Positions 1 through 64,000 of a stretch of 64,000 bases of DNA are shown here, one piece after another. Source of the stretch: Patescibacteria group bacterium (GTDB taxonomy: Bacteria; Patescibacteriota; Patescibacteriia; Patescibacteriales; UBA12465); the NCBI GenBank assembly GCA_041658665.1, contig JBAZZR010000001.1:64576-128575 (forward strand). The letters run 5' to 3'. The number at the start of each line of letters is the position of its first letter. The first letter of the stretch is position 1. Made by a program: the position numbers and the translations under genes. A model generated the notes under the pieces. It ran no database searches, was not told the origin of the DNA, and was given only the letters and a program-made list of their open reading frames with translations.

Positions 1-63
1 GGTGCTTACAGACTAGCGGAACGCTGGTTCTTTAAAAACTATAGAACATAGGAGAAATAAAAA

Positions 64-1053
64 ATGAAAGCAAATTCATTTAAGAATCAAGGATTACTTA
101 AGCAGTATCCTTTCGTGTCGAATGTGTTGTCGTCTCAAATGGAACCATTTGACGGTGATGGTGGCGTGAATGTTGATGACTTAACCATTCGCATCGAAAA
201 AGCTGACGGAGATTTAATGTACCGTCGGGCTGATAATGTTGGTCTTGGTGATGGTTCCTGTATTTTTCAGATGAAAGGGAATCGCAAAGATCAAATAATG
301 CGACGCGGCGAGTATCTCTTTGCCATTGATGATCAAGGTAAAATTATTAATCGTGTAGATTGGCCACGGAATGACCATGAGAAAAATGCGATTGGTAGTA
401 ATATTTATGGCAACGCAATACTCTGGAAAACCAGAGACAGAACAAATTATTCCGATCCGGTTTGGGATGAAGTCGAATATTTAGTTTGGGCTACAGTTGA
501 AGCATGGCATAAAGATACTAAAAACGACAATATATCTGAAAGATTTGGAGAATTATGCGATCGCTCGGTACACATTACTATTTATCTTAAACCAGATTGT
601 GGGTTTGAGAAGCTCAGCAGGCAATCTTGTATTGAAGACAACCTTTGTCTGGATAGTAAAATATTTATGCAAGCAGTCTTTGATAATAATCGTGATATTA
701 TGATTATCAGTGGTCGGTTAGACGAACTCTGCCAGCTGTTTCAGGATAATGTTTATTTTAATGGTATGAAACATATCATGGATCAAAATAATAGTCGTGG
801 TATGTCCGGACAATTTGGTGTGGTCAAAGTCCTTTGTGCGGAAATATGCGGATATGATCGAGTTATGCTTGAGGATGCCATGAGTTGGATCAGTTTTCAA
901 CTAAGGCCTGAATCTGCAAGAATGTATGTTTTAGGGATGAACGGAACATTACCTCAACTTCGTAAGCTTGTTAAGAATGTAGTTGAAATATGGAATGAAA
1001 AACTTGAGTGCCGTGCTAATTTCGTACCGGATAGAAATGTTTCCATATTGTAA
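64..1053 (+). CDS. hypothetical protein (329 aa), no recognisable motif
   Basis: Long uninterrupted ORF. GGAGA ribosome-binding site at 51-55, 8 nt upstream of the ATG. Followed by a hairpin plus T8 terminator. The internal ORFs 497..703 and 718..900 are shadow frames. Confidence 0.6.
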   Translation: MKANSFKNQGLLKQYPFVSNVLSSQMEPFDGDGGVNVDDLTIRIEKADGDLMYRRADNVGLGDGSCIFQMKGNRKDQIMRRGEYLFAIDDQGKIINRVDWPRNDHEKNAIGSNIYGNAILWKTRDRTNYSDPVWDEVEYLVWATVEAWHKDTKNDNISERFGELCDRSVHITIYLKPDCGFEKLSRQSCIEDNLCLDSKIFMQAVFDNNRDIMIISGRLDELCQLFQDNVYFNGMKHIMDQNNSRGMSGQFGVVKVLCAEICGYDRVMLEDAMSWISFQLRPESARMYVLGMNGTLPQLRKLVKNVVEIWNEKLECRANFVPDRNVSIL

Positions 1054-1075
1054 TTTAAATAATCGTAAAGTATTT

Positions 1076-1109
1076 CGGGGGATCGCTATTTAGGATCCTC
1101 CTTTTTTTT
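1076..1109 (+). terminator. intrinsic terminator after ORF 64..1053
   Basis: GGGGATC ... GATCCTC stem followed by TTTTTTTT. Confidence 0.6.
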
Positions 1110-1171
1110 GGCCGCCAGAAGGATGGTTATAAAAATAATTGGGGTTTTGAAGCTTGGCGGGAGTATGATGA

Positions 1172-1200
1172 TTGACAATCGTCTAACAATCGTCTATTAT
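1172..1200 (+). promoter_or_regulatory. sigma70-type promoter of the fic gene with an embedded tandem repeat
   Basis: TTGACA (1172-1177), a 17-nt spacer and TATTAT (1195-1200). The ATG at 1211 implies a leader of only a few nt. ACAATCGTCTA is repeated in tandem at 1175-1185 and 1186-1196. Confidence 0.6.
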
Positions 1201-1210
1201 ATAGCTATAT

Positions 1211-2239
1211 ATGTTTAATCCAAAATACACAATTTCTAATAAATTATTAGCTAATATTAAAAAGATTAGTGAAATTATTACTGAGCTTAATAGCCGTAAT
1301 TTTTCGAATATAGTTTTATTGGACATGGAAAGACGGGCTCGTGAAATATCAGCATATTCATCGACGAGTATTGAGGGTAATCCTTTACCTTTAACAGATG
1401 TAAAAAGAATCTTGAAGAATAAACCGGAAAATGTTCGTGATAGTGAAAAAGAAATTTTAAATTATAATAAAGCACTAATCGAATTAGACGCCCTGCTGAA
1501 GTCGCGCCGAGAAACATTTAATATTAAACTAATATTGCAGATTCAAAAGACGATTACCAAAGGTTTAATTAGGAACTATCGTTGCGGCAAAATTCGTCAA
1601 GAGCCGGTTTTTGTAAATAATCCAAAGACGCGTCAAACTGTTTACTTGCCACCCGATTACCAGGAAGTAAATAAATTATTAGTTGAGTTATTTTATTATC
1701 TTAATAAAAGTAAGAATATAGTCGACCCCTTGATTTTAGCTGGCATTTTTCATAAACAATTTGTAATTATTCATCCTTTTGTTGACGGTAATGGGCGGAC
1801 AGCCAGATTGGCCACTAAAGCATTATTGGCTAAAATGGGGCTCAATACTTTTTATCTTTTTAGTTTTGAAAATTATTATAACCAAAACGTCAGTCGTTAT
1901 TTTCAGGAAGTTGGTGCTATGGGAAATTATTATGACATTAAGGATCAACTCGATTTTACTTCTTGGTTGGAATATTTTACTGATGGCATAATCGATGAGC
2001 TTTTGCGAGTTATTAAAGAGTTGGAAAAAGAAAAGAATTCTCCCGAAAAAGACCTAAAAGAATATCATCGAAAATTAATCGCCTATATAAAGAAAAAAGG
2101 TTATGTTACCGACAAAGATTATTCCGGGTTGACCGAGCGTGCTAAACCAACTAGAAATTTAGATTTTAGAAAATTGATAGCCCTAGGAATAATCGAAAAA
2201 GTTGGTAAAGGGAAAGCGACTTATTATAGGTTAAAATAA
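1211..2239 (+). CDS. fic: Fic/Fido-domain protein (AMPylase family) with C-terminal winged-helix region
   Basis: Canonical Fic motif HPFVDGNGRTARL. N-terminal STSIEGN matches the (S/T)xxxE(G/N) inhibitory helix. The C-terminal KGKATYYRL region looks like a wHTH. Confidence 0.9.
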   Translation: MFNPKYTISNKLLANIKKISEIITELNSRNFSNIVLLDMERRAREISAYSSTSIEGNPLPLTDVKRILKNKPENVRDSEKEILNYNKALIELDALLKSRRETFNIKLILQIQKTITKGLIRNYRCGKIRQEPVFVNNPKTRQTVYLPPDYQEVNKLLVELFYYLNKSKNIVDPLILAGIFHKQFVIIHPFVDGNGRTARLATKALLAKMGLNTFYLFSFENYYNQNVSRYFQEVGAMGNYYDIKDQLDFTSWLEYFTDGIIDELLRVIKELEKEKNSPEKDLKEYHRKLIAYIKKKGYVTDKDYSGLTERAKPTRNLDFRKLIALGIIEKVGKGKATYYRLK

Positions 2240-2260
2240 ATTTGAAATAACTCAAATTTT

Positions 2261-4117
2261 ATGAAGTTCATAAAAAATGAAAAGATTAATAAGGTAATCA
2301 CTAAACAGTACTCCTATGATTTTACGCTTTCGGAGAATGGGATATATTTAATCGAAATAATTGCGAGTGCTAAAAGCTGGTGGCAGAATTTAAAATCACG
2401 TCGCGCCTTTTTTAAAGATGACGACGTATTTTTATATTTGGATAACCAAGAGTTGTCCACTTCGCAGTATATAAAGAAAGATGCCCGCTCAGCTTGGAAC
2501 GGGAATGAACTAAGTGGACTAGAAAAAACCGTTATTATCGCCGCGGATTTAAGAAAAGGAGAGCACATTATTGATTTGAAGCCCGATCAAAAGCCTTATC
2601 TAAAAACTATTACAATTTCGAAAGTCGAAGAAAAAGATTCGATATTGTATGTCCCTGTGGTTAATAACCCGGCGCAAAAAAGTGAGGGGCGCCCTTGGTT
2701 AAGCTATATTGTTTTAGACCAGTTTATTACAAAATTATCAGTTACGGCAAAAGCGAATAAAAACGGACGGGACGATGATGATGTAAAATTACTGATTAAT
2801 GGTGAAATCCAAAAGAATGAAAATTCTAAATCGCATCGGGATTGGTATTGGTGTGGGAAGATTTTAAAAGGAAATGATAAGACTTTTGTTAAAGACATTA
2901 ATTTAAAAACCAAACAATTTAATATTGATTTGTATTCTGATGAAGCTCCTTTCCTTCGTAATATAGAAATAGGCATAAAATCAGAGCAAACAACAAGAAT
3001 CCCGACTGTTGATGATCCGCTTTGGACCGGGAATTTTAGGGATGATATGGAACAAATGATTTTAGCGAGAGCAATTTTTGGCGAGGGAAGGAGTCTCCCG
3101 GATGAAGGAAAAATTGCGATCGCTTGGTCCATAAGAAATCGTGTTGAAGATGATAGATGGTCCAATAATTATCATGATGTAATTTTGCAAAAAAATCAGT
3201 TTAGCGCGTTTAGAGAAGTTGATCCCAATTGGAAATATGTGAAGGACCCTTTTTACAAGATTAATCCGAAACAATTGGCAGCTTGGGAAAAGTGCTACAA
3301 AATTGCCGGCTCAGTTCTATCAGGAAAAATAAAAGACCCGACGGGCGGCGTAAACCATTATTTTTCTGATTATATTGATTATCCAAATTGGACTACAAGC
3401 AAGAACGCTAAATTTATAATGAAAATAGGCAATACTTTATTTTATAATTTAAAAAAAGAAAGCAAGGGTGGTTTTATTAGAATAAAATATTTAATACTTG
3501 CTTTGCTTATTATTTTGATCGGTCTCGGTATATATTTGGCAATTTTATGGCAGTTTGGAGACCAAGAAATAGAACAAATTTGCGAGGCAAAAGAAGGAAA
3601 ATCAATAGAAGACGTCAATGGTTCCATTGAAGAGAATACTGGCGGGTTGTACGGATATTATCATCATGTTTATATAAATCCCAAAAAATCGGAAGTAGAG
3701 CGAATTTTCTTTGATCAGGACGGGCGGTTCTCTGAACTCAAACGTTTGACTAACGACGGTTATTATAAATATGATCTAAAATTATTTTCGTCTGATAGTT
3801 TTCGTTTTGGATACTTTCAGGATTTACATAAGGCCGATGAAGATTTTGATGAAAATAACGATAAACAAAGAGAGGAATATTATAAAAATTACACGTCTTT
3901 AATAATAAACCCGGGGTATGGTTCAACACCTATTGAAGTTTATCGGGGCAATGATCACACCTCTTCCTGGGAATGGGAAGATATTGATCATGCAAAAGTA
4001 TATAATAATTGCGGAACCTGTTGCCGCTATTACTATTTAATAAATATTAATACTCAGAAAATTGAAGAAGAAGGGCATCTTGAGGCAGAAGAGACCGCTT
4101 GTATGCAAATCAACTAA
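2261..4117 (+). CDS. membrane protein with central SleB/CwlJ-type cell-wall hydrolase domain
   Basis: ILARAIFGEGRS...IAIAWSIRNRV...QKNQFSAF...NHYFS resembles the Hydrolase_2 (SleB) family. One TM helix (YLILALLIILIGLGIYLAILW). Cys-containing C-terminal tail. Confidence 0.7.
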   Translation: MKFIKNEKINKVITKQYSYDFTLSENGIYLIEIIASAKSWWQNLKSRRAFFKDDDVFLYLDNQELSTSQYIKKDARSAWNGNELSGLEKTVIIAADLRKGEHIIDLKPDQKPYLKTITISKVEEKDSILYVPVVNNPAQKSEGRPWLSYIVLDQFITKLSVTAKANKNGRDDDDVKLLINGEIQKNENSKSHRDWYWCGKILKGNDKTFVKDINLKTKQFNIDLYSDEAPFLRNIEIGIKSEQTTRIPTVDDPLWTGNFRDDMEQMILARAIFGEGRSLPDEGKIAIAWSIRNRVEDDRWSNNYHDVILQKNQFSAFREVDPNWKYVKDPFYKINPKQLAAWEKCYKIAGSVLSGKIKDPTGGVNHYFSDYIDYPNWTTSKNAKFIMKIGNTLFYNLKKESKGGFIRIKYLILALLIILIGLGIYLAILWQFGDQEIEQICEAKEGKSIEDVNGSIEENTGGLYGYYHHVYINPKKSEVERIFFDQDGRFSELKRLTNDGYYKYDLKLFSSDSFRFGYFQDLHKADEDFDENNDKQREEYYKNYTSLIINPGYGSTPIEVYRGNDHTSSWEWEDIDHAKVYNNCGTCCRYYYLININTQKIEEEGHLEAEETACMQIN

Positions 4118-4157
4118 AACAAACAATCACCCAAATAAATTTGGGTGATTGTTTGTT
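4118..4157. terminator. 17-bp perfect hairpin between convergent gene ends (probable bidirectional terminator)
   Basis: AACAAACAATCACCCAA / TTGGGTGATTGTTTGTT arms with a 6-nt loop. It lies between the stop codon at 4117 and the tRNA 3' end at 4160. Confidence 0.5.
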
Positions 4158-4159
4158 AG

Positions 4160-4234
4160 TGGACCCCAAGGGATTCGAACCCTTGACCCCCTGCTTGCAA
4201 AGCAGGTGCTCTAACCAGACTGAGCTAGGGGCCC
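4160..4234 (-). tRNA. tRNA-Ala (anticodon UGC)
   Basis: The reverse complement folds as a cloverleaf. Acceptor GGGCCCC/GGGGTCC includes G3:U70. Anticodon loop is TTTGCAA. T-arm is AAGGG-TTCGAAT-CCCTT. No CCA is encoded. Confidence 0.95.
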
Positions 4235-4294
4235 TCTTAATATAATTTTAAGTCTAAAAAAATATTAAATGATATTTTATATTTTAGCAAGTTA

Positions 4295-4549
4295 TTATTT
4301 AGGCGTGTAGCGCGTGAATGGACTAGTAATCCAAAACATGAAAGATTCGCCATTACCGGTTATAGCGATTAAGCCGATTATTAAGAAAATTAAGCCGACT
4401 AATTTATAACCGAAACGAGAGCCCCCTTCGACTCCGAGTTTATCCTCGAACCAGGCTATTCGCCCAAAGTTATTAAGAAACCATTCGGTTTTTATAACGA
4501 GAAAGCCGCCAGTCGTTAGGGCTAATAAGCCGATGATGATGTACCACAT
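4295..4549 (-). CDS. small membrane protein (84 aa, two or three predicted TM helices)
   Basis: Hydrophobic segments IIIGLLALTTGGFLVI and LVGLIFLIIGLIAI. The ORF is isolated with no overlap. Confidence 0.5.
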   Translation of the reverse strand: MWYIIIGLLALTTGGFLVIKTEWFLNNFGRIAWFEDKLGVEGGSRFGYKLVGLIFLIIGLIAITGNGESFMFWITSPFTRYTPK

Positions 4550-4575
4550 ATTATCTTAATATTATTTTAGATAGT

Positions 4576-5619
4576 TTATCTTGTATAATTAAGCGGGTTA
4601 TATCTAACACCATTAATTAATATTTCAAAATGGAGATGCGACCCAGTCGAGCGACCAGTCGACCCCATCGTGGCGATATTTTCTCCTTTTTCTACTTCCT
4701 GGCCTACTCGGACGAACAGTTTTGAAGCGTGGCCATAACGGGTTTTCTTGCCGCCACCGTGATTTATGACAATAGTATTGCCATAACCGCCATTGTAGCC
4801 GCCACGGGCGATTTCAACCACCCCTGAATCAGCCGCGTAAATCGGCGTACCAACTTTATTAGCAATATCGACACCGTTATGGCGCCAGGAGAAATATTGG
4901 GTAATTCGATAGCCGACGGTCGGCCAAGTCATCTTCCCGCCGCTTGTTTTCGCCGCTGGGGCTTTGATTAAATCGCGGATAGCAGATAAGCCGGTGTAAC
5001 TATTAGAGCGGCTACTAGCAGGTATGGCTTCGCTAATTTTTTTGGCTCCGGGAACAACGATTTTTTCGCCGATTTTCAAACTAGTGCCTAAATTATTACA
5101 AGCTAATATTTTATTAGTATCAACGCCGTAGCGTTTAGCAATTTTAGATAGGGTATCCCCGGATTTAACCGTGTATAAAATACCGCTATAAGGTAGAATA
5201 GTTAATTTGTCCCCCGCCCGGATGCGGCCCAGAGAGTTAAGGTTGTTTGCCCAAAGAATTGTATTAATAGTAAGACCAAAACGACTAGCAATCGAACTAA
5301 TCGTATCGCCGTTTTGGACAAGATAATAAATTATGGCGGTCCGCTGGGATAAGACAGTATTTTCTCCCGTCTCTTCGGTCGTCTCGGTAATAATTGGTTT
5401 AAAAACCAAATCCCCAGTATCGCTGAAAGTTAAAAGACTTTCTTCTTCACTCGCTTGTTCGCTGTTGCTACTCACTAAATTATTTTGTTTATCTAAAGTA
5501 CAAGAGTCGTCTAAATATTTTTCCTTATCAGGAAGGAGGAAATTATTTAAATTAGAAGTTTCTTCTATTAATTGTGCGTCCGGCAAAGCGCCAAATTCGG
5601 CTGGCACTAAATTCGCCAT
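4576..5619 (-). CDS. LysM-repeat M23 family metallopeptidase (peptidoglycan endopeptidase)
   Basis: Two LysM repeats (YLVQNGDTISSIASRFG, YTVKSGDTLSKIAKRYG). M23 motifs HNGVDI and GSTGRSTGSHLHFE. The true N-terminus may lie upstream (see findings). Confidence 0.9.
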   Translation of the reverse strand: MANLVPAEFGALPDAQLIEETSNLNNFLLPDKEKYLDDSCTLDKQNNLVSSNSEQASEEESLLTFSDTGDLVFKPIITETTEETGENTVLSQRTAIIYYLVQNGDTISSIASRFGLTINTILWANNLNSLGRIRAGDKLTILPYSGILYTVKSGDTLSKIAKRYGVDTNKILACNNLGTSLKIGEKIVVPGAKKISEAIPASSRSNSYTGLSAIRDLIKAPAAKTSGGKMTWPTVGYRITQYFSWRHNGVDIANKVGTPIYAADSGVVEIARGGYNGGYGNTIVINHGGGKKTRYGHASKLFVRVGQEVEKGENIATMGSTGRSTGSHLHFEILINGVRYNPLNYTR

Positions 5620-6071
5620 GATAGTTTGAGAAATTTTCGCCTCCCGGTCGCCTGGCTGATCAGGACTAACTAAATTTTTTAAAATAAAACCTAAGCTGAG
5701 GAGGATAATAAATAAATAGGCTAATTGGTTACGAAGCAGTTCCTGGGAGGCGCGGCTAGTTAAGTCGCTTTTTTTGAGACGGAATACCCCATAGTATATT
5801 TTAGCTAATAATTTAAAAATTAGGTTGCCAAACAGAAAACGAAAAAACCCGGCATTTAGTCGGAATAATTTAATTGATAAGCGCCCCAGAAAGTTTAGTG
5901 ATTTTATTGTTAAGAGACCCGCTTCTACGCTTATTTTTTTGAATTGTTGCTTAATTGGTTCTCCAATATGATTGTCGATTAAGCTCTAGATTATACTATC
6001 ATTTTTAAACTTTTATCGTCAATTTTATCAATTCGCTTTTTTTTGCTTTTATTGAGCGCAGAAAAATATTA

Positions 6072-6080
6072 TGGTATAAT
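6072..6080 (+). promoter_or_regulatory. extended -10 promoter element TGGTATAAT upstream of gpmA
   Basis: TGnTATAAT match about 67 nt upstream of the ATG at 6147. Confidence 0.45.
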
Positions 6081-6146
6081 TTAAGATAGTTGTTTGGGTA
6101 TTTATTAGAGGAATAGCCATTTTATTAAGAGAAAAATTAATGAATT

Positions 6147-6896
6147 ATGTATAAAATTATTTTAATTAGACACGGCGAAAGCCTTTGGAATAAAAAAGGT
6201 TTATTTACCGGTTGGACGGACGTTAATTTAAGCTCGCAGGGAGTTAGGGAGGCTCAAGCGGCCGGTCGAGTGATCAAAAAAAATAAGCTGAGTTTTGATT
6301 TAGCCTTCACTTCTTTGTTAAAGAGAGCCACACGGACTCTTAAAATAGTCTTAGACGAACTTCAGCAGCCAAAAATTCCAGTAATTGTTGATTGGCGTTT
6401 GAATGAGCGGCATTATGGAAATTTACAGGGTTTAAATAAGCAACAAATGGTTGAAAAATTTGATGAGAAACAAGTTTTGATTTGGCGGCGCAGTTATGAT
6501 GTTCGGCCGCCGAAAATTGAAGCGACTAATAAATATAATCAGAAAAAAGAAGCGCGTTATCAGAATATCCCCGTTCCCGAAGCGGAAAGTTTAAAAGACG
6601 TAGTCGCCCGAGTCATTCCGTTTTGGCGAGAGAAGGTCGTGCCCGAAATAAAAAACGGTAAAAAAATAATAATTGCGGCTAGCGGTAATAGTCTAAGAGC
6701 TTTAATTAAGTATTTAGATAAGGTTTCTAAACAGGCGATAGTCGACTTAAATATCCCGACGGGCATTCCCTTGGTTTATGAATTAGACGCTAAGCTTCGG
6801 CCGATAAAACATTATTATTTAGCTGACCAAAAGAAATTGCAAGCGGCCATTGAGGCCGTTAAGAAGCAGGGGAATAAGGTGATAGGGAATAAATAA
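6147..6896 (+). CDS. gpmA: 2,3-bisphosphoglycerate-dependent phosphoglycerate mutase
   Basis: N-terminal LIRHGESLWNKKGLFTGWTDV (RHGE catalytic His motif), ERHYG, and overall dPGM length. Confidence 0.9.
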   Translation: MYKIILIRHGESLWNKKGLFTGWTDVNLSSQGVREAQAAGRVIKKNKLSFDLAFTSLLKRATRTLKIVLDELQQPKIPVIVDWRLNERHYGNLQGLNKQQMVEKFDEKQVLIWRRSYDVRPPKIEATNKYNQKKEARYQNIPVPEAESLKDVVARVIPFWREKVVPEIKNGKKIIIAASGNSLRALIKYLDKVSKQAIVDLNIPTGIPLVYELDAKLRPIKHYYLADQKKLQAAIEAVKKQGNKVIGNK

Positions 6897-6911
6897 CTAA
6901 TATTAGATATA

Positions 6912-6942
6912 AATACCTCATATTAATTATAGGTATTTTTTT
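6912..6942 (+). terminator. intrinsic terminator after gpmA
   Basis: AATACCT / AGGTATT stem followed by a T-run. Confidence 0.55.
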
Positions 6943-6958
6943 GATTGTTTTGTAAATA

Positions 6959-6987
6959 TTGACGTTGGGTTATCAATATACCATAAT
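6959..6987 (+). promoter_or_regulatory. sigma70-type promoter upstream of ORF 7037
   Basis: TTGACG, a 17-nt spacer and CATAAT. Confidence 0.45.
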
Positions 6988-7036
6988 TAATCATTAATCT
7001 AATTAATAGTTTTTTTCAAAACAAAAGGAGACAGTC

Positions 7037-7465
7037 ATGTACAAGCGTATTTTAATAGTGGTTTTTGTCGGAATTTTTTCTCTTATCGTATCAGCCCAAG
7101 CTAGATTCGTTGAAGATATCAGCGATTCAGCTGATATTGAAAAAGATTGTCTGGTTAAGATGATTTTTAGAGACTCCGGAGTAATATCCGCTCAGATGTC
7201 ACAATTTTCTGTGCCTGGTCACAAAATAAAGGAAGTTCGAATTTATTCGGACGATGGGAAAGGATATTTTGAATCTATTGCGATTATAGATCCGGGTTAT
7301 TCAGATATATCGTCCCGGGTCCAATCTCAGCTTTTGAACTTTTCTACTAGGGAATATCACGGGAGAAGATTCACGGAATTTCAGGATCGCGTTTCTTTAA
7401 ATTCGATGGTCCGACAACATTTAAAAAAAGGAGAGAACATTGAAATTGAGTTCTACCTTAAATAA
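7037..7465 (+). CDS. hypothetical secreted protein (142 aa)
   Basis: N-terminal signal-like segment ILIVVFVGIFSLIVSAQA. Strong GGAGA ribosome-binding site 6 nt upstream of the ATG. Confidence 0.55.
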   Translation: MYKRILIVVFVGIFSLIVSAQARFVEDISDSADIEKDCLVKMIFRDSGVISAQMSQFSVPGHKIKEVRIYSDDGKGYFESIAIIDPGYSDISSRVQSQLLNFSTREYHGRRFTEFQDRVSLNSMVRQHLKKGENIEIEFYLK

Positions 7466-7526
7466 AAGAATTCCCGACCAAAGAAAGCCCGATCAGTTTT
7501 AATCCTTCTGATCGGAAAAAACAAAA

Positions 7527-7556
7527 AAAGCTCGATAATAGTCGAGCTTTTTCTTT
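7527..7556. terminator. bidirectional intrinsic terminator
   Basis: AAAGCTCGA / TCGAGCTTT stem flanked by an A-run upstream and a T-run downstream. It serves the convergent genes 7037..7465 (+) and 7606..8517 (-). Confidence 0.7.
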
Positions 7557-7605
7557 AAATTTAGATTAAGTTTTAGCTGATCGCTAGGACGAATATTTTT
7601 TAAGA

Positions 7606-8517
7606 CTATTGAACAATAATTGGGAATGATTTTTTACTGCCATAAGCCTTCGGACCCTCTTGGCAGAATTTTTTAATATTTTTTTTAAAATAAGGCGTTT
7701 TAGATTCTTGGATTTTACCGATTAAATAATAACTTAGCGCCATAATTAGCGCTGGTCCGATTTTTTTTGGCAATTTAATTTCCCAGCGATTTTTCTGAGC
7801 CCCGAAATATTTATTTTCTCCGAAGCTGATTATTAATTCCTTATCCCAGTTATTGACGAATTTCGCATGGCGCGCTTCGCCAAAGCTAAAGGCGCGTAAT
7901 GATAAATAGGGGCCGAATAACTCATTCCTCTTTATTTCTAACATCGGGGCGACTGGGCCGAATTTATCCGGCAAGATAAAAGAATAAGCCGAATAATTTT
8001 TAAAATTATTAGGTAGTTTCAAACTTTGAATATATTTTTTAATCGTCGCCGTTTTTTCGCCGCTGGCGCCGAGAATCATCCCCAAATAGGTCGAAGTATT
8101 ATAAGTATAAGGTTCAGGTAATTTTTGATAGGTTAATACTTCGTCAGCAATTTTAGCAGCGCGGGAATTAGCGTTACAGGTTAAAAGCGTAGTTTTTAGA
8201 CCGCTTTTCTTCGCTAATTTTATTTCCCAAATTGAATCTTTTTCGCCCGAAGCCGAAATAATTATCGCTTGAGTAAGGTTTTTATTTTTTATCAGCGGTT
8301 GATAGCTTCTGAGGATATTTTTAAAATTACTTTCATTGGCGACTACGGCCGGTCGGTCACTAAAAATTAGTAGGCCGGTATTATAGGCATTACCGCTGCC
8401 GACGATAATTGGAAAAGAAAATTTTTTTAAATTTAAGCGGGGCGGTTGATTAAGGCTAAAGAAATCTAAGGCCGCTAAAACGCTTTCATCGAGATTGGCT
8501 AATTTTAGAGTTTTCAT
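7606..8517 (-). CDS. SIS-domain sugar isomerase-like protein (possibly bifunctional phosphoglucose/phosphomannose isomerase)
   Basis: SIS-like segments IIVGSGNAYNTG and AIIISASGEKDS with about 300 aa length. The family call is tentative. Confidence 0.45.
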   Translation of the reverse strand: MKTLKLANLDESVLAALDFFSLNQPPRLNLKKFSFPIIVGSGNAYNTGLLIFSDRPAVVANESNFKNILRSYQPLIKNKNLTQAIIISASGEKDSIWEIKLAKKSGLKTTLLTCNANSRAAKIADEVLTYQKLPEPYTYNTSTYLGMILGASGEKTATIKKYIQSLKLPNNFKNYSAYSFILPDKFGPVAPMLEIKRNELFGPYLSLRAFSFGEARHAKFVNNWDKELIISFGENKYFGAQKNRWEIKLPKKIGPALIMALSYYLIGKIQESKTPYFKKNIKKFCQEGPKAYGSKKSFPIIVQ

Positions 8518-8654
8518 AGAATATTTTTTTCGGCGTTTTTACTTTATTTTTCGCCTATTTTCATTATAATCTATCTTGATTTTTATTTCAATTTAGCCTA
8601 TGATGGGGGTATAATTTGTAACTAGTGAAGTTTGAAAATATTAAACTAAATTTT

Positions 8655-9374
8655 ATGTCCGGACATTCTAAATGGGCGACCACCCATCGTCAGAAAGAAT
8701 TAGTCGATGCTAAACGGGGAGCAATTTTTACTAAGTTTGCCAATGTTATTACGATTGCGGCTAAAAAAGGCGGCGACCCGAATACAAATCCGTCTCTGCG
8801 CGCAGCGGTTGATCGGGCGCGTGACGTCAGTATGCCTAAAGATAATATTGAGCGGGCGATTAAAAAGGGGACCGGCGAATTAGCGGGTGCGCAAATGGAG
8901 GAATTATATTATGAAGGAATTATTCCGCCAGGGGTGCAGGTCGTTGTTAAGTGTGTCACCGATAACAAGAATCGAAGTGGCTCGACGGTGCGCCATTCTT
9001 TCACTAAGAATGGGGGGGCTTTTGCCGCTGTCCTTTGGAATTTTCGGCAGTTAGGCGTTATCCGAGTAGCTGATGATTCTTTGCGGGAGAAAAAAATTAA
9101 TCTTGATGATCTAGAATTAGAATTAATTGATCGCGGCGGCCAAGATTTTGTGAAAGAGGAAGAGGGAATAACGGTCTACACGGAAATTAAAGATTTACAG
9201 TCAGTCCGCGAATATTTAGAAGCTAGAAATTTAAAAATTGCTAGCGCGGAAATCGAATACGTCGCTAAGGAGAAGGTAGAACTGAAAAAGGAAGACCAGG
9301 AAAAAATGGATAAATTTTTTGAAGAGATGGAGAATAATGAGGACGTGAGTGAATATTACTCTAATTTAGCCTAA
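8655..9374 (+). CDS. yebC: YebC/PmpR family DNA-binding regulator
   Basis: MSGHSKWATTHRQK...AKRG family signature. I prefer the ATG at 8655 over the GTG at 8625 in the ORF track. A TATAAT lies at 8610-8615. Confidence 0.9.
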   Translation: MSGHSKWATTHRQKELVDAKRGAIFTKFANVITIAAKKGGDPNTNPSLRAAVDRARDVSMPKDNIERAIKKGTGELAGAQMEELYYEGIIPPGVQVVVKCVTDNKNRSGSTVRHSFTKNGGAFAAVLWNFRQLGVIRVADDSLREKKINLDDLELELIDRGGQDFVKEEEGITVYTEIKDLQSVREYLEARNLKIASAEIEYVAKEKVELKKEDQEKMDKFFEEMENNEDVSEYYSNLA

Positions 9375-9388
9375 GGGTCGGACGCTAT

Positions 9389-9877
9389 ATGGAAAAAATA
9401 ATTTTAGGTCTTGATCCGGGGATTGCGGATACTGGCTATGGTCTGATTAAAGAAGCGGGCGGACATTTTTGTTGTTTAGCTTATGGTTCGATTAAGACTA
9501 AGGCGAGCGATGATTTAGTGGTTCGTTTAGAAATACTTCATCAAGAACTTGATCAGATTATTAAAAGATATCGGCCGGAGCTCGCGGCCGTTGAACAACT
9601 TTTTTTTAATAAAAATGTGCGGACGGCGCTAATCGTTGGTCAGGCACGCGGCGTTTCTTTATTAACTTTACGTCAGAACCGTTTAAAAATAATCGAATTT
9701 ACTCCCTCGCAAGTGAAACAAGCCGTGACGGCTTATGGCCAGGCCTCGAAAAAACAGGTACAGAAGATGGTGAAGCTTATTTTGAATTTAAAAGAGTTGC
9801 CACAGCCCGATGACGCGGCCGATGCTTTAGCTTTAGCAATTTGTGCTTCTAGTTCTAAATTATGCCTAAAAAATTAA
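9389..9877 (+). CDS. ruvC: crossover junction endodeoxyribonuclease RuvC
   Basis: ILGLDPGIADTGYG N-terminal motif. Length and the C-terminal DAADALALA motif are typical of RuvC. Confidence 0.9.
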   Translation: MEKIILGLDPGIADTGYGLIKEAGGHFCCLAYGSIKTKASDDLVVRLEILHQELDQIIKRYRPELAAVEQLFFNKNVRTALIVGQARGVSLLTLRQNRLKIIEFTPSQVKQAVTAYGQASKKQVQKMVKLILNLKELPQPDDAADALALAICASSSKLCLKN

Positions 9878-11334
9878 AAATTGTTCAAATCGCAGCGGAG
9901 GTTGCTCCTTTTTCTAAAACGGGCGGTTTAGGCGATGTGGCGCGGAGTTTGCCTAAGGCCCTCAGTCGTTTGAAGCAAGAAGTAATAATAATTACCCCGC
10001 TGTATGGCCGGCTAATTGATAAGCCAAAAAATAAATTAAAATTAATTTTTGCTAATGTTAATTTACGGCTTAATTCCGAAGAAACTATTCGGGTTAATTA
10101 TTGGCGCGGTTATTTAATGGACGGTTTGCCGATTTATTTTGTTGAATGCAAGAAATTTTTTTCTAAGCATAGTCGTCTTTACGGCTCGCGGCGCGAAAAC
10201 GCTCGTTTTTTAGTATTTAATGTGGCCGCTTTAAAATTATTGTCTTTATTAAAGTTTTCCGCCGACATTATTCATTGTCATGACTGGCAGACCGGCCTAA
10301 TCCCTTATTATTTAAAAACTGATTTTCGCTATTCTAAGACCTTGAAACAGGCCAAGACAATTTTTACTATTCATAATTTAATTTTTCAGTTGGGTCATAA
10401 TTGGTGGGAAATCGCTCCAGAGAATAAAGATTATGGTCGCAGCCGAATTCCCCATTTGAGTGATCCGCGTTTAGAGTATATTAATTTTGCGAAACGGGCG
10501 ATTTTGTCCGCCGACTATATTAATACAGTTAGTGAGCAATATCAGAAGGAAATCATGACTAAAAAATTTGGTCAGGATTTACACCGTATTTTAAAAAATC
10601 GCCGTGACCGGCTGCTGGGCATAATCAACGGCATTGATTATAATGCTTATAATCCGGAGAAAGATGAAGCAATCTATCGCCACTACTCTTATAAGCAACC
10701 TAAACTTAAAGTGGAGAATAAAATTTATCTCCAGAAGACTTTTCATTTACCGATTGATCGAAATATTCCGATTTTTTGTACGACTTCGCGGGTGACTTTT
10801 CAAAAGGGCTTTGCCTTATTAATTAAAGCGTTGCCGCGCTTAGTGGAGATGGCGGCGCAATTTATTATTGTGGGTGAAGGCGACCGTCACTATTTGCAAG
10901 AGTTACAAAAAATTGCTCGCAAGTATCCGAAAAAAATTGTGGTGATTCCGTCGCAAACCGCTATTCAGAAATACGAAACCCTCGTTTATGCGGGAGCGGA
11001 TTTTTTCCTATTACCTTCTAATCATGAGCCTTGTGGGATAAATCAATTAATTGCCATGCGTTATGGTTGTATCCCGATTGTTCGGGAAATTGGCGGTTTA
11101 TATGATACAGTTGATAATTTTTCGCCGGCTCTTAAAAGCGGCAATGGTTTTACGTTTAAAAATGAAGATGAGTTTGATTTGTACGCGGCAGTAGTGCGGG
11201 CGCTAGAAAATTATCAACATAAAACCGTCTGGTTCGCCTTAATTAAGCGAGCGATGAAACAGTCTAACGGCTGGGAAATACCGGCCAAAAAATATTTAGA
11301 ATTATATCGTCGAGTGAAAGGGTTGGTTAGTTAA
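9862..11334 (+). CDS. glgA: glycogen/starch synthase (GT5)
   Basis: KIVQIAAEVAPFSKTGGLGDV (KTGGL motif) and the C-terminal GT-B region EPCGINQL. Confidence 0.9.
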   Translation: MPKKLKIVQIAAEVAPFSKTGGLGDVARSLPKALSRLKQEVIIITPLYGRLIDKPKNKLKLIFANVNLRLNSEETIRVNYWRGYLMDGLPIYFVECKKFFSKHSRLYGSRRENARFLVFNVAALKLLSLLKFSADIIHCHDWQTGLIPYYLKTDFRYSKTLKQAKTIFTIHNLIFQLGHNWWEIAPENKDYGRSRIPHLSDPRLEYINFAKRAILSADYINTVSEQYQKEIMTKKFGQDLHRILKNRRDRLLGIINGIDYNAYNPEKDEAIYRHYSYKQPKLKVENKIYLQKTFHLPIDRNIPIFCTTSRVTFQKGFALLIKALPRLVEMAAQFIIVGEGDRHYLQELQKIARKYPKKIVVIPSQTAIQKYETLVYAGADFFLLPSNHEPCGINQLIAMRYGCIPIVREIGGLYDTVDNFSPALKSGNGFTFKNEDEFDLYAAVVRALENYQHKTVWFALIKRAMKQSNGWEIPAKKYLELYRRVKGLVS

Positions 11335-11355
11335 TTTATCGTTTATTATTTATAT

Positions 11356-12543
11356 ATGTTGTGGTTAAATTTTTTACATTTTTATCAGCCGGCTAACGCC
11401 GAATTTTACAGTATCAGGAAAGCGCTCGATAAAAGTTATTGGCGCTTGCTTCGTTTACTAGAAGAGCATCCGGATTTACGGATGACCATTAATATCAGCG
11501 GTTGTCTTTTAGAGCGGTTAGAGACAGAAAAAGAGACAGCTTTTTTAGATCGTCTTAAGTTTCTCGTTAAAAAAGGACGACTGGAATTAACGGGTTCGGC
11601 CGCTTATCACGGTTTTTTGCCACTTCTACCGGCGGCGGAGATTATTCGTCAAATCAGAATTAATGAAAAAATTTTACGTCATCATTTTGGTAAAAATTTT
11701 CGACCGGCGGGATTTTTTCTGCCGGAGATGGCTTACTCGCCAGTTGTCGCTAAGATTGTAAAACGTTTAGGTTATCGCTGGCTTATTTTAGATGAGCTAG
11801 CGTTTAGTGGTTTAGGTTATAAAAAACCAGAAGCTTTAAAGCCTTATAGCGACGCAGCGAGCGGTTTAAGAGTTATTTTTAGGAATCGAGAACTATCTAG
11901 TGCTTATCCGCCTGATAAGCTATGGCCGTTATTTAAGAAATTGAGCGTTGCTATGACCGACGTTTTTGTGACGGCGACCGATGCGGAGCTTTATGGTTTG
12001 CGTCATGAAGATCCGACGGCGGAGTTAGAAAAAATTGTAAAATTAAAAACATTATCGACGACGACCATTTCGCTTTTTTTTAAAAAAATTGGTCAGCAGA
12101 ATTTAGAAAAAATAAATTTAACCGCCTCTTCTTGGGAATCGACCGGGGCGGATTTGAAAAATCGGCGACCCTACGCGCTGTGGTTTGATAAGCGTAATAA
12201 AATACAAACTGCGCTTTGGAAATTAGCTAATTTTTCTTTGTCTCTAGAAACTAAATTTAAGGCCGATAAGAATTTTTATTGGTACCGCTGGCATTTAGTT
12301 CGCGGTTTGGCTAGTTGTACTTTTTGGTGGGCGAGCGCGCGCGATTTTTCTAAAATTTATGGCCCTTACGCTTGGAGTCCTGACGAAATCGAGCGCGGTT
12401 TAGAGGATTTAATTCGTTCAGTTCGTTCTTTTTCCGATCCTAAAACTAAACAGTCGAAATTAGTAGCGGAGAAATATTATTTAAAGATTAAAAAGCTAAT
12501 TTGGGAGGAGCATTGGCAAAAACACTGGCAGAAAATTGTTTAA
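11356..12543 (+). CDS. glycoside hydrolase family 57-like protein
   Basis: N-terminal LHFYQP segment and TDAELYGLRHED resemble GH57 catalytic regions. Sits next to glgA. Confidence 0.6.
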   Translation: MLWLNFLHFYQPANAEFYSIRKALDKSYWRLLRLLEEHPDLRMTINISGCLLERLETEKETAFLDRLKFLVKKGRLELTGSAAYHGFLPLLPAAEIIRQIRINEKILRHHFGKNFRPAGFFLPEMAYSPVVAKIVKRLGYRWLILDELAFSGLGYKKPEALKPYSDAASGLRVIFRNRELSSAYPPDKLWPLFKKLSVAMTDVFVTATDAELYGLRHEDPTAELEKIVKLKTLSTTTISLFFKKIGQQNLEKINLTASSWESTGADLKNRRPYALWFDKRNKIQTALWKLANFSLSLETKFKADKNFYWYRWHLVRGLASCTFWWASARDFSKIYGPYAWSPDEIERGLEDLIRSVRSFSDPKTKQSKLVAEKYYLKIKKLIWEEHWQKHWQKIV

Positions 12544-12571
12544 TTTAGGGCGTTAGTTGACCCTAAAAAAT

Positions 12572-13594
12572 ATGAATAAAATTTTACAATTATTTGACGA
12601 AAATTTTGTGGCGGATTTATTTAGGCGGGAAGTTTTACCGCATTATTCGGCTTTTACCGCGCTTAGTCGAGTAGAAATTAAACCTTATAAAAAATTAATT
12701 TGGGAAACGACTTATCACGTGGTGATTAGATTTAATACTTATTTTCTTAAAGCGACCGGGGAAGAAGTTAAAATTCCGATCGTTTGTTCGGCACATAGCG
12801 ACGAGTCGCGGGATAATATCTATTTAGCTCTGAAAGCCTTATGGGCAGCCGATTTTCCTAATGAGTTTATTGATTTACCTGATCCGCTGTTTTATTCTCC
12901 GGAATTTCGGGGGACGTTTTATCGGGGCTTGAGAGGAGAAAATTTATTATATTATATTAAAAATAAAGACGTTGCCGCGGTCGCGGAAATTGTGACGGCG
13001 GCCGCCAAACTTTTTGCCCGTCTGCATACTCTTACTAATTTAGCGGCGGTTAATTTAAATCACGCCAACGCTCGAATTAAGACCGTTATCCCCGGCACGA
13101 CTATGATTTTTAAAGAGATGGGTGCTCGTTATCACAATCAGTATAATAATGATTTAATGAAGATTTATGATTATTTTACTGAACAGGAGGAAAAATATTT
13201 TTCTGCCGGCGCCCCCTTAGTTTTAATTCATGGCGACGCTCATCCGGAAAATATCATTCGCACCGCGCCGAATCGCCTTGGCTTAATTGATTTCACCGAT
13301 TTATGCTTAGGGGATCGCGCTCGCGATTTGGGCGCCTTTTTGCAACAGTTGGAGTATAAGATTGTTACTAAAACCGAGGGGCAAGATTGGGCGGCTAAAA
13401 TGAAAAATTTATTTTTGAGTGTTTATTTAGACGCCGCTAATTTAAAATTAACGACCGATTTACAAACGCGAATTGATTTATATTATAACTGGACGGCGGT
13501 GCGGACAGCCACCTATTTTTTTCTGAAAGCCGGCCATAACGAAGAGCGGGGAATCGCTCTTTTAAAAGAAGTAAAAGCTAATTTAAAGCTTTAA
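12572..13594 (+). CDS. aminoglycoside-phosphotransferase-fold kinase (possibly a sugar/maltose kinase)
   Basis: LIHGDAHPENII catalytic loop and IDFTDLCLGDRARDLG. I prefer the ATG at 12572 over the TTG at 12557. Confidence 0.65.
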   Translation: MNKILQLFDENFVADLFRREVLPHYSAFTALSRVEIKPYKKLIWETTYHVVIRFNTYFLKATGEEVKIPIVCSAHSDESRDNIYLALKALWAADFPNEFIDLPDPLFYSPEFRGTFYRGLRGENLLYYIKNKDVAAVAEIVTAAAKLFARLHTLTNLAAVNLNHANARIKTVIPGTTMIFKEMGARYHNQYNNDLMKIYDYFTEQEEKYFSAGAPLVLIHGDAHPENIIRTAPNRLGLIDFTDLCLGDRARDLGAFLQQLEYKIVTKTEGQDWAAKMKNLFLSVYLDAANLKLTTDLQTRIDLYYNWTAVRTATYFFLKAGHNEERGIALLKEVKANLKL

Positions 13595-13633
13595 ATTAGT
13601 TGATTCTTTTAAGACTATTTATTTGCAGCTTGG

Positions 13634-14770
13634 TTGCCCACAAAAATTACCTGGCAAGATGATATATATATGTTGAAAGATGCTAATAGTCGGACTAATC
13701 TAAAAATCGCTCATATTCACGTGGCCGATCGGAATAACAAAGGCGACCGGGCGATTGTTTTAGCCGTCCAGGAATTATTGCGTCAACAGTTTAAGCGCTG
13801 TCGGATCAGTAATTTTTCCGTGGAACTGTTAAAAAAAGGTGGGGCGGCCGATTTAAAAAAAATTAATTCGGCCGATTTAGTAGTGATTGGTGGCGGCGGA
13901 ATTTTTTATTCTTATTTTTTACCTTACAATTTAGATTTTATTAAGGGAATTAAAAAACCGATAGTAATTTTGGGGGTTGGCTATATCCGAGAAATTGGGG
14001 CGCCTGCTTTAAGCCCAGCGAGCGCGCAAAGCGTGGCTCAATTAGTAAAAGCGGCGGCGCTAGTCGGCGTTCGCGATAATAATACGAAAAAATTTTTAGT
14101 AGCGCAGGGCGCTTTGCCGGCGGCCGTCGAGGTTATCGGCGATCCGGCTATCCTTTTAAAAGAAAAAAAACCGCGGGGGTTTAATTTAGTTGAAGGTAAT
14201 CGTAAAACGAGTAATCAAGCACCGATTAGAATCGGCTTGAATTTAAATTATTCCGGCTGGCTGGGTTTTGGCCAGTGGCGCAGGGATATCTTGGGCGCTT
14301 ATCAGGAAGTAATTGATTATTTTCAGAAAAAATATGGTGAGTTAGATGGTCCGGGAGTAGAATTTTATTATTTTAAACATCACCCGAGCGAAGATAATAT
14401 TTATCCGGCCTTAAAAATTAGAGATTTAAAAATAGTGGACTTAGCACCGCGCGAGCAGAAATATGTTTACGGGAAAATGGATCTAGTCGTCGGCATGATG
14501 CTGCACGTCGGAGTTTTATCGGTGGGCGCCGGTACGCCGGCTATAAGTGTTGCTTATGATTTGCGTAATTATAGTTTCGCTGAGTTTATCGGTTGTCCGG
14601 AACTAGTCGTCGATTTAGATAAACTTAAAAAAGGCGAACTACTCCAGAGAGCGATCTCTATATTTACAGCTAGAAAAAAGTATGGCTTAATGTTCAGTCG
14701 CCTGTTAATCTCTATTAATAAGAAACAGAGGAGTTTTTTAAAGGAAATTTTTGTTTATGATTTTAAATAA
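13634..14770 (+). CDS. polysaccharide pyruvyl transferase family protein
   Basis: NKGDRAI and VVIGGGGIF motifs typical of the PS_pyruv_trans family. The start is uncertain (TTG at 13634 or ATG at 13670). Confidence 0.55.
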   Translation: MPTKITWQDDIYMLKDANSRTNLKIAHIHVADRNNKGDRAIVLAVQELLRQQFKRCRISNFSVELLKKGGAADLKKINSADLVVIGGGGIFYSYFLPYNLDFIKGIKKPIVILGVGYIREIGAPALSPASAQSVAQLVKAAALVGVRDNNTKKFLVAQGALPAAVEVIGDPAILLKEKKPRGFNLVEGNRKTSNQAPIRIGLNLNYSGWLGFGQWRRDILGAYQEVIDYFQKKYGELDGPGVEFYYFKHHPSEDNIYPALKIRDLKIVDLAPREQKYVYGKMDLVVGMMLHVGVLSVGAGTPAISVAYDLRNYSFAEFIGCPELVVDLDKLKKGELLQRAISIFTARKKYGLMFSRLLISINKKQRSFLKEIFVYDFK

Positions 14771-15806
14771 ACCTAAGCTTAATTCGAATCCGCTGCACCA
14801 TCCCGTCCATAAAATTTCCGGTCTCTTGCCAGTGATGGCCGCTTTTTTAGGTAATTTAATAGTTTGTGTCGCTAAATTCGTGGGTTTTATATTGACTGGC
14901 TCGGGAGCGATGTTTTCTGAGGCAGTTCATAGTTTAGCGGATACGGCTAATCAGTCTTTACTTATTATTGGGGTCCGTAAATCAGTTCGTCAGCCAGACA
15001 ATCTCTATCCTTATGGTTACGGCCGAGAAAGATATATTTGGGCGATGATTTCTGCCTGTGGTATTTTTTTCATCGGTTCCGGCGTAACGCTCTATCATGG
15101 CGTTGGCGCTTTAATTGAGCCGACCGTGATTCATTTCAGTCGTTTTAATTTTTATATTTTACTAGCCGCTTTAATTATTGAATCATTTACTTTATATTTA
15201 GCCTTTCGTGACGTCAAACAGCATTTTCCCGGCGCGAAGTTAAAAAAAATATTAGCGGAAGCCGACCCGACAACTCTGGCCGTCGTTTATGAAGATGGTT
15301 TGGCGGTGATGGGCGTAATCATTGCCTTTTTTAGTATTTTAATTAGCTATTTAACCGGCCAAATTTTTTGGGACGCGTTAGGGTCTATTATCATCGGTCT
15401 TTTATTAGGAGTAGCGGCCGTTGTCTTAATTGCTAAAAATCGGAATTATTTAATTACTAAATCAATTCCGGCAGACATTGAAGAATTAGTGAAAGAAATT
15501 TTAAATAGTGATCCGACGGTTGAGAAAGTTCTCGATTTTAAGTCGGCCATTCTCGACGTCGATAAGTATTTGATTAAATGTGATATTGAATTTAACGCCG
15601 CCTCCCTGATGAAAGAGTTGTCTCATCATCATTTTTTAGAAAATGAGTATGAGGAGGTTAAAGAAAGTTATGAAAATTTTGTAAAATTTTCGGTCGATTA
15701 TATGGATCGAGTGCCGCGGTTAGTCGGCAAGAAGATTGATGACCTAGAAAATAAAATCCGGGCTCAAGTGCCGCAAGCGGTTTTTATTGATATTGAGATT
15801 AATTAA
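14757..15806 (+). CDS. cation diffusion facilitator (CDF) family transporter
   Basis: Six TM helices, a HSLADTANQ motif in TM2 and a C-terminal cytoplasmic domain. ATG at 14757; the ORF track uses the TTG at 14751. Confidence 0.8.
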   Translation: MILNKPKLNSNPLHHPVHKISGLLPVMAAFLGNLIVCVAKFVGFILTGSGAMFSEAVHSLADTANQSLLIIGVRKSVRQPDNLYPYGYGRERYIWAMISACGIFFIGSGVTLYHGVGALIEPTVIHFSRFNFYILLAALIIESFTLYLAFRDVKQHFPGAKLKKILAEADPTTLAVVYEDGLAVMGVIIAFFSILISYLTGQIFWDALGSIIIGLLLGVAAVVLIAKNRNYLITKSIPADIEELVKEILNSDPTVEKVLDFKSAILDVDKYLIKCDIEFNAASLMKELSHHHFLENEYEEVKESYENFVKFSVDYMDRVPRLVGKKIDDLENKIRAQVPQAVFIDIEIN

Positions 15807-15914
15807 AGAGTTCGATTTGACTGGTCTATTAGATGAAGTTAAATAAAATGTCATTACTAAATTTAGCTAGTATTTAATAATAATTATCATAATATAGACA
15901 AAATTAGTAAAATG

Positions 15915-15923
15915 TGGTATTAT
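15915..15923 (+). promoter_or_regulatory. extended -10 element TGGTATTAT upstream of ORF 15958
   Basis: TGnTATTAT, 35 nt upstream of the ATG. Confidence 0.4.
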
Positions 15924-15957
15924 GAAAAAGTTATATTTTGTGAGGTAATTTTTTTAT

Positions 15958-18504
15958 ATGTTTAGGGAAAATATCCAAAACGAGAAAGAACAAATGGCCG
16001 CTCGGACAAAAGAGGTTGAAGCGGATTTTCATGAGCAAAAAATGTCCCAGTTTTTAGAGAATCATGAGGTTATCTCTTATAAAGATGGAGATTGTGTTAT
16101 TGATGTGGAAAAGATAAAGAATTTTTCTGTTTCAAAAACTATTGATAAGCAATATTACTTTGATGGTGTAATACATTATATAACCAATGCTGATATTTTT
16201 GAATTTTTAAAAGATAAACAAGGCCGGGCTCAGACGGACGAAGAAACATCAGATAAATTTTTATTGTCGGACGAGGGGTCTTCTTTACCAAGGGCGGGCT
16301 TGGACGCTCGGGCAATAAGCGTTCAAGAGAATAAAAACCAAACAAGCCCGATAGTTGCTTTGCCTAAAAATATTTATGATGCTAAAAATGGCGATTTGGA
16401 TGAAGGGATATTAAAACCTTGGGAAGTAACCACTCATCCTGATTTTCGTCATAAGACAAAATTAACTGATGGCGCCGAAGCTTCTCTGGCGGATTTATTT
16501 TATCTTAATAAAATTAAAGAGGCCAAAATCCACCGTGATCAGACTGGTGCTTTGGTCTATTGGGATGGAGCAGATAATCAGTTTAAAAAATTTGTAGCCA
16601 CTCAGTCTGATAAAATTTTTCAGCGGCGGATAGTCTTCTCCGAGCAAGGTAAAAATTATTCTTTTCATGATAATACTAGCATGTTTATCAATAAATTTTT
16701 GCCGTTAGTTAAATCATTGAATCTTTTTGAGGCCGAAGATTTTCGCCGTGTTTCCGGGTCATCGACGGCTCAAACTTTATTAGCCCATGAAAGAAAAATT
16801 TTTGGTAGCCCTTATATTAATATTTCTAATAGCGCTAAGCATGCTCGTTATTATATTGGCCGGGATAAAATAGTCGGTACGGATCAAAAGATTAATGAGA
16901 ATATGAGAGCAGTAGAACTAGATCAAAATTTAGTCGGTGTCACTGAAGATTCTTTTGGTCGTCGTAAATTATTATATACTTTTCAGAAATTTAATGATCA
17001 AGAATATAAGAACTATGGCCTAGAAGATAAGGAAAGTTCTTATTGTCTGGTTTCGGGCAAAGAAATGAAAAAGCGGGTGAATGAATATCAAATATCAGAC
17101 TATTTGCCCCAACATAAAGACGAAAGCGCCGCTAATTATGCTAATCGTTTAGCTAATTTAAACGATGTTAAATTAACGAGCCGGACTTTTCGAGATCTGG
17201 CCTTGAAAGCGGAGACGCCGATTAATGATTTATCTTGGGCCGAGCAGCTTTTAATTACTAATTATGCTTTTGAAAGTAAAGATGAAAATAAATTATTAAA
17301 TTTTGTTAAGCAGTATAAAGTTGATGGCTTGCGATCGCTTATTACCGCCGAAGTAGATCAGAGGGCGGGAGACAAAATTATGGCTATTAGTGAAAAATTA
17401 CCATTTGCTCAAGCGAAGACGGTTTTTGAAAAGATTAGTGGCCTTAATCAGATGGCTACCCGTAAAGCAGATGAACTGGTCGACGTTTTTTTTGACGCCG
17501 AACGCGGCCAGGCGCCGCTCATGATGAGTGTTCATAAGGCGTTACTCAAAAAGACAAGCGAAATTGTCACGGCTTTTTATGAACACCTGAAGAAGGATGA
17601 TAATATTGAAGATTTATTGAGTGAGCTGGAGAAATGTAAGGCTGAAATGATTATGCTGGCTTCGGTCTTGAAAGAAGGAAAACTACAAGGAGAAAAAATT
17701 GATTTAGAAACGATTAGAGATTTAAATTTGGAAATAAAAGATTATGGTCAAGATATTGCCGAGCCGGATAAGAAGAATATTTTAAAGATTGCCCAGGCCA
17801 ATTGGAAAAATTTTGGTAATGACAAGATGGCCCAGGTAGTTTATGACGGTTTAGTCGAGACTTTGAACCAGGCTCAAGAGCAAAAGGCTTATATTTTAAA
17901 ATATAAAGATGAGGTGATCGGTTTTGTCCGTTTTGAGCGGACTAGCCACGGTACGGTTTATGCTGGGTCTCTTAATGTTTCCAAGGATTTGCGAGGTTTA
18001 TCGATTGGCAATGAGTTAATGGAGAAAGCGCTCCTGAAAGAAGGGGAACTTAATATTTTGGAAGCCTCAGCTTCTATTAAAATTCCGGCGGGCTGTAATT
18101 ATATTGAGAAAATTGGTTTTATCGCTGATGGCCTAATCGTAGATTATCACGGCACAGGTGAAAATTTACTGTCCATTAAATTAGATAAGGAAAAGAATAA
18201 AGAGTATAGTTTGCGTAATGAAGGAAAAGATAAGTTGCTTAGTTCAAGGGAATTGCAGGAAGCCATTAATGATTATAAACAATTGGATAATTTAATGGGC
18301 CGACCATATATTGTTTTACGTTTTGACTTGAATACGGAAATGGCCGAATATCAAGCAGCTTTGAGCCGACTTTTGCCCCAGGTTGATGATAATTTAAAAC
18401 CGCTAGAAGATAAGCAGGGGAAATATACTCTGACTCGTTATTTTTATGATAAGAATGAAGATCCGAAAGGCAATATTCGTTATTTGGTTTTTGAAAAAAA
18501 TTAA
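15958..18504 (+). CDS. large orphan protein (848 aa) with C-terminal GNAT acetyltransferase-like domain
   Basis: The GNAT-like segment VIGFVRFERTSHGTVYAGSLNVSKDLRGLSIGNELMEKAL lies near residues 650-700. No motif is recognised in the first ~600 aa. No TM or signal peptide. Confidence 0.65.
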   Translation: MFRENIQNEKEQMAARTKEVEADFHEQKMSQFLENHEVISYKDGDCVIDVEKIKNFSVSKTIDKQYYFDGVIHYITNADIFEFLKDKQGRAQTDEETSDKFLLSDEGSSLPRAGLDARAISVQENKNQTSPIVALPKNIYDAKNGDLDEGILKPWEVTTHPDFRHKTKLTDGAEASLADLFYLNKIKEAKIHRDQTGALVYWDGADNQFKKFVATQSDKIFQRRIVFSEQGKNYSFHDNTSMFINKFLPLVKSLNLFEAEDFRRVSGSSTAQTLLAHERKIFGSPYINISNSAKHARYYIGRDKIVGTDQKINENMRAVELDQNLVGVTEDSFGRRKLLYTFQKFNDQEYKNYGLEDKESSYCLVSGKEMKKRVNEYQISDYLPQHKDESAANYANRLANLNDVKLTSRTFRDLALKAETPINDLSWAEQLLITNYAFESKDENKLLNFVKQYKVDGLRSLITAEVDQRAGDKIMAISEKLPFAQAKTVFEKISGLNQMATRKADELVDVFFDAERGQAPLMMSVHKALLKKTSEIVTAFYEHLKKDDNIEDLLSELEKCKAEMIMLASVLKEGKLQGEKIDLETIRDLNLEIKDYGQDIAEPDKKNILKIAQANWKNFGNDKMAQVVYDGLVETLNQAQEQKAYILKYKDEVIGFVRFERTSHGTVYAGSLNVSKDLRGLSIGNELMEKALLKEGELNILEASASIKIPAGCNYIEKIGFIADGLIVDYHGTGENLLSIKLDKEKNKEYSLRNEGKDKLLSSRELQEAINDYKQLDNLMGRPYIVLRFDLNTEMAEYQAALSRLLPQVDDNLKPLEDKQGKYTLTRYFYDKNEDPKGNIRYLVFEKN

Positions 18505-19328
18505 TTAGTGTCACTTATGTTTCCTTCTTTAGCTCTTGTTTCGGCCGGAGCTTTTGTTTGTTGAGCTTTAATAGTGCTGGCCAAATTTTCCCAAATATAT
18601 TCGAATAGTAGTTTATTCATTTGATAAATATTTTTATCTTCGATGACAATAGCCATTTTGTTATCTGACGAAACCACTTGATATGAGACTTTATTATCAT
18701 AGATTTGGACACCGCTACTAAAGTTATAGAATTCCGGAGCGAGAAAGCGAAATTCGGTAATTAAACTGTTAAAATTTTTGAGAAATTGGCGATTGAAAGA
18801 AGTATCAGCGATGATAATCTTTTTTTTAATGGCAGTCTTTTCGCGTTTCTTAGAATAGGCGTCGTTAATATCTTTGATATTTTTTTCTACCGCTTCAATA
18901 TCGGCAAAAGTATAAATGGTCGTTCGACTAGCCAAAGTGTCATTGAGACTTTTTTCAATACCCTCCTCTCCTTCATAAAATTTTACTCCCGGCTTATTGC
19001 TAATTAAACTATAAGCCGAAACTAGATCGGGCAGGGCACTAATAAATTCTTTTTTGTGTTTAATGGCGTCTTTTTCTTTTTGATCGGCAATCGTTTCGAG
19101 GCCGGATGGGTGTTCAGCCGAAAAGATAGTAATACCTTTAACTTCCTCGGTTTTAGATACTAGATTAAGCTTAATTAATTCATCCAAGCCTTTATAAGCG
19201 ACCCCCCGGGGTCTTTTTATTTTTTTGGCGATATTACTGGCTTTATCCGGACCCTGGTTTAGGAGACAGTCCAGGATTTCAGCCTGAACCTTGGATAAAC
19301 CGAGATTATAGAGGGTTTTTTCAAACAT
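18501..19328 (-). CDS. TrmB-family transcriptional regulator
   Basis: N-terminal wHTH LGLSKVQAEILDCLLNQGPDKASNIAKKIKRPRGVAYKGLDELIKLNLV. Its 3' end overlaps the convergent 848-aa gene by 4 nt. Confidence 0.7.
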   Translation of the reverse strand: MFEKTLYNLGLSKVQAEILDCLLNQGPDKASNIAKKIKRPRGVAYKGLDELIKLNLVSKTEEVKGITIFSAEHPSGLETIADQKEKDAIKHKKEFISALPDLVSAYSLISNKPGVKFYEGEEGIEKSLNDTLASRTTIYTFADIEAVEKNIKDINDAYSKKREKTAIKKKIIIADTSFNRQFLKNFNSLITEFRFLAPEFYNFSSGVQIYDNKVSYQVVSSDNKMAIVIEDKNIYQMNKLLFEYIWENLASTIKAQQTKAPAETRAKEGNISDTN

Positions 19329-19446
19329 ATATTTGGACTTCCTGAGGTTATTAGCCTTTAAGTGTGGCTTATAACCTGTGGAAAACTTTACAAAAATTAA
19401 ATTTTGTTTTGTTAATTATTTAAAGAGATACTTATCCTATAGCTAT

Positions 19447-19475
19447 ATTATAGCGCATATTGTAACTAGTGTCAA
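19447..19475 (-). promoter_or_regulatory. perfect-consensus sigma70 promoter for the TrmB-like gene
   Basis: The minus strand reads TTGACA (19475-19470), a 17-nt spacer and TATAAT (19452-19447). Confidence 0.7.
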
Positions 19476-19570
19476 CTTTTAAAAAGACAAAAAAATAAAA
19501 TAAATAGGCCTATTTTAAGCATCTCTGTATATATTTTTGTAACATTTGCTAAAAATAGTCTTTTTAAGTA

Positions 19571-19599
19571 TTGACAATAATCTAAAACAATGCTAAACT
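19571..19599 (+). promoter_or_regulatory. sigma70 promoter driving the island RNA
   Basis: TTGACA (19571-19576), a 17-nt spacer and TAAACT (19594-19599). Predicted start near 19606. Confidence 0.65.
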
Positions 19600-19605
19600 T
19601 AAGGT

Positions 19606-20400
19606 ATCGAAAATGAGAAAGGAAAGAGACGGGCAAAACAAGTACATTACATTCAAATAAAATAATGGAAGGAGAGAGTCATTATTAATCACGATACTAT
19701 TACTTCTATAACAAGGGTACTAGGCGGATTGAGCTTTCTCATTCTATATAGAGACAGATTTTTCCGCCCAGTACCCTTTTTGGTCAAAAAACGGAGCGGA
19801 TAGTCCTGAAGAGGAGAGAGGTTTAGCCGCTGCCTTAGTGCCCACAGCCTAAGGCGGAACTAAATAGTAAGAATGGTTATTAGGAATAGAAATATTAATG
19901 GTTAGCGCCACCCCATGTTGCTAGCCAGAGTTCCCGCCGGGCCATTTAACGAACTCCCCTTCATAACTATCCGCTTCAAGCGGAAACCGAAGCGACTACG
20001 GGATAGTTGCCCCAATTATTTAGGGAATAAATAACAGTTAAACTAATTTGTCAATTTTGGGAGATTAAATGGACACATAAGCTTTAGAAATAAAGTGGAG
20101 AGGGTTCATCTCCTGAGATTAACAAAAGTTTGACAGTTTGCTTCCGGATTAAATCCGGAATCAGGCGCCAAGTGAGTCAGGGCCAAGAAGCGTCGCAAAC
20201 CGCTTCAAGGTCGAGACGATCTTAGTACGGCGTGGCTCAGTTATCCGCCAGCTGGCGGATGAGCAAGCTCCCGGGACAGCACTAACGCCACCGTCTTCTT
20301 ACGAGGAGATCGGCTGAGCCCTAAACCTTGAACAAGCTTAGGCCCAGAAATTTCCTCGGAAAAATATAAGTTTGAGAGGGAAGAGTTCTTTAAATTATTT
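19606..20400 (+). ncRNA. candidate large structured non-coding RNA (~0.8 kb, unclassified)
   Basis: No ORF of 60 aa or more on either strand in the supplied track. Local GC by hand count is 35/60, 38/60 and 30/60 for the lines starting 20161, 20221 and 20281, against an AT-rich background. There are many verified hairpins (19715-19776, 19832-19855, 19973-19993, 20142-20160, 20187-20206, 20243-20260). The 3' boundary is uncertain. Confidence 0.6.
19715..19781 (+). terminator. terminator-like or attenuator hairpin inside the island RNA leader
   Basis: GGGTACTAGGCGGA ... TCCGCCCAGTACCC (14 bp, one mismatch) followed by TTTTT. It could end a ~175-nt sRNA or act as an attenuator. Confidence 0.4.
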
Positions 20401-20422
20401 CACAACAAAAAAGGAGTTCCGC

Positions 20423-20650
20423 GTGAGTAAAGTAAGCGCGGGAAGACATATGAGTGATATTCAATTAGCATTAATCAATGCGGGTTTAGTTAGTTCGCAG
20501 AAAATTAATGAAATCAATCGCCAGAAGGCGATTGATACAGAGTTTGTTAGAACCGCTAAAAAAGCGGTTCCCGGAGCCGGACGGAAAATCTGGCAAAAGT
20601 ACGCCGACCTGAAAAGGCGCGCTTCGAAAAATTTACAGTTTATCTATTAA
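20423..20650 (+). CDS. small basic protein (~75 aa), orphan
   Basis: AAGGAG at 20411-20416, 6 nt before the in-frame GTG at 20423; an ATG at 20450 is an alternative start. Lys/Arg-rich sequence ...RKIWQKYADLKRRASKNL. Confidence 0.5.
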   Translation: MSKVSAGRHMSDIQLALINAGLVSSQKINEINRQKAIDTEFVRTAKKAVPGAGRKIWQKYADLKRRASKNLQFIY

Positions 20651-20865
20651 ACTGTAAAAAAAATTTCTAAAAAAAGTTTCTAAAAACGCCGATATGCGGC
20701 ACGATTCCTAAGTTTCCGGCTTACCTCCAAGGTATCAAAGGGCTGTTTAGAAGGAATCAAAAATTTTAAATTAGTTTAGCTTATTCTGATTACAAAAAAT
20801 AAGCAGGCCATCCTACCGGACCGCCGAGGCTATCACTACGCCTGAAGTGTCCACCAAAGTTTAAA

Positions 20866-20943
20866 GAGCAGTGTCGTTCAAACATTGCTCTCCCTCCCGG
20901 GATGTGCGTCTCGGCTGATGAGTCGAAAATGACGAAAGGGAAG
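20866..20943 (+). ncRNA. type III hammerhead ribozyme, copy 1, with a 5'-adjacent hairpin
   Basis: Core: UCCCU-C (C17 at 20896). Stem I is CCGGGA/UCUCGG with loop UGUGCG. CUGAUGA at 20915-20921. Stem II is GUC-GAAAAU-GAC. GAAA at 20934-20937. Stem III is GGGA pairing with UCCC. Predicted cleavage falls between 20896 and 20897. The upstream hairpin is 20866-20890. Confidence 0.85.
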
Positions 20944-20986
20944 AACATTTACAACTAAATAGACAGTAATTTCATTTTTTGACTGA

Positions 20987-21048
20987 TTTATTTTAGTTAT
21001 TATTTTTAAAGTTTTAAAAAAGACTTTAGGGATAATAACTAAAATAAA
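20987..21048 (+). repeat. conserved AT-rich long hairpin (copy 1) between the ribozyme and the downstream start codon
   Basis: Arms TTTATTTTAGTTATTAT / ATAATAACTAAAATAAA form 17 perfect bp. The homologous copy at 24167-24225 carries compensatory changes. Confidence 0.7.
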
Positions 21049-21060
21049 AAGGAATATAAA

Positions 21061-21918
21061 ATGAAAGAAAAATATTATTTAATTAGCGATGATCTTGTTT
21101 TGTCTGAGCAAGAATTCGTTAATAAGTACAAAGTGTCTCGCGCGACTTACTATCGTGCCAAAAAGTCCGGCTATTTCATGCTGGAATATCATAAGAGGGA
21201 GATTGAGATAAATAGTGTTTTTGTTGAAAATAATTTGGCGTTAATATTTGAGTGCGCCAAGATGGCGTCGTATATTGTAGCGAGGAGATACTGGGGTCCT
21301 CTTTATTGGAGAGAAATTCAAAAAAAGTTTGGCATCACAACCGTCGACTTCCGTGATGAGGCGTTTTTGAGAATTGTTGAAAGGAGTGCGCATATTGCTG
21401 AAAAAACAGCTGGTGCTAGCGATAGCTCAAGACGTTGTTATATGCTAAAAGCCGCAAAATACGCGGTGCAGGAGTTTATTTCATTAAAACTATTTCGTTA
21501 TAGTGATAGGAATAGTCGTTTTGACGAAGAAAATAACGAAGAGGATGATAGGAGCGGTAGGATCTTTTCCTATGATCCAACCAATGAAATACATGCGCGC
21601 GTTGACACAATGGGTTCTAGAACTGAAAAAATTATCCGCTTATTAAACGAAAATGAGCGGAAAATATTTTTGGCCATCTGCGCTGGCTGGGATAGGGAGG
21701 AAATAGCGTTTCTAGATAACATAGATAACATTACGTCCACTGAAATATTAGATCGGATTAAAAAAATAATTAAAAAAATCCGGCTATTGTATGGAATTAG
21801 TGAGGGAAGAGTTGATTGGTATCCGCCTAAAACGGATAAAAATCACTCAGAAGAATTGCGTCAACTTCGTAAGAAAGTAGCGCAATATCTAAATGAAAAT
21901 TCTGTTCACTTAGTGTAA
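21061..21918 (+). CDS. divergent sigma-70-like / HTH DNA-binding protein
   Basis: N-terminal HTH (KVSRATYYRAKKSG). The C-terminal segment LNENERKIFLAICAGWDREEIA...ILDRIKKIIKKIR resembles sigma-70 region 4. FRDEAFLRIVERS resembles region 2. No database check was possible. Confidence 0.45.
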   Translation: MKEKYYLISDDLVLSEQEFVNKYKVSRATYYRAKKSGYFMLEYHKREIEINSVFVENNLALIFECAKMASYIVARRYWGPLYWREIQKKFGITTVDFRDEAFLRIVERSAHIAEKTAGASDSSRRCYMLKAAKYAVQEFISLKLFRYSDRNSRFDEENNEEDDRSGRIFSYDPTNEIHARVDTMGSRTEKIIRLLNENERKIFLAICAGWDREEIAFLDNIDNITSTEILDRIKKIIKKIRLLYGISEGRVDWYPPKTDKNHSEELRQLRKKVAQYLNENSVHLV

Positions 21919-21953
21919 AAATTAATCAATAAAAATAAAAAGGAGTCACAATC

Positions 21954-22706
21954 ATGGTTACGAAGGCGAAAGCAATTTTATTGTCAACGGAATTTATTAA
22001 TGGTTTAACTCAATTTATTCCGCAATTTTGTAGTGGTGAAGTAGTTTGGGATAATTATCACGCTTCCGCACTCTGCGGCGGGACATTAATCCCGGTTATA
22101 TTTAAATTCCGGGCGGGCGAGAAACCATCTACAGATCAGGCCTATAATGTAATAGTTTCCTCCGCGCGCGGCGACCAAGCTCGCCGGGAAAATCGAGCGA
22201 CGATTGATCACTGGGAATTGAAGTTTTATCCAGTGGGAGTCGATGAAGCAAAAAATAAATTTTATTTTCTAAGCTGTAAATTTGACGAAGAAATAGAATT
22301 TGAAAATCGAAAAGTCCCTGAAAATATAATCCGTTTCAAGGGGGTCAGTATGAAGGGAGTCATTTTTTCCCAACCGATTGGAGTTGAACCTAAATATGAT
22401 ATCCAATTAGTAACAACTGAAGTCGTATTTGACAGTTCGGTTATGCTACGTCTTGAAGGAGCGCAAACAAAAATTTTGCGTGGGCATAAGATAATAGAAA
22501 AAAAAGATAAATTTTTATCAATAGTCATCTACGATCATCGTAAAGTTTATGATGTCGTGGCTCAATGTTGTCATGAACGAAAAATTCTCAGTAATGGTCG
22601 AGTATTTGACTATTATAAACTCCACAATTTTATCGATGACGGACGTGGAGTTAATCATATTCTCACCGCTGACGGTATTTCAGCGGTAGAAGAAACGGTA
22701 GTTTAG
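21954..22706 (+). CDS. orphan protein (250 aa)
   Basis: AAGGAG ribosome-binding site 7 nt upstream. No TM, signal peptide or recognisable motif. Confidence 0.6.
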   Translation: MVTKAKAILLSTEFINGLTQFIPQFCSGEVVWDNYHASALCGGTLIPVIFKFRAGEKPSTDQAYNVIVSSARGDQARRENRATIDHWELKFYPVGVDEAKNKFYFLSCKFDEEIEFENRKVPENIIRFKGVSMKGVIFSQPIGVEPKYDIQLVTTEVVFDSSVMLRLEGAQTKILRGHKIIEKKDKFLSIVIYDHRKVYDVVAQCCHERKILSNGRVFDYYKLHNFIDDGRGVNHILTADGISAVEETVV

Positions 22707-22717
22707 TGCTAAGTTCT

Positions 22718-22800
22718 GCAGATTAGTTTGTTCAACTAATCTGCCTCTTTTCAAGGGCAGTAAAAATTTTAGTGCCCTTGAAATCGGATTCTTTAATAAC
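22718..22800 (+). terminator. double-hairpin terminator-like module, copy A
   Basis: Hairpin 1 is GCAGATTAGT/ACTAATCTGC followed by CTCTTTTC. Hairpin 2 is TCAAGGGCA/TGCCCTTGA with a loop GTAAAAATTTTAG. The homologous module is at 25404-25470. Confidence 0.55.
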
Positions 22801-22827
22801 GTGAGTCAGAAATAATCTTTATTTCAC

Positions 22828-22885
22828 AATATTGGACAGTACTTTGAATATATTTTAATAAATATTTAGAGTACTGCCCAATATT
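22828..22885 (+). promoter_or_regulatory. internal promoter bracketed by 16-nt inverted repeats (candidate operator)
   Basis: TTGAAT (22844-22849), a 17-nt spacer and TAGAGT (22867-22872). It is flanked by AATATTGGACAGTACT (22828-22843) and AGTACTGCCCAATATT (22870-22885), which match at 15 of 16 positions as an inverted repeat. Confidence 0.45.
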
Positions 22886-22971
22886 AGGCAGGGTCAGCCA
22901 ATGTCCAGTCGTAGTCCGTAAAAAAATAATTAGGACCAGACAAATGACAACGGCAAAAACAAGGAGTAGAA

Positions 22972-23550
22972 ATGAGAACTTATTTTTGGAATCGCGGTAG
23001 CTTAATCCCCGGTATATCCGTCACTAAAGATGATAAACTAGGCTTTATAGTTTATCTCGGTGAGGATGGGCGAGGTAGACGTTATGAAAAAGTTGGTCTA
23101 CTGAGAAATAACCCGGCGGAAATTATAGATGGGAAAATTTTTGAAGCTCATCCGGTTAGAATTACCGTTGGTAAAGGTACGGACAAAGAAAGAAATTTTT
23201 TTGTTCTCGCCAAGTCGATCGACAACGCCGATCCCCGTGTTATTGTCCATGTAAATACGGAATGTGTTTACACCCGCGACACTGTAGGTAAATGGACAAT
23301 GAAAGTCGGGGCCCCAGAAACCATAGTTAAGGCCTATGGCGCTCACGGAATTGCTGGCCGGATTGGTAATTGGGATGACGGGTTGATATTAATGAAACCA
23401 GGAGATGTTTTGGAGATTCGCCCGGAAGGTGGTCATAAGGTAGATTCCTACGCGCTATTTTTCGATGCGGAAGGAATCTTAACATCCATGGTTTGGAAAG
23501 ATTACGAAGCTATGCAAGCTATTTCCGGCGGGGAGGTAGATTGGTTATGA
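22972..23550 (+). CDS. orphan protein (192 aa)
   Basis: AAGGAG ribosome-binding site upstream. The stop codon overlaps the next start (ATGA at 23547-23550). Confidence 0.6.
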   Translation: MRTYFWNRGSLIPGISVTKDDKLGFIVYLGEDGRGRRYEKVGLLRNNPAEIIDGKIFEAHPVRITVGKGTDKERNFFVLAKSIDNADPRVIVHVNTECVYTRDTVGKWTMKVGAPETIVKAYGAHGIAGRIGNWDDGLILMKPGDVLEIRPEGGHKVDSYALFFDAEGILTSMVWKDYEAMQAISGGEVDWL

Positions 23551-24008
23551 AAACATTAAAATGTTTTACTCTGTCTGGGAAAGACGTTTCTCCCGTGATT
23601 AAAATGGAAAAAGGAAAAATTTCCTGTTGGGGTGGGCCCGGTCAACCCGACATTCCTTTCGTTTATGCTCTAAATCCTGAAGTAAACGAATATAGTATTG
23701 CTAATATCGGTAAAAAAACTAATCAATTTTTTTTACAAATTGGTGAAGGAGAAGTTGACCAGCATCAAACCCTAGTTTTTGTCCATGAATATTTTAATGG
23801 GTCTGGTGCAAAAAGATGGCCCGGTTTCCACATTGATTGGAATAATGCCGGACAAGTGGAAATTTTGATTCAGACCCAGCGCCACTATGGGAGCGGTTCC
23901 GATACTTGGTCGTTAATCATCGCTCCACACGGCTGGGTAGAAAATATTGCCGCTCAATTTATTGATGAGCGAGATTATCCGAGTCAGATTATTTCCTACA
24001 AATTGTAA
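23547..24008 (+). CDS. orphan protein (153 aa), translationally coupled to the upstream ORF
   Basis: ATG at 23547 preceded by GGAGG at 23532-23536. The ORF-track start at 23493 lies inside the upstream gene and has no ribosome-binding site. Confidence 0.55.
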   Translation: MKTLKCFTLSGKDVSPVIKMEKGKISCWGGPGQPDIPFVYALNPEVNEYSIANIGKKTNQFFLQIGEGEVDQHQTLVFVHEYFNGSGAKRWPGFHIDWNNAGQVEILIQTQRHYGSGSDTWSLIIAPHGWVENIAAQFIDERDYPSQIISYKL

Positions 24009-24060
24009 TTTTAGAGTAGGGTCGGCTGTATAAAATCTGGGGGCACTTAAGTTCAAAATT

Positions 24061-24139
24061 GAGCAGCTTTTGTTCAAAAGCTGCTCTCCCTCCCGAGATG
24101 CGTGTCTCGGCTGATGAGTCCGAAAGGACGAAAGGGAAG
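24061..24139 (+). ncRNA. type III hammerhead ribozyme, copy 2, with a 5'-adjacent hairpin
   Basis: Upstream hairpin GAGCAGCTTTT/AAAAGCTGCTC (24061-24086). UCCCU-C (C17 at 24092). Stem I is CCGAGA/UCUCGG. CUGAUGA at 24111-24117. Stem II is GUCC-GAAA-GGAC. GAAA at 24130-24133. Stem III is GGGA. Predicted cleavage falls between 24092 and 24093. Confidence 0.88.
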
Positions 24140-24166
24140 GACCTTAAAAATTAAATAAGACTATGA

Positions 24167-24225
24167 TTATTTAGTTACTATTTTTGAAGTTTTAAAAAAA
24201 GACTTTAGAGATAGTAACTAAATAA
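24167..24225 (+). repeat. conserved AT-rich long hairpin (copy 2)
   Basis: Arms TTATTTAGTTACTAT / ATAGTAACTAAATAA form 15 perfect bp. The T-to-C change on one arm is matched by an A-to-G change on the other, relative to copy 1. Confidence 0.7.
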
Positions 24226-24274
24226 TAAAAATCAAAAAATCCGCGGTCCCGACGTATTCGGGCAAGGAGAAAAA

Positions 24275-25387
24275 ATGGAACATATCAATAGTTTTGCTCC
24301 CGATGGAAGCATAACAGGATTAACTTACCGCCAAGCTTGTGCGGTAATATTTATCGCTACGGGGAATATGGAATTTCCTCCAAATCCTTTTGATAAGGAA
24401 GATATTAAAAGGATCGGAGGGACTTTTGATGGAAATAACGGTAATTACCCAAATCTTTATCCCGTCGAGGGCGGCGGTATAGAGTATGTTACCATTAGTG
24501 GCCGGAGTATTAAAATTACTCTGGACAATGATGGTCAATGGCGGCTGGACTGTTCCTCATGGTGGAGCAGTTCAAAAATATTTCAAGCGACAATCCTCGA
24601 TGCGCTAGAAGTAATGGCTTCGTACAAACTAGAGGACAACATTCCATTATCATATTTTGATAGGAATGTTAATTTTGAGGAAATTTTCGGACGAGTTTCC
24701 TTGGGAAATTTTGGTCAACCAGAGTTGGACGATCTGGCTTACATCTTATTTGACGGGAAGCTACCTGATGGCTACACCAGATTTCCACTAAAAATATCCT
24801 ATGGGGATATGGACATCGATGCGGACTATGAGTCCGTTTGGTATGGCGGAAAGAATTCTGGTGGTTGGGTCGGCTTTAAGGACTATGCCGATAAGCTAAA
24901 AGAGGGTGAAACAAAAGGGGTTAAATGGGAATTTTGGCAAGTAGGACGCCATTATTTCAACCAGTCTTCATTTAGTCATAATTATGACAGATGTGAAGAC
25001 ACTGGAGATTGGTACCTCTGTATTAATGGTGGTGTAAAAGTTACCGATGCGGAAGTTTCCGATAATCAAGAAGTTGTGAAAATACTTCAATTCGCGGGAA
25101 TTCCGACCAAGAAAAAAGATTTTATGGAGGCGTGGAATTTGGATATAACTGGAGAGTCTATCCCGACGCCATATTCCCAATATTATGGCGGAGAAAATTC
25201 CGGCGGAAACGTCGGCATTTCGATTGAGACCCGCTATGAAGGGCCAGAAGGAAAAGTGATTGAGAGTCGATCATTTAATGAGTCGACCTTTGATCACGAT
25301 GTGGATAAAATACGACCCGCTATCCATATCGTACTTCGTTCTGGTGCGCCCGTGATTGACATGTCGCGTATGTGGGCAGTATTGTAA
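24275..25387 (+). CDS. orphan protein (370 aa) with an internal duplicated motif
   Basis: AAGGAGA ribosome-binding site. Internal repeat YGGKNSGGWVGF...FNQSSFSHNYD versus YGGENSGGNVGI...FNESTFDHDVD. No TM or signal peptide. Confidence 0.6.
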   Translation: MEHINSFAPDGSITGLTYRQACAVIFIATGNMEFPPNPFDKEDIKRIGGTFDGNNGNYPNLYPVEGGGIEYVTISGRSIKITLDNDGQWRLDCSSWWSSSKIFQATILDALEVMASYKLEDNIPLSYFDRNVNFEEIFGRVSLGNFGQPELDDLAYILFDGKLPDGYTRFPLKISYGDMDIDADYESVWYGGKNSGGWVGFKDYADKLKEGETKGVKWEFWQVGRHYFNQSSFSHNYDRCEDTGDWYLCINGGVKVTDAEVSDNQEVVKILQFAGIPTKKKDFMEAWNLDITGESIPTPYSQYYGGENSGGNVGISIETRYEGPEGKVIESRSFNESTFDHDVDKIRPAIHIVLRSGAPVIDMSRMWAVL

Positions 25388-25403
25388 TAAATGTTCATAA
25401 TTT

Positions 25404-25470
25404 GGAGGTTAGTCAACTAACCTCCCCTTTTCCAAGTGCGATAAAATTTTAGCGCTTTTGGAATTCGATT
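25404..25470 (+). terminator. double-hairpin terminator-like module, copy B
   Basis: Hairpin 1 is GGAGGTTAG/CTAACCTCC followed by CCTTTTCC. Hairpin 2 is CCAAGTGCG/CGCTTTTGG with a loop ATAAAATTTTAG. Confidence 0.55.
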
Positions 25471-25476
25471 TTTTAA

Positions 25477-25581
25477 CCGCCTTTGAAGCGTAGAGCGGAA
25501 AAGACAGAGACATTATTAAACTCTCTCTCCTTAATATTGTACTTTCTTTTCACGACGCTCTACACTTGAGGGGCGGTTTTT
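25477..25581 (+). terminator. long imperfect hairpin plus T5 at the right edge of the island
   Basis: CCGCCTTTGAAGCGTAGAGCG (25477-25497) pairs imperfectly with CGCTCTACACTTGAGGGGCGG (25556-25576), followed by TTTTT. Confidence 0.5.
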
Positions 25582-25589
25582 GTTATAAT
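25581..25589 (+). promoter_or_regulatory. extended -10 element TGTTATAAT upstream of ftsK
   Basis: TGnTATAAT, 55 nt upstream of the ATG at 25644. Confidence 0.45.
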
Positions 25590-25643
25590 AAAAGCGGAAT
25601 CATCAGAGACCGCCTAAAATAATGGTTTCTCAATTTTTTATTT

Positions 25644-28193
25644 ATGTCTAGACGAAAAAAAAATAATCCCTTGGATTACGTAACTTTACCGGAATTTGAC
25701 TTAGACGAAAAGGCTAAGCGCAGTATCATTATTGTTATTCTTTTGGCCTTCGGCTTAATTAGCCTACTCGGACTTTTTGATTTGTCCGGTCATTTCGGTT
25801 TATTTATTTCTAAATGGTTAACCCTTATTTTTGGTTTTGGTAAGTGGTTAGTACCGCTAATCTTTTTATATTGGGCGCTTATTCTTATTCGTCAGTCTAA
25901 GAAACCTCTTAAATTTACTGATTACCTAGGCTTATTTCTTTTATTTATTTCTTATCAGACTTTATTTCATTTTTTTATTGATCCGGCTAATTGGTTGGTT
26001 GCGGTTGCCCAAGGTTACGGCGGTGGTTATGTCGGACTATATCTTAGTCAGTTATGTTTTTATGTTTTTGGTTTTTGGGGTAGCGCTTTAGTTCTGGCGG
26101 CCGGTTTACTTATTTCCTTAGTCTTAGTTTTTAACACTTCACTGTCGCGAATAATTGGGCGGGATAGTTTATTAGCTAAATTGTTAAGTCCTTTTGGACA
26201 ATTTTTTAAATTTTTATTTTCTCGTTCTGCTGCCGAAGACGAAACGGGGCAACAATTTGTCGCGGAAGCACGCGAAGAAATTTTAAGTGCTTGGCAGCAG
26301 CGGGAAGTACCGGCTAAATTAGAAAAAATTGAGGATGAGGAAGAAAATGAATTGCCTACTTTAGCAGCCCTAAAAAAAGACGTGACGCCGAAACAAGAAA
26401 AAATCGTTTGGCCGAAACGTTCGATTAAGATTGATATGCCGATTGAATTATTAAATAATAAATTTAGTAAAGCTCATGGCGGCGATACCGAAGCTAATCT
26501 TCAGAAGATTCAGAAGACTTTGGAAAAATTTGGTATTCCGGTCGAAATGGGAGAGACTAAAGTCGGCCCGACGGTTACGCAGTATACTTTTCGTCCGGCG
26601 GAAGGCGTAAAATTATCGCGGATTACGACTTTAAATAATGATTTAAGTTTGGCTTTAGCGGCTCATCCGATTAGAATTGAAGCGCCTATTCCCGGGAAAT
26701 CTTTAGTCGGTGTAGAAGTGCCTAATAAAGCTAAAGCGATCGTCGGGTTGCGGGAAATTTTAGAGGATAGCGCTTTTAAGAGTCGTAAGAATAATTTATA
26801 TATCGCTTTAGGCAAAGACGTTTCTGGCGCGGCCTGGCTTTATGATCTTAGTAAGATGCCGCATCTTCTAGTGGCGGGAGCGACAAATTCCGGTAAGTCG
26901 GTTTGTTTGAATGCTATTATCGTGAGCCTTCTTTATCAGAATAATCCTGACAGTCTGCGTTTTATTATGGTTGACCCTAAGCGCGTGGAACTGCCGACTT
27001 ATAATGGTATTCCTCATTTATTAACCCCCGTCGTGACTGACGTTAATAAAACAATTAATGCTTTGAAATGGTGTTTGAATGAGATGGATAGGCGTTATGA
27101 TATTTTAAATAAAGCCGGCAAAAAAAATATTCAATCTTATAACGCGATTAATCAAGAGAAGTTGCCTTTCATTGTTTTTATAATTGATGAGTTAGCGGAT
27201 TTTATGATGACCGCCGGCAAAGATATGGAAGCGGCGATTATTCGATTAGCGCAGATGTCGCGAGCGATTGGTATTCATCTTATTTTAGCGACACAGCGGC
27301 CGAGCGTTGACGTTATTACCGGTCTTATTAAAGCCAATATTCCTTCGCGTATTGCTTTTTCGGTCGCCTCTTTAGTCGATTCAAAAACAATTTTAGATTC
27401 TTCGGGCGCCGAAAAATTATTAGGTCAAGGTGATATGCTTTTTTCGACCGCGGAATTTTCTAAACCGAAAAGAATTCAGGGAGCATATCTAAGCGAGAGC
27501 GAAATTAATGATGTCGTTAATTATATTAAGGAGAAAAGTGGCCCGGCGGAATATTTAGACGGGATAACTGATCGTCAGAAAGTTGGCGGTAATGCCGGAA
27601 TTGGTTTAGATGGCACGCACGGCGATGAAGATGAGTTATTTCAAGAAGCGCAAGAAATTATTGTGAAAGCGGGAAAAGCTTCGACTTCGATGTTACAACG
27701 TCGTTTGTCTATTGGTTACGGCCGCGCCGCGAAAATTTTAGATATGCTTGAAGAGGCGGGAGTAATTGGTCCGAGTAATGGCTCGAAGCCGCGAGAAGTT
27801 ATGATTAGCCGTGAGCAGTATGAATCTTTGAATGGTGGTCTTAGCGCTCTGCCGCTTCATAATCGGGCGGAAACGCCGGCTCCGGATAGTTATTTAGACG
27901 AAGAAGGAGATGATGATACTTTAGTTTTTAAAGATAATCATGATACTGCGGCCGGCGATGATGAGGAAATAGATTCCTCGGCCGTTAGTGATGAGGAAAT
28001 AAAAGAGGAACTAGAGCTTACTCCGGCAGAGGAAGAAGAGGTAATCGAAGATGAGGACGAAATTTTGGACAAGATTAGAGAGGAAGATAGAGAACTCTCC
28101 GCCCAGGAGTCGGCGCCAATCGTTACTCCGCCCGTGTCAAGTAAAAAGCATAATCCCCTTGAGGATGATGATGAGATGTTTTTTTCTAAATAG
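25644..28193 (+). CDS. ftsK: DNA translocase FtsK/SpoIIIE
   Basis: N-terminal TM helices. Walker A GATNSGKS, Walker B IIDELAD, the gamma-domain SMLQRRLSIGYGRAAKILD, then an unusually long acidic tail. Confidence 0.93.
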   Translation: MSRRKKNNPLDYVTLPEFDLDEKAKRSIIIVILLAFGLISLLGLFDLSGHFGLFISKWLTLIFGFGKWLVPLIFLYWALILIRQSKKPLKFTDYLGLFLLFISYQTLFHFFIDPANWLVAVAQGYGGGYVGLYLSQLCFYVFGFWGSALVLAAGLLISLVLVFNTSLSRIIGRDSLLAKLLSPFGQFFKFLFSRSAAEDETGQQFVAEAREEILSAWQQREVPAKLEKIEDEEENELPTLAALKKDVTPKQEKIVWPKRSIKIDMPIELLNNKFSKAHGGDTEANLQKIQKTLEKFGIPVEMGETKVGPTVTQYTFRPAEGVKLSRITTLNNDLSLALAAHPIRIEAPIPGKSLVGVEVPNKAKAIVGLREILEDSAFKSRKNNLYIALGKDVSGAAWLYDLSKMPHLLVAGATNSGKSVCLNAIIVSLLYQNNPDSLRFIMVDPKRVELPTYNGIPHLLTPVVTDVNKTINALKWCLNEMDRRYDILNKAGKKNIQSYNAINQEKLPFIVFIIDELADFMMTAGKDMEAAIIRLAQMSRAIGIHLILATQRPSVDVITGLIKANIPSRIAFSVASLVDSKTILDSSGAEKLLGQGDMLFSTAEFSKPKRIQGAYLSESEINDVVNYIKEKSGPAEYLDGITDRQKVGGNAGIGLDGTHGDEDELFQEAQEIIVKAGKASTSMLQRRLSIGYGRAAKILDMLEEAGVIGPSNGSKPREVMISREQYESLNGGLSALPLHNRAETPAPDSYLDEEGDDDTLVFKDNHDTAAGDDEEIDSSAVSDEEIKEELELTPAEEEEVIEDEDEILDKIREEDRELSAQESAPIVTPPVSSKKHNPLEDDDEMFFSK

Positions 28194-28206
28194 TCTGAAC
28201 TTAAAA

Positions 28207-28233
28207 AGTCCTCCATGTCACGGAGGGCTTTTT
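28207..28233 (+). terminator. intrinsic terminator after ftsK
   Basis: AGTCCTCC / GGAGGGCT stem with one G-U pair, followed by TTTTT. Confidence 0.6.
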
Positions 28234-28267
28234 GTAAGATTTGTCTCTTTAAGACGTCATATATAAA

Positions 28268-28822
28268 ATGAAGGATTATTTTAAACAATCAAAGGTTTTA
28301 GCGCAGATTAATCAAGGCGACGAAAAAGCTTTTTTAGAGGTATATGATTTTTACGCCCCTAAACTGTTTCGCCATGTTTCCTATCGTCTTAGTTCGCGCG
28401 AAGTAGCCGAAGATATCACTCAGCAGGTTTTCTGCAAAGTTTGGCAGTATCTAGTTGGAGAGGGGAATAAGATCGATAATCTTAACGCTTTTTTATATCG
28501 GACTACTAATAATCTACTGGCTGATTATTATCGTAAATCAGACCGGAAGAATATTTCCTTAGATGATAGTCTTAATAATGATTTGGAAAAAAAGCTATCG
28601 TTTAAACCATCATATTCCGACAACATCGATCATGATTTAACTGCCGCTAAAGTTAGAGAGTCGCTGGAACAGCTTAAAGAGCAACAAAAAGAACTTATTA
28701 CTTGGCGTTATTTTGATGATTTATCTATTTCTGAAATATCTAAGATTAGTGGAAAATCTCAAAATTCCATTTATGTCGGTATCCATCGGGCGATAAAAGA
28801 TCTTGAAAAAATTCTTGTTTAA
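28268..28822 (+). CDS. ECF-type RNA polymerase sigma-70 family factor
   Basis: Region 2 (APKLFRHVSYRLSSREVAEDITQQVFCKVW) and region 4 (LKEQQKELITWRYFDDLSISEISKISGKSQNSIYVGIHRAIKDL). Confidence 0.85.
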   Translation: MKDYFKQSKVLAQINQGDEKAFLEVYDFYAPKLFRHVSYRLSSREVAEDITQQVFCKVWQYLVGEGNKIDNLNAFLYRTTNNLLADYYRKSDRKNISLDDSLNNDLEKKLSFKPSYSDNIDHDLTAAKVRESLEQLKEQQKELITWRYFDDLSISEISKISGKSQNSIYVGIHRAIKDLEKILV

Positions 28823-28827
28823 AATAT

Positions 28828-29871
28828 ATGAAAAAATCAAAAATTATCCAATATATTAGAAATTTTTATTCTCAGCCTGTTAGCCAGGCTTGGTTAGCTG
28901 ATGGCCGAGAAAGTTTGCAGGATTTTATGAAGCATAATCCTGTAAGAAATAATCAGGTCGAACGTCAAAGTAGGCAGTGGGTATTTTTTAATCATTTAAT
29001 TTTAAAACCTATGCCAATTGCTATTTTTTCCATCATTGCCAGCTTAGTCGCTGGTGGCGGGATAGTCACTGCTTCGCAAAGTAGCTTACCTAACGGTGCG
29101 CTTTACCCAGTGAAGCTTCTAGTGGAAAATGTTCGGACCATCGCCGTTCCCGACAAAGTTCGTAAAGTTGAGTTGCAAATTGAATCGGCTAATAAACGTC
29201 TGCAGGAGATTGAAATCATGCAGAGTAAAGGTCAAGCGACCGAAATTATAGTTAAGGAAACTCTAAAAAATTATCAAGTTAATTTAAGACGGGCTAAAGA
29301 TTATGCTGCCGAAATTGATACCGCCTCGCAAGCAATAGCAGCGGCTAGTGGTTTGGTACAAGCGGTTACGAGCCAGCAAAATACCTTGAATACTATTAAA
29401 GAACAAGCCCCGAAAGAATATCAGTCAGCAGTCACTGCTATTCAGGTTCTGACTCAGGATAGTTCTAGTCAATTATTAGAAGCAGAAGGGGAAAAATCTC
29501 AAGACGAGGCGCCAATAAGTGATAATGAAATTAAAACAGGTGAAAATACTGATTTAGATAATACAATAGAAATCAAGAATCCTGCCCCTAGTTCCGACTC
29601 TATTTCCGTTCCCACTTCCGGCTCTATTTCCGTTCCCACTTCTCTCCCCGATCTTATCGGTGAAGCAAGGGCTATAGAAATTGCCAGTCAATTTGGTTTG
29701 GAAAAAGGGATTAGTAAATGGAAAACTAGCTTACATTGGTACGAGGGTGATATTAATAACTATGTCTGGACGGTTTCTAATAGTTTATCGGAATTTAATG
29801 GTCGAACTGTTGTAATCGATGCTCACACCGGACAAGTTTATCAGATTTTAGGCTATCAAAAGACTTATTAA
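28828..29871 (+). CDS. membrane-anchored protein adjacent to the ECF sigma factor (putative anti-sigma, PepSY-like C-terminus)
   Basis: Starts 6 nt after the sigma gene. One TM helix (MPIAIFSIIASLVAGGGIV). The C-terminal region WTVSN...GRTVVIDAHTGQVYQI is PepSY-like. Confidence 0.45.
   Translation: MKKSKIIQYIRNFYSQPVSQAWLADGRESLQDFMKHNPVRNNQVERQSRQWVFFNHLILKPMPIAIFSIIASLVAGGGIVTASQSSLPNGALYPVKLLVENVRTIAVPDKVRKVELQIESANKRLQEIEIMQSKGQATEIIVKETLKNYQVNLRRAKDYAAEIDTASQAIAAASGLVQAVTSQQNTLNTIKEQAPKEYQSAVTAIQVLTQDSSSQLLEAEGEKSQDEAPISDNEIKTGENTDLDNTIEIKNPAPSSDSISVPTSGSISVPTSLPDLIGEARAIEIASQFGLEKGISKWKTSLHWYEGDINNYVWTVSNSLSEFNGRTVVIDAHTGQVYQILGYQKTY
29593..29640 (+). repeat. 24-bp tandem duplication inside the CDS
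   Basis: TCCGACTCTATTTCCGTTCCCACT is followed by TCCGGCTCTATTTCCGTTCCCACT (1 mismatch). It encodes SDSISVPT / SGSISVPT. Confidence 0.9.
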
Positions 29872-29931
29872 AGTAGAAGTAGCTGAAGATCACTTAAGAA
29901 AATTATAAATATTAGTAAAATTATTATATAA

Positions 29932-29959
29932 AGCTCCCAACCCACTGGGAGCTTTTTTT
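29932..29959 (+). terminator. intrinsic terminator
   Basis: AGCTCCCA / TGGGAGCT stem followed by T7. Confidence 0.7.
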
Positions 29960-29972
29960 GTCTCGTAGTCTT

Positions 29973-29981
29973 TGCTATAAT
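29973..29981 (+). promoter_or_regulatory. extended -10 element TGCTATAAT; predicts a leaderless murE mRNA
   Basis: The -10 element ends 7 nt before the ATG at 29989. Confidence 0.45.
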
Positions 29982-29988
29982 AACTGGT

Positions 29989-31431
29989 ATGTTAGAAAGA
30001 CTAAAGAAATTAATACCGCATCGAATTTTTAGCGTTCTGCAACCGCCCTATCATTTTTTGCTTAGTGGTCTAGCGGCTCTTTTATATCGTTTTCCTAGTC
30101 GGAAATTAATTGTTATCGGCGTGACCGGTACTTCGGGAAAAACTTCGACGGTTTATTTAATTTCTCAAATGCTGAATGCGGCGGGTTATAAAACAGGGCT
30201 TACTTCGACCGCTGTTTTTTTTGATGGGCAACGGGAATGGCTTAATAATAAGAAGATGACGATGCCGGGTCGTTTTTTTATTCAAAAAATGCTCCGTCAG
30301 ATGCTAAAAAATAATTGTCGTTACGCGATTGTCGAAACAACTTCGGAGGGAATCAGACAATTCCGTCATCGTTTTATTAATTATGATATTTTAGTTTTTA
30401 CTAATTTATATCCGGAACATATCGAAGCGCATGGTAGCTTTATTAAGTATAAAGAAGCTAAGGGGTGCCTATTCGCGCATTTAAAACATTGTTCTAGTAA
30501 ATATTTAGCCGCTGATCGCCGGGTCGTTAAGCCTAGCAGTGATTTGAAGAAATTAGATTTTGCGCGTTTGGTAAAAACGATTATTGCTAATGGCGATGAT
30601 GAGACGGCTCCTTATTTTTTGAATTTTTGGAGCGAGGCTAAATTAGTTTATTCCTTAAATCCTCAGCTTAGTTTAGAAACCGTTCGCAAACAAGTAAACG
30701 GTGAAGCGAGTGTTAAGGATTTTTTCCTAGTTAAAGGTAATCATTTAGCCTTAAGCGCTAAGGGGACAACCCTCTCAATCGATGGCCAGTCGGTTAATCT
30801 TAAGTTGTTGGGTGATTTTAACGCCGCTAATGCCTTAGCGGCGGCGGCGGTCGGGCTTAATCAGGGCTTGTCTTTAGAGCAGATTAAAAATGGTTTGGAA
30901 GAAGTGAGAAATTTAGCTGGAAAAGTAGAGCTAATTGATGCGGGGCAAGATTTTACAGTAATTGTCGATTACTCTTTCGAACCGCGGGCAATTGAAAAAA
31001 CTTATCAGGTCATTAACCTTATTCCTCATAATCGGATTATTCATCTGCTCGGTTCGGCCGGTGGCGGACGCGATAAGGCTCGTCGACCGATTTTAGGTCG
31101 CTTTGCCGCCGAACATGCGGATTTAGTAATTGTTACTAATGAAGATCCTTATGATGAAGATCCCTCTTTAATTATAAATCAGGTTGCTTCTGGCGCAGAA
31201 ATGGCCGGAAAAATTATTGGTCAAGATTTGTTTAAAATACTAGACAGACGAGAGGCAATAAAAAAATCGCTAGAATTAGCAAAAAAAGGCGACTTAGTCC
31301 TTTTAACCGGTAAGGGGGCGGAACAATTTATTTGTCTGGCCGGAGGGAAAAAAATGGCTTGGGATGATCGGACGATAGTTCGAGAGGAGCTTGTGGAAAG
31401 ATTGTGTATTGACAAATTAGGCGAAGCATAA
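29989..31431 (+). CDS. murE: UDP-N-acetylmuramoyl-L-alanyl-D-glutamate--diamino acid ligase (MurE-type Mur ligase)
   Basis: P-loop VIGVTGTSGKTST. The Mur ligase middle and C-terminal domains are present. TNEDPYDEDP lies at the position of the MurE DNPR motif. Confidence 0.75.
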   Translation: MLERLKKLIPHRIFSVLQPPYHFLLSGLAALLYRFPSRKLIVIGVTGTSGKTSTVYLISQMLNAAGYKTGLTSTAVFFDGQREWLNNKKMTMPGRFFIQKMLRQMLKNNCRYAIVETTSEGIRQFRHRFINYDILVFTNLYPEHIEAHGSFIKYKEAKGCLFAHLKHCSSKYLAADRRVVKPSSDLKKLDFARLVKTIIANGDDETAPYFLNFWSEAKLVYSLNPQLSLETVRKQVNGEASVKDFFLVKGNHLALSAKGTTLSIDGQSVNLKLLGDFNAANALAAAAVGLNQGLSLEQIKNGLEEVRNLAGKVELIDAGQDFTVIVDYSFEPRAIEKTYQVINLIPHNRIIHLLGSAGGGRDKARRPILGRFAAEHADLVIVTNEDPYDEDPSLIINQVASGAEMAGKIIGQDLFKILDRREAIKKSLELAKKGDLVLLTGKGAEQFICLAGGKKMAWDDRTIVREELVERLCIDKLGEA

Positions 31432-31582
31432 TATATTATAACTATCTTAACACTTTTTTAAAAAAAGTGATTTATCAAAATAGTTAAATTGAATATTTTT
31501 TAGAACTCAAACCAATTTGGGATTGGGATTTTTTTGTTAAATTAATCTTTTTGTTTTTTTATTTTCTAAACATCTAAGCCCT

Positions 31583-34500
31583 ATGTTTAAACGAAAATCA
31601 TTCGTCGATTTGACCGGCGCTATCGCCATGCCCGACCTCATTGAGATCCAGACGGATAGTTATAGCTGGTTTTTGAAAGAAGGTTTGGCGGAGTTATTCG
31701 ACGAAATAAATCCGGTTTCTGATTTTATTGGTCGTGATTTAGAGCTCTATTTCGATGATTATTATTTAGATGAACCGAAGTTTTCGGAAGTGGAGAGCCG
31801 AGAGAAGAATATTACTTATGAAGCGCCGCTCCGGGTTAAGACGCGTTTAGTTAATAAGAAAAGCGGCCGGTCTTTAAATCAGGAAGTTTTCTTGGGCGAC
31901 TTTCCTCTGATGACCGATAAAGGAACTTTTATTATTAATGGTATTGAGCGCGTTGTTGTTTCTCAACTAATTAGAAGCGCCGGCGTTATGTTTACCGCCG
32001 AATTTATTAAGGGTAAAAAATGTTACGGCGCGAAAATAATTCCGAATCGTGGAGCTTGGTTAGAAATTGAGTCAGACTCTAATAAAGTTCTCTGGGTGAG
32101 AATAGATCGGAAACGGAAAGTCGCCGTTACTTCGCTCTTACGGGCTTTTGGTTACGAGACTGATGAGGAATTAATTAAATTATTTGCCGATGTTGATTTA
32201 GTTAAGAGTAAGGAAGAAAAATCTTTTATTGAAGCGACGATTGAAAAAGATGCCGCCAAAAATGAAGCGGAAGGTTTACAAGAAGTTTATCGTCGTATTC
32301 GTCCGGGCGATTTAGCCTCGGTTGATAATGCCCGTCAGCTTATTCATTCCATGTTTTTTCGCTTTGATCGTTATGACTTCGGTCGGGTCGGACGCTATAA
32401 ATTAAATCGTCGGTTTGCCTTAGATTTAACCGCCGCTAAGAAAGAGAATCGAATTTTGCGCAAAGAAGATTTAGTTTTAATAATTAAAGAAGTTATTAGT
32501 TTAAATATTACTAAAAAGTTGGAAGATGATATTGATCATTTAGGTAATCGTCGTATTCGGGCGATCGGCGGTTTAATTCAAAATCGTTTTCGAGTCGGTT
32601 TAGCTCGCATGGAACGTATTATTAAAGATCGCATGTCGACTTCAGACGTCGCTTCTCTTACGCCTAGTAAATTAGTCAACGCGCGGCCGGTGATCGGCGT
32701 AGTCCGCGAGTTTTTCATGTCTTCTCAGCTATCGCAGTTTATGGATCAGACTAATCCGCTCGCGGAATTAGAGCATAAGCGGCGCTTATCGGCGATGGGA
32801 CCGGGCGGTTTGACGAGAGAACGAGCCGGATTCGATGTCCGCGATGTGCACGCTACTCATTACGGTCGTATTTGCCCGATTGCTACTCCAGAAGGTCCGA
32901 ACATTGGTTTAGTCGGCCACTTAGCTAGCTATGCCCGTCTAAATAGTTACGGATTTTTAGAGGCGCCTTATCGGAAAGTTAGTCATGACAAAAAGGGCAG
33001 TCGGGTAACCGATGAAATAGTTTATTTAGACGCTTTTGAGGAAGAAAAATATATTACCGTTGACGCTACTATTCCCGTTAATCAGGATGGTTATTTTATT
33101 GTTAATAAATTTGAAGTGAGAAAATTCGGTCAGCCGGGCTTAGAAGAAGTAAATAAAATTGATTTTGTCGGTTTAGCCGCTAACCAGATTATTTCAGTAG
33201 CGACTTCGCTTATTCCTTTCATGGAACATAACGACGGGCAGAGATCGCTCATGGGTACGAACATGCAACGTCAGGCGGTTCCCTTAATTAAGAGTGAATC
33301 GCCGATTGTTGGTACCGGCGTTGAAGAACGCGCGGCGCGAGATAGCGGCCATGTCGTTATTAGTAAAGAGGACGGTATAATTACTAAAGCCGACGCGATG
33401 CTGATTGAGGTCCAGGATAAAAAAGGCCAAGTAAGTGCTTATCGTTTAAATAAATTTTTACGCTCTAATTCCTCGACTTGTATTAACCAGCACCCAGTAG
33501 TCGAAGTTGGCCAAAAAGTTAAAAAGGGTGATATTTTATCCGATGGGCCGGCGATTGATAACGGTGAATTATCTTTAGGGCGCAATGTTCTAGTCGCTTT
33601 TATGACCTGGGACGGTTTTAACTATGAAGATGCCGTTATTATTTCGGAGCGGTTAGTTAAAGAGGATATTTACTCTTCTATTCATATTGAAAATTATACA
33701 ATTGATGTTCGCGATACTAAGCTCGGTCCGGAAGTTATTACTAATGATATTCCTAACATTAGCGAGGAGAAGTTGAAAAATTTGGACGAAGAAGGGATTA
33801 TTAGTATCGGCGCCGAGGTTTCCTCGGGCGATATTTTAGTCGGTAAGATTACGCCTAAAGGCGAGACGACTTTGTCGGCGGAAGAAAAATTATTACGAGC
33901 TATTTTCGGGGAGAAAGCTAAAGACGTCCGCGACTCTTCCTTATATCTAGAACATGGAGAGCATGGCAAAGTAGTGGATATTAAGATTTTTTCTCGCGAG
34001 AGCGGCGATAAATTATCGGCCGGAGTTTTGAAATCAATTCAAGTGGCCGTGGCTAATTTGCGAAAAATTCAGGTGGGCGATAAAATGTCTGGCCGCCATG
34101 GTAATAAAGGAGTTATTTCTAAAGTTGTGCCGATTGAAGATATGCCTTTCTTAGCGGATGGGACGCCGATTGACGTTATTCTTTCGCCGCTAGGAATTAT
34201 TTCTCGTATGAACCTGGGTCAGCTTTTAGAAACTCATCTCGGGTTTGCCGCTCAAAAATTAGGTTATAAAGTAGTGAGCCCGGCTTTAAATGGTATTACC
34301 GGCGAACAGATCCGTGAACAATTAAAAGCCGCGGGGTTGCCGGAGGATGGTAAGGTTATGCTCTATGACGGTAAGACCGGTTCGGCTTATGATCATAAAA
34401 TTACGGTTGGCTATAAATATATTCTGAAATTAAATCATATGGTTGATGATAAGATCCACCAGCGCTCCATCGGTCCTTATTCTTTAATTACGCAACAGCC

Positions 34501-34891
34501 TTTAGGCGGTAAAGCGCAGTTCGGCGGCCAGCGATTTGGAGAGATGGAAGTTTGGGCTTTAGAGGGTTACGGCGCGGCGCATACTTTACAAGAAATGTTA
34601 ACGATTAAATCTGATGATGTTCCCGGTCGCAGTAAGGCTTATGAGGCGATTATAAAAGGCGAGGAAATTGAAAAATTAAATGTGCCGGAATCTTTCAATG
34701 TCTTAATTAGAGAATTAAAAGGCCTTGGTCTTAATGTCGAGCTTTTAGACGGTCGCGGGGGCAGTCCGGCTTCCGAAGTTCTGACGGAAATAGACGAAGT
34801 AGTCCAGAAAGAAGAAAAACTTATCTCTGATCAACCGGAAATAGTAGTCAGTTTAGAGGAAAATGTTTCTGAGGGAGAGACTGATAAGTAA
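31583..34891 (+). CDS. rpoB: DNA-directed RNA polymerase subunit beta
   Basis: Conserved blocks include GTFIINGIERVVVSQL, RRLSAMGPGGL, NMQRQAVP and GRHGNKGV. Confidence 0.98.
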   Translation: MFKRKSFVDLTGAIAMPDLIEIQTDSYSWFLKEGLAELFDEINPVSDFIGRDLELYFDDYYLDEPKFSEVESREKNITYEAPLRVKTRLVNKKSGRSLNQEVFLGDFPLMTDKGTFIINGIERVVVSQLIRSAGVMFTAEFIKGKKCYGAKIIPNRGAWLEIESDSNKVLWVRIDRKRKVAVTSLLRAFGYETDEELIKLFADVDLVKSKEEKSFIEATIEKDAAKNEAEGLQEVYRRIRPGDLASVDNARQLIHSMFFRFDRYDFGRVGRYKLNRRFALDLTAAKKENRILRKEDLVLIIKEVISLNITKKLEDDIDHLGNRRIRAIGGLIQNRFRVGLARMERIIKDRMSTSDVASLTPSKLVNARPVIGVVREFFMSSQLSQFMDQTNPLAELEHKRRLSAMGPGGLTRERAGFDVRDVHATHYGRICPIATPEGPNIGLVGHLASYARLNSYGFLEAPYRKVSHDKKGSRVTDEIVYLDAFEEEKYITVDATIPVNQDGYFIVNKFEVRKFGQPGLEEVNKIDFVGLAANQIISVATSLIPFMEHNDGQRSLMGTNMQRQAVPLIKSESPIVGTGVEERAARDSGHVVISKEDGIITKADAMLIEVQDKKGQVSAYRLNKFLRSNSSTCINQHPVVEVGQKVKKGDILSDGPAIDNGELSLGRNVLVAFMTWDGFNYEDAVIISERLVKEDIYSSIHIENYTIDVRDTKLGPEVITNDIPNISEEKLKNLDEEGIISIGAEVSSGDILVGKITPKGETTLSAEEKLLRAIFGEKAKDVRDSSLYLEHGEHGKVVDIKIFSRESGDKLSAGVLKSIQVAVANLRKIQVGDKMSGRHGNKGVISKVVPIEDMPFLADGTPIDVILSPLGIISRMNLGQLLETHLGFAAQKLGYKVVSPALNGITGEQIREQLKAAGLPEDGKVMLYDGKTGSAYDHKITVGYKYILKLNHMVDDKIHQRSIGPYSLITQQPLGGKAQFGGQRFGEMEVWALEGYGAAHTLQEMLTIKSDDVPGRSKAYEAIIKGEEIEKLNVPESFNVLIRELKGLGLNVELLDGRGGSPASEVLTEIDEVVQKEEKLISDQPEIVVSLEENVSEGETDK

Positions 34892-34969
34892 AGAAAACTG
34901 GCCGAACGGATTAAGAAGAGCGGCCACGTAATTTGCTATTAAATTTTTATAATTTTTAACTTATAGCGT

Positions 34970-37900
34970 ATGTTAAATCCGATCAAAACTAGCGACTTCG
35001 CAGCGATCCGTTTAAAGCTGGCCAGTCCTGATGAGATTTTAGCCTGGTCGCATGGTGAGATAACTAGACCGGAAACCATTAATTATCGCACTCAGAAACC
35101 GGAGAAAGACGGTTTATTTTGCGAAAAGATTTTTGGTCCGACTAAAGATTGGGAGTGCGCCTGCGGCAAATATAAAAAAATTCGTTACAAGGGAATTGTT
35201 TGCGATAAATGCGGGGTCGAGGTTACTCGCAGTATTGTTCGTCGCGAACGCTTAGGTCATATTAGCTTGCAAGTGCCGGTTTCTCATATTTGGTTTTTAC
35301 GCGGCCTGTCTTCTAAAATAGGCTTGCTGCTTAGTTTAGGTATCCAGTCTTTAGAGAAAGTTATTTATTATGCTAGTTTTATCGTGACGGAAGTCGATGA
35401 AAATTTAAAACAGGCCACGATTGAACAAGTGAAAGCGGAATACAAATCTAAACTGAAGGGAATCGATAATGATTATAATAATCAGTTTAAAAAAGTTAAG
35501 GAAACTAATCAGGGCGTTTCCGAAAATAGCCCGGAAATGAAAGAAATTGTTAAGGCTAAAGCGGATCGTTTAGCGCGCCTGGAAGAAGATTTTGGTCAGG
35601 TGCAAAGGGAGCTGAAGGAATTAAAACCGCTACTGATTTTATCGGAACAGCAATATCAGGATTTAAGCCGTAAATTTGGTCATATTTTTGAAGCGGCGAT
35701 TGGGGCGACTGCTATTCGTCATCTTTTAGAAAAGATTGATTTGGAAAAAAGTATTAAGCATATCGAAGAAAAATTAGACAGCGCCATCGATTCTAAGAAG
35801 GAAAAACTAATTAAGCGTTTAAAATTATTAAAGAGTTTTAGAAATAATAATATCCGTCCGGAATGGATGATTATGACGGTCATGCCAGTAGTGCCGCCGG
35901 ATTTACGTCCGATGGTTGCTTTAGACGGCGGCCGTTTTGCGGCTTCGGATTTAAATGATTTATATCGACGGATTATTAATCGTAATAACCGTTTGAAACA
36001 GCTCATCGATTTAAATGCGCCGGAAGTTATCTGTCGTAATGAAAAAAGAATGTTGCAGGAGGCGGTTGATGCTTTAATTGATAACAGCGCCCGTCATACT
36101 AAGACGGTGACGGCTTCAACCGGCCAGAAGCGTCAGCTTAAATCTTTAGCCGATACTTTAAAAGGTAAGCAAGGTCGTTTTCGTCAAAATTTATTAGGTA
36201 AACGTGTCGATTATTCTGGTCGTAGTGTTATTGTAGTTAATCCTCGTTTAAATCTTGATCAGTGCGGTTTGCCTAAGACTATGGCTTTAGAATTATTTAA
36301 GCCTTTTGTTATTTCTCAACTCATCAAGCGAGAAATCGTGCATAACGTTCGGAGTGCTTCTCGTTATATGGAGGCGGGTCATGACGAAGTTTGGGATATT
36401 TTAGAAGAAATAATTCAAGGCGCTTTTGTTTTATTAAATCGGGCGCCGACTTTACATCGTTTAGGTATTCAGGCTTTTCGGCCGATTTTAATTGAAGGTA
36501 AAGCTATTCAGATTCATCCTTTAGTTTGTACAGCTTTTAACGCTGATTTTGACGGTGATCAAATGGCCGTCCATGTTCCTTTAACTAAAGAAGCGAAACA
36601 TGAAGCCGAAACTTTAATGCTCTCTTCCCACAATCTCCTTAAACCAGCCACGGGCGATCCGATTGTCGCTCCCGCTCAGGATATTGTTTGGGGGACTTAT
36701 TATATTACTTTAGTTGAGGCGGATTATAGTATCAAAAAAGATGAGGAGCTACATTTCTTCTATAATACCGACGAAGCGCTTTTGGCTTATGAGACGGGCG
36801 GAATCGCTTTACACGAAGCGATCCGGGTTAGGTATGACGGGGCGATGCTTAAAACTACGGTTGGTCGTTTAATTTTTAATTCTTTGCTGCCAGAAAAATT
36901 ACGTTATTTGAATGATGTCGTCGGTAAAGGAAAATTAAAAGATTTAATTAGAGATTGTTTACGAATTTATGGCGAGGAAGAAACGGTTAAGTTTATTGAT
37001 AGTTTAAAGAACCGGAGCTTCGCTTTTATTACCAAATCCGGATTATCTTGGGGCTTCGGCGACTTACCTGATTTACCAGAAAAAGATCATTTAATTCAAG
37101 CCGCTAACGAGAAAGTTGATCTTATTCAAGAACAATATGAAGAGGGCTTATTAACTGATAGTGAGCGCTACTCGAAAGTAATTGAAGAATGGACTAGTAC
37201 GAAAGATAAGATTGCCGATATTTGTAAGAAAGGACTAGCCAATATTTTACCGGTTTACTCGATGATTGATTCGGGCGCGCGTGGTTCTTGGGCTCAGCCT
37301 GTTCAGATTTTAGGCATGAAAGGTTTGGTGACTTCGCCTTCCGGCGCCATTTTCGAATTACCGGTTAAAGGAAATTTTAAAGAAGGTTTCGGAGTACTAG
37401 AATATTTCATCTCTACCCACGGCGTTCGGAAAGGTTTATCAGATACGGCTTTAAGAACCGCTAACGCCGGCTATTTAACGCGTCGTTTAGTCGATGTTTC
37501 TCAAGATGTTATTGTCTCCGAAGAAGATTGTGGCGATACGGTTGGTTTAGATTTAAATAAAACGGCAGTGGAAAAGAGCGGCGAAGATTTCTTTAAACGT
37601 TTGACTGGCCGTTATTTAGCCAAAGACTTACTTAACGCGAAGGGGAAAGTAATTTTGGCTGTTGGCGAATTACTAGATGAGGAACGCATTAAATTATTAA
37701 AGACTCAAGAAATTACCGATATCTGCGTTCGGTCAGTGTTGAGCTGCCGCATGCATAAGGGGATTTGCGCTAAATGTTATGGCTGGGACTTAGCTTATAA
37801 CAAGGAAGTTAAAATTGGCTCAACGGTTGGGATTATCGCCGCTCAGTCAATTGGCGAACCAGGCACGCAGCTGACGATGAGAACTTTCCATACGGGAGGA

Positions 37901-38902
37901 GTCGCTGGTCAAGATGATATTACTCAAGGTTTGCCGCGGGTTGAAGAAATATTTGAGGCGCGTAGTCCGAAGAAAAAAGCGTTGATTTCTGATGTGGCTG
38001 GCCGCATTAAGATTGAATTTGCTCAGAGAATAATTAAAGATAAGGATGGTCGAGAAATTTCCGTGGATAATCCCCAAACTAAGATTCTTCGAATTTATTA
38101 TCGTGGCGAAGATCATGATAAATATTATTTTTCGGAAAAACTTAATGAATTAAAACTAGCCGGTGGTTTAACGGCTAAAGATACTAAAAAATTAGAAATT
38201 AAAGTTTTAGTTAAAAACGGGGCAGTCGTCACTAAGAATTCCGAGCTGTTTAAAGCCGGTGGCGAAGTTGTCTTAGCTAAAGTCGGCGGCCGGGTAGCGA
38301 TTAGTGATAAATATGTGAGTGTTGCTAAGGAAGTCGATAAAGCTAAAGAATATCCGATTTTAAAAGGTACGATGATCATGGTAAAAGACGGTGATACGAT
38401 TGAACGCGGCACGCAACTAACGGAAGGGAGTTTAGATTTGCGTGAACTTTATAAATTAAAAGGCCGCTTAGAAACTCAGAAATATATCATTAAAGAAATT
38501 CAATATGTTTATTCTTCACAAGGGCAGCCTTTAAATGATAAGCACGTTGAAATAATCGCTCGTCAGATGTTCTCGCGTTATTTAGTTAAAGAAGCGGGAG
38601 AAACTATTCTTTTGCCTGGCGAAACTATTGAGGAAGAAGTTCTTGAGCAGGCTAATAAGGGTCTTAAGAAACCGGCTTTAGCCGAACGTCTATTACTTGG
38701 AATTACGAAGGCTTCTTTGACGACGGATAGCTTTTTATCGGCTGCTTCTTTCCAAGAAACTTCTCGGGTTTTAATTGACGCGGCGGTTAATGGTAAAATA
38801 GATTATTTGGAAGGCTTAAAAGAAAATGTGATTATCGGTTGTTTGATTCCGGCCGGTACCGGGTATAAGGGTAAACAGAAACGTTTAGATTATGGAAAAT
38901 AA
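34970..38902 (+). CDS. rpoC: DNA-directed RNA polymerase subunit beta'
   Basis: Zn-finger CACGKYKKIRYKGIVCDKCG, catalytic NADFDGDQM, and bridge-helix and trigger-loop blocks. Confidence 0.98.
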   Translation: MLNPIKTSDFAAIRLKLASPDEILAWSHGEITRPETINYRTQKPEKDGLFCEKIFGPTKDWECACGKYKKIRYKGIVCDKCGVEVTRSIVRRERLGHISLQVPVSHIWFLRGLSSKIGLLLSLGIQSLEKVIYYASFIVTEVDENLKQATIEQVKAEYKSKLKGIDNDYNNQFKKVKETNQGVSENSPEMKEIVKAKADRLARLEEDFGQVQRELKELKPLLILSEQQYQDLSRKFGHIFEAAIGATAIRHLLEKIDLEKSIKHIEEKLDSAIDSKKEKLIKRLKLLKSFRNNNIRPEWMIMTVMPVVPPDLRPMVALDGGRFAASDLNDLYRRIINRNNRLKQLIDLNAPEVICRNEKRMLQEAVDALIDNSARHTKTVTASTGQKRQLKSLADTLKGKQGRFRQNLLGKRVDYSGRSVIVVNPRLNLDQCGLPKTMALELFKPFVISQLIKREIVHNVRSASRYMEAGHDEVWDILEEIIQGAFVLLNRAPTLHRLGIQAFRPILIEGKAIQIHPLVCTAFNADFDGDQMAVHVPLTKEAKHEAETLMLSSHNLLKPATGDPIVAPAQDIVWGTYYITLVEADYSIKKDEELHFFYNTDEALLAYETGGIALHEAIRVRYDGAMLKTTVGRLIFNSLLPEKLRYLNDVVGKGKLKDLIRDCLRIYGEEETVKFIDSLKNRSFAFITKSGLSWGFGDLPDLPEKDHLIQAANEKVDLIQEQYEEGLLTDSERYSKVIEEWTSTKDKIADICKKGLANILPVYSMIDSGARGSWAQPVQILGMKGLVTSPSGAIFELPVKGNFKEGFGVLEYFISTHGVRKGLSDTALRTANAGYLTRRLVDVSQDVIVSEEDCGDTVGLDLNKTAVEKSGEDFFKRLTGRYLAKDLLNAKGKVILAVGELLDEERIKLLKTQEITDICVRSVLSCRMHKGICAKCYGWDLAYNKEVKIGSTVGIIAAQSIGEPGTQLTMRTFHTGGVAGQDDITQGLPRVEEIFEARSPKKKALISDVAGRIKIEFAQRIIKDKDGREISVDNPQTKILRIYYRGEDHDKYYFSEKLNELKLAGGLTAKDTKKLEIKVLVKNGAVVTKNSELFKAGGEVVLAKVGGRVAISDKYVSVAKEVDKAKEYPILKGTMIMVKDGDTIERGTQLTEGSLDLRELYKLKGRLETQKYIIKEIQYVYSSQGQPLNDKHVEIIARQMFSRYLVKEAGETILLPGETIEEEVLEQANKGLKKPALAERLLLGITKASLTTDSFLSAASFQETSRVLIDAAVNGKIDYLEGLKENVIIGCLIPAGTGYKGKQKRLDYGK

Positions 38903-38926
38903 ATAATTTCAATATTAAGTCTAAAA

Positions 38927-38956
38927 AAGAAGCTTTCTCGTCGAAGCTTCTTTTTT
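38927..38956 (+). terminator. intrinsic terminator after rpoC
   Basis: AAGAAGCTT / AAGCTTCTT stem followed by a T-run. Confidence 0.75.
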
Positions 38957-39007
38957 GATTAGGGCTTTTTTTATTGCTAAAAATAAAGTAAAATATAGTT
39001 AATAGTT

Positions 39008-40459
39008 ATGTCTTACCTCGAATTAAAAAAATGGCCATTTTTACGGCCAGGACGATTATTCGCCGGCCTTATTTTAGCGTTGCTGATTGTTATTTTTAGT
39101 TGTTTCATTTATTCTTTTGGTTCAGGGAGCCGAGTTACCTATACGCGTCATTATTCCTGGGGTTTAAATTTAATCGGTCGAGCGATGATTAGTGATTTTA
39201 TGCCAGGAGACAATATTTCCCCCTCCTCTTTTTGGTCGGATTTAAGAATAAAAGCTGAGCCGCTCTCTTTTTCCGTTAAGGCGCCTAAAGAATTTCGGCG
39301 GGCTATCGTTAAGGTTAAATATGGCGATTATTTATCGACTGATTTGCCGATAATTAAATTAGGAATTTTACGTCGGAATTCGTCAGATTTCTATGATTTT
39401 AAAGAATTACAAAATAATTTAGTTGATCGTTTGCGTTTTGACTGGAATCGTTTAGAGGATAGCGAAGAACGTTTAGTTTTACAGTCCGCGAAGAATTATT
39501 CTTCTTTAGATACCTTTAATCGGGATTTGCGGGCCAGTACTTTAACGACTTGTTCTCAGCCGTCTGTGGCTTGTTTAGCTACAGTTAATTATCCGCTAAC
39601 TATTAATTATCGTTTGCCTGATTATTTTTCTTTTTCGCCGATTAGCATTAAGCAGTCGCTACGTGGTAGTCATCAATTTTATGTTTATTTAAAAAATGAA
39701 GCTTGGCGTTTCTCTTTTAATTTTGGTCTTTTAGCGGACGATAATTATTCTAATCCTGGTCGGTCGGATATTATTGTTAGTTTAGCTGATGGCGATAAAA
39801 TTATCGCTTCTACTAAGATCTCTAAAGAATCTTGGTCGGCGACGACTTCTAACCAGTCGCTTGTCTTAAGGGGAGCGGGTCTATCCCCTGGTGCCTATCG
39901 AGTAAAAATTGAAGCGGATGATGGAATTATTACTCAAGAGATTCAAAGCTCGTCGCCTAAATTAGCCTTTATTAATCAGCTTAATTTAGTAGCGGCCAGT
40001 AGCACCCGGTTATTTACTGATGTCACGGATTTTTTAGGACAAGCTCGAGACAAGTCGGCGGCGGATATTGAATTTAATCGTCAGAAAACTAATTTAACGG
40101 AAAATTACCAACGAATAAAATTAGGCGTCCGTTCGGATATTAAGACCTTAGAATTACGAGGGAGCGTTTTTTTAGCCGGGCGGGGAAGTTGGTCTTTTAC
40201 GCCGGAGAGTTTTTTTAATCCCGTCATTCCCGAACTATATTCGTCCGAACAAATTAAGGATATTAAATATATTGTCGCTGATTATCAGTCGCCTCTAGGT
40301 GATCAAGACTTAAAGACAGCTCAAGTCGAATTTAATTTAGACGCCGCCCGTTATGAAAATAATCGTTATTACTTTTTATTAGCTATTCCCGGTCTGACTG
40401 ACCAAAACCCGGCTGATTATTTAGAAATTAAAGAAATGGCGGTAACTTTTTTTAATTAA
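39008..40459 (+). CDS. hypothetical membrane-anchored protein (483 aa)
   Basis: N-terminal TM helix LFAGLILALLIVIFSCFIY. The remainder has no recognisable motif. Confidence 0.55.
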   Translation: MSYLELKKWPFLRPGRLFAGLILALLIVIFSCFIYSFGSGSRVTYTRHYSWGLNLIGRAMISDFMPGDNISPSSFWSDLRIKAEPLSFSVKAPKEFRRAIVKVKYGDYLSTDLPIIKLGILRRNSSDFYDFKELQNNLVDRLRFDWNRLEDSEERLVLQSAKNYSSLDTFNRDLRASTLTTCSQPSVACLATVNYPLTINYRLPDYFSFSPISIKQSLRGSHQFYVYLKNEAWRFSFNFGLLADDNYSNPGRSDIIVSLADGDKIIASTKISKESWSATTSNQSLVLRGAGLSPGAYRVKIEADDGIITQEIQSSSPKLAFINQLNLVAASSTRLFTDVTDFLGQARDKSAADIEFNRQKTNLTENYQRIKLGVRSDIKTLELRGSVFLAGRGSWSFTPESFFNPVIPELYSSEQIKDIKYIVADYQSPLGDQDLKTAQVEFNLDAARYENNRYYFLLAIPGLTDQNPADYLEIKEMAVTFFN

Positions 40460-40493
40460 AATTGTAAAATTTATTTTTTAAGTTAAAATATTT

Positions 40494-42494
40494 ATGTCTA
40501 ATAAGTATCTGTCATATTTTTTCAATCCGCGCGCTATCGCCGTTATTGGCGCCTCCAGTAATCCGGAAAAATTAGGGAGGCAGATTCTAGATAATTTAAT
40601 ATCGGGAGGATTTTCGGGAGCGATTTATCCTATTAATCTTCAAGAAAAAAAAGTGGCGGGGCTGAAAGCCTATGCGGACTTAACCCTACTACCAGTGAAA
40701 GACCGAGCCGCTCTTTTAGTAGTTATTGTTATCCCTCGGAATTTTGTTTTAGCGGAACTTAAGAAATGTGTGGCTTTTGGGGTTAAAAATATTATTATTA
40801 TTAGCGCCGGTTTTAAAGAGGCGGATGAAGAGGGTCGAGAACTAGAGTCCGCGATTAAAGAACTGGCGAAGCTAAATAAACTAAATATTTTGGGGCCGAA
40901 TTGTTTAGGTTTGATTAATACTTGGCATAAGCTGAACGCGACTTTTGCGGCGGCGGATAAAGAAACGGGTAACACGGCGCTTTTATCGCAGTCGGGCGCG
41001 ATTGGTTCCGCCGCCTTAGATTGGTTAAAGATAAAAGATTTTAATTTTGGTTATTTTGTTAGTCTCGGCAATAAAGCGGTTTTAGACGAGAACCAGATTT
41101 TAGAATATTTGGCCAGCGATAAGCGTATTGATTTAATCATTGCTTATTTAGAAGAAATAAAAGATGGTCGTCGCTTAATGGAACTCATTTCTCGTTTAGT
41201 TAAACATAAACCGGTGGCTATTTTAAAAGCGGGGACGAGTGCCGCTGGCGGATCCTTAGCCCGTTCGCACACCGGTTCTTTAGCCGGATCGCTCGCGGCA
41301 GCGAAAGTCGGCTTAGAGCGAGCCGGGGCGATTTGGTTAGAAAGTCTTGAGGATTTATTTAATTTAATGTTGCTTTTTCGTAAAGAATCTTGGCATAATC
41401 GCGGTGCCCAGGATTTATATGTTATAACTAATGCCGGTGGCGTTGCGGTTTTAGCGGTTGATGAAATAAGCCGCCAAAATTTAGCTTTCGGCGGCAGTGA
41501 AGATTTATTAGGCGACGCGGATGCGGCTCGTTATGAAATTGCTTTACAAAAAACTTTAGCTAATAAAAAAATTAATAATCTCCTAGTCCTGCTTACCCCC
41601 CAAACTTCAACGGAACCGCTTAAAACCGCTCAGGCGGTAGTCGCCGTCGCTCGGAAATATCCTCATAAATTAATTATGACGAGTTTTGTCGGTGGTCGTG
41701 CGCTCAAAGAGGCTCGCTTACTTTTAGCTAAAAATAATATCGCCTCCTTTGATTACCCCGAAGAAGCGGTGCGGAGTTTTAAGAAATTAGTCGCCTATAA
41801 GGAATCTCGACTAAGTTTACGGCCCTATCGAGCCGCTCATTTAAAGTTTAAAAAACCCGTAGTGGACATTAGCTATTTAAAGTCTTTAGATTTATTAAAA
41901 CAATATGGTTTCCCGATTGTTCCGACGGTAAAATATAAGCCGAGCCAGTCCGTTTCTCTCCACTATCCGTTAGTTCTTAAGACCGTCGGTCCGGATTTTT
42001 TACATAAAAGTGATACGGGCGGAGTGGTGGCTAATTTACAAAATGGTGAAGAATTAAAAATAGCGGCGCGCGAGCTAAGCCGAAAGAATCGCCGCGCTTT
42101 TCTTAATCCCGCTAATCATTTAATAGTTCAAGAACAGGTTAAGTCATTTCAGGAAATAATTTTAGGTTTTCAGCGGGATAGTTCTTTCGGCCCGATGATT
42201 ATGGTTGGTTGGGGCGGAATTTATACGGAAATTTTAAAAGATTTTAAGCTTAGTGTCAGTGACTTAAATTACCGGCAGGCGCTAGAATTAATCTCGGGTC
42301 TGAAAGTCGCGGCTATTTTAAACGGGGCGCGTGGCCAGAAAAAATATGATGTTCGCTCTTTGGCTAAGGCTCTAGTCAATTTAGCGCGTTTAGCGAATGA
42401 ACATCCGGAGATTTCCGAGCTCGACATTAATCCTTTATTTGTTTTTGAGAAAGGGGTTAAAGCGGGCGATGTCCGAATTATTTTAAGTCGCTAA
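40494..42494 (+). CDS. ADP-forming acetyl-CoA synthetase (fused alpha/beta; acetate--CoA ligase, NDP-forming)
   Basis: N-terminal CoA-binding FFNPRAIAVIGASSNPEKLG, a succinyl-CoA-synthetase-like middle region with SHTGSLAG (phospho-His loop) and a C-terminal ATP-grasp domain. Confidence 0.8.
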   Translation: MSNKYLSYFFNPRAIAVIGASSNPEKLGRQILDNLISGGFSGAIYPINLQEKKVAGLKAYADLTLLPVKDRAALLVVIVIPRNFVLAELKKCVAFGVKNIIIISAGFKEADEEGRELESAIKELAKLNKLNILGPNCLGLINTWHKLNATFAAADKETGNTALLSQSGAIGSAALDWLKIKDFNFGYFVSLGNKAVLDENQILEYLASDKRIDLIIAYLEEIKDGRRLMELISRLVKHKPVAILKAGTSAAGGSLARSHTGSLAGSLAAAKVGLERAGAIWLESLEDLFNLMLLFRKESWHNRGAQDLYVITNAGGVAVLAVDEISRQNLAFGGSEDLLGDADAARYEIALQKTLANKKINNLLVLLTPQTSTEPLKTAQAVVAVARKYPHKLIMTSFVGGRALKEARLLLAKNNIASFDYPEEAVRSFKKLVAYKESRLSLRPYRAAHLKFKKPVVDISYLKSLDLLKQYGFPIVPTVKYKPSQSVSLHYPLVLKTVGPDFLHKSDTGGVVANLQNGEELKIAARELSRKNRRAFLNPANHLIVQEQVKSFQEIILGFQRDSSFGPMIMVGWGGIYTEILKDFKLSVSDLNYRQALELISGLKVAAILNGARGQKKYDVRSLAKALVNLARLANEHPEISELDINPLFVFEKGVKAGDVRIILSR

Positions 42495-42500
42495 TTATTT

Positions 42501-43214
42501 ATGTATAATTCTAAAAAAATTATCGTGGTCTTGCCGGCGTATAACGCGGTGTCGACTTTAGAAAAAACCGTTAAAGATCTCCCGTCTCTCGTCGACGAAA
42601 TAATCCTAGTCGACGATAAAAGCACGGATCAGACCGCTCAATTAGCTAAGCGGCTCGGCCTAGTTGTCTTCGAGCATGTTAAGAATTTAGGTTATGGTGG
42701 CAATCAGAAGACTTGTTATCGCCTCGCCTTAGAGCGGGGCGCCGATATTATCGTGATGGTTCATCCCGACTATCAATATGACCCTCATCTGGTGAAATAT
42801 TTTGCTGAGTTTATTGGCGATAATTATTTCGATGTGATGCTCGGTTCGCGAATTCGCTCCCGTCGGGAAACTTTGGCGGGCGGGATGCCGCACTATAAAT
42901 ATTTAGCCAATCGCGTTCTAACTATTTTTGAAAATATTGTCAGCGGGTATAACTTATCGGAGTGGCATACCGGTATGCGCGCTTATGCTCGTCCAGTTTT
43001 AGAAAATATTAATTGGCAGAATAATTCTAATGATTTTGTTTTTGATAGCCAAGTTCTATTTCAGATTGTCGCTAAGCAATACCGCATTGGGGAGATCCCT
43101 GTACCGGTTCGTTATTTTAAAGAAGCCTCGTCGATTAATTTTTCTCGCAGTTTGCAATATGGCTTCGGGACGGTTTGGACGGGTTTAAAATATTTTTTTG
43201 GTTTATTAAAATAA
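42501..43214 (+). CDS. family 2 glycosyltransferase
   Basis: IIVVLPAYNA...ILVDDKSTDQT, a GT-A fold DxD-type signature. Confidence 0.8.
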   Translation: MYNSKKIIVVLPAYNAVSTLEKTVKDLPSLVDEIILVDDKSTDQTAQLAKRLGLVVFEHVKNLGYGGNQKTCYRLALERGADIIVMVHPDYQYDPHLVKYFAEFIGDNYFDVMLGSRIRSRRETLAGGMPHYKYLANRVLTIFENIVSGYNLSEWHTGMRAYARPVLENINWQNNSNDFVFDSQVLFQIVAKQYRIGEIPVPVRYFKEASSINFSRSLQYGFGTVWTGLKYFFGLLK

Positions 43215-43250
43215 TAGCGTTAGAAATTAGTTTTTACTGACTATAATATT

Positions 43251-44828
43251 ATGGAGGAGGCTACTTATAAAAATGAGCGATGGAGTATTTTACGGTCTTG
43301 GCGTCCGTACGGCTTAATTTTAGTCGTCGGTTTTTTATTATATAGCCGTAGTCTGCTATTTGATTTTACTTATTTTGACGACAGTACTTTAATTTTAGAT
43401 AATTTTTCTTTTTTGCAGCGTTTCCAGAATATCGGCGCTATTTTTGCGACCGATGTTTTTTTAAGTAATGCCCGATTTTATTATCGGCCCCTACTTAATT
43501 TAACTTTCATGTTAGAGGCGCAGATCGCTGGAGTTTTGCCATTTTTTTATCATTTATCTAATATCATTATTCATGTTTTGGCGGCCGGTTTATTGTTTTA
43601 TTTATTAGATCGTCTTAGCCGGCGGCGCCCCTTAGCCCTAATCTTATCCCTTATTTTTTTAGTTCATCCGGTTTTAGTATCAGCCGTTGTCTGGATCCCG
43701 GGGCGTAATGATTCACTGTTAGCGGTTTTTATTTTAGCCGCCTTTATTTCTTTCCTTCATTTTTTGGATCGTCCGCGTTTGATAAGCTATTTGGCCTTTT
43801 TATTTTTTTTCTTAGCCGCCCTGTTCACTAAAGAGAGCGCGGTGGCCTTGCCCTTATTAATGTTAGTTTATGCGGGACTCATTAAACCGGGAAATTTATT
43901 GCGCTCTGATAAGTATTTATTACTACTAGGCACTGGCGTGACCGGTTTTATTTGGTTTTTAATGCGTCAGCTCGCTCTGAGCGGTCACCCCTTAAATTAT
44001 TGGGAGGCGATTACCACTCTGGCTAAAAATTGGCCGGCCCTTATTTTAGATCTTGGTAAGTTAATTTTTCCGTTTAATTTATCGGTTTTACCGGTTCTCG
44101 CCGATTCTAATTTAGTCTACGGTTTCTTAGCGCTAGCGGTGTTTATCGCGGCGATTTATTATTTATCTTTTAATAGTAAGCGACGAGCGGCTTTTGGCTG
44201 GCTGTGGTTTTTTCTGTTTCTGGCGCCTTCTTTTATTTATTTCAGTCGCCAGCCCGATTTTTTAGAGCACCGTCTCTACTTACCTTTCATCGGGTTTTTA
44301 ATTTTTTTATCAGAAGCGAAAATTTTGACCGATTTAAACTGGTTACGTCGTTTAGTGCGCGGGGGCGTCTGCCTAATTCTACTATTTTTGGCGGTTTTAA
44401 ATCTGCGCCAAGGTGCTTATTTTAGCGATCGACTAACTTTTTGGAATCGGGCGGTTTTAGATTCGCCTCATTCCGCTCTCGCCCAGCGTAATTTAGGGGT
44501 GATGTTATATTTTGAGGGCGATTTAGAGGCGGCGATTAGACACTATCGTCAAGCTCTAGAGATTAATCCCCAGGAAGTGATGGTTCATAATAATTTAGGA
44601 GTTATTTATTTAGCACGGAAAGAATATCCTCAGGCGGAAAAAGAGTTTAAGCAGGAACTACAATTTAACCCTAATTATGATAAAGCGCTCTTTAACCTGG
44701 GTGATTTAGCTTATCGGCGCGGTCGTTTTTTTGAAGCGCGTGATTTTTTTGCTGCCACGCTCAGAGCTAATCCTAATTATTCCGAGGCCCAGCAGCGCTT
44801 GCTTATTTTAAATGATCGGTTAAGATAG
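43251..44828 (+). CDS. polytopic membrane protein with C-terminal TPR repeats (GT-C / PMT-like glycosyltransferase candidate)
   Basis: About 10 TM helices followed by TPR repeats (AIRHYRQALEINP, AEKEFKQELQFNPNY, ARDFFAATLRANPNY). Sits next to the GT2 gene. Confidence 0.55.
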   Translation: MEEATYKNERWSILRSWRPYGLILVVGFLLYSRSLLFDFTYFDDSTLILDNFSFLQRFQNIGAIFATDVFLSNARFYYRPLLNLTFMLEAQIAGVLPFFYHLSNIIIHVLAAGLLFYLLDRLSRRRPLALILSLIFLVHPVLVSAVVWIPGRNDSLLAVFILAAFISFLHFLDRPRLISYLAFLFFFLAALFTKESAVALPLLMLVYAGLIKPGNLLRSDKYLLLLGTGVTGFIWFLMRQLALSGHPLNYWEAITTLAKNWPALILDLGKLIFPFNLSVLPVLADSNLVYGFLALAVFIAAIYYLSFNSKRRAAFGWLWFFLFLAPSFIYFSRQPDFLEHRLYLPFIGFLIFLSEAKILTDLNWLRRLVRGGVCLILLFLAVLNLRQGAYFSDRLTFWNRAVLDSPHSALAQRNLGVMLYFEGDLEAAIRHYRQALEINPQEVMVHNNLGVIYLARKEYPQAEKEFKQELQFNPNYDKALFNLGDLAYRRGRFFEARDFFAATLRANPNYSEAQQRLLILNDRLR

Positions 44829-44865
44829 TAAGGGTCAATTATAACTATTATGTTCAAGTGTCATT

Positions 44866-46527
44866 ATGTTTAAGCGTATTTTTAAACAACAAATTAATAG
44901 TATTACGGTCGCGGCCATTCTGGTCGCCCTTTCCTCTCTCGCCTCTCGCTTTTTAGGCGTTTTTCGTGATCATATTTTAGCCGGCCAGTTTGGCGCCGGA
45001 GAATATCTCGATATTTATTATGCTTCTTTTCGTATTCCTGATCTAATATATAATTTAATAGTACTCGGCGCCTTATCGGCCGGTTTTATTCCGATTTTTA
45101 CTTCTTTGATTAAAAATTTTGCCGGGGATAAAAAAGATGAGGAAGAGCCGGCCAATTCTAATCAAGAGCCAGCTAATCAAGGAGCTTGGAATCTCGCCAG
45201 TAATGTTTTAAATTTTTTATTTTTAGGCTTATCTTTTTTATCTATTTTAGGCATTATTTTTGCACCGGCTTTAACACGTTTAATCACCCCCGGTTTTAGT
45301 CCGGAACAGCAAGCGATAACCGCCTCGCTAACTCGAATAATGTTTTTGTCGCCGGTATTTTTAGGAATATCCGGCATTCTGGGCGGAGTACTGCAGTCTT
45401 TTAAAAGATTCTTGATTTATGCTTTAGCCCCGGTTTTTTATAATTTAGGAATTATTGTTGGCGCTTTATTTTTTGTGGGTATTTGGGGTATCGCCGGTTT
45501 AGCTTGGGGGGTTGTTTTAGGGGCTTTTTTACATATGGCCATTCAATTGCCGACCGTTTTTGCCTTAGGGTTTCGTTATAAATGGGGTTGGCGCTGGCAC
45601 GACTTAGCCACGGCTAAGATCGGTTGGCTAATGATTCCGCGGACACTAAGTTTAGCGGTTTCGCAAATTAATTTAGTAATTGTGACGATTATTGCCTCTA
45701 ATTTATCGAGCGGATCTTTAGCGGTTTTTAATTTTGCTAATAATTTACAATCTTTTCCCATTGGTATTTTCGGAGTTTCTTTCGCCATCGCCGCTTTTCC
45801 TTCTTTAGCCGCCGTGGCTTTCGATAAAGAACGTCTTAACGCTAATTTTTCCCAGACTTTTCGGCAAATTCTTTTTTTTATTATTCCGGCGACGGTTTTA
45901 ATTATCGCTTTGCGAGCGCAAATAATTAGAGTAGTTTTAGGGGCGGGAAAGTTTGATTGGCAGGACACTATCTTAACTATGGATACTTTAGGTTTTTTCG
46001 CTTTTAGTTTATTCGCGCAGGCGACGATTCCTTTATTAGTGCGAGTTTTCTACGCCCGTCATAATTCCACGATTCCGTTTTATATCGGTTTAATTACCGT
46101 CGGCGTTAATACGGTTTTAGCCTGGTGGCTAGCACCGCGTTTAGGCGTCAGCGGGTTAGCCCTCGCTTACTCTATTGATAATATTTTGAATTTTATTTTA
46201 CTCTGGGTTTGTCTTTATTTTCTGGTCGGTATATCTAATCTTCGCCAGATTAGTTTCGCGGTGTTAAAATTTATTATTGGTGCTCTCGCCGCCGGTATTG
46301 CGGCCCAGTTGACTAAAATTTTAATTTGGCCCTTAATAGACATGGCGAGATTTAGTGGCGTCTTTATTCAATTACTGGCGGCCTCTTCAGTCGGTATTTT
46401 AGTTTATTTAGTTTTCTGTTATTTATTAGGGAGTGAAGAATTATTTGGTTTCTTAGAAGCGCTCAAGAGTCGTTTGTCCTTCAAGAAAGTCGGGCTTGAT
46501 GATCAAGGGGAAGCGCGGGGAGTTTAG
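44866..46527 (+). CDS. murJ: lipid II flippase MurJ (MviN family)
   Basis: N-terminal SRFLGVFRDHILAGQFGAG...LDIYYASFRIPDLIYNL signature and about 14 TM helices. Confidence 0.85.
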   Translation: MFKRIFKQQINSITVAAILVALSSLASRFLGVFRDHILAGQFGAGEYLDIYYASFRIPDLIYNLIVLGALSAGFIPIFTSLIKNFAGDKKDEEEPANSNQEPANQGAWNLASNVLNFLFLGLSFLSILGIIFAPALTRLITPGFSPEQQAITASLTRIMFLSPVFLGISGILGGVLQSFKRFLIYALAPVFYNLGIIVGALFFVGIWGIAGLAWGVVLGAFLHMAIQLPTVFALGFRYKWGWRWHDLATAKIGWLMIPRTLSLAVSQINLVIVTIIASNLSSGSLAVFNFANNLQSFPIGIFGVSFAIAAFPSLAAVAFDKERLNANFSQTFRQILFFIIPATVLIIALRAQIIRVVLGAGKFDWQDTILTMDTLGFFAFSLFAQATIPLLVRVFYARHNSTIPFYIGLITVGVNTVLAWWLAPRLGVSGLALAYSIDNILNFILLWVCLYFLVGISNLRQISFAVLKFIIGALAAGIAAQLTKILIWPLIDMARFSGVFIQLLAASSVGILVYLVFCYLLGSEELFGFLEALKSRLSFKKVGLDDQGEARGV

Positions 46528-46553
46528 AAATTTTTTTAAAATAATAAGATCTC

Positions 46554-48386
46554 ATGATTGAAGAAATAAAAAAAATTAGAAATTTTTGCATTATCGCTCA
46601 TATTGATCACGGTAAGTCTACTTTAGCTGACCGCATGTTGGAAATTACCAATACGGTTGAAAAACGGAAGATGAAGGATCAGATTCTAGACGGAATGGAT
46701 ATTGAACGGGAGCGGGGAATTACTATTAAATTACAGCCGGTGACCATGCAATATCAGGGTTATCAATTAAATTTAATCGATACGCCCGGTCACGTAGACT
46801 TTTCCTATGAAGTTTCGCGATCTTTAGCGGCAGTGGAAACGGCCGTTTTATTGGTTGATTCGACGCAGGGTATTCAAGCACAAACTCTAGCTAATTTATA
46901 TTTAGCCTTAGAACAAAATTTAACGATTATTCCGGTGGTTAATAAAATTGACTTGCCCGCGGCCGATGTCGTTAGGACTAAACGGGAAATAGTTGAACTC
47001 CTGGGCTGCCTGGAGGAAGAAATTATTTGTTCCTCCGGAAAAACCGGAGTCGGAGTCACGGAAATATTAGATGAAGTTATTGCGCGGGGACGTTTTCCGC
47101 AAGAGACAGTCTTAGAAAAAGGACGGCTGGATGATAACTATCCGCGCGCTTTGATTTTTGATTCGAAATATGATATTTATCGAGGCGTTGTCGCCTATAT
47201 CCGTGTTTTTAATGGTTCGCTAAAAAAAGGAGATAATATTAGATTACTCGCGACTGGGGCCACTAGTGAAATTATTGATTGCGGTATTTTTCGGCCCGAT
47301 TATTTTTCGACCGGCGAATTAAAAGCCGGGGCAATCGGTTATGTTATTACCGGTTTTAAGGCGGTGGTCGATTGTCGAGTAGGCGATACTTTAACCGCTA
47401 AGGCGGGCGCTCTTAACCCTGATTCTTTAACGCCCTTAGCGGGTTACAAGGAAGTGAGACCAATGGTTTTTGCGGGCGTTTTTCCGCGCGAGGGTAACGA
47501 TTTTAAAGAACTACGCGAAGCGATGGAAAAATTAAAACTAAATGACGCCGCTCTAGTTTATGAGCCGGAAAGATCAGACGCCCTGGGTTTTGGTTTTCGT
47601 TGCGGCTTTTTAGGACTACTTCATCTCGAGGTTTTTCAGGAGCGGCTACGGCGGGAGTATAACCTGGATTTAATTGTGACTGTTCCGAGCGTTGCTTATA
47701 AGATTTTTAAGTCTAATGGTGAAGAGGTAATTATTAGAACGCCCCAGAGTCTGCCGGAGCCTAATCAGGTTTTAAAAATTGAAGAACCGTGGGTTAAACT
47801 TGATATTGTTACGCCGAAGGCTTATTTAGGTAATGTCATAAAATTAGCTCAAGAAAAGAGGGGGATTTATAAAAATACCGAATATATTTCGGCTGACGAC
47901 GATAGTCGGGTTTTATTGCATTATGAAATTCCTTTAGCGGCGATTTTAACGGATTTTTATGATAAAATAAAAAGTGTTTCTTCGGGTTACGCTTCAATTA
48001 ATTATGATTATTTAGATTATCGGCCGGCGGACGTTGTGAAAATGGATATTATGGTGGCCGATGATATTATCGAGTCTTTAGCCACGATTGTTTATCAGGA
48101 TGACGCTTATCGTCAGGGCCGAGAAATCGTTGATATTCTTAAAGATAATTTAGCTCGCCAGATGTTCGCGATTAAAATTCAAGCGGCTATCGGCAGTAAA
48201 ATTATTGCTTCGGAAAAATTATCAGCTTTACGTAAAGATGTGACGGCCAAACTTTATGGCGGTGATGTTAGCCGGAAGCGGAAGCTTTTAGAAAAACAGA
48301 AAAAGGGGAAGAAAAAAATGATGATCGCGGGTAAGGGGAGCGTCGACATACCGCCGAGTGCCTTTGTTAAAATTTTAAAAAGATAA
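46554..48386 (+). CDS. lepA: translation elongation factor 4 (LepA)
   Basis: G-domain IRNFCIIAHIDHGKSTLADR, DTPGHVDF, NKID, and the LepA-specific C-terminal domain. Confidence 0.97.
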   Translation: MIEEIKKIRNFCIIAHIDHGKSTLADRMLEITNTVEKRKMKDQILDGMDIERERGITIKLQPVTMQYQGYQLNLIDTPGHVDFSYEVSRSLAAVETAVLLVDSTQGIQAQTLANLYLALEQNLTIIPVVNKIDLPAADVVRTKREIVELLGCLEEEIICSSGKTGVGVTEILDEVIARGRFPQETVLEKGRLDDNYPRALIFDSKYDIYRGVVAYIRVFNGSLKKGDNIRLLATGATSEIIDCGIFRPDYFSTGELKAGAIGYVITGFKAVVDCRVGDTLTAKAGALNPDSLTPLAGYKEVRPMVFAGVFPREGNDFKELREAMEKLKLNDAALVYEPERSDALGFGFRCGFLGLLHLEVFQERLRREYNLDLIVTVPSVAYKIFKSNGEEVIIRTPQSLPEPNQVLKIEEPWVKLDIVTPKAYLGNVIKLAQEKRGIYKNTEYISADDDSRVLLHYEIPLAAILTDFYDKIKSVSSGYASINYDYLDYRPADVVKMDIMVADDIIESLATIVYQDDAYRQGREIVDILKDNLARQMFAIKIQAAIGSKIIASEKLSALRKDVTAKLYGGDVSRKRKLLEKQKKGKKKMMIAGKGSVDIPPSAFVKILKR

Positions 48387-48391
48387 TTTTT

Positions 48392-48490
48392 ATGAAAAAA
48401 CAAAAAATAATTAAAACGCTCTGGATAATCATCTCTTTTATCGTCGTTATTTCAATGGTCGTTTGGAGCGTCGGTATCGGTTTTTACTAG
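48392..48490 (+). CDS. possible 32-aa membrane peptide (below the ORF-track cutoff)
   Basis: MKKQKIIKTLWIIISFIVVISMVVWSVGIGFY forms a single hydrophobic helix. It lies in the intergenic gap between lepA and recJ. Confidence 0.3.
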   Translation: MKKQKIIKTLWIIISFIVVISMVVWSVGIGFY

Positions 48491-48511
48491 AGTCTAAATA
48501 TTAGCTTATGA

Positions 48512-50350
48512 ATGCTTATGACTAAACAGTGGCAGTTGCTGCCCCAGATTTCTTCGGATTTTATTAAGGCTAATCCGACGATTAGTCCAGTCCTTTTGCA
48601 ATTATTATTTAATCGTGGTTTGAAGGAAAAGGCCGCGATTAGCGAATTTTTAAGTGGCCACTTAACGGAGGGGTTATTAGCGATAATTGGCGGCGAGAGC
48701 GTCCCGGCTTTTTATGATCCTTTTTTATTTAAGAATATGGCGGCGGTCGTCGATTTGATTATTAAACATATTAAAGCGAAAAATAAGATTATCGTCTATG
48801 GTGATTATGATGCGGACGGTGTTACTTCTTCAGTTATTTTATCAGAGACTTTAGAGATTTTACACGGTCAAGTGGAAGTTTATTTACCCGATCGAGTGAC
48901 GGAGGGTTACGGACTCAATAAAGCGGCCATTAATCAGATTTTTACTCAAGGCGGGAAATTAATTATTACGGTTGATAACGGTATTCGTAATAAAGAAGAA
49001 GTGGCTTACGCTCAGAAACTCGGTCTCGATATTATTATTACCGATCATCACGTTTTACCCGAAGAAATTAAAGATCTTCCCGATTGCCTGTACATCAATC
49101 CTTCCGATCCTAACGATAAATATCCTTGGCGTTATTTAGCCGGTGTCGGAGTCGCTTATAAATTAGTGAGCGCTCTTTTAATAAAAGCTAATTTAGATGT
49201 TAAACAAAAACAGCTAATTAGTGAAAAATGTTTGGATTTAGTGGCGGTCGGAACTATCGCCGATATGGTTAGCCTTTTGGGAGAGAATCGGATTTTAGTG
49301 CGCGCGGGTTTACGTATTCTGAATCAAAATAAACGTTTAGGTTTATTAGAACTTATAAAAATTTCTAAAATAAATCAGGCGAAGGAATTAGAGGCTTGGA
49401 ATGTTGGTTGGCAAATCGGTCCGCGTCTTAATGCCGCCAGTCGTTTAGCTCACGCCAATACGGCTTTTGCGCTGCTCAACACGACCGATATTGAGGAAGC
49501 TAAAGAATTAGCTAGCGAACTCAATCAACGAAATTTAAGCCGTCAAAAAATTACGGAAGAAATGACCGCGGCCGTTGAAGCGCAAATTGATCCGAATAAT
49601 TTACCTTTGATTATTATTGGTGTGGCCGGAGAGAATGAGGTTTGGAACGAAGGAATCGTTGGACTAGTCGCCGGGCGAATCGCCGAAAAATATTATCGGC
49701 CGACACTTGTTATTGCGCGCTTAGTAGAAGAAGCCGAATTCGATCCGCAAGCGAAAAAATTAATTCCTAAAAAATTAGCTTTTAAGGGTTCTGGACGATC
49801 GGTTGAAGAGTTTAATTTGATTAAAGCCGTGGAGGCGAGCGCTGCGTTCGTTGATAAGTACGGCGGTCATCCGATGGCTTGTGGTTTTTTTATTAAAGGC
49901 GAAGCTAATTTACAAGCCTTTAAAGATAATATTTTAACGCTCGCCGCTCAAGGTTTAAAGTCCGAAAATTTAGTACCGAAATTGAAAATCGAACAAGTCT
50001 TAAAATTCGCTGAGCTTAATTTAGAATTAGCGCAACAAATAAATTCTTTAGCGCCCTTCGGTCAGAATAATCCCCAGCCTCGCTTGGTTAGTTATAATTT
50101 ACGTCTGGACGATATTGTGACTATGGGATTTGATAATCAGCATATCAAATTCCGTTTATCTAGTTTAGACGAGTTAAGTGGCCGTTCGCAGGCTTATTGG
50201 GCCCTGGCTTTCGGCGCGGCCAGTAGTTATAAAAATTTACAAGTTGGCGATTATTTGGATTTAGTTTACTATTTAGAAATAAATGAATTTAATGGTCGCT
50301 CAGAAATACAGCTTAAAATTGTGGATCTTAAGTTAAGAGATAGTAGTTAA
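48512..50350 (+). CDS. recJ: single-stranded-DNA-specific exonuclease RecJ
   Basis: DHH motifs VYGDYDADGVTS and ITDHH, plus DHHA1 GGHPMACG. Confidence 0.93.
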   Translation: MLMTKQWQLLPQISSDFIKANPTISPVLLQLLFNRGLKEKAAISEFLSGHLTEGLLAIIGGESVPAFYDPFLFKNMAAVVDLIIKHIKAKNKIIVYGDYDADGVTSSVILSETLEILHGQVEVYLPDRVTEGYGLNKAAINQIFTQGGKLIITVDNGIRNKEEVAYAQKLGLDIIITDHHVLPEEIKDLPDCLYINPSDPNDKYPWRYLAGVGVAYKLVSALLIKANLDVKQKQLISEKCLDLVAVGTIADMVSLLGENRILVRAGLRILNQNKRLGLLELIKISKINQAKELEAWNVGWQIGPRLNAASRLAHANTAFALLNTTDIEEAKELASELNQRNLSRQKITEEMTAAVEAQIDPNNLPLIIIGVAGENEVWNEGIVGLVAGRIAEKYYRPTLVIARLVEEAEFDPQAKKLIPKKLAFKGSGRSVEEFNLIKAVEASAAFVDKYGGHPMACGFFIKGEANLQAFKDNILTLAAQGLKSENLVPKLKIEQVLKFAELNLELAQQINSLAPFGQNNPQPRLVSYNLRLDDIVTMGFDNQHIKFRLSSLDELSGRSQAYWALAFGAASSYKNLQVGDYLDLVYYLEINEFNGRSEIQLKIVDLKLRDSS

Positions 50351-50367
50351 TTTAATTATTTATATTT

Positions 50368-50775
50368 ATGCCTAAGAAATTAATTATTTATACGGACGGC
50401 GGAGCGCGGGGAAATCCGGGGCCAGCCGGGATTGGCGCGGCGCTTTATAATGATAAACAAGTGCTGGTGGCGACCCTGTCCGAGTATTTAGGAGTAGCGA
50501 CTAATAACCAGGCGGAGTATCGAGCGGTGATTGCGGCTTTTAAAAAAGCCCAGGAGTTGGGCGCCCAGGAAATTGATTTCTATCTTGATAGCGAATTAGT
50601 CGTTAAACAATTAAGACACGAATATAAAGTAAAAAATCAAGACTTAGCGCCTTTATTTTTAACCATTCATAACTTGTCAATAAATTTTCAGAAGTTGAGC
50701 TATACGCACATTCCTCGCGAAAAAAATAAAGTCGCGGATCAGTTAGCTAACGAAGCGATGGATAGAGGCCGCTAA
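50368..50775 (+). CDS. rnhA: ribonuclease HI family protein
   Basis: IYTDGGARGNPGPAGIG, NNQAEYRAVI, DSELVVKQL and ADQLANEA carry the DEDD catalytic residues. Confidence 0.85.
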   Translation: MPKKLIIYTDGGARGNPGPAGIGAALYNDKQVLVATLSEYLGVATNNQAEYRAVIAAFKKAQELGAQEIDFYLDSELVVKQLRHEYKVKNQDLAPLFLTIHNLSINFQKLSYTHIPREKNKVADQLANEAMDRGR

Positions 50776-50776
50776 A

Positions 50777-52084
50777 TTATTGGACATGGATATGACCACC
50801 AGTCGAATAAGTCGTTTTAGTTCCGCTACAACCCAGATATTCGTTTAAGGTTTTGAGGCCGGCTTTTTTAAGAGCCTCGAGTAACTTATTGACGTTCTCG
50901 CAGGTGGCCTCAGCGGTCAGAGCGACATCAACGCAGGCGCCATTATAATGGCATTTACTTTTATGAGTTGACGACGGCGGATAAGCTTCAGTGACCCGCC
51001 ATTTTAATCCGGTGGAATTAGTTAAAGTGTTAATTAATTTAGTATTTAAGGAGGAGTTTACTTGTTTACCATTCTTATAGGGTATTTTTGAGTCTAAAAT
51101 AACACAATTTTCGCAAACAGTTGTGTTATTAATATTTCCTTCGAGCGATTCCGGTTCTAAATCCTGGATGACGCCGATGTCTAAGGGTTTAAAGATAGTC
51201 AGGGCGGGGTTAATTTGATATAAAATTATATAAGAGCAAAATAATATTAATATTCCAGCGAGGCTCCCCGAAATTAATTCTTTTGATTGCGTAATTTTAG
51301 AAGCATCGCCGCCGGAAATAAGCCATAAAACGCCGCCGGCCATAAGAACTAGAGCGGCTAGTATTCCCGCGATACTTAAGCTGTAGTTATAGAGAGCTAA
51401 TAGGTATTCGGATATCCAAGGTACGGAAACCTGAGTTGAGCCGTCCGGATTGACACTGGTGACAAGGGAGCTACTAGGAGTTAATTTAAGGCCGGGAATA
51501 GTTACTTGTATGTCGGGTAAAGTAAATTTTGGTGCGGCGGGAGTTAATTGGATATTAGAAGCCTTGCTGCAACAGCAGATATTATACCTCGGTCTCACGA
51601 CGCTTTCTGGCGGTAGGGTGCATTGGTCTTCCGCTGCTTGATTTTCTAAAGAGCTACAACCGCCGCTGGATTGTTCGCCTTGTCTTGTCGCTGCATCAAC
51701 CACTTTCCAACCGCAGGTGTTGTCACTTAATTTTTTAGATATGCATTGGTTATTAACGGCTTTTTGGTCCTGGTAAAAAATGGTACTAGCATAATCTATC
51801 CGTTTACAAGTTTCGCCGATTAAGTTTTCCGTAGTGATATTACCTGCCTTATCTTTTTTTTCGCAACAGCCAGTAACGTTACCGGCGCAGCAGCATTTAG
51901 CGGTATCGCCGTTTGGTTTAGTCATGCCAGTGCAAGATGTTTCCTGAGAAGCAGCCCAATTATTAGTTGCGCCGATATCTTGACATTGATTATTCAAAGT
52001 CCAGATGCAGTTAGCGCTAGCTTGTTGAGCGAACAGTAGAAGAGAAAATGTTAGAATTAGTTGGACGTATCGTCTCACCTTCAT
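50777..52084 (-). CDS. secreted Cys-rich protein with central VirB2/TrbC-like two-TM pilin module and C-terminal LAS/M15-like peptidase motif
   Basis: Signal peptide. About 23 Cys by my count. The pilin-like block is GILAALVLMAGGVLWLISGGDASKITQSKELISGSLAGILIL. The C-terminus has SKCHYNGACVDV ... GGHIHVQ. The ATGA overlap with the porB stop is at 52081-52084. Confidence 0.65.
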   Translation of the reverse strand: MKVRRYVQLILTFSLLLFAQQASANCIWTLNNQCQDIGATNNWAASQETSCTGMTKPNGDTAKCCCAGNVTGCCEKKDKAGNITTENLIGETCKRIDYASTIFYQDQKAVNNQCISKKLSDNTCGWKVVDAATRQGEQSSGGCSSLENQAAEDQCTLPPESVVRPRYNICCCSKASNIQLTPAAPKFTLPDIQVTIPGLKLTPSSSLVTSVNPDGSTQVSVPWISEYLLALYNYSLSIAGILAALVLMAGGVLWLISGGDASKITQSKELISGSLAGILILFCSYIILYQINPALTIFKPLDIGVIQDLEPESLEGNINNTTVCENCVILDSKIPYKNGKQVNSSLNTKLINTLTNSTGLKWRVTEAYPPSSTHKSKCHYNGACVDVALTAEATCENVNKLLEALKKAGLKTLNEYLGCSGTKTTYSTGGHIHVQ

Positions 52085-52962
52085 ATTTTATATTTTTTAA
52101 TATTTTCGTTCGCTAGATTTTGAATTAAAATAATTTGTTGTTCGTCCAGATGTTTAAAGCGCCCCTGTTTTTCTAGGTATTCTTTAACTGGTTTAGGAAT
52201 AAATCCGTCTTTAATACTGGAAGCGCTTAATTTCCCGTCTTGATATTCTAAGAGCGGATAGAGGCCGGTTTGGACCGCTAATTTTCCCATCATTACCGCT
52301 TCGTCATTGTTAATTCGCCAGCCCGGCATGCAGGGCGATAATATTTGAATGTAGCTGGGACCGGATATGCTTAGAGCTCTTTTAACTTTATTAGTAATAT
52401 CGTCAGGAAAGCCAGCGCTAGCTTGAGCGGCGTAGCGGAGGCCATGCGCTAAGGCAATCGCCAGCATATCTTTTTTACTTTGGTTGGAGCCAATAGATTT
52501 TTGTCCACTCGGTGTGGTTGTTGTACTCGCGCCGTAGGGAGTCGCGCCCGAAGCCTGAATTCCAGTATTAGAATAAGCTTCGGTATCATAACAGATATAG
52601 AGAATATTTTCTTGACGTTCCCACATGCCGCTAATAAGTCCTAAACCGATATCATAGGTTCCGCCGTCGCCGGCTTGAACCACGACTTTTATTGTTTTAT
52701 TATTTTTTTGTTTTAAAGCGGCTTGTATTCCGGAGGCAACGCTAGAGGCATTTTCAAAAAGAGAATGAATCCAGGGCAAGCCCCAGGCGCTATTAGGATA
52801 AGCGCTGGTTGTTACTTCTAAGCAGCCAGTCGCATTAGCAATTATAGTATTCTTATCTAGTCCGCGCATGACCGCTTGCGCCGCGACTAATTCGCCGCAA
52901 CCGGCACAGGCGCTGTGACCAGGGGAGAGAAAATTTTTTTTATTTTTTTCTGAGTTAATCAT
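52081..52962 (-). CDS. porB: 2-oxoacid:ferredoxin oxidoreductase beta subunit (TPP-binding)
   Basis: GHSACAGCGE and GDGGTYDIG motifs. I prefer the ATG at 52962 (MINSEKNK...). The ORF-track start at 53055 overlaps the upstream gene by 83 nt. Confidence 0.85.
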   Translation of the reverse strand: MINSEKNKKNFLSPGHSACAGCGELVAAQAVMRGLDKNTIIANATGCLEVTTSAYPNSAWGLPWIHSLFENASSVASGIQAALKQKNNKTIKVVVQAGDGGTYDIGLGLISGMWERQENILYICYDTEAYSNTGIQASGATPYGASTTTTPSGQKSIGSNQSKKDMLAIALAHGLRYAAQASAGFPDDITNKVKRALSISGPSYIQILSPCMPGWRINNDEAVMMGKLAVQTGLYPLLEYQDGKLSASSIKDGFIPKPVKEYLEKQGRFKHLDEQQIILIQNLANENIKKYKI

Positions 52963-52972
52963 GTTGGTTTGG

Positions 52973-54028
52973 TTAATTTGTTTTTTGATAGCAGCAGTAT
53001 AACCCAGTTCCGCAATCTCTACCGCCATTATCTTCGTAATGATTTGGTTCATCACAAAGTACAGTATCGAATACTAATTGACTGAAATTAAGATGAGCCT
53101 TTGACGTACATTGGCCGCCCGTAGTGCCGCAGGGGTCGCCTTCTTTATTCCCGTCGCCCTGCAGGCAGGTGCGATTATAGCAGTAACCGTCGCCGCTAGA
53201 ACTACAAGATTCGCCATTAGCCTTGTCTTCACACGAAATTTTTGTAGCTTGTCGGCAGGCCTCTAATTGGACACAAGTTTTTCTTTCAAAAGTGCTAGTC
53301 AGTTCGAAAGTATTAACTTGAGTACAATTTGATTGAGTATTTTGGGAACACTCAATAGTGGAGGTATAAGTCGGGTTATCGTGTGTGCCGCCCGATGCCG
53401 TATGTTGTATTTTTTGGACGCAACAGCCGGAGTCTTCGCAGGTACCGGTGGTTTGATTAAAAAGTTGGTTGGAAGAAAAAGTATTCGCTCCGCATTCTTT
53501 TTGAGTAGAGTTTTTAGATTTTCCACTTGTTTTATCAGTGCAACAGCCGATATCAAAATTTTGCAGTTGGCTAACCTTCATTTCGATAGATTTTAATTTT
53601 AATAAATCGGGATTGATCGTATTAAGGATAATCCAGGAACCGAATAAGATCGCCGAACCGAGTAGACTACCAGCGATTAGTTCTTTAGCTTGTGTAATCT
53701 TGCTGCTATCGCCGCCTGAGGTTAGCCAAAGAACTCCGCCGCCCATTAGGACAAGAGCGGCCAATATTCCGACAATCATCATTCCGTAGTCATAAAAGCC
53801 TTTAACATATCTCGCTAATAAATTACTGGTACTGCTTCCGGTATTACTATCATAAGTTCCGACTTTAGTCGGTTGGTCTAAACCATTAAACGGTAGGCCA
53901 ATTTGTGGTTGAAAATCTAAGGGAGTATATTCATTAGCAGCGGAAACAGCGGCGGGGTTAGCGATTAATAGGCCGCTAATAGATAGCCAGAAGGCGCCAA
54001 CGAAAAAAAATATTAAAGATTTTTTCAT
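52973..54028 (-). CDS. secreted VirB2/TrbC-like pilin-module protein with C-terminal Cys-rich domain
   Basis: Signal peptide. The pilin-like block is GILAALVLMGGGVLWLTSGGDSSKITQAKELIAGSLLGSAIL. About 20 Cys in the last ~200 aa. The ATGA overlap with the porA stop is at 54025-54028. Confidence 0.65.
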   Translation of the reverse strand: MKKSLIFFFVGAFWLSISGLLIANPAAVSAANEYTPLDFQPQIGLPFNGLDQPTKVGTYDSNTGSSTSNLLARYVKGFYDYGMMIVGILAALVLMGGGVLWLTSGGDSSKITQAKELIAGSLLGSAILFGSWIILNTINPDLLKLKSIEMKVSQLQNFDIGCCTDKTSGKSKNSTQKECGANTFSSNQLFNQTTGTCEDSGCCVQKIQHTASGGTHDNPTYTSTIECSQNTQSNCTQVNTFELTSTFERKTCVQLEACRQATKISCEDKANGESCSSSGDGYCYNRTCLQGDGNKEGDPCGTTGGQCTSKAHLNFSQLVFDTVLCDEPNHYEDNGGRDCGTGLYCCYQKTN

Positions 54029-55230
54029 ATTTTTCCGATGAATTTTAGATAATTATTTTTTTTCGGCACATCTTTAATAATCGTCAGAATCATTTTTTGA
54101 GTTATATCTCGGCCGCCTAAGCCGACAATATAATTTTTTAGATTAAAGCTATTTTTATTTTTTACGGTAACGAGAGTAGCAGATAAGTCGGAATATAATG
54201 GTCCGGCCTGACCCAAGCTTATCGCTTTTTCAAGGACAGCGATATTTTTAACGGATTTAATTATTTTTACGATTTCTTCTCCTGGGAAAGGGCGATAGGT
54301 TTTTATTTTTAACAGCCCGACTTTAGTTTGATTTTTTAGAACCGCGCGAATAGTTCCCGCGATTGACCCCATCGTCACAATAATAGTTTGAGGATTTTTC
54401 GGTCCTTGATATTCAACTAGACCGTTATCGATAACGCCTGGCTCAGTCTTAAGCCCGAACGATTTTTTAAAATTTTGATATTCCTTTTTAATTATTTCCT
54501 GACTTTTTATGAGGTCGTCATGTAAGGTCTCTCTGGTTTCCATATAATGAGCTGGGGTAAAGAAACCGCCGAGTGTGACGGGATTAGTGGGATCTAAATA
54601 AGTACTAGGTTTTGGATTATAATTGGGTAAATATTTCTTAATAGTTTTTGGGTCAGGAATAATTACTCCTTCGTAAGAATGAGTGAGAATAAAACCGTCG
54701 ACATTAACCATCACGGGAATATTTAGGGTTTCGGCTAGTCGGTAAGCGAGGATATGCTGATTGACTGCTTCTTGATTATTACTAGCAAATAATTGGATCC
54801 AGCCTGCGTCCCGAATACTCATCACGTCGCTATGATCATTCCAAATATTTATTGGCGCCGATACGGAACGATTAGCGCAGGTCATCACGACGGGCAAGCG
54901 CAGCCCAGCGATATTATAAATAACTTCCGTCATTAGTAAGAGTCCTTGGGAACTAGTGGCGCTATAAACTCTAACGCCGGTCGCGCTGGCGCCCAAAACT
55001 ATAGACGCGGCGGCAAATTCGCTTTCCGCTCGGACATATTCGTAATCGGCTTCTCCGGCCGCTTTAAATTCCGCCAAATCTTCGACAATATGGGTTTGCG
55101 GCGTTATCGGATAGGCCGAAATAACGGCGGGAGCGATATTTTTAATAACTAGAGCGATCGCTCGTGAGCCCTCTAAAATTTGTTTATTATTTTTAATCAT
55201 AATTGGTGAGGGGAGTTTAGTAATCTTCAA
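54025..55230 (-). CDS. porA: 2-oxoacid:ferredoxin oxidoreductase alpha subunit
   Basis: EGSRAIALVIKNIAPAVISAYPITPQTHIVE is typical of a POR alpha N-terminus. The start may be 55200 rather than 55230. Confidence 0.88.
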   Translation of the reverse strand: MKITKLPSPIMIKNNKQILEGSRAIALVIKNIAPAVISAYPITPQTHIVEDLAEFKAAGEADYEYVRAESEFAAASIVLGASATGVRVYSATSSQGLLLMTEVIYNIAGLRLPVVMTCANRSVSAPINIWNDHSDVMSIRDAGWIQLFASNNQEAVNQHILAYRLAETLNIPVMVNVDGFILTHSYEGVIIPDPKTIKKYLPNYNPKPSTYLDPTNPVTLGGFFTPAHYMETRETLHDDLIKSQEIIKKEYQNFKKSFGLKTEPGVIDNGLVEYQGPKNPQTIIVTMGSIAGTIRAVLKNQTKVGLLKIKTYRPFPGEEIVKIIKSVKNIAVLEKAISLGQAGPLYSDLSATLVTVKNKNSFNLKNYIVGLGGRDITQKMILTIIKDVPKKNNYLKFIGKI

Positions 55231-55498
55231 CCATCTTTATCGCCTTAACCGGACATTCTCGCACGCATAAGGCGCAGCCTTTGCAGTAGTCGTAATCAGT
55301 AATTGGTTTTAATTTATTATTGAATAGTGCCGCGGGAGCCATTAAGATACAAGCATCGGGGCAGACTTTTGCGCAGAGGGAACAGCCAATACAAATTTCT
55401 AGATCAGTAATCGGCTTGTGCGTACGCCAAGAGCCGGTTTTATTACTAGGGGAAGTATTAGGTTTTATTATGGTGTTTATTTTATTTATTTTACTCAT
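55217..55498 (-). CDS. porD: 2-oxoacid:ferredoxin oxidoreductase delta subunit (2x[4Fe-4S] ferredoxin)
   Basis: CIGCSLCAKVCP and CKGCALCVRECP cluster motifs. Confidence 0.88.
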   Translation of the reverse strand: MSKINKINTIIKPNTSPSNKTGSWRTHKPITDLEICIGCSLCAKVCPDACILMAPAALFNNKLKPITDYDYCKGCALCVRECPVKAIKMVEDY

Positions 55499-56052
55499 AT
55501 TGTTTCTCTGTTTGTTTCTTCGTAATCGCGGCTAAGCGCTAAAATATTCTTAGCGATTACGTTTTGTCCTTTGGCCTGAAATTTTTCGCGCAGAGCTTTT
55601 TTAAAAGATTCGAGACTGATTAATTTAGTATATTTAGCAAAAGCGCCGAGCATAACCGTGTTGACGATATTTTTACCGAAAATTTCTAAAGCGATCTCGG
55701 TAGCGGGAGTAAAGTAGATTTTTTTAAAACGTTTAGCGAGCGCTGGCCATTTATTCACCGCGGCATTAATTATAATGATAGTATTTTTTTGACAGCCTTG
55801 GAAAATTTTTGGATCGGCGATGAGGCTAGAATCCTGGATGATTAGAATCGTCGGCTCATAAATTTGTTCGCGAGTAATTATCGGTGTTTTCGAAATTCGA
55901 GCAAAGGCCTGAATCGGCGCGCCGCTGCGCTCTACGCCGAAATTAGGAAAAGCTTGTACTTCGTAGCCTTCGTAAAAAGCGGCTATCGCGATTAATTCAG
56001 CCGCCGTCACGACGCCTTGGCCGCCGCGACCGTGTATTCTAATCTGTTCCAT
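55495..56052 (-). CDS. porG: 2-oxoacid:ferredoxin oxidoreductase gamma subunit
   Basis: IRIHGRGGQGVVTAAELIA signature. Confidence 0.88.
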   Translation of the reverse strand: MEQIRIHGRGGQGVVTAAELIAIAAFYEGYEVQAFPNFGVERSGAPIQAFARISKTPIITREQIYEPTILIIQDSSLIADPKIFQGCQKNTIIIINAAVNKWPALAKRFKKIYFTPATEIALEIFGKNIVNTVMLGAFAKYTKLISLESFKKALREKFQAKGQNVIAKNILALSRDYEETNRETI

Positions 56053-56053
56053 A

Positions 56054-56800
56054 TTATTTAATTAAGCCTTTTAGGAGTTCCTGAAATTTTTCTTTAGATA
56101 AGCTGCCGGAAAAATAATGGTTGTTGACGAACCAAGAAGGCGTGCCGATAATTTGTAGAGCCGTACCGTCGTCGTAATCTTTTTTAATTTGGTCGAGATA
56201 AGTGCGATCAGCTAGGCAGCTACTAAATTTTTTTGTATTAAGCTTTAAGTCTTGAGCGAAGCTAGTTAGTTTAGTTATTCGCTCGGCATTATTGATAGTT
56301 AAATCAGCCTGTTGGTCAAAGAGCTTGTCGTGCATTTCCCAAAATTTGTTTTGTTCGCCGGCACAGCGCGCGGCCATCGCTAAATCAATTGAGTCGGAGT
56401 TACGTAAATAATCTCGCCAGATTAATTTTACCTTACTTTTATATTCGGTCGCTAAGTCTCTTATTACTGGGGCGGACGCTTTCGAATAAGGACAAGCAAA
56501 GTCGCCGAATTCAATAATTGCTACTTGCGGGCTAGCGCTCCCTAAATAATAGTTAGTGCCGTTACCATTAATATTTTTTAAATAATTTTGAATTTCTTGT
56601 TCCGTCGTGGCGCTATCCTTACCTAACCGGATATCTTGTATTTTAGCGACTACGTAAATACTGCAAAAACTTAAAAGGAGAAGGATCAAGACGGAGAGAA
56701 TTAGGGCGAAACGTCCCCACCATTTTTTATACCAGGGCCGAAGCGTTTTGGCGTGTCGCGCCTTCATCGCGGCGTATTTTATCCGTTCATTTAGGCTCAT
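56054..56800 (-). CDS. membrane-anchored DsbA/thioredoxin-fold protein with CPYS (CxxS) active-site variant
   Basis: N-terminal TM helix. A DSBA-like domain with FGDFACPYSKA; the DNA reads tgt cct tat tcg. The stop codon lies 1 nt before the porG start. Confidence 0.7.
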   Translation of the reverse strand: MSLNERIKYAAMKARHAKTLRPWYKKWWGRFALILSVLILLLLSFCSIYVVAKIQDIRLGKDSATTEQEIQNYLKNINGNGTNYYLGSASPQVAIIEFGDFACPYSKASAPVIRDLATEYKSKVKLIWRDYLRNSDSIDLAMAARCAGEQNKFWEMHDKLFDQQADLTINNAERITKLTSFAQDLKLNTKKFSSCLADRTYLDQIKKDYDDGTALQIIGTPSWFVNNHYFSGSLSKEKFQELLKGLIK

Positions 56801-56866
56801 AAATAAAATATTAAAAAAATTGAAAAATCGCTTAGTTTAAAGTATACTGGCATTATATCATATTTT

Positions 56867-57661
56867 ATGAAAATAATCTCTTGGAATGTTAATGGTATAA
56901 GAGCGGCGGTTAAAAAAGGTTTTTCAGATTTTTTGTGGGCGGCCAGGCCGGATATTTTATGTTTACAGGAAGTTAAAATATCTGATCAGGTAAAAGACGA
57001 AACCGAATTTGACTTTGCCGGCTATTTAGAATACTGGAACTGCGCGCAGCGGCCCGGTTATAGCGGCACGGCTATTTTAGTGCGGGCGGGATTATTAGGT
57101 TTTCAGGGCGTCAAGAATGGCCTGGATGATTTAGGGCTAGCTAAAAATAAAAAAATGGAAAAATTTAATATTGAGGGTCGAGTTCAGACGGCTGATTTTG
57201 CTAAATTTTACTTATTAAATGTTTATTTTCCTAATGCCAACCAGGAACTTAGCCGTTTACCGTATCGGTTAGAATTTAACGAAGCCCTACTCCTTTATAT
57301 TAAGAAATTAGAAAAAATTAAGCCGGTAATTTTAACTGGAGATTTTAATGTCGCTCATCAGGAGATCGATTTAGCGCGGCCGCGGGAAAATATTGGTAAC
57401 GCCGGGTTTACGGTCGAAGAGAGATCCTGGCTCGATAAATTTTTGGCGGCGGGATTTATTGATACTTATCGGGAGCTTAATGGCCAAAAGGTTCAGTATT
57501 CCTGGTGGAGTTTTCGAGCCGGGGCGCGTCAGCGCAATGTCGGTTGGCGGATTGACTATTTTTGTGCGTCCGCTAAACTTAAAGAAAACCTAAAAAAAGC
57601 TTATATTTTAGACGAAGTGCGGGGTTCTGATCATGCGCCTGTTGGTTTAGAATTAAAATAA
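56867..57661 (+). CDS. xth: exodeoxyribonuclease III
   Basis: MKIISWNVNGIRA, LCLQE and SDHAPV motifs. Confidence 0.93.
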   Translation: MKIISWNVNGIRAAVKKGFSDFLWAARPDILCLQEVKISDQVKDETEFDFAGYLEYWNCAQRPGYSGTAILVRAGLLGFQGVKNGLDDLGLAKNKKMEKFNIEGRVQTADFAKFYLLNVYFPNANQELSRLPYRLEFNEALLLYIKKLEKIKPVILTGDFNVAHQEIDLARPRENIGNAGFTVEERSWLDKFLAAGFIDTYRELNGQKVQYSWWSFRAGARQRNVGWRIDYFCASAKLKENLKKAYILDEVRGSDHAPVGLELK

Positions 57662-57668
57662 AATTTAT

Positions 57669-60107
57669 ATGTACGATCATAAAGCGATTGAAAAAAAGTG
57701 GCAGACTAATTGGCAGGTGAGCGAGCTTTATAAAACCGGCACTGACCAAAGTAAGCCCAAATATTATATTTTAGATATGTTTCCTTATCCCTCGGGAGTT
57801 GGCTTACATGTTGGCCATCCGAAGGGATATATCGCAACGGATATTGTTTCTCGTTTGCGCTTGATGCAAGGGTATAATGTTTTACATCCCATGGGCTGGG
57901 ATGCTTTCGGTTTGCCGGCAGAAAATTATGCGCTCCAAAATAAGGTTCATCCCAAAAAAGCCACGGCCGAAAATGTCGCTACTTTTAAAAGACAATTAGA
58001 AATTTTAGGTTTTTCTTATGACTGGGCGAGAGAAGTTAATACTACCGACCCGGCATATTATAAATGGACTCAGTGGATTTTTTTAAAGATGTGGGAGCAG
58101 GGTTTAGCTTATGAATCGCAGGAACCAATTAATTGGTGTCCGTCTTGTAAGACTGGTTTAGCTAATGAAGATTTGGAAAATGGACTATGTGAGCGTTGTG
58201 GTAGCGTCGTCGAACTGCGGCCGATGCGGCAATGGGTTTTAAAAATTACGAGTTACGCTCAGCGTTTGTTAGATGATTTAGAAAAATTACCGGACTGGGA
58301 AGAATCGATTAAAGAGATGCAGCGGAATTGGATCGGCCGTAGTATTGGCGCCGAAATTAATTTTAAAATTAAAGATTTTTCTAGTCTCGTGAAAGTTTTT
58401 ACGACTCGAGTGGATACGATTTTCGGCTGTACCTATGTCGTTTTAGCGCCGGAAAATAAATTAGTCGCGGCGCTCAAACCGCTAATAAAAAATTGGGCTG
58501 AGGTTGAGACCTATATTAAGGAAGCCCAGAATAAGACCGATTTACAGCGGACGGATTTAAATAAAGAAAAAACGGGAGTAATTTTAGCCGGTGTTTACGC
58601 CATTAATCCTTTTAATCAAGAAGCGGTGCCGGTATTTTTAGCTGATTATGTTTTGAATTCTTACGGGACGGGGGCGGTAATGGCGGTGCCGGCGCATGAT
58701 GAAAGAGATTTCGAATTTGCAAGAAAGTATAATTTGGAGATTAGGGTTAGCGTTGAAGCGCTGGCTGATCCGACTAATATTACGCTGACCGCGGCTTATA
58801 CCGCGGACGGCCGGTTAGTTAATTCGGCGGAGTTTACCGGTTTAAGTTCGGAAGCGGCGCGCTCGGCCATGACTAATTGGTTAATTAAAAATAACGCAGG
58901 GCTAGAGAAGGTTAATTATAAAATTAAAGATTGGGTTTTTTCTCGCCAGCGTTATTGGGGCGAACCAATTCCGTTAATTCATTGTGAACATTGCGGTGTC
59001 GTTGCAGTTCCGGAAGAAGAATTGCCGTTAGTTTTACCGGCCGTTGAAAGCTATGAGCCGACGGGGACGGGCGAGTCGCCACTTGCGGCGATTACTGATT
59101 GGGTCAATACTTCGTGCCCGAAATGTGGCGGCGGCGCAAAACGAGAGACTAATACCATGCCACAATGGGGCGGATCTTGCTGGTATTATTTAAGATATAT
59201 TGATCCGGCTAATTGCGATAAATTAGTTGATAAAGCTCTAGAAAAATATTGGTCGCCGGTAGATTTTTATGTCGGCGGAGCGGAGCACGCGACGCGGCAT
59301 TTAATTTATGCGCGTTTTTGGCATAAATTTTTATTTGATATTGGCGCGGTTAATTACGAGGAGCCATTCATTAAACTTAAACATGTCGGGCTAATAATGG
59401 GAGAAGATGGTCGGAAGATGTCTAAGCGTTGGGGTAATGTTATTAATCCGGACGAGATGGTAGAAAAATTTGGCGCCGATTCCTTACGTTTATATGAAAT
59501 GTTTATGGGGCCCTTCGAACAATCGGTTAGTTGGAATACTAATGGTTTGGTTGGGGCACGGAAATTTTTAGATAAGGTCGAGCAGTTAATCGACAAAGAA
59601 AATAATTTAAATTTTAAAGAAGATAAAAAAATTATTTCTTTGCTTCATAAAACTATTAAAAAAGTTGGCGAAGATATCGAGAGTTTTCGGTTAAATACGG
59701 CGGTCTCGGCTTTGATGATTTTTTTAAACGCCTTAACTGATTATAAGACACAATTTAATGTTTCGCCTCTAAGCCCGGAGAATTGGTCGAAATTAATAGC
59801 GCTCCTGGCTCCTTTCGCTCCACATTTAAGCGAAGAATTATGGGCGAGACTAGGCCACGAGACTAGTATTTTTAAATCAAGCTGGCCGGCGTATGATTCG
59901 GAATTAACTAAAGATGAAATCATTAGTCTAGTAGTTCAAGTGAACGGGAAACTACGGGGATCTTTAGAAGTCCCGGCGGATATTTCTGAATCCGCGGCTT
60001 TTGATTTAGTGCTTAGTGACCAGTCAATTAACAAATGGTGGCAAGATAAGGCGATACTTAAAAAAATATTTGTGCCCGGTAAATTACTTAACATTGTTGT
60101 TAAATAA
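57669..60107 (+). CDS. leuS: leucine--tRNA ligase
   Basis: HVGH (HIGH) and KMSKR (KMSKS) motifs, a CP1 editing domain and a Zn-binding CPSC...CERC. Confidence 0.97.
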   Translation: MYDHKAIEKKWQTNWQVSELYKTGTDQSKPKYYILDMFPYPSGVGLHVGHPKGYIATDIVSRLRLMQGYNVLHPMGWDAFGLPAENYALQNKVHPKKATAENVATFKRQLEILGFSYDWAREVNTTDPAYYKWTQWIFLKMWEQGLAYESQEPINWCPSCKTGLANEDLENGLCERCGSVVELRPMRQWVLKITSYAQRLLDDLEKLPDWEESIKEMQRNWIGRSIGAEINFKIKDFSSLVKVFTTRVDTIFGCTYVVLAPENKLVAALKPLIKNWAEVETYIKEAQNKTDLQRTDLNKEKTGVILAGVYAINPFNQEAVPVFLADYVLNSYGTGAVMAVPAHDERDFEFARKYNLEIRVSVEALADPTNITLTAAYTADGRLVNSAEFTGLSSEAARSAMTNWLIKNNAGLEKVNYKIKDWVFSRQRYWGEPIPLIHCEHCGVVAVPEEELPLVLPAVESYEPTGTGESPLAAITDWVNTSCPKCGGGAKRETNTMPQWGGSCWYYLRYIDPANCDKLVDKALEKYWSPVDFYVGGAEHATRHLIYARFWHKFLFDIGAVNYEEPFIKLKHVGLIMGEDGRKMSKRWGNVINPDEMVEKFGADSLRLYEMFMGPFEQSVSWNTNGLVGARKFLDKVEQLIDKENNLNFKEDKKIISLLHKTIKKVGEDIESFRLNTAVSALMIFLNALTDYKTQFNVSPLSPENWSKLIALLAPFAPHLSEELWARLGHETSIFKSSWPAYDSELTKDEIISLVVQVNGKLRGSLEVPADISESAAFDLVLSDQSINKWWQDKAILKKIFVPGKLLNIVVK

Positions 60108-60113
60108 AAAACA

Positions 60114-60139
60114 ATCCGCCAAAGGGGCGGATGTTTTCT
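60114..60139. terminator. bidirectional intrinsic terminator after leuS
   Basis: ATCCGCC / GGCGGAT stem. GTTTTCT follows on the plus strand. A T-run follows on the minus strand (plus-strand AAAAAACA at 60106-60113). Confidence 0.7.
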
Positions 60140-60159
60140 CGTCTTATGTTGAGCTTATA

Positions 60160-60265
60160 ACAAATCCTGACAATACCTATATAATATCAGATTAAGTTTT
60201 TATGATCAAGTCCTTAGTGGATCCGCGGGGAATCGAACCCCGAAGACGAAATTGTCAGGATTTGT
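60160..60265. repeat. perfect 15-nt inverted repeat, one arm inside the tRNA-like anticodon arm
   Basis: ACAAATCCTGACAAT (60160-60174) and ATTGTCAGGATTTGT (60251-60265). An outer 7-nt inverted repeat is GTCTTAT (60141-60147) / ATAAGAC (60299-60305). Confidence 0.85.
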
Positions 60266-60286
60266 CTAGGCGCCAGCACCGGACCC
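60218..60286 (-). tRNA. atypical tRNA-like gene (69 nt; identity undetermined)
   Basis: The reverse complement has acceptor GGGTCCG/CGGATCC with G3:U70 and a canonical T-arm CGGGG-TTCGATT-CCCCG. The D-arm is reduced. The 7-nt anticodon loop CCTGACA lacks U33 and has a pyrimidine at position 37. The nominal anticodon is UGA. Confidence 0.4.
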
Positions 60287-60351
60287 ACTAGCCTTAACTA
60301 TAAGACATCAAAGATTAAGAAAATCTAAAGAGGGGAAAATAAATATTAATT

Positions 60352-61197
60352 ATGTCTGATTTATTAGCGAAAACTCGCGAACTCTGTCAAATTTTTGAAA
60401 TTAAACCGGCCCGTTCTAAAGGTCAAAATTTTTTGATTAATGAAGCTATTTATGACGATATTATTAAGGCGGCTGATCTAAAGCCTAGCGATACGGTTTT
60501 AGAAATCGGTCCGGGTTTAGGGTTTTTAACGGCCAAGCTCGCGCAAAAAGTTAAGCGAGTCTTAGCGGTGGAATTAGATAAATCATTAGCGGATTATTTA
60601 CAAGTCGGCATTGATTCTCAGGGAGTCACGAATGTCGAGATTATTAATTCCGATATTTTAAAATTTAATTTGGGTCATCATCTAGATTTAGCCGAACCTT
60701 ATAAAATTGTCGCCAATCTTCCTTATAATATTAGTTCTATTTTTCTTCGTCTTTTTTTGTCGGGGGTCCACCCGCCGCAGAGTCTTGTTTTAATGTTGCA
60801 GAAGGAAGTCGCAGCCAGAATTACGGCGGATGTTCCGGACATGAGTATCTTGGCGATTTCGGTTCAGTATTATGCGACGCCGACAATTATTCGACTAGTT
60901 AAAGCTGGTAATTTTTGGCCGGAGCCTAAAGTCGATAGCGCCATTATTAAATTATCCGTTAAGGAGAGGATTACCACCGCGGCTGAGGATAAGATTTTTT
61001 TTCGCATTGTTCGAGCGGGTTTTAGCGCGAAGCGGAAAATGCTTAAAAATAATTTGGCTGGTGGCCTTAAATTAGATCCGCTTCTCATCACTAAAATATT
61101 TTTAAATCAGGGGCTAGATCTCGGTTCGCGTGCCGAAGGATTATCGCTCTTAGATTGGCAAAAATTATTTGCGGCGCTGAAGCGCTTTGTGGTATAA
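60352..61197 (+). CDS. rsmA: 16S rRNA (adenine1518/1519-N6)-dimethyltransferase
   Basis: KGQNFLINE and VLEIGPGLGFLT SAM-binding motifs, plus NLPYNISS. Confidence 0.93.
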   Translation: MSDLLAKTRELCQIFEIKPARSKGQNFLINEAIYDDIIKAADLKPSDTVLEIGPGLGFLTAKLAQKVKRVLAVELDKSLADYLQVGIDSQGVTNVEIINSDILKFNLGHHLDLAEPYKIVANLPYNISSIFLRLFLSGVHPPQSLVLMLQKEVAARITADVPDMSILAISVQYYATPTIIRLVKAGNFWPEPKVDSAIIKLSVKERITTAAEDKIFFRIVRAGFSAKRKMLKNNLAGGLKLDPLLITKIFLNQGLDLGSRAEGLSLLDWQKLFAALKRFVV

Positions 61198-61237
61198 TAA
61201 AATTGATTTTAAAAGTCACTGTTTTTATTCGTCGCTT

Positions 61238-61891
61238 ATGTCGCTGGAAATTAATTCGGAAAAAAACAGCTATAGTTTAAGCTTGAAAGACTTGCCTCGG
61301 CCGCAGAAAATCGCGGTGGGGTTTTTATTTATTTTAGCGATTCTTATTGTAGTTTTCTGGGTTTGGCAAATACGCGCCCAGATTAATCGTCCTTTTGCTT
61401 ACGAAGCGGTTAATAGTACTGCGACTAGTACGGATATCGCCGAAGTTTTAAAGAAAAAAGATACGGACGGCGACGGAGTATCTGATTACGATGAAATTTA
61501 TGTTTATAAGACTTCGCCTTATTTAGAAGATTCCGACAGCGACGGTTTATCTGATAAAAAAGAAACTGATCAAGGGAGTGATCCGAATTGTGCGTCAGGA
61601 AAAGATTGCTCCGTTTCTTTAGAAACGGCTACTTCGACTAACGAAATCCCGAGCCCGACTTTGACTTCGCCATCGACGCTGTCTTTACCGGCGGAATTAG
61701 TCGGTAGTTCTAGCGTTCTAGAATTGCAGAACGCTTTAAACGGCCAGGCCGACGCCGTGACTTTACGTAGACTATTAATTGCTAGCGGCGCTAATGCGGC
61801 TGATTTAGATAAGATTAGTGATAGTGATCTTATGAAGAGCTACCAGGAGTCTTTGAAAAAACAAAATAATAACCCGTCAAATAATCAATAA
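61238..61891 (+). CDS. membrane-anchored protein with thrombospondin type-3-like Ca-binding repeats
   Basis: TM helix IAVGFLFILAILIVVFWV. DTDGDGVSDYDE and DSDSDGLSDKKE repeats. I prefer the ATG at 61238 over the TTG at 61187. TGGTATAAT lies at 61189-61197. Confidence 0.6.
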   Translation: MSLEINSEKNSYSLSLKDLPRPQKIAVGFLFILAILIVVFWVWQIRAQINRPFAYEAVNSTATSTDIAEVLKKKDTDGDGVSDYDEIYVYKTSPYLEDSDSDGLSDKKETDQGSDPNCASGKDCSVSLETATSTNEIPSPTLTSPSTLSLPAELVGSSSVLELQNALNGQADAVTLRRLLIASGANAADLDKISDSDLMKSYQESLKKQNNNPSNNQ

Positions 61892-61892
61892 A

Positions 61893-64000
61893 ATGTTACC
61901 TTTTTTAATACTAAAAAAGAAAACTAAAGTGGCTAAGTTTAAAAAAAATATAATTTTTATTTTATTTATAATTATATTTTTTTGGTCTTTTATATTTATC
62001 AAACCGGTGTTTGCACAAATGGCAACAGCTGAAGCGACCTCTATCCCGCAGCAAGTTTGGCAATTTTTAGTCAAAAGTTGGGACGTCGCTTCAGATGCCG
62101 TTCAAAAAGCGGGTTCCATCGCGTTTCAAAGAACTTTAGCCTCTACTTTAAATAAAATAGCTTACGATTCGGCGAATTATATCGGTTCGGGTGGTAAAGG
62201 TCAGAAACCTCTTTATGTGACCTCTAATTTAAATGATTATTTAAACCAAATTAGCGATGAAGCCGGTGGGCAGTTTATTGAGAGTTTTGTGAATAATTTA
62301 AATGCGCCCGACCAGAACATGACTTGCCAAAATAAATACAATAAGAATGTGAAGTTTTGTGCAGATTCCGCTAAAAATACTGACGAAAATGGTGTTAGTA
62401 GTAATACCGATTACGAATTTTATACCAATTGTGTAACTAGAGCCGATGAGGAGGCTACGCGTTGTGCTGCTAAAACCGCTAATTCCAGTAACGCGGGTAA
62501 TATTACCCCTTCTTTTAATGTTTGTAGTCCTTCTTCGGTTGAAGCGAAACTGCGAATAAGTTTAGGTTTAATTGAACAGAATCGTCCTAAGGGTCCGGAT
62601 TGTACCTATACGGAGATGATTAAAAGTTGGGAAACGGATGCTCTTAAAAAGATGGCGGATTTACGCAATCCGAAATTTTTAGATAATTTTGCGAGTATTT
62701 TCGCACCGCAGTCTAATGATTTAGGAATTTATTTGACGGCTAAAGCCGATATGGCTGGCCAAAAGACTTTTAAGGCAGAGGCTAATAAAAATCAGTATGT
62801 TGCTGGCAGCGGTTGGTTAGATGTGCGGGATATTGCTGGCACTATTCAGGGCGTTCCGGGCGAAGCGCGGCAGGAAGCGGAACAGGCCGCGAAAGCTCGG
62901 CAAGAAGCGCTCGGAAAGACAACGGGCGATATTATGGTAGACGCCGCTAATCTCTTTTTAAATCAACTTTATATTTCTTCTTTTAATAATTTGATGCAGC
63001 AGCTGACGACTAAGTCGAAATCAAATAATAATTCCAGTGTGCAGTCGCCGGAGTCTAGCCCGCAATATGGAGAAAATGCTTTAAAGGAAGCGACCAGTAA
63101 ATTATTGAAAACTAATTTCGGGGTTCGGGCTAATTATGATGTTCTATCTGATTTAGCAATTTGTCCTGATCCGAAAAATCCGGCGCCCGATAATTGTGTT
63201 ATCAATGATACTTTCATGCAGGCGGTGACGGAGAGAAAAACTGTGGCTGAGGCGATTAAAGAAGGTTCTTTGCCCGGCGATTGGCAGTTTACTAATGATG
63301 AAGCAGGCGATAGTTATCATAGTAGTTATTCGGTCCGTAATATTACCATATTAGTAAAATATCGAATTTTACCTTTAGGCTGGGCCGAAGCCGCCCGCTT
63401 AGTAACTTTGCCGAAGACGGGACAAAAAGCGACTTTAAATGATTTAGTTTCTTGTTTTGATCCTTTAGATAGTTACGCTGAATATAGTGAGGGTTTTAAC
63501 AAAGGGCAGACGGATTGGTGTACGGGTTTAGTTGATCCTAATTGGGTTTTAAAAGCGCCTCTGAGTTATTGTAAAAAATCTGGTTTTAGCGCGCAAATCT
63601 TGATGCAGAATAATATTCCGTCTTATGAGACTAATGTATCTAGCACTTTAAGTGTTTCTCGCGGTGAAGATTACTGCGCCGACAGTGAAACTTGTATTAA
63701 AGAAAAAGGCGACGGTAGTTGCGAATATTATGGTTATTGTAATGAAGAAAAAAGGACCTGGAGTTTTGACGCTGACTCTTGCGAGCCGCTTAATAATACT
63801 TGTCAGAATTTTTCTAATACTACTAGCGGGCAGTCGGCGGCTTATTTAGAAAATACTTTAGATTATACTAATTGTAATAGCGGTAGCGCCGGTTGTCGTC
63901 AGTATTCTTGGTTTGGTACTTATTCAACCTCTAGCGCTAAAGTTAGTTGGGATAGTTCTCGTAGCTGGTATTTTAATAAAACTTTAGCGACTTGTAGCCA
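61893..64000 (+). CDS. large secreted or anchored Cys-containing protein, 3'-truncated by the window edge (more than 702 aa)
   Basis: I translated it by hand from the ATG at 61893 to position 64000 and found no stop codon. N-terminal hydrophobic anchor NIIFILFIIIFFWSFIFI. It is absent from the supplied ORF track because no stop falls in the window. Confidence 0.7.
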   Translation, partial: MLPFLILKKKTKVAKFKKNIIFILFIIIFFWSFIFIKPVFAQMATAEATSIPQQVWQFLVKSWDVASDAVQKAGSIAFQRTLASTLNKIAYDSANYIGSGGKGQKPLYVTSNLNDYLNQISDEAGGQFIESFVNNLNAPDQNMTCQNKYNKNVKFCADSAKNTDENGVSSNTDYEFYTNCVTRADEEATRCAAKTANSSNAGNITPSFNVCSPSSVEAKLRISLGLIEQNRPKGPDCTYTEMIKSWETDALKKMADLRNPKFLDNFASIFAPQSNDLGIYLTAKADMAGQKTFKAEANKNQYVAGSGWLDVRDIAGTIQGVPGEARQEAEQAAKARQEALGKTTGDIMVDAANLFLNQLYISSFNNLMQQLTTKSKSNNNSSVQSPESSPQYGENALKEATSKLLKTNFGVRANYDVLSDLAICPDPKNPAPDNCVINDTFMQAVTERKTVAEAIKEGSLPGDWQFTNDEAGDSYHSSYSVRNITILVKYRILPLGWAEAARLVTLPKTGQKATLNDLVSCFDPLDSYAEYSEGFNKGQTDWCTGLVDPNWVLKAPLSYCKKSGFSAQILMQNNIPSYETNVSSTLSVSRGEDYCADSETCIKEKGDGSCEYYGYCNEEKRTWSFDADSCEPLNNTCQNFSNTTSGQSAAYLENTLDYTNCNSGSAGCRQYSWFGTYSTSSAKVSWDSSRSWYFNKTLATCS

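What the first reader, a model, noticed from the sequence alone, without database searches (positions are those of the whole stretch)
20866..20943. Type III hammerhead self-cleaving ribozyme (copy 1) upstream of the sigma-like gene
All invariant hammerhead core nucleotides are present in the correct order. Reading 5' to 3':
- The stem III 5' strand UCCC, then U16.1 and C17 (20896).
- Stem I CCGGGA-UGUGCG-UCUCGG.
- C3-A9, CUGAUGA (20915-20921).
- Stem II GUC-GAAAAU-GAC.
- G12-A14 plus A15.1, GAAA.
- The stem III 3' strand GGGA.

Stems I and II are closed by loops and stem III is open, which is type III topology. A conserved 9-bp hairpin abuts the 5' strand of stem III. Cleavage would leave the upstream RNA ending in hairpin-UCCCUC with a 2',3'-cyclic phosphate. 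The downstream mRNA would begin with a 5'-OH and the compact ribozyme fold.
Basis: partly seen in the sequence, partly recalled or inferred. Interest (0 to 1): 0.75.

Follow-up and report, generated by a model that had tools for sequence, protein, structure and literature searches.

The report
Type III hammerhead ribozymes punctuating an operon
The flagged 51-nt element is a genuine type III hammerhead self-cleaving ribozyme motif, one of two in this Patescibacteria window; it is a new example of a known habit of bacteria and phages of placing hammerheads between genes, not a new kind of RNA.

Summary
Confirmed. Window 20891-20941 (+) carries every invariant hammerhead core base in type III order, with C17 at 20896. 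A second copy lies at 24087-24137. A generic type III descriptor finds only these two sites in the window, against 0.01 hits per shuffled window. Eighty-one distinct relatives of the same architecture come from Patescibacteria (candidate phyla radiation, CPR) genomes, metagenomes and viral contigs. They show covariation in stems I and III and in one pair of stem II. Rfam's Hammerhead_3 model scores the two copies only 17-19 bits (threshold 48.5). Two relatives pass that threshold, and a positional ortholog scores 38 bits.

Both copies sit in co-directional intergenic regions. Each is preceded by an abutting 9-11 bp hairpin and followed by a covarying 28-29 bp AU-rich RNA hairpin and a ribosome-binding site. 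Copy 1 precedes a divergent ECF-like sigma gene. In sister genomes the gene blocks between hammerheads differ, and homology breaks at the hammerhead modules.

Most likely the ribozymes cut one long transcript into separate mRNAs with defined, protected ends, like the synthetic RiboJ insulator. This matches the clustered prophage hammerheads reported in 2011. Cleavage itself is untested. Verdict: new member of a known kind, modest interest. A conserved, structured leader RNA upstream (about 19606-20395) has no Rfam match and is more novel.

The parts
19571..19599 (+). Promoter-like site (TTGACA, 17 nt, TAAACT with a TG extension), divergent from the TrmB-type regulator gene. It is the candidate start of the long + strand transcript that runs through both hammerheads.
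   Evidence: Consensus scan only. No terminator-like site was found on the + strand between it and the start codon at 21061. The region is conserved in L002, L005 and L162.
19606..20395 (+). Conserved structured non-coding leader RNA. The same transcription unit is inferred, not shown.
   Evidence: 85% identical to the sister genome L011, more than the flanking genes. The 3' domain has 91 predicted pairs, 18 of them with compensatory changes across 4 genomes. The terminal hairpin is conserved in 5 genomes. No Rfam match.
20372..20650 (+). Small conserved ORF (about 75-92 aa; the start is uncertain) that lies just upstream of a hammerhead in the window, L005 and L162.
   Evidence: 72% amino-acid identity to L005 1866-2117. 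Homologs P0003-P0005. In L162 it is followed by a hammerhead.
20865..20891 (+). Pre-ribozyme hairpin, copy 1. It has 9-10 bp, a loop containing GUUCAAA, and abuts the 5' strand of stem III. After cleavage it would sit 5-6 nt from the new 3' end.
   Evidence: Sequence and fold. Conserved in the orthologs. Abutting hairpins are enriched in the family.
20891..20941 (+). Type III hammerhead, copy 1. The cleavage site is between C20896 and C20897.
20987..21048 (+). AU-rich RNA hairpin of 29 bp between the ribozyme and the ribosome-binding site of the sigma-like gene.
   Evidence: z-score -11 against shuffles. 29 pairs, 9 with compensatory changes and two invariant U.G pairs, which fit only the + strand RNA.
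21061..21918 (+). First gene after copy 1: a divergent ECF-like sigma factor with an extra N-terminal helix-turn-helix domain (285 aa).
   Evidence: No Pfam hit for the protein itself. The family profile hits ECF sigma factors.
21954..24008 (+). Three further genes of the block between the two ribozymes (250, 192 and 171 aa), with no recognisable families.
24061..24086 (+). Pre-ribozyme hairpin, copy 2. It has 11 bp with GUUC at the tip.
24087..24137 (+). Type III hammerhead, copy 2. The cleavage site is between C24092 and C24093. Its minimum-energy fold is the hammerhead fold, apart from one extra pair in stem I.
24166..24226 (+). AU-rich RNA hairpin of 28 bp, second copy.
   Evidence: z-score -9.3. 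Covariation.
24248..24268 (+). Short hairpin CCCGACGUAUUCGGG joined to the ribosome-binding site AAGGAG. This unit recurs in front of several cassette genes in sister genomes.
24275..25387 (+). Gene after copy 2 (370 aa), with no homolog other than itself.

Best explanation
Both elements are functional type III hammerhead ribozymes embedded in one long + strand transcript of a Patescibacteria chromosome.

While the RNA is made, each ribozyme folds and cuts after C17 (20896 and 24092). The cuts would separate three pieces:
1. The structured leader plus the small ORF.
2. The four-gene block that starts with the ECF-like sigma gene.
3. The next gene.

Each upstream product would end in a stable hairpin followed by UCCCUC with a 2',3'-cyclic phosphate. 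Each downstream mRNA would start with a 5'-OH inside the compact stem I / stem II fold. That fold is followed by a 28-29 bp hairpin and the ribosome-binding site. The effect is a defined 5' end that does not depend on the neighbouring genes, plus protected RNA ends. This is the natural counterpart of the synthetic RiboJ insulator.

Because the modules are repeated, they also mark the points where gene blocks have been exchanged between related genomes.

Shown: the motif, its covariation, its intergenic co-directional placement, the flanking hairpins, and the cassette boundaries.
Inferred: transcription through the sites, cleavage in the cell, and the effects on stability and translation.
For: Motif and rarity:
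- The core and helices are complete.
- Only 2 descriptor hits occur in 128 kb of both strands, against 0.01 expected.
- The covariance model gives 75-82 bits, against 13 bits for the next best site.

Covariation:
- All 6 stem I pairs change on both sides among 14 CPR copies.
- In 81 distinct relatives 90.8% of cells are paired, against 34-46% in the slid controls. There are 411 double-change cells, against 123 in shuffles.
- All 7 stem III pairs, 5 of 6 stem I pairs and 1 of 4 stem II pairs show changes on both sides.
- Substitutions between the two window copies and the L011 ortholog keep pairing, as G.U wobbles or compensated pairs.

Genomic context of the family:
- 28% of family members lie inside long open frames, against 74% of random positions.
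- The median distances are 79 nt after a same-strand stop codon and 160 nt before a same-strand start codon.

This locus:
- There is an upstream promoter-like site and no terminator-like site before copy 1.
- The RNA hairpins on either side are conserved.
- Gene content between hammerheads differs among the window, L011 and L005, and homology breaks at the hairpin/ribozyme module.

Literature:
- Clustered hammerheads flanking genes of changing identity were described earlier. They cleave in ~2 kb polycistronic RNAs in vitro and in E. coli (PMC3088659).
- RiboJ is the sTRSV hammerhead plus a hairpin placed before the ribosome-binding site, and it raises expression (PMC6206723).
Against: - No cleavage or transcript data exist for this organism.
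- Rfam Hammerhead_3 scores only 17 and 18.9 bits, against a threshold of 48.5.
- In copy 1 the hammerhead fold is predicted 3.2 kcal/mol less stable than a competing fold, and both stems I and II contain a G.U pair.
- The promoter assignment is a consensus match only. Promoter-like matches also occur between the ribozyme and the gene.
- The long downstream hairpin is not a general feature of the family. The excess of downstream structure is weak (p = 0.03).
- The biological role of bacterial hammerheads is unresolved in the literature (PMC6765202).
Confidence: 0.8

Rival explanations
1. The ribozymes mainly end or discard upstream transcripts, acting as 3'-end makers or uncouplers. The downstream genes would then be expressed from their own promoters located between the ribozyme and the gene.
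For: - A promoter-like TTGACT, 16 nt, TATTTT lies at 20979-21006 and is also present in L011.
- The hairpin abutting the 5' side looks like a 3'-end protecting element for the upstream RNA.
Against: - A start site from that promoter would fall inside the 5' arm of the 29-bp hairpin. That hairpin is conserved as an RNA structure, with compensatory changes and invariant U.G pairs.
- The -35 match is absent from copy 2 and from L002.
- AT-rich spacers give many chance promoter matches: 27 found against 15.7 expected.
Confidence: 0.15
2. The two same-sense ribozymes excise the 3,196-nt RNA 20897-24092. Its 5'-OH and 2',3'-cyclic phosphate ends are then joined, either by hammerhead reversal or by an RtcB-type ligase. 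The product would be a circular four-gene mRNA.
For: - Both copies have identical stem III strands. The two ends of the excised RNA could therefore rebuild a complete hammerhead.
- Perreault et al. raised this possibility for clustered hammerheads.
Against: - Perreault et al. looked for circular or spliced products and found none.
- In the two-copy locus L123 the two stem III sequences are not cross-compatible, so this is not a family property.
- The identical stem III in the window is explained simply by recent duplication.
Confidence: 0.05
3. The copies are inactive relics of a repeated element. They persist only because they are recent duplicates or serve as recombination sites, with no RNA function.
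For: - Copy 1 has weakened stems and a competing fold.
- Some related copies carry a U4-to-C core change: L004 4714 and L010 489.
- Cassette boundaries coincide with the modules.
Against: - The core is invariant in both window copies and in the L005, L011, L002 and L162 copies, while stems change only in pair-preserving ways.
- The wider family shows strong covariation in stems I and III.
Confidence: 0.07
4. The match to the hammerhead consensus is a chance occurrence.
For: Rfam's curated threshold is not met.
Against: - 0.01 hits expected per window, against 2 observed.
- The two copies are 84% identical over 86 nt.
- Orthologous copies sit at the same position in four other genomes.
Confidence: 0.005

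Closest known systems
Classical type III hammerheads of plant satellite RNAs (sTRSV type; Rfam RF00008)
   Same: - Same topology and core.
- 6-bp stem I closed by a UGYGYR hexaloop. From my own memory, sTRSV has UGUGCU.
- 4-bp stem II GUCC/GGAC closed by a purine-rich tetraloop.
- The family search pattern also pulled two viral-collection records of 366 and 377 nt, L020 and L024. Their sizes are typical of virusoids; that is my own knowledge, not checked here.
   Different: - It is encoded in a bacterial DNA chromosome, not a circular RNA replicon.
- Stem III reads CUC/GAAAG rather than the GUC/GAAAC the Rfam model prefers. This probably explains the low Rfam score, but I did not test it.
- The function would be mRNA processing rather than resolving rolling-circle multimers.
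Clustered hammerheads flanking genes in prophages and bacterial genomes (Perreault et al. 2011, PMC3088659)
   Same: - Several same-sense hammerheads flank single genes or short gene blocks whose identity varies.
- Processing of long transcripts was proposed.
- The arrangement was shown to cleave in vitro, and in E. coli for Agrobacterium.
   Different: - The host here is a Patescibacteria (CPR) bacterium.
- No integrase or phage hallmark gene lies nearby; the neighbours are housekeeping genes.
- The array sits behind a conserved regulator, promoter, structured leader and small ORF.
- I found no paper linking hammerheads with Patescibacteria in the held library.
RiboJ synthetic insulator (sTRSV hammerhead plus 23-nt hairpin before the RBS; PMC6206723)
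   Same: Same order of parts: type III hammerhead, then a hairpin, then the ribosome-binding site. In RiboJ, cleavage removes variable upstream RNA and the remaining structured 5' end raises expression.
   Different: - This is natural, not engineered.
- The hairpin is much longer (28-29 bp) and lies about 45 nt (copy 1) or about 28 nt (copy 2) after the ribozyme.
- There is an additional hairpin on the 5' side.
- The effect on expression is untested.
RNase III intercistronic processing hairpins of phage T7 early mRNA (own knowledge)
   Same: Long, nearly perfect RNA hairpins sit between genes of a polycistronic transcript. The 28-29 bp hairpins here are long enough to be RNase III substrates.
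   Different: No evidence here for RNase III cleavage. The T7 sites have internal loops.
Retrozymes and viroid-like circular RNAs with paired hammerheads (PMC7229834 and related work)
   Same: Two same-sense type III hammerheads bracket a segment that would be released with ligatable ends.
   Different: - The bracketed segment is 3.2 kb and codes for four proteins.
- No reverse transcriptase or repeat structure is present.
- Circularisation is pure speculation here.

Membership tests
Hammerhead ribozyme, type III | Invariant core: C3 U4 G5 A6 N7 G8 A9, G12 A13 A14, the A15.1-U16.1 pair, and a non-G base at position 17. | tested here: met
   Copy 1: CUGAUGA 20915-20921, GAA 20934-20936, A20937-U20895, C20896. 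Copy 2: CUGAUGA 24111-24117, GAA 24130-24132, A24133-U24091, C24092.
Hammerhead ribozyme, type III | Three helices radiating from the core, supported by covariation. | tested here: met
   81 distinct relatives: 90.8% of cells paired, against 34-46% in slid controls. Changes on both sides occur in 7 of 7 stem III pairs, 5 of 6 stem I pairs and 1 of 4 stem II pairs. In the 14 CPR copies all 6 stem I pairs covary. Caveat: stem II's first 3 pairs, loop 1 and the A14-U21 pair of stem I were partly fixed by the search pattern.
Hammerhead ribozyme, type III | Type III permutation: stems I and II closed by loops, stem III open. | tested here: met
   Loop 1 at 20903-20908 and loop 2 at 20926-20929. The two stem III strands are the 5' and 3' ends of the motif.
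Hammerhead ribozyme, type III | Loop 1 / loop 2 tertiary contact that gives fast cleavage at cellular Mg2+. | tested here: inconclusive
   Loop 2 is NAAA with A39 and A41 invariant, and it was not constrained by the search. Loop 1 is UGYGYR, but that was imposed by the search pattern. The 3D contact cannot be tested with these tools.
Hammerhead ribozyme, type III | Score at or above Rfam RF00008's gathering threshold (48.5 bits). | tested here: not met
   17.0 bits (E 0.68) for copy 1 and 18.9 bits (E 0.16) for copy 2. Relatives with the same architecture pass: L126 at 51.4 and L068 at 48.7. The positional ortholog L162 scores 38.4 bits, E 2e-5. This is a curators' score cut-off, not a biochemical criterion.
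Hammerhead ribozyme, type III | Mg2+-dependent self-cleavage 3' of position 17, giving 2',3'-cyclic phosphate and 5'-OH ends. | not testable with these tools
   Needs in vitro transcription or end-specific RNA-seq.
Clustered intergenic hammerheads that process polycistronic RNA (Perreault 2011 type) | Two or more same-sense hammerheads in co-directional intergenic regions, flanking gene blocks of changing content. | tested here: met
   Window: 2 copies, 3,196 nt apart. L005: 3 copies. L011, L004 and L010: 2 copies each. Gene content differs between the window, L011 and L005.
Clustered intergenic hammerheads that process polycistronic RNA (Perreault 2011 type) | Prophage or integrase neighbourhood. 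| tested here: not met
   Neighbours are a TrmB-type regulator, a GNAT-domain protein, FtsK, an ECF sigma factor, a Mur ligase and glycogen-metabolism genes. No PHROG or PADLOC hits for the island proteins. Cargo in the sister loci (STIV B116-like, radical SAM, MoxR AAA ATPase) suggests mobile or conflict genes.

The most novel reading that the evidence does not exclude
In a subset of Patescibacteria, a fixed expression platform drives an array of exchangeable gene cassettes. The platform is a TrmB-type regulator, a divergent promoter, a structured leader RNA of about 0.75 kb and a small ORF.

The cassettes seen include an ECF-like sigma factor, a radical SAM protein, a B116-like protein and AAA/MoxR ATPases. 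Each cassette would be delimited by a standard RNA punctuation module: a hairpin with a GUUCAA loop, a type III hammerhead, sometimes a long hairpin, and sometimes a hairpin joined to the ribosome-binding site.

In this reading the hammerheads act both as natural insulators and as cassette-exchange points. The leader's invariant UUGAAC loop would pair with the GUUCAA loops to couple leader and ribozyme modules. Alternatively, the RNA between the hammerheads would be circularised.
Probability: 0.12. Interest if true: 0.7.

Novelty: new member of a known kind. Interest (0 to 1): 0.33.

Why it matters
It extends confirmed-by-covariation hammerheads to Patescibacteria, a lineage with tiny genomes. 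In this window Rfam at its gathering thresholds reported only a tRNA, so such annotation would miss them.

The locus offers a compact natural test of a question that has been open since 2011: what do bacterial hammerheads do? It holds two ribozymes, defined flanking hairpins and a sigma-factor gene directly downstream. Several sister genomes carry the same modules around different genes.

If the RiboJ-like reading holds, nature arrived at the same insulator design as synthetic biology. The practical value is modest: better annotation, and candidate compact insulator parts.

Tried and rejected
- **Rfam at gathering thresholds.** Only a tRNA was found in the window. In E-value mode the two copies give weak Hammerhead_3 hits. 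I therefore relied on a descriptor search, a custom covariance model and covariation.
- **BLAST of the copy 2 module against 50,697 phage genomes.** No match.
- **PHROG, PADLOC and Pfam on the island proteins.** Nothing found.
- **AlphaFold model of the 285-aa protein.** pLDDT was 45, too poor for a fold search. I used a profile of distant homologs instead, which points to ECF sigma factors.
- **Is a downstream hairpin general in the family?** Only a weak excess of structure was seen (p = 0.03), so I treat the 28-29 bp hairpin as specific to this CPR subgroup.
- **Is the circular-RNA reading a general property?** It fails in L123, where the two stem III sequences are incompatible.
- **Is GTTCAAA enriched in the window?** No: 8 found against 12.8 expected.
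- **Leader loop / GUUCAA kissing idea.** It cannot be tested, because every copy is invariant.
- **Loci carrying the small-ORF homolog P0004 (L156, L157).** They have no hammerhead, so the small ORF and the ribozyme are not obligately linked.
- **Weinberg et al. 2015 (RAGATH paper).** It could not be read.

Full report
**Observation**

- A 9-bp hairpin, AGAGCAGUG / CAUUGCUCU, spans 20865-20891.
- Stem III 5' strand is UCCCU (20891-20895).
- C17 is at 20896.
- Stem I is CCGGGA / UCUCGG, with one G.U pair, closed by UGUGCG.
- CUGAUGA lies at 20915-20921.
- Stem II is GUC(G)/(U)GAC around an A-rich loop.
- GAA follows, then A15.1 and GGGA (20937-20941).

A second copy lies 3,196 nt downstream at 24087-24137, with C17 at 24092. 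It is 84% identical over 86 nt.

Differences between the two copies keep pairing. In stem I a G.U becomes A-U. The fourth pair of stem II changes from G.U to C-G.

A generic type III descriptor requires U16.1, a non-G base at position 17, stem I of at least 4 bp, CUGANGA, stem II of at least 3 bp, GAAA, and stem III of at least 4 bp. It finds only these two sites on both strands of the 64-kb window. One hundred dinucleotide shuffles give a mean of 0.01 hits.

**Is it a hammerhead?**

Rfam at its gathering thresholds reports only a tRNA in the window. In E-value mode Hammerhead_3 (RF00008) gives 17.0 and 18.9 bits, against a threshold of 48.5. I therefore looked for relatives.

A pattern fixing the core, stem II and stem III found 10 loci among species-representative genomes. 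At least six are labelled Patescibacteria lineages (Saccharibacteria, Parcubacteria, Shapirobacteria, Woesebacteria, Patescibacteria group). One locus holds three copies. Across these 14 copies all six stem I pairs change on both sides.

A covariance model built from them scores the window copies 75.5 and 82 bits. The next best site in the window scores 13 bits. The model also found further copies in L004, L009 and L010 that the pattern had missed.

A second pattern left stem I (apart from its loop-closing pair), stem III and the distal part of stem II free. Of 158 matches, 119 parse as complete type III hammerheads.

On 81 distinct sequences of 55 nt:
- 90.8% of cells are paired, against 34-46% when partners are slid.
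- 411 cells have a change on both sides, against 123 in shuffles.
- Every stem III pair shows changes on both sides, and most take four or more standard pair types.
- Five of six stem I pairs do the same, as does the fourth stem II pair.

Two of these relatives pass Rfam's own threshold: L126 at 51.4 bits and L068 at 48.7 bits. The positional ortholog in a fifth genome, L162, scores 38.4 bits with E 2e-5. The low score of the window copies therefore looks like a property of the Rfam model rather than a defect of the motif. The model seems to prefer GUC/GAAAC in stem III, but I did not test that.

The architecture is a 6-bp stem I with a UGYGYR hexaloop and a 4-bp stem II with an NAAA loop. From my own memory this is the architecture of the classical satellite-RNA hammerheads; sTRSV has UGUGCU.

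Copy 2 takes the hammerhead fold as its minimum-energy structure, apart from one extra pair in stem I. For copy 1 that fold is 3.2 kcal/mol above a competitor. Self-cleavage itself cannot be tested here.

**Where it sits**

The window is from a Patescibacteria MAG. The proteins match 'WC863_00425' and 'WC863_00445' at 100% identity.

All long ORFs from 20372 to 50775 are on the + strand. A TrmB-type regulator gene lies on the - strand at 18501-19328, with a perfect divergent promoter. A + strand promoter-like site lies at 19571-19599. No terminator-like site follows it on the + strand before 21061.

The + strand order is:
1. A conserved non-coding leader, about 19606-20395.
2. A small conserved ORF, ending at 20650.
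3. Hairpin plus hammerhead 1.
4. A 29-bp AU-rich hairpin, 20987-21048.
5. The ribosome-binding site and a 285-aa gene.
6. Three more genes with no recognisable family.
7. Hairpin plus hammerhead 2.
8. A 28-bp hairpin, 24166-24226.
9. A short hairpin joined to the ribosome-binding site.
10. A 370-aa gene with no homolog other than itself.
11. ftsK.

The long hairpin has 29 predicted pairs. Nine show compensatory changes among four sequences, and two U.G pairs are invariant. These would be C.A mismatches on the other strand, so this is an RNA structure of the + strand.

The 285-aa protein has no Pfam hit of its own. An exhaustive HMMER search found 14 distant relatives besides itself. Four of the 15 family members match Sigma70_r2 and two match Sigma70_r4. 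The family profile hits ECF sigma factors in the PDB, with SigL at E 4.8e-4. 'Sigma-like' is therefore reasonable.

**Comparison with sister genomes**

Four other genomes (L011, L005, L002, L162) share the platform elements: regulator, promoter and leader, followed by a hammerhead. The small ORF is confirmed in L005 and L162. What follows differs.
- L011: hammerhead, then a radical SAM protein, two unknown proteins and a B116-like protein, then a hammerhead, then the sigma-like gene.
- L005: three hammerheads bounding a B116-like protein, an AAA ATPase and a MoxR ATPase.

Homology between genomes switches partner inside the hairpin/hammerhead module. The modules therefore coincide with the cassette boundaries.

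No integrase or phage hallmark gene is nearby. The island proteins have no PHROG or PADLOC hits.

**The family at large**

Among 117 parsed hammerheads:
- Only 28% lie inside open frames of at least 100 codons, against 74% of random positions.
- The median position is 79 nt after a same-strand stop codon and 160 nt before a same-strand start codon.
- A hairpin of at least 9 bp directly abuts the stem III 5' strand in 32% of cases, against 5% of controls.
- Downstream structure is only weakly enriched.

**Mechanism**

This section is inference from the anatomy and from established hammerhead chemistry. RNA polymerase starting near 19606 would read through both modules. Each ribozyme folds as it emerges; stem I forms as soon as it has been transcribed. 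It then cuts after C17.

The upstream product ends in a stable hairpin plus UCCCUC with a 2',3'-cyclic phosphate. The downstream product starts with a 5'-OH buried in the stem I / stem II fold. The long hairpin follows, and it may act as a further stabiliser or as an RNase III site. Then comes the ribosome-binding site.

The outcome is separate mRNAs whose 5' ends do not depend on what lies upstream. This is what the synthetic RiboJ part does, and RiboJ raises expression (PMC6206723).

Perreault et al. 2011 described clustered hammerheads flanking genes of changing identity in prophages. They showed cleavage of ~2 kb polycistronic RNAs in vitro, and in E. coli for the Agrobacterium arrangement. 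They proposed this same processing role. They also considered circular or spliced products and did not detect them (PMC3088659). A 2019 review still lists the function as unresolved (PMC6765202).

**Rivals**

- The genes may have their own promoters downstream of the ribozyme. The best candidate would start transcription inside the conserved RNA hairpin and is not conserved in copy 2 or L002.
- The 3,196-nt RNA between the ribozymes could be circularised. The ends are compatible here, but not in another two-copy locus, and there is no positive evidence.
- The copies could be inactive relics. The core is invariant and the substitutions preserve pairing, which argues against this.
- Chance is excluded.

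**Novelty and verdict**

This is a genuine hammerhead and a new member of a well-known class, in a known type of arrangement.

What is new is modest:
- The host lineage. I found no paper in the held library that links hammerheads with Patescibacteria.
- The non-prophage chromosomal setting.
- The tidy RiboJ-like module.
- The fixed platform with a structured leader.

Interest is about 0.33.

The conserved leader RNA, and the recurrent AGUUCA / UUGAAC motifs noticed in passing, are more novel than the ribozyme itself and deserve their own follow-up.

Noticed in passing
window 19606-20395 (+), with the best conserved part at 20262-20400: A long non-coding leader between the divergent promoters and the small ORF. 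It is 85% identical to the sister genome L011, more than the flanking genes. Its 3' domain has 91 predicted pairs, 18 with compensatory changes in 4 genomes. A terminal hairpin of about 60 nt is conserved in 5 genomes. No Rfam family matches. It looks like an undescribed structured RNA.
   Followed up: partly
window 20857-20867, 20876-20882, 22718-22744, 24048-24057, 24072-24078; leader loop near 20330-20338: An AGUUCA/GUUCAA motif recurs just 5' of each pre-ribozyme hairpin, in that hairpin's loop, and in the loop of a hairpin after the 250-aa gene. The leader's terminal hairpin has an invariant loop CUUGAACAA whose UUGAAC is its exact complement, giving up to 8 bp with copy 2. All copies are invariant, so pairing cannot be tested by covariation. 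GTTCAAA is not enriched in the window overall.
   Followed up: partly
window 20987-21048 and 24166-24226 (+): AU-rich RNA hairpins of 28-29 bp lie between each ribozyme and the next start codon. They show compensatory changes and invariant U.G pairs. They are long enough to be RNase III substrates. They are present in L011, L002 and L162 but not after the L005 copies.
   Followed up: yes
window 24248-24268 (+); L005 2347-2366 and 3391-3410; L011 10872-10891: A short hairpin CCCGACGUAUUCGGG fused to the ribosome-binding site AAGGA recurs directly before the start codons of unrelated cassette genes in three genomes, like a shared translation-initiation part.
   Followed up: partly
L004 4714-4768 (+) and L010 489-544 (-): Two otherwise complete hammerhead copies read CCGAUGA instead of CUGAUGA (U4 to C), a change in an invariant core position. 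They may be weakened or dead copies, or tolerated variants.
   Followed up: no
L045 887-975 (-) and L042 1624-1704 (-): RAGATH-10 RNAs (89 and 79 bits) lie a few hundred nucleotides from hammerheads of the abundant UCGCUC/CAUAGA subgroup found in many ERZ77xxxx metagenome assemblies.
   Followed up: no
L020 (366 nt) and L024 (377 nt), IMG/VR records: Two tiny viral-collection records carry hammerheads with the same stem I, loop and stem II architecture. From my own knowledge, their sizes fit plant virusoids such as those of velvet tobacco mottle virus and Solanum nodiflorum mottle virus. Their identity was not checked.
   Followed up: no
L156 and L157 (loci of the small-ORF homolog P0004): The small ORF also occurs behind a GIY-YIG gene, with a different leader and cargo (Csx3, bpMoxR, a VWA-domain protein). 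No hammerhead was detected there, so the small ORF and the ribozyme are separable.
   Followed up: partly
window 24275 versus the NCBI gene call (P0006, 339 aa): The database protein matches only 92% of my 370-aa ORF (339 aa), so the deposited gene call is presumably about 31 codons shorter at the N-terminus. The ATG at 24275 has a strong AAGGAG ribosome-binding site 6 nt upstream, preceded by the conserved hairpin. The deposited start may therefore be too far downstream.
   Followed up: no

Follow-up and report, generated by a model that had tools for sequence, protein, structure and literature searches.

Co-oriented type III hammerhead ribozymes in a variable gene island of a Patescibacteria chromosome and a probable role in operon punctuation

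The gene island and its RNA features

The DNA analysed here (the window, 64 kb) belongs to the core chromosome of a Patescibacteria (CPR) MAG. At one site between a TrmB-like regulator and FtsK, six related genomes carry a conserved promoter, a structured leader and a variable gene island. The layout of the five other genomes, with core genes, TrmB-like gene, leader, island and FtsK, is the same as in the window. The features of the window locus are listed in Table 1.

Table 1. Features of the hammerhead locus (window coordinates)
Feature	Position	Strand	Remarks
Promoter-like site TTGACA-17-(TG)TAAACT	19571-19599	+	Consensus scan
Structured leader RNA	19606-20422	+	Conserved
Leader hairpin AUAAUGG-AAGGAGAGAG-UCAUUAU	19662-19685	+	Loop complementary to terminal hairpin loop
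Leader hairpin, loop CUUGAACAA	20321-20341	+	Loop is complement of GUUCAA loops; inside conserved helix 20302-20359
Small ORF, 75 aa	20423-20650	+	GTG start behind AAGGAG; conserved in L044
GUUCAA-loop hairpin adjoining hammerhead 1 stem III	20865-20891	+	Predicted 3' end of upstream fragment
Hammerhead 1, type III	20889-20943	+	Predicted cleavage between C20896 and C20897
AU-rich perfect hairpin, ~28 bp	20988-21047	+	ORF A 5' UTR; G.U pairs form on + strand only
ORF A, 285 aa	21061-21918	+	Orphan; weak ECF-sigma-like and HTH signal
ORF B, 250 aa	21954-22706	+	Orphan
Orphan GUUCAA hairpin (22718-22744) and second hairpin (22750-22782)	22718-22782	+	Without ribozyme core
Long imperfect hairpin	22829-22884	+	Upstream of ORF C
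ORF C, 192 aa	22972-23550	+	Orphan
ORF D, 153 aa from ATG at 23547	23547-24008	+	Orphan; 4-nt overlap with ORF C stop
GUUCAA-loop hairpin adjoining hammerhead 2 stem III	24061-24086	+	Predicted 3' end of 3,196-nt fragment
Hammerhead 2, type III	24085-24139	+	Predicted cleavage between C24092 and C24093
Long AU-rich hairpin, copy 2	24167-24225	+	Compensatory changes versus copy 1
Portable 5' UTR motif GCGGUCCCGACGUAUUCGGGCAAGGAG	24243-24269	+	Small hairpin and Shine-Dalgarno
ORF E, 370 aa	24275-25387	+	Orphan; on fragment downstream of hammerhead 2
Terminator-like hairpin	25404-25425	+	End of unit (25404-25576)
Terminal hairpin, 100 nt, then U-run	25477-25576	+	Apical loop carries CUCUCUCCUU (25523-25532)

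The promoter-like site is divergent from the promoter of the TrmB-like gene, and neither its -35 element nor TGCTAAACT varies among the six genomes. The leader has a length of ~0.8-1.3 kb across the six genomes. Its nucleotide identity to the leaders of L002 and L003 is 79-85%, which exceeds that of the flanking genes. An alifold of the leader 3' domain on the six-genome alignment gives 100 pairs, 29 of them with compensatory changes; no Rfam match is found for the leader. The leader contains conserved loops that are complementary to the loops of the hairpins at the 3' end of each transcript segment.

No family match is found for the small ORF. ORFs A-D lie between the two hammerheads and this unit is single-copy. 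The product of ORF A had been described as sigma-like, and this holds weakly and only through its remote relatives: the profile of these 15 proteins matches the ECF sigma SigL (E 4.8e-4) and four of the 15 match Sigma70_r2, while the protein alone has no Pfam, PHROG or NCBIfam match. Only two close relatives are found in public data besides the 15 remote ones. ORF A is also present in a relative having the upstream hammerhead alone.

Strong structure is predicted for the intergenic RNAs (z -7 to -8.4). The long AU-rich hairpins are found in three copies, two in the window and one in L003, and all eight of their DNA-level mismatches are G.U on the + strand. The GCGGUCCCGACGUAUUCGGGCAAGGAG motif also stands ahead of unrelated genes in L002 (two copies) and L003.

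The hammerhead pair and its family

The two co-oriented type III hammerheads reported in the preliminary description are confirmed by complete catalytic cores and by covariation. The core reads C3-U4-G5-A6-U7-G8-A9, G12-A13-A14, an A15.1-U16.1 pair and C17. Stem III is open and stems I and II are closed, which gives the type III topology. Stem II is a minimal 4 bp (GUCC-GAAA-GGAC), loop I is conserved as (A)UGYGYG(U), and stem III has just 4-5 bp, extended by the adjoining hairpin. Compensatory differences between the two copies are found in stems I and II. Both copies occupy intergenic gaps on the coding strand. A 7-copy covariance model with filters off finds exactly two matches in the window (101 and 107.6 bits; runner-up 17 bits), and a covariance-model search of the 64 kb finds no minus-strand ribozyme.

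Against RF00008 (Hammerhead_3), both copies match the full-length model (1-54), hammerhead 1 with 34.4 bits (E 2.3e-6, in a 111-nt stretch) and hammerhead 2 with 35.4 bits (E 1.3e-6). The gathering score of the family is 48.5, and whole-window Rfam scans pick up neither hammerhead, so Rfam annotation would omit them. Scores below the gathering threshold could suggest relics that are inactive and have no present function. This is scarcely plausible, as both copies and almost every relative have each core nucleotide in place, all stems are maintained by compensatory changes, and loop I and the placement relative to genes are conserved. An alignment of 48 relatives, which is fitted to the covariance model, has 98.1% of its cells paired, compared with 72.4% in shuffled and at most 51% in slid controls. 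The pattern used to draw the metagenome sample fixed stem II and part of stem III. Double changes occur in 21 of the 24 pairs and covariation reaches all helices. By core and covariation the hammerheads are genuinely of the self-cleaving type, and their cleavage is predicted.

The islands of the five other genomes contain 2-5 hammerheads each, all co-oriented with the island genes. The segments between them are 367-3,211 nt long, and up to 5,195 nt in L034, another array of the family. Most hammerheads are directly preceded by a covarying GUUCAA-loop hairpin (9/9 hairpin pairs covary). Among 50 distinct family members, with naive longest-ORF calls, the upstream ORF has the orientation of the hammerhead in 39 of 45 cases (p 5e-7, median distance 102 nt), against a non-significant 23 of 37 for the downstream ORF. 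Outside the islands the corresponding counts are 31/37 and 15/29. The hairpin-hammerhead module thus belongs to the 3' end of a gene. Gene families retain their 3' hammerhead despite changed gene order between genomes.

This variability would also fit modules that are joints of a mobile gene-cassette array, like integron attC, with RNA cleavage being secondary and cassettes gained, lost and shuffled by recombination between the ~90-nt repeats or via an RNA intermediate. Island gene content is almost wholly different among genomes whose flanks are 75-85% identical. Common families (AAA-Csx3, a Csx3-like protein of 103 aa, a 130-aa family and a DEAD helicase) occur in differing order with the hammerhead kept 3'. 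Paralogous modules are found within one array, with module similarity beginning at the hairpin, and hammerheads of other bacteria are often near integrases or prophages. However, no integrase, transposase, reverse transcriptase or phage gene is found among window ORFs of at least 90 aa. Purifying selection maintains RNA structure in the core and in every helix, and G.U pairs occur on the sense strand only, neither of which is needed for a DNA site. The sole mapped indel (window versus L003, 21899-24210) ends within the ORF A 3' end and within a long hairpin, away from the hammerheads. Recombination is moreover expected at any repeated sequence, for which a dedicated function is unnecessary. 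We therefore regard cassette joints as unlikely.

Predicted processing of the island transcript

Both hammerheads had been proposed to share one transcript, which agrees with an apparently single transcription unit with one strong conserved promoter upstream and terminators after ORF E only. No comparable + strand promoter is found between the two hammerheads in the consensus scan. The gap between hammerhead 1 and ORF A contains a weak promoter-like site (TTGACT-16-TATTTT, 20979-21006), and a fraction of the A-D transcripts might thus begin downstream of hammerhead 1. In the terminator-like module at 22718-22800, the first hairpin is paralogous to the other hairpins with a GUUCAA loop. In L095 an equivalent two-hairpin module is located ~75 nt upstream of a hammerhead in a common intergenic region, and read-through is thus required there. 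To judge from this arrangement, the module in the window is probably not an efficient terminator. With both co-oriented hammerheads in one apparent unit, release of a 3,196-nt RNA is a reasonable prediction, and the span calculated earlier for it (20897-24092) is arithmetically correct.

We consider it fairly probable that the two hammerheads punctuate one long operon transcript, giving linear products with structured ends. Transcription would begin at the conserved promoter near 19600, pass the structured leader, the small ORF, hammerhead 1, ORFs A-D, hammerhead 2 and ORF E, and stop at the terminators ahead of ftsK. Every hammerhead would fold and self-cleave while being synthesised, and three linear RNAs would result: the leader together with the small ORF, a 3,196-nt message for A-D, and a message for E. 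An upstream product would end in the stable covarying hairpin with its GUUCAA loop and then UCCCUC, which would bear a 2',3'-cyclic phosphate. The downstream product would start with a 5'-OH on the compact fold of stem I, core and stem II. The adjoining hairpin could stack on the 4-5-bp stem III, aiding folding and insulating the ribozyme from upstream sequence. After cleavage the contact would be only ~5 bp, so the pieces would separate and cleavage should be irreversible. The cautious reading of the preliminary description, in which the ribozymes are operon processing sites that leave structured ends, is in line with the arrays of 2-5 hammerheads in five other genomes and with the covarying adjoining hairpins.

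If cut, the segments would gain independent stability and translation. The direction of the effect on RNA stability, which like co-transcription and actual cleavage we infer, depends on the RNases of the organism. In Bacillus subtilis, RNase J1 degrades the 5'-OH product of the glmS ribozyme.

The 3,196-nt RNA might instead be joined end to end, through an RtcB-type ligase or through the reverse hammerhead reaction on the rebuilt hybrid ribozyme, to form a circular mRNA or a retrozyme- or viroid-like element. Its predicted 5'-OH and 2',3'-cyclic phosphate ends are substrates of RtcB-type ligases, and hammerhead-flanked RNAs of retrozymes are circularised by cellular tRNA ligases (PMC7229834). 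The stem III strands are identical in both window copies (UCCCU/AGGGA), so pairing between the 3' tail and the 5' region of one fragment could restore a complete hammerhead. This hybrid had been described as one half from each copy. A complete rebuild is possible, but copy 2 would supply only the stem III 5' strand with C17 (UCCCUC) and the flanking hairpin, while stems I and II, the entire core and the stem III 3' strand would come from copy 1. In L094 a changed stem III (UCCUC/AGGAA) is common to all three hammerheads, as selection for cross-compatibility would give, but gene conversion would have this result too.

Neighbouring stem III strands are non-complementary in L096, L027, L043 and two of the three L095 segments. 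Changes in stem III are compensated inside each ribozyme, which argues for selection on cis cleavage and leaves several neighbour hybrids in related arrays mismatched. Many family members are single and have a convergent downstream gene. The 5-bp stem III favours product release, the indel between the window and L003 is not bounded by cleavage sites, and no RtcB, reverse transcriptase or integrase gene is encoded within the 64-kb window of the 822-kb contig. The analogy with retrozymes and viroids drawn at first does not hold: the flanking repeats span the functional RNA modules only and are diverged (84% and 75% identical), the single-copy unit carries four ORFs, a minus-strand ribozyme is absent from the window, and ORF A, for which few relatives are found, occurs in a relative that has the upstream hammerhead alone. 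Circular or spliced products of clustered bacterial hammerheads were suggested and sought, and none was detected (Perreault et al. 2011, PMC3088659). Circularisation of the 3,196-nt piece is accordingly disfavoured, and we regard it as very unlikely.

Operon punctuation leaves the strong conservation of the GUUCAA and leader loops unaccounted for. As an extension of the processing model, the leader could kiss the 3'-terminal hairpin of each fragment by loop-loop pairing, the UUGAAC loop with the GUUCAA hairpins and the AAGGAGAGAG loop with the CUCUCUCCUU loop of the terminal hairpin. The pieces could then be protected, co-localised or co-regulated, or folding and read-through of the long transcript could be guided. 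GUUCAA-loop hairpins almost exclusively adjoin island hammerheads (15/17 on the island transcript strand); in the chromosome flanks none is found in the window and one across the other loci. Their stems covary while the loop is fixed. Likewise, the leader loop CUUGAACAA is invariant in 10 loci (CUUGAAUAA in L048) with a variable stem, and the 19662-19685 hairpin keeps its loop while its stem varies in L041, L027 and L048. With ~0.4 occurrences of a given 10-mer expected per 398 kb, sense-strand AAGGAGAGAG is upstream of hammerheads in 14/14 occurrences and sense-strand CUCUCUCCUU downstream in 5/5. The window has three GGAGAGAG sites, all within the hammerhead locus. The duplexes are predicted to have energies of -15.2 kcal/mol (10 bp) and of -6.4 to -7.5 kcal/mol (6-7 bp).

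However, the loops are merely conserved and covariation between partner loops is not found. Deviating hairpin loops (GUUCAU in L041, GUUCUA in L046, and L048) are not matched by a change in the leader loop. A chance 6-mer complement is expected in about one in four leaders of 1.3 kb. As AAGGAGAGAG and CUCUCUCCUU are similar to Shine-Dalgarno and anti-Shine-Dalgarno sequences, the conservation of each may have to do with the ribosome, and some upstream AAGGAGAGAG matches are plain ribosome-binding sites (L019, L011). Such pairing therefore appears rather unlikely, if somewhat less so than the other alternatives to plain punctuation.

Comparison with known systems

Retrozymes are non-coding, roughly 0.2-1.1 kb long, multi-copy and detected as circles, and are embedded in long near-identical repeats that have target-site duplications. 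The window unit is 3.2 kb long, coding and single-copy, with short diverged repeats and no ribozyme on the other strand. Common to the window unit and to retrozymes and viroid-like RNAs (Cervera and de la Pena 2020, PMC7229834; review PMC6765202) are the two same-sense hammerheads that bound a unit; the predicted ends are ligatable as in retrozymes, and joining would restore a complete ribozyme.

Agreement with RF00008 (clan CL00010) extends to the core, all three helices and the type III topology. Different from this family are the scores (34-35 bits versus the gathering score of 48.5), the minimal stem II, the conserved loop I and the 4-5-bp stem III continued by a hairpin. Integron cassette arrays resemble the islands in having variable, mostly promoterless co-oriented genes behind one promoter at a fixed locus, with a structured repeat at each cassette end. 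In contrast to them, an integrase gene is absent, the repeat, unlike attC, is a catalytic RNA and is selected at the RNA level, and the one mapped indel is not delimited by repeats.

The closest likeness is to the bacterial and prophage operons of Perreault et al. 2011 (PLoS Comput Biol, PMC3088659), such as the Agrobacterium tumefaciens ardA triple array, Clostridium scindens and Azorhizobium caulinodans, in which multiple hammerheads flank genes or short gene blocks. Every ribozyme of three arrays cleaved in vitro, one array also in E. coli, and processing into operon-length or gene-length mRNAs was proposed. As there, a single polycistronic unit has several co-oriented hammerheads in its intergenic gaps, the flanked genes or blocks vary in identity, and the proposed role is the cutting of a long transcript. 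Unlike those arrays, the host is a Patescibacteria (CPR) chromosome with no integrase or prophage genes nearby, the array occupies a fixed chromosomal site and follows a structured leader that is itself conserved, a covarying hairpin with a constant GUUCAA loop is joined to the upstream side of most ribozymes, and the family is tied to the 3' end of the upstream gene. Our literature search found no paper connecting hammerheads and Patescibacteria. The arrangement is thus of a known kind, punctuation having been proposed before for clusters of hammerheads in bacteria, and what is new is the bacterial group.

Two hammerhead ribozymes and their relatives

Two co-oriented type III hammerheads are found on the + strand of the window, complete in sequence at 20880-20945 (copy 1) and 24075-24140 (copy 2), as the preliminary description had proposed. 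Copy 1 reads UCCCUC/CCGGGA-UGUGCG-UCUCGG-CUGAUGA-GUC-GAAAAU-GAC-GAAA-GGGA and copy 2 reads UCCCUC/CCGAGA-UGCGUG-UCUCGG-CUGAUGA-GUCC-GAAA-GGAC-GAAA-GGGA (slash, predicted cleavage site). The catalytic core (C3 U4 G5 A6 N7 G8 A9 ... G12 A13 A14) is intact in both, with CUGAUGA and GAAA correctly placed. Three helices surround this core; stems I and II are closed by loops and stem III is open (Rfam alignment and RNAalifold consensus), with lengths of 7, 4 and 5 bp according to a separate motif finder. The A15.1-U16.1 pair and a non-G H17 are also present, with U-C before the cleavage site and A after GAA. The predicted cleavage-site C17 lies at position 20896 in copy 1 and at 24092 in copy 2. Cleavage at both sites would release 20897-24092, and the predicted length of 3,196 nt agrees by arithmetic. 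Between copy 1 and copy 2, compensatory changes are observed in stem I (G.U to A-U) and at the fourth pair of stem II (G.U to C-G).

CUGAUGA followed by GAAA within 4-30 nt occurs five times in the window against 0.73 expected, and helices form at these two sites alone. Rfam model RF00008 matches short stretches over its full length, with 34.4 bits at 20889-20943 and 35.4 bits at 24085-24139. Both scores are below the gathering threshold of 48.5 bits, which probably leaves arrays of this kind under-annotated in CPR genomes. Rfam scans of the whole window, by gathering threshold and by E-value, report neither hammerhead; a tRNA and a tRNA-like element are all that they recover. A tRNA-like element at 60215-60286 (- strand, about 70 nt) has an acceptor stem, a T-arm and a CCA-like end. 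It matches the tmRNA model at the two model ends with 26.4 bits and the mascRNA model with 35.7 bits, in both cases under the gathering score; an odd tRNA is one possibility and the tRNA-like part of a tmRNA another. A covariance model built from seven copies, each comprising the ribozyme and the hairpin immediately upstream, was run, filters off, on both strands. It identifies two copies in the window and no more, with 101 and 107.6 bits; the next match has 17 bits, and no hammerhead is found on the minus strand. At the sequence level, the identity of both motifs as hammerheads is confirmed.

In a pattern scan of one genome per species, the same ribozyme is found in two Patescibacteria MAGs only, in one of them at two loci on a single contig (L001 and L002) and in the other at locus L003. 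A metagenome pattern scan, with stem II and the first stem III bases held fixed, gives 85 loci. The covariance model adds divergent hammerheads in L001 and L003. In an alignment of 48 matches, which was fitted to the model, 98.1% of cells are paired compared with 72.4% in shuffles and at most 51% in slid controls, and the observed pairing is reached by none of 500 shuffles. Double-sided changes occur in 21 of 24 pairs. Stem I is freely variable, and the upstream hairpin shows covariation in all nine of its pairs. A scan of viral contigs gives five pattern matches, and a related hairpin-hammerhead is present on one contig alone (L007; IMG/VR IMGVR_UViG_3300042356_000309, predicted viral). This contig, of which L088 is the same sequence, carries two co-oriented hammerheads at 4544-4627 and 4954-4980 (+), about 400 nt apart, the first with a hairpin before it. 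The module is thus not restricted to chromosomal islands.

A hairpin-hammerhead module in a variable gene island

The features of the locus are listed in the table. By blastn, the window, L002/L001 and L003 have the TrmB-like gene, the leader and FtsK in common, but not the intervening genes. We refer to this variable stretch as the island. Three further loci retrieved through TrmB-like homologues (L094, L095 and L096) have the same core synteny, with a leader gap of 1.2-1.4 kb, a variable island and then FtsK, of which L095 stops short. By the covariance model, their islands carry three, four and two hammerheads, respectively, all co-oriented with the island genes. There are two hammerheads in the window island and two to five in related islands, on the coding strand throughout. 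Neighbouring hammerheads are 367-3,211 nt apart in the islands and 5,195 nt apart in L034, another array of the hammerhead family.

Features of the island locus in the window
Feature	Position	Strand
TrmB-like gene, divergent	18501-19328	-
Promoter TTGACA-17-TGnTAAACT	19571-19599	
Leader, conserved and structured	to ~20422	
75-aa ORF	20423-20650	
GUUCAA-loop hairpin	20865-20891	
Hammerhead 1	20889-20943	
Long AU-rich hairpin, ~28 bp	20988-21047	
ORF A	21061-21918	
ORF B	21954-22706	
Orphan GUUCAA hairpin	22718-22744	
Second hairpin	22750-22782	
Long hairpin	22829-22884	
ORF C	22972-23550	
ORF D	23547-24008	
GUUCAA hairpin	24061-24086	
Hammerhead 2	24085-24139	
Second long hairpin	24167-24225	
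5' UTR motif	24243-24269	
ORF E	24275-25387	
Terminator-like hairpin	25404-25425	
Terminal hairpin, 100 nt, with U-run	25477-25576	
ftsK promoter and gene	after 25576	

The gene content of the islands varies among the six genomes. Related islands encode an AAA-Csx3 fusion, a stand-alone Csx3-like protein, a DEAD-box helicase, a Band_7 protein and a radical SAM protein, and the remainder are orphans. The AAA-Csx3 fusion (PADLOC C3a67, E 1e-50) is located at 1532-3232 (-) in L095 and at ~6500-8221 (+) in the related locus L044; in L094 its counterpart is divided between an AAA part and a 103-aa Csx3-like protein, at 6454-6765 and 6868-7458 (-). These RNA-related or defence-like genes lie in hammerhead-bounded segments, and the window island holds orphans only. 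ORFs A-E and the small 75-aa ORF have no match in Pfam, PHROGs, NCBIfam or PADLOC, and ORFs B-E are orphans. For ORF A, which had been called sigma-like, a search of 5.8 billion proteins gives a single close homologue, and 15 remote ones are present in 1.84 billion representatives. Sigma70_r2 is matched by 4 of these 15 and Sigma70_r4 by 2, and the family profile matches the ECF sigma factor SigL (6dv9_F) with an E-value of 4.8e-4. ORF A alone gives no significant match against the PDB (best E 0.8, a LuxR-type HTH); the family profile alone reaches ECF sigma factors. The sigma-like label is thus weakly supported, through the profile and the remote members and not through any direct family match.

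The other window genes belong to the core chromosome and include histidine phosphatase, YebC, RuvC, glycogen synthase (GlgA), GH57, a kinase, a cation efflux protein, FtsK, an ECF sigma factor, Mur ligase, rpoB, rpoC, MurJ, LepA, RecJ, RNase H, pyruvate:ferredoxin oxidoreductase subunits and LeuRS. No phage, integrase, transposase or reverse transcriptase gene is found among window ORFs of at least 90 aa. The same ORFs contain no RtcB gene, for which the preliminary description had suggested searching the genome. The sole reverse-transcriptase-related match in the window is a stand-alone RNase H (RVT_3/RNase_H) at 50368-50775 (+), which is not a reverse transcriptase.

The orientation of neighbouring genes was counted for 50 distinct hammerheads on de-duplicated contigs. 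The upstream ORF is co-oriented in 39 of 45 cases (p 5e-7), with a median gap of 102 nt, and the downstream ORF in 23 of 37, which is not significant. Outside the TrmB-FtsK islands the counts are 31/37 upstream and 15/29 downstream. Hammerheads of the island clade and of its nearest relatives carry a fused hairpin, the 3' end of which adjoins the 5' strand of stem III. Taken with the upstream co-orientation, this fused hairpin makes the module look like a 3'-end element, tied to the gene upstream of it and not to the gene downstream. Two recurring families, the 103-aa Csx3-like protein and a 130-aa family, always have a hammerhead immediately 3' despite differing neighbours. After cleavage, the upstream RNA would terminate in the hairpin and UCCCUC with a 2',3'-cyclic phosphate. 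Stem III has 4-5 bp, thus the cleavage products should separate. The more conservative reading of the preliminary description, namely that the ribozymes are operon processing sites, is supported in this form: as a 3'-end module, hairpin and hammerhead would punctuate the variable operon that follows the conserved leader. A vague "processing" thereby becomes a testable claim of 3'-end formation that needs neither a terminator nor a protein nuclease.

Production of the whole fragment would require transcription through 22718-22800, previously described as terminator-like. The hairpin at its start is a paralogue of the GUUCAA hairpins, with an AU-rich stem and a tail, CUCUUUUC, that is a weak U-tract. 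No ribozyme or known RNA family is found at 22718-22800: an Rfam E-value scan of 22690-22980 gives noise only and the CUGAUGA core is absent. No promoter-like site is found on the + strand between this module and ORF C, so ORFs C and D presumably rely on read-through. In L095 an equivalent hairpin pair precedes a hammerhead by ~75 nt in the same intergenic region, and that hammerhead can therefore be transcribed only by reading through the pair.

In all three intergenic regions, the predicted fold is far stronger than in shuffled sequences (z -7 to -8.4). DNA-level mismatches in the long hairpins are G.U on the + strand in 8/8 cases in three copies, which identifies these hairpins as sense-strand RNA structures. 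The three AU-rich hairpins at 20988-21047, 22829-22884 and 24167-24225 have 23-29 bp, perfect or near-perfect, directly 5' of ribosome-binding sites, a length sufficient for RNase III substrates. The 5' UTR motif, GCGGYCCCGACGUAUUCGGGCAAGGA, consists of a small hairpin and a Shine-Dalgarno sequence. It is portable and stands before unrelated genes in three genomes (window 24243-24269; L002 2340-2366 and 3384-3410; L003 ~801-827, - strand). At the island end, the U-run of the terminal hairpin (window 25477-25600) overlaps the TTATAAT -10 box of ftsK, likewise in L001 (3230-3370). By this overlap, island termination and ftsK initiation are physically coupled.

The leader RNA and its complementary loops

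The leader (window 19606-20422, + strand) sits behind an invariant promoter and is more conserved than the flanking genes. It is ~0.8 kb long and reaches as much as 1.3 kb in some genomes through inserted modules. In relatives it is found at L044 3885-5250, L003 5150-6525 (-) and L094/L095/L096 ~8600-10000 (-), and also in L027, L041, L048 and L092. In its 3' domain, compensatory changes are seen in 29 of 100 consensus pairs. The 3' element of the leader reads GAGGAGAUCGGCYGAGCC...CCUUGAACAAG. An Rfam E-value scan of 19330-21070 gives noise only and no known RNA family in the leader. Judged from these features, the leader may be an undescribed large RNA of Patescibacteria.

Two leader loops are complementary to hairpin loops further downstream. 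The loop CUUGAACAA (hairpin 20321-20341), within a conserved helix at 20302-20359, complements the GUUCAA loops adjoining the hammerheads. It is kept in 11 loci with variable stems, exactly in ten and as CUUGAAUAA in L048. The UUGAAC hairpin and the three GUUCAA hairpins of the window (20865-20891, 22718-22744, 24061-24086) share 6-8 complementary nucleotides. The second loop, AAGGAGAGAG (19662-19685), is the exact 10-nt complement of CUCUCUCCUU, which is located in the apical loop of the terminal hairpin at 25523-25532. Together these leader loops cover the 3' end of every predicted fragment. In 398 kb of hammerhead-oriented loci, sense AAGGAGAGAG is upstream in 14/14 cases and sense CUCUCUCCUU downstream in 5/5.

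No covariation between leader loops and hairpin loops is observed in the compared loci, where the loops are simply conserved, and these purine/pyrimidine motifs look like Shine-Dalgarno and anti-Shine-Dalgarno sequences. The wobble and mismatch pattern in the outer stem of the UUGAAC hairpin is mixed, with the window and L044 favouring the minus strand and L094-L096 the plus strand; the helix around it and the promoter both point to the plus strand. We treat the loop complementarity as a lead and not as an established result. It would be possible to see here an organised RNA system, in which the leader loops (UUGAAC/GUUCAA and AAGGAGAGAG/CUCUCUCCUU) are matched to the 3' hairpins of all segments and the hairpin-hammerhead units double as joints for cassette exchange; we consider this very improbable. 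In its strongest form, the leader may capture released segments, or the segments may even be circularised, as part of the way in which CPR bacteria regulate or mobilise cassettes. Should the loop complementarities prove real, the leader would represent a new type of large bacterial RNA, one with the role of organising what the ribozymes release on cleavage.

Circularisation and comparison with known systems

The preliminary description also raised joining of the fragment ends into a circular RNA with a rebuilt hybrid hammerhead. The hybrid of the two window copies would indeed be intact, because stem III is identical in both. Neighbouring ends could also rebuild a ribozyme in L044/L046, L003, L094 and L041. 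In these compatible hybrids every copy simply has the family consensus, except in L094, where three copies have a common derived stem III; gene conversion would also explain this case. Stem III is incompatible between neighbours in L096, L027, L043 and two of the three segments of L095. The two stems of L096 are CCGUC/ACGG and CCAUC/AUGG, a change which is compensated in cis, and their hybrid would have a mismatch adjoining the core. In L095 one ribozyme has UCUGUC/ACAGA and its neighbours have CCCUC/AGGG.

Furthermore, many members of the hammerhead family are single copies. Short, diverged repeats flank the window unit (86 nt and 63 nt, with 84% and 75% identity), and the whole module is 65% identical with gaps. 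In L003, ORF A has a hammerhead upstream only, and on its other side the portable 5' UTR motif comes next, with an unrelated gene. The window and L003 differ by an indel at ~21899-24210, the ends of which are not the cleavage sites. Circularisation would be chemically possible, and the comparative data do not favour it as a selected property: mismatched stem III in several arrays, the many single-copy members and the short diverged repeats leave the circular-RNA reading unsupported. The incompatible stem III of neighbours provides a comparative argument against a circularisation that has been proposed recurrently.

Retrozymes and viroid-like circular RNAs are multi-copy elements, small (~0.2-1.1 kb) and non-coding, with the hammerhead inside direct repeats that are long and near-identical. 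Symmetric rolling-circle replication of viroid-like RNAs uses ribozymes in both polarities. Unlike retrozymes, the window unit has short diverged repeats, is single copy in the window, and is 3,196 nt long with four ORFs having ribosome-binding sites; unlike viroid-like RNAs, the window is without a minus-strand hammerhead. The analogy with these elements thus fails in the window for repeats, copy number, size and coding, and polarity. For an integron cassette array, an adjacent tyrosine-recombinase integrase and attC sites would be expected, and no integrase is found in the window or among the called genes of L094-L096.

Clustered bacterial hammerheads have been on record since 2011. In the literature searched, no paper links hammerheads with Patescibacteria. 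Also apparently undescribed are the host group, the fusion with a hairpin, the fixed position in the chromosome and the leader. The site offers a clean natural series within one Patescibacteria clade, with two to five ribozymes, a fast-changing gene island and a conserved structured leader. Perreault et al. 2011 (PMC3088659) described clustered hammerheads that flank genes and proposed processing into shorter mRNAs; spliced or circular products were raised as an alternative, and neither could be detected. In the arrays of Perreault et al., a prophage or integrase neighbourhood is frequent and not obligatory, and the neighbours in the window are instead RuvC, YebC, GlgA, FtsK, rpoB, rpoC and similar genes. 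Like these arrays, the window has at least two co-oriented hammerheads flanking genes or short gene blocks in what would be one transcription unit, and the identity of the flanked genes is likewise inconstant among the six genomes.

Follow-up and report, generated by a model that had tools for sequence, protein, structure and literature searches.

The window (the whole 64-kb stretch of DNA that was analysed) is part of a Patescibacteria chromosome. The locus described here is marked by the gene for a TrmB-like winged-helix regulator (18501-19328, minus strand; Pfam PF01978), for which no relative of solved structure was found by sequence. A promoter-like site is present on the minus strand at 19447-19475, and another one on the plus strand at 19571-19599 (TTGACA-17-TAAACT). 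The plus strand also carries a conserved non-coding leader of about 750-770 nt (19607-20370), recognized from its conservation in related loci and from covarying helices. A 75-aa ORF lies between this leader and a first hammerhead ribozyme (copy 1), and ORFs of 285 and 250 aa are located between copy 1 and a terminator-like module (22718-22796). The latter is situated between copy 1 and a second hammerhead (copy 2), the element considered in most detail below. Copy 2 is intergenic, with both flanking ORFs on the same strand. Upstream is a gene pair (22972-24008, plus strand) which codes for proteins of 192 aa (22972-23550) and 153 aa (23547-24008), with start and stop codons overlapping in ATGA. 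Downstream is the ORF of a 370-aa orphan (24275-25387, plus strand), followed by a second copy of the terminator-like module (25404-25476) and then by FtsK.

The 192-aa protein has 283 homologs, which are devoid of any Pfam family or domain even when long relatives are included. It is unrelated to its 153-aa partner. For the 370-aa protein, no homolog other than itself (a Patescibacteria hypothetical protein) was found among 5.8 billion proteins, and there was no match to Pfam, PHROG, PADLOC, or NCBIfam; this protein and the 285-aa protein are near-orphans. None of the cargo proteins matched a defence family. The surrounding genes are of an ordinary chromosomal kind (a GNAT-domain protein, the TrmB-like regulator, FtsK, and an ECF sigma factor). 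A prophage or genomic island was considered and rejected: PHROG gave only weak matches (best E 0.0047, against a threshold of E<=0.001), an integrase was not found, and the composition does not shift.

In the terminator-like module, a hairpin (22718-22744) is followed by CUCUUUUC, and this arrangement was called by the terminator scan. The sequence behind the hairpin (22745-22796, with its counterpart at 25426-25476) was examined as a candidate for a second ribozyme class, but it matches no known family. The region reads best as a terminator-like hairpin and U tract, followed by a second hairpin.

Copy 2 had been proposed by an initial annotation, which called 24061-24139 a type III hammerhead ribozyme. 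Every element listed there for stems, core, and cleavage site was recovered in the sequence at the positions given, and the call as type III stands: all hallmarks that can be defined on sequence are present, and the structure is supported by covariation in relatives which had played no role in its discovery. The interval needs to be divided. The ribozyme corresponds to 24087-24137 (plus strand), as judged from the sequence, the minimum free energy (MFE) fold, the covariance model, and covariation, whereas 24061-24086 is a separate, abutting hairpin. Stem III consists of UCCCU (24087-24091) and AGGGA (24133-24137). Next to it is the cleavage-site nucleotide C17 (C24092), and cleavage is predicted to occur at C24092|C24093. 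As originally specified, this is 84 nt past the stop codon at 24008 and 182 nt ahead of the ATG at 24275. Stem I (CCGAGA, 24093-24098; UCUCGG, 24105-24110) is closed by loop I (UGCGUG, 24099-24104). The conserved core CUGAUGA (24111-24117) provides the complete C3-A9 set between stems I and II. Stem II (GUCC-GAAA-GGAC, 24118-24129; strands 24118-24121 and 24126-24129) carries the GAAA loop II (24122-24125), and G12 A13 A14 are represented by GAA (24130-24132) between stems II and III. In the cleavage triplet, U24091 (U16.1) pairs with A24133 (A15.1), and position N17 is a non-G residue (C24092). The topology is that of type III: loops cap stems I and II, while stem III is the one that opens to the flanking RNA.

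Both the MFE and the centroid fold of 24055-24145 yield the hammerhead three-way junction plus a separate preceding hairpin (z -4.1). Folding of the complete intergenic region (282 nt) retains the junction (z -5.8). For fast cleavage at physiological Mg2+, hammerheads require a tertiary contact of loop I with loop II. The loops UGCGUG and GAAA match those of L042, a viroid-like record (UGCGUA and GAAA), and the loop I consensus UGYGYR is kept across the hammerhead family.

Copy 1 (20891-20941, plus strand) scores 63.0 bits (E 7.8e-15) with R1, a covariance model which was built from 20 viral-contig hammerheads alone. It has counterparts to the elements surrounding copy 2: a hairpin at 20866-20890, a box GUUUAAA at 20859-20865, and a long hairpin at 20987-21048, all on the plus strand. 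The long hairpin shows U-A to C-G compensatory changes when compared to the element near copy 2. The two copies are separated by 3196 nt and are on the same strand as the genes that they flank. Stem II of copy 2 had been described as one base pair longer than that of copy 1. The copy 2 stem itself is as described, while the difference in length depends on how stem II of copy 1 is read, as this can alternatively form 4 bp with a closing G.U pair (GUCG-AAAA-UGAC). A search of the window with a loose CTGATGA...GAAA pattern returned five matches, only two of which are surrounded by stems (20915, which is copy 1, and 24111). The others (2937, 9070, 15606) lack stems and were rejected as hammerheads. 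A third covariance-model match (40382-40440, 18 bits) was also rejected, having the core CUGAUUA and being within a coding region. Besides copies 1 and 2, there is no credible hammerhead in the 64 kb.

The viral-only model R1 assigns copy 2 a score of 68.6 bits (E 2.2e-16). Two scans with partially fixed patterns extended the family. A scan of genomes in which only stem III and the core were fixed gave 11 loci, mostly from Patescibacteria, where stem I varies yet stays paired. A scan of viral contigs with only loop I, core, and stem II fixed returned 33 loci; all 28 distinct matches form perfect stem I pairs (6/6), compared to 1.88/6 in a shifted control. Position N17 in these 28 matches is C (22 cases), U (3), or A (3), and never G. 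In a gap-free alignment of 28 members, double changes are seen for 12 of the 15 pairs, covariation scores 0.786 (0.199 for shuffles), and 100% of the cells are paired, versus about 40% when partners are slid. Because the rows of this alignment were pre-selected for pairing, the unbiased stem I test from the viral scan carries more weight. Among the lineage relatives, 98% of the cells are paired and 10 of 15 pairs covary, in an alignment that was fitted to the model. All three hammerhead stems covary across the family. Some relatives have a U4C change in the core (CCGAUGA), so not every family member need be fast.

When Rfam was applied to the window at its gathering thresholds, only a tRNA was reported. 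In sensitive mode, RF00008 scores copy 2 with 18.9 bits (E 0.21; cut-off 48.5), with stem III in the wrong register. RF00008 also misses four phage-contig, two viroid-sized, and three lineage loci that were tested. L042 is the only tested family member which reaches the type III cut-off, and it does so by 0.1 bit. The fact that the model misses the other members and barely accepts L042 indicates that the low score of copy 2 comes from the model and its threshold rather than from the RNA. Sensitive Rfam scans of four intergenic regions gave no ribozyme family besides the sub-threshold hammerhead. Matches to microRNA and snoRNA families were dismissed as artefacts of long A+U hairpins, and a RAGATH-7 match as noise (13 bits, cut-off 112). 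The Rfam score cut-off is the only sequence-testable hammerhead criterion on which copy 2 fails, and by such criteria, 24087-24137 is confirmed as a genuine type III hammerhead. The type III model of Rfam misses the phage and Patescibacteria members tested, which represents an annotation gap, and such hammerheads will thus stay unannotated in routine pipelines.

The hairpin upstream of copy 2 (24061-24086, plus strand) has an 11-bp stem and directly adjoins stem III, with a spacing of 0 nt. Its sequence is GAGCAGCUUUU-GUUC-AAAAGCUGCUC, and its loop region carries GUUCAAA (box 2). The fold is supported by a comparison with the copy 1 hairpin, from which it differs by compensatory changes. A second, single-stranded GUUCAAA (box 1; 24051-24057, plus strand) is located 3 nt upstream of the hairpin. 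Interpretation of the hairpin as an intrinsic terminator was rejected: it is followed by UCCCUC, which includes the 5' strand of stem III, rather than by a U tract, and the terminator scan made no call.

Such a hairpin is a common companion of these ribozymes. Of 46 distinct family members (phage contigs and Patescibacteria), 39 are preceded by a stable hairpin (-8 kcal/mol or lower) whose end lies 0-2 nt ahead of stem III, compared to 32 of 262 control windows (12%). An abutting hairpin is found for 18 of the 21 hammerheads of copy 2's lineage. These statistics are based on per-sequence folding, as MAFFT set the stems of different loci out of register. In the 46-member family, the median distance is 34 nt to the upstream same-strand stop codon and 38 nt to the downstream start codon. 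Together with the hairpin, these short distances define a compact order on phage contigs: stop codon, hairpin, hammerhead, ribosome-binding site, start codon. Hairpin loops in copy 2's lineage carry GUUCAA(A), and the hammerhead modules of related loci repeatedly have a GUUCA-type box 2-7 nt ahead of the hairpin, whereas the upstream hairpins of the phage relatives have unrelated tetraloops.

With respect to earlier descriptions, hairpin terms did not lead to an abutting hairpin in the main text of PMC3088659, nor did the term "terminator" lead to an abutting 5' hairpin in PMC6765202. Text searches of the main articles PMC3088659, PMC6155905, and PMC6765202 likewise returned neither GUUCAA boxes nor the conserved leader.

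Downstream of copy 2, between the ribozyme and the next start codon, there is an A+U-rich hairpin of 28 bp (24166-24226, plus strand). An uninterrupted stem of at least 14 bp within 220 nt downstream was found for 8 of 21 related hammerheads, compared to 0 of 110 control windows. The long perfect hairpin could also be a substrate of RNase III. Just ahead of the ATG at 24275 is a shared 5'UTR motif (24241-24274, plus strand), composed of a small hairpin (CCCGACGUAUUCGGG, 24248-24262) and the ribosome-binding site AAGGAG (24264-24269). This motif is also found ahead of other genes in L004, a locus with three hammerheads, and it shows 94% sequence identity to a stretch behind a 282-aa gene in L072, one of the TrmB-linked loci described below.

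A metagenome scan with the TrmB-like protein resulted in 24 loci, 11 of which carry one to three (possibly four) hammerheads. These are encoded on the strand divergent from the regulator, at a distance of 1-6 kb, and between ORFs. Protein look-ups added L072 and L073, one with two and the other with four copies. Among relatives with sufficient upstream sequence, this amounts to 13 distinct TrmB-linked loci with 1-4 hammerheads each, all on the divergent strand. No hammerheads were found in L069 (about 2.6 kb of upstream sequence), L071, L075, and L076; the last three encode more distant TrmB homologs in other contexts, have neither hammerheads nor the leader, and yielded no further variants of its loop. 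The cargo genes of the window have no counterpart in the scanned TrmB loci. Other loci have a different set of cargo genes in common, among them genes for a MoxR-type ATPase, a vWA protein, and a P-loop protein that weakly matches Csx3.

One block has been displaced as a unit. The region 20876-21898, which extends from copy 1 through the 285-aa gene, shows 83% sequence identity to a block in L072, with the homology beginning inside the hairpin loop. In the window, this block comes first after the leader, while it is the sixth gene in L072. By this sequence comparison, the hammerhead travels together with its downstream gene to a different position. The variable cargo and the displaced block indicate that the hammerhead modules mark the boundaries of exchangeable cassettes. 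In copy 2's lineage, the array of variable cassettes lies behind a TrmB-like regulator gene and the leader, and the ribozymes are spaced along it as punctuation.

We consider it likely that the type III hammerhead encoded by 24087-24137 is active and that, from its place between the 192/153-aa pair and the 370-aa gene, it serves as a processing mark and insulator. The flanking ORFs on the same strand, the promoter-like site upstream, and the intergenic position make the cutting of a multi-gene transcript the natural reading. Upon transcription of the plus strand, the three-way junction would fold, and a contact between loop I (UGCGUG) and loop II (GAAA) would dock stems I and II. The RNA would then cut itself between C24092 and C24093. 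The upstream mRNA, which encodes the 192/153-aa pair, would end with the 11-bp hairpin and UCCCUC carrying a 2',3'-cyclic phosphate. This hairpin-bearing end resembles the 3' end left by a terminator and should resist 3' exonucleases. Stem III, having only 5 bp, would melt and set free the downstream mRNA, which would start with a 5'-OH directly at the hairpins of stems I and II. The leader of the 370-aa ORF would then comprise the long hairpin, the small hairpin, and AAGGAG. Each cassette would gain its own transcript ends, with transcription not being stopped.

By these steps, the hairpin-plus-hammerhead module would act as processing punctuation and as an insulator between cassettes. In vivo cleavage, stabilisation, and insulation are inferred; the last two are modelled on terminator hairpins and on engineered ribozyme insulators and are thus to be taken as analogies. 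The fact that the hairpin nearly always abuts stem III, right behind the upstream stop codon, predicts that the ribozyme provides the upstream mRNA with a 3' end that is protected, and the downstream mRNA with a 5' end that is defined. Because a terminator-like module (22718-22796) lies between the copies, it is uncertain whether a single transcript covers both. Transcription up to copy 2 needs either read-through of this module or an unmapped promoter. The locus of copy 2 is a clean and testable case of what may be a natural insulator between genes which are often exchanged.

The leader is retained at the nucleotide level across loci with regulators that are only 46-81% identical. One of its helices shows compensatory changes in 7 of 17 pairs. 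Within the 9-nt apical loop of this helix, CUUGAACAA, the bases UUGAAC (20328-20333) are the complement of the GUUCAA boxes; across the loci, this loop varies only in L068 (UUGAAU). This complementarity is suggestive of a kissing interaction.

Processing and insulation by copy 2 have to be weighed against several other explanations. That the element is an inactive relic or a chance resemblance, without any role, we consider extremely improbable. The Rfam score is below the cut-off and the activity of copy 2 is a prediction, but the independent model gives E 2e-16, the core is perfect, the stems are compensated between the copies and across more than 20 relatives, and the intergenic position is conserved. 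It is very improbable that the ribozymes serve to generate a circular RNA, in the manner of retrozymes and viroid-like RNAs. The 3196-nt fragment between the copies would in this case re-form a hammerhead from its ends and be ligated to a circle. Stem III is identical in copies 1 and 2, so the fragment ends could indeed re-form a hammerhead, and the same strands (UCCCU/AGGGA) occur in all three copies of L004. Ends with 5'-OH and 2',3'-cyclic phosphate, as they are produced by hammerheads, are suitable for RtcB-type or self-ligation. Against this, stem III varies among hammerheads from the same locus in L063, L049, and L058, and a terminator-like module sits between the copies in the window. 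In addition, Perreault et al. had looked for circular or spliced products of clustered bacterial hammerheads and found none (PMC3088659). A boundary which acts at the level of DNA is improbable, although it accounts for some of the data. The hairpins and GTTCAAA boxes would then be sites of recombination or protein binding, in the manner of attC sites, and the hammerhead would be a passenger. Cargo differs among close relatives while regulator, promoter, and leader are conserved; every cassette is flanked by repeated intergenic modules; and the block of copy 1 and the 285-aa gene has been relocated in L072, with homology from inside the hairpin loop. On the other hand, no integrase or other recombinase was found in the locus, and homologous recombination between the repeats could by itself have caused the shuffling. 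Integron arrays lie beside the gene for a tyrosine recombinase, and the core of their attC sites is GTTRRRY, to which GTTCAAA does not fit. An integron-like array was therefore rejected, as the divergent gene codes for a TrmB-like winged-helix protein and not for a recombinase, and the repeated box is GTTCAAA. The stems of the hairpins covary, as is compatible with RNA as well as DNA helices, and the hammerhead core is under strict purifying selection, which is unexpected for a passenger.

Another explanation would supplement processing by copy 2 rather than exclude it, and we regard it as possible though unlikely. The leader loop CUUGAACAA would kiss the GUUCAA loop of the hairpin (or box 1) at each hammerhead. 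The leader, or a fragment of it freed by copy 1, would thus bind to every cassette junction, and the contact could tune ribozyme folding, cleavage, or the stability of 3' ends. Within the window, GUUCAA lies in a hairpin loop at three places and nowhere else, namely in the two hammerhead hairpins (20876 and 24072) and in the terminator-like module (22730); its complement UUGAAC lies in a hairpin loop at a single place, 20328-20333 of the leader. The two loops keep their sequence, and covariation is seen in their stems. Duplexes of 6-9 bp are predicted (-6.4 and -8.7 kcal/mol). When more than 1000 leader windows are ranked by complementarity, the leader loop comes out among the top few in 8 of 14 loci. 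The box variants GUUUAA and GUUCGA retain pairing via G.U, and the sole variant of the leader loop (L068, UUGAAU) coincides with a box 1 that reads AUUCAA. However, this is a single compensatory event, and pairing is poorer for box 2 of L068 and for the variants in L047 and L073. A complementarity of 6 nt between two conserved motifs could be due to chance. Moreover, the two motifs represent the same word of duplex DNA in opposite orientations, so a DNA-binding protein fits equally well. Since the phage relatives have unrelated tetraloops, a contact of this kind would be restricted to the lineage and would not be required for a hammerhead to function.

If taken together, these observations allow a wider, tentative reading that we think has perhaps a modest chance of being correct. 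An undescribed RNA-organised cassette system would exist in this Patescibacteria lineage, with the hammerhead being just one part of it and with the UUGAAC of the leader pairing with the junction hairpins. The TrmB-like regulator and the promoter would drive the leader of about 750 nt, followed by the variable array. Each junction would consist of a GUUCAA-loop hairpin, combined either with a hammerhead (cut and read on) or with a U-rich terminator-like module (stop). The cassettes of the array are orphans in this genome, and those of relatives include MoxR-type ATPase, vWA, and Csx3-like genes. Should this be true, a single RNA hub would be coupled to the processing or stability of all cassettes. 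The order of a hairpin followed by a type III hammerhead may more generally be a widespread device of phages and bacteria, which provides a terminator-like 3' end without terminating transcription. The purpose of prokaryotic hammerheads would thereby be given a concrete explanation. Independent of these considerations, the conserved, unnamed leader RNA and the second junction module may be of interest in their own right.

The type III hammerheads of plant virusoids, on which RF00008 is based, share with copy 2 the topology, the core, stem II with its GAAA loop, and a UGYGYR loop I. L042, the 322-nt viroid-like record from IMG/VR, is the same as copy 2 apart from stems I and III and a single base of loop I. 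From its size, L042 is presumably the satellite of lucerne transient streak virus. Unlike virusoid hammerheads, copy 2 is located between protein-coding genes on a bacterial DNA chromosome, not on an RNA replicon with rolling-circle replication; it follows a hairpin, and it scores below the Rfam cut-off.

RiboJ is an engineered insulator in which a hammerhead from a satellite RNA is followed by a hairpin, ahead of a ribosome-binding site. The succession of hammerhead, hairpin, and ribosome-binding site is the same downstream of copy 2, a comparison which refers to how the element may work and not to membership. As with RiboJ, the expected effect would be the removal of variable upstream RNA, leaving the downstream gene with a constant 5' end. 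In contrast to RiboJ, the element described here is natural, and its hairpin is much longer (28 bp) and occurs in only 8 of 21 relatives. Intercistronic processing with stabilising hairpins at the 3' end is represented by the RNase III sites of phage T7 and by REP and terminator hairpins. The likeness is that a polycistronic RNA would be cut between genes, with the upstream product ending in a stable stem-loop. The difference to the T7 RNase III sites is that the cut is proposed to be made by the RNA itself.

A close resemblance exists to the clusters of hammerheads from bacteria and prophages described in 2011, which flank non-conserved ORFs (Perreault et al., PMC3088659; reviewed in PMC6155905 and PMC6765202). 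As in these clusters, several hammerheads are encoded on the same strand within a few kb, on either side of one gene or of a short run of unannotated, non-conserved ORFs, and the gene content varies. The role proposed for them is also the same, namely the cutting of long, multi-gene transcripts to mRNAs of gene length (PMC3088659, PMC6765202). Clustered bacterial hammerheads were reported to cut polycistronic RNAs of about 2 kb in vitro (PMC3088659), and unequal stability of the processed products has been proposed (PMC6765202). The role of the hundreds of bacterial and phage hammerheads has been described as an open question (PMC6155905, PMC6765202). Unlike in the clusters from 2011, there are no phage genes and no integrase in the vicinity, and the site is a conserved chromosomal one beside a TrmB-like regulator in Patescibacteria. 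Copy 2 is thus an addition to an already known kind, outside of a prophage. The best-supported mechanism is one that had already been proposed for clustered bacterial hammerheads, and the anatomy of copy 2 sharpens this proposal. With the fused hairpin, the context of a cassette array, and the possible contact to the leader, the function of bacterial hammerheads becomes easier to test directly.

The first type III hammerhead ribozyme of the array and the 285-aa gene (together 20876-21898) recur in another genome as a single 83%-identical block, in L072, one of the related TrmB-linked loci of the Patescibacteria lineage. The L072 counterpart is on the reverse strand, where it spans +4643 to +5669 counted from the start of the regulator, and has a different rank in the array. 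It is followed by a stretch which is 94% identical to the 5'UTR motif found at 24211-24274 in the window. The changed rank of this block, together with the motif that follows it, is considered evidence of cassette shuffling at repeated junction modules.

The junctions of the array are not restricted to hammerheads. A second repeated junction module occurs in two copies on the plus strand (22718-22796 and 25404-25476) and is also present in the related loci L050, L060, L063, L066, and L068. Its 5' part is a hairpin with a GUUCAA loop, like the one which precedes the hammerheads. In place of the ribozyme, this first hairpin is followed by a U-rich stretch (CUCUUUUC) and then another hairpin. The module is terminator-like; comparison with known RNA families returned no match. 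In addition, every intergenic region of the array carries a long hairpin 5' of the start of the next gene (20987-21048, 22826-22887, 24166-24226, and 25475-25579, all on the plus strand). These hairpins are nearly perfect, with up to 28-29 bp, and consist of A+U for the most part. They may be targets of RNase III or elements that act at the DNA level. The microRNA matches obtained from Rfam are spurious, being produced by these hairpins.

A promoter-like site (19571-19599) is followed downstream by about 750 nt of non-coding leader (19607-20370, plus strand). The leader is conserved in almost all of the TrmB-linked loci, at 68-90% nucleotide identity. Covariation is seen in its helices, with 7 of 17 pairs covarying in the block 20301-20362. 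An Rfam search with the leader did not yield a match at E<=1. We regard the leader of this Patescibacteria lineage as a candidate structured RNA that has no name so far. The only Rfam family in the window at curated thresholds is a tRNA (4160-4234, minus strand, 70 bits).

Several hammerheads of the related loci have the core CCGAUGA, with U4 replaced by C, while their stems are otherwise perfect and covarying (L063:2007-2057, L063:4670-4720, L058:6310-6360, L064:3306-3356, L064:3748-3798, and two in L073, all on the minus strand). CCGAUGA may represent a naturally occurring form of the core whose activity is altered. When ten loci (L013, L016, L030, L036, L021, L023, L004, L002, L063, and L042) were scored with the Rfam type III hammerhead model, only the 322-nt viroid-like record L042 was detected at the curated threshold (48.6 vs. 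48.5 bits). Four phage-contig loci, two viroid-sized loci (L021, L023), and three loci from the Patescibacteria lineage scored below it, and the hammerheads of these nine loci are thus left unannotated by the Rfam route. In several phage contigs (L015, L022, L028, L034, L037, and L043), the hairpin-plus-hammerhead module is present two or three times over a distance of a few kb, and the UUCAAA loop of some hairpins (L016, L022, L024, and L038) resembles the Patescibacteria loop.

For the cargo protein of 192 aa (22972-23550, plus strand), 283 homologs were found at E<=0.001, so that it is not an orphan. In many homologs it corresponds to the N-terminal domain of proteins of 400-950 aa, with the domain present two or three times; none has a Pfam family. 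The 370-aa orphan has an internal repeat (24842-24877 and 25184-25219, plus strand; YGGKNSGGWVGF and YGGENSGGNVGI), which suggests a duplicated domain. The TrmB-like regulator shows weak matches of the Csa3/CasR type. Behind the hammerheads, a common gene set is conserved among L066, L053, L058, L060, L052, and L064. Among its products are proteins roughly 131 aa and 107 aa in length, a P-loop protein (about 404 aa) that matches Cas_csx3 weakly, a bpMoxR AAA+ ATPase, and also a vWA protein. The cargo gene set of these six related loci resembles conflict or defence systems.
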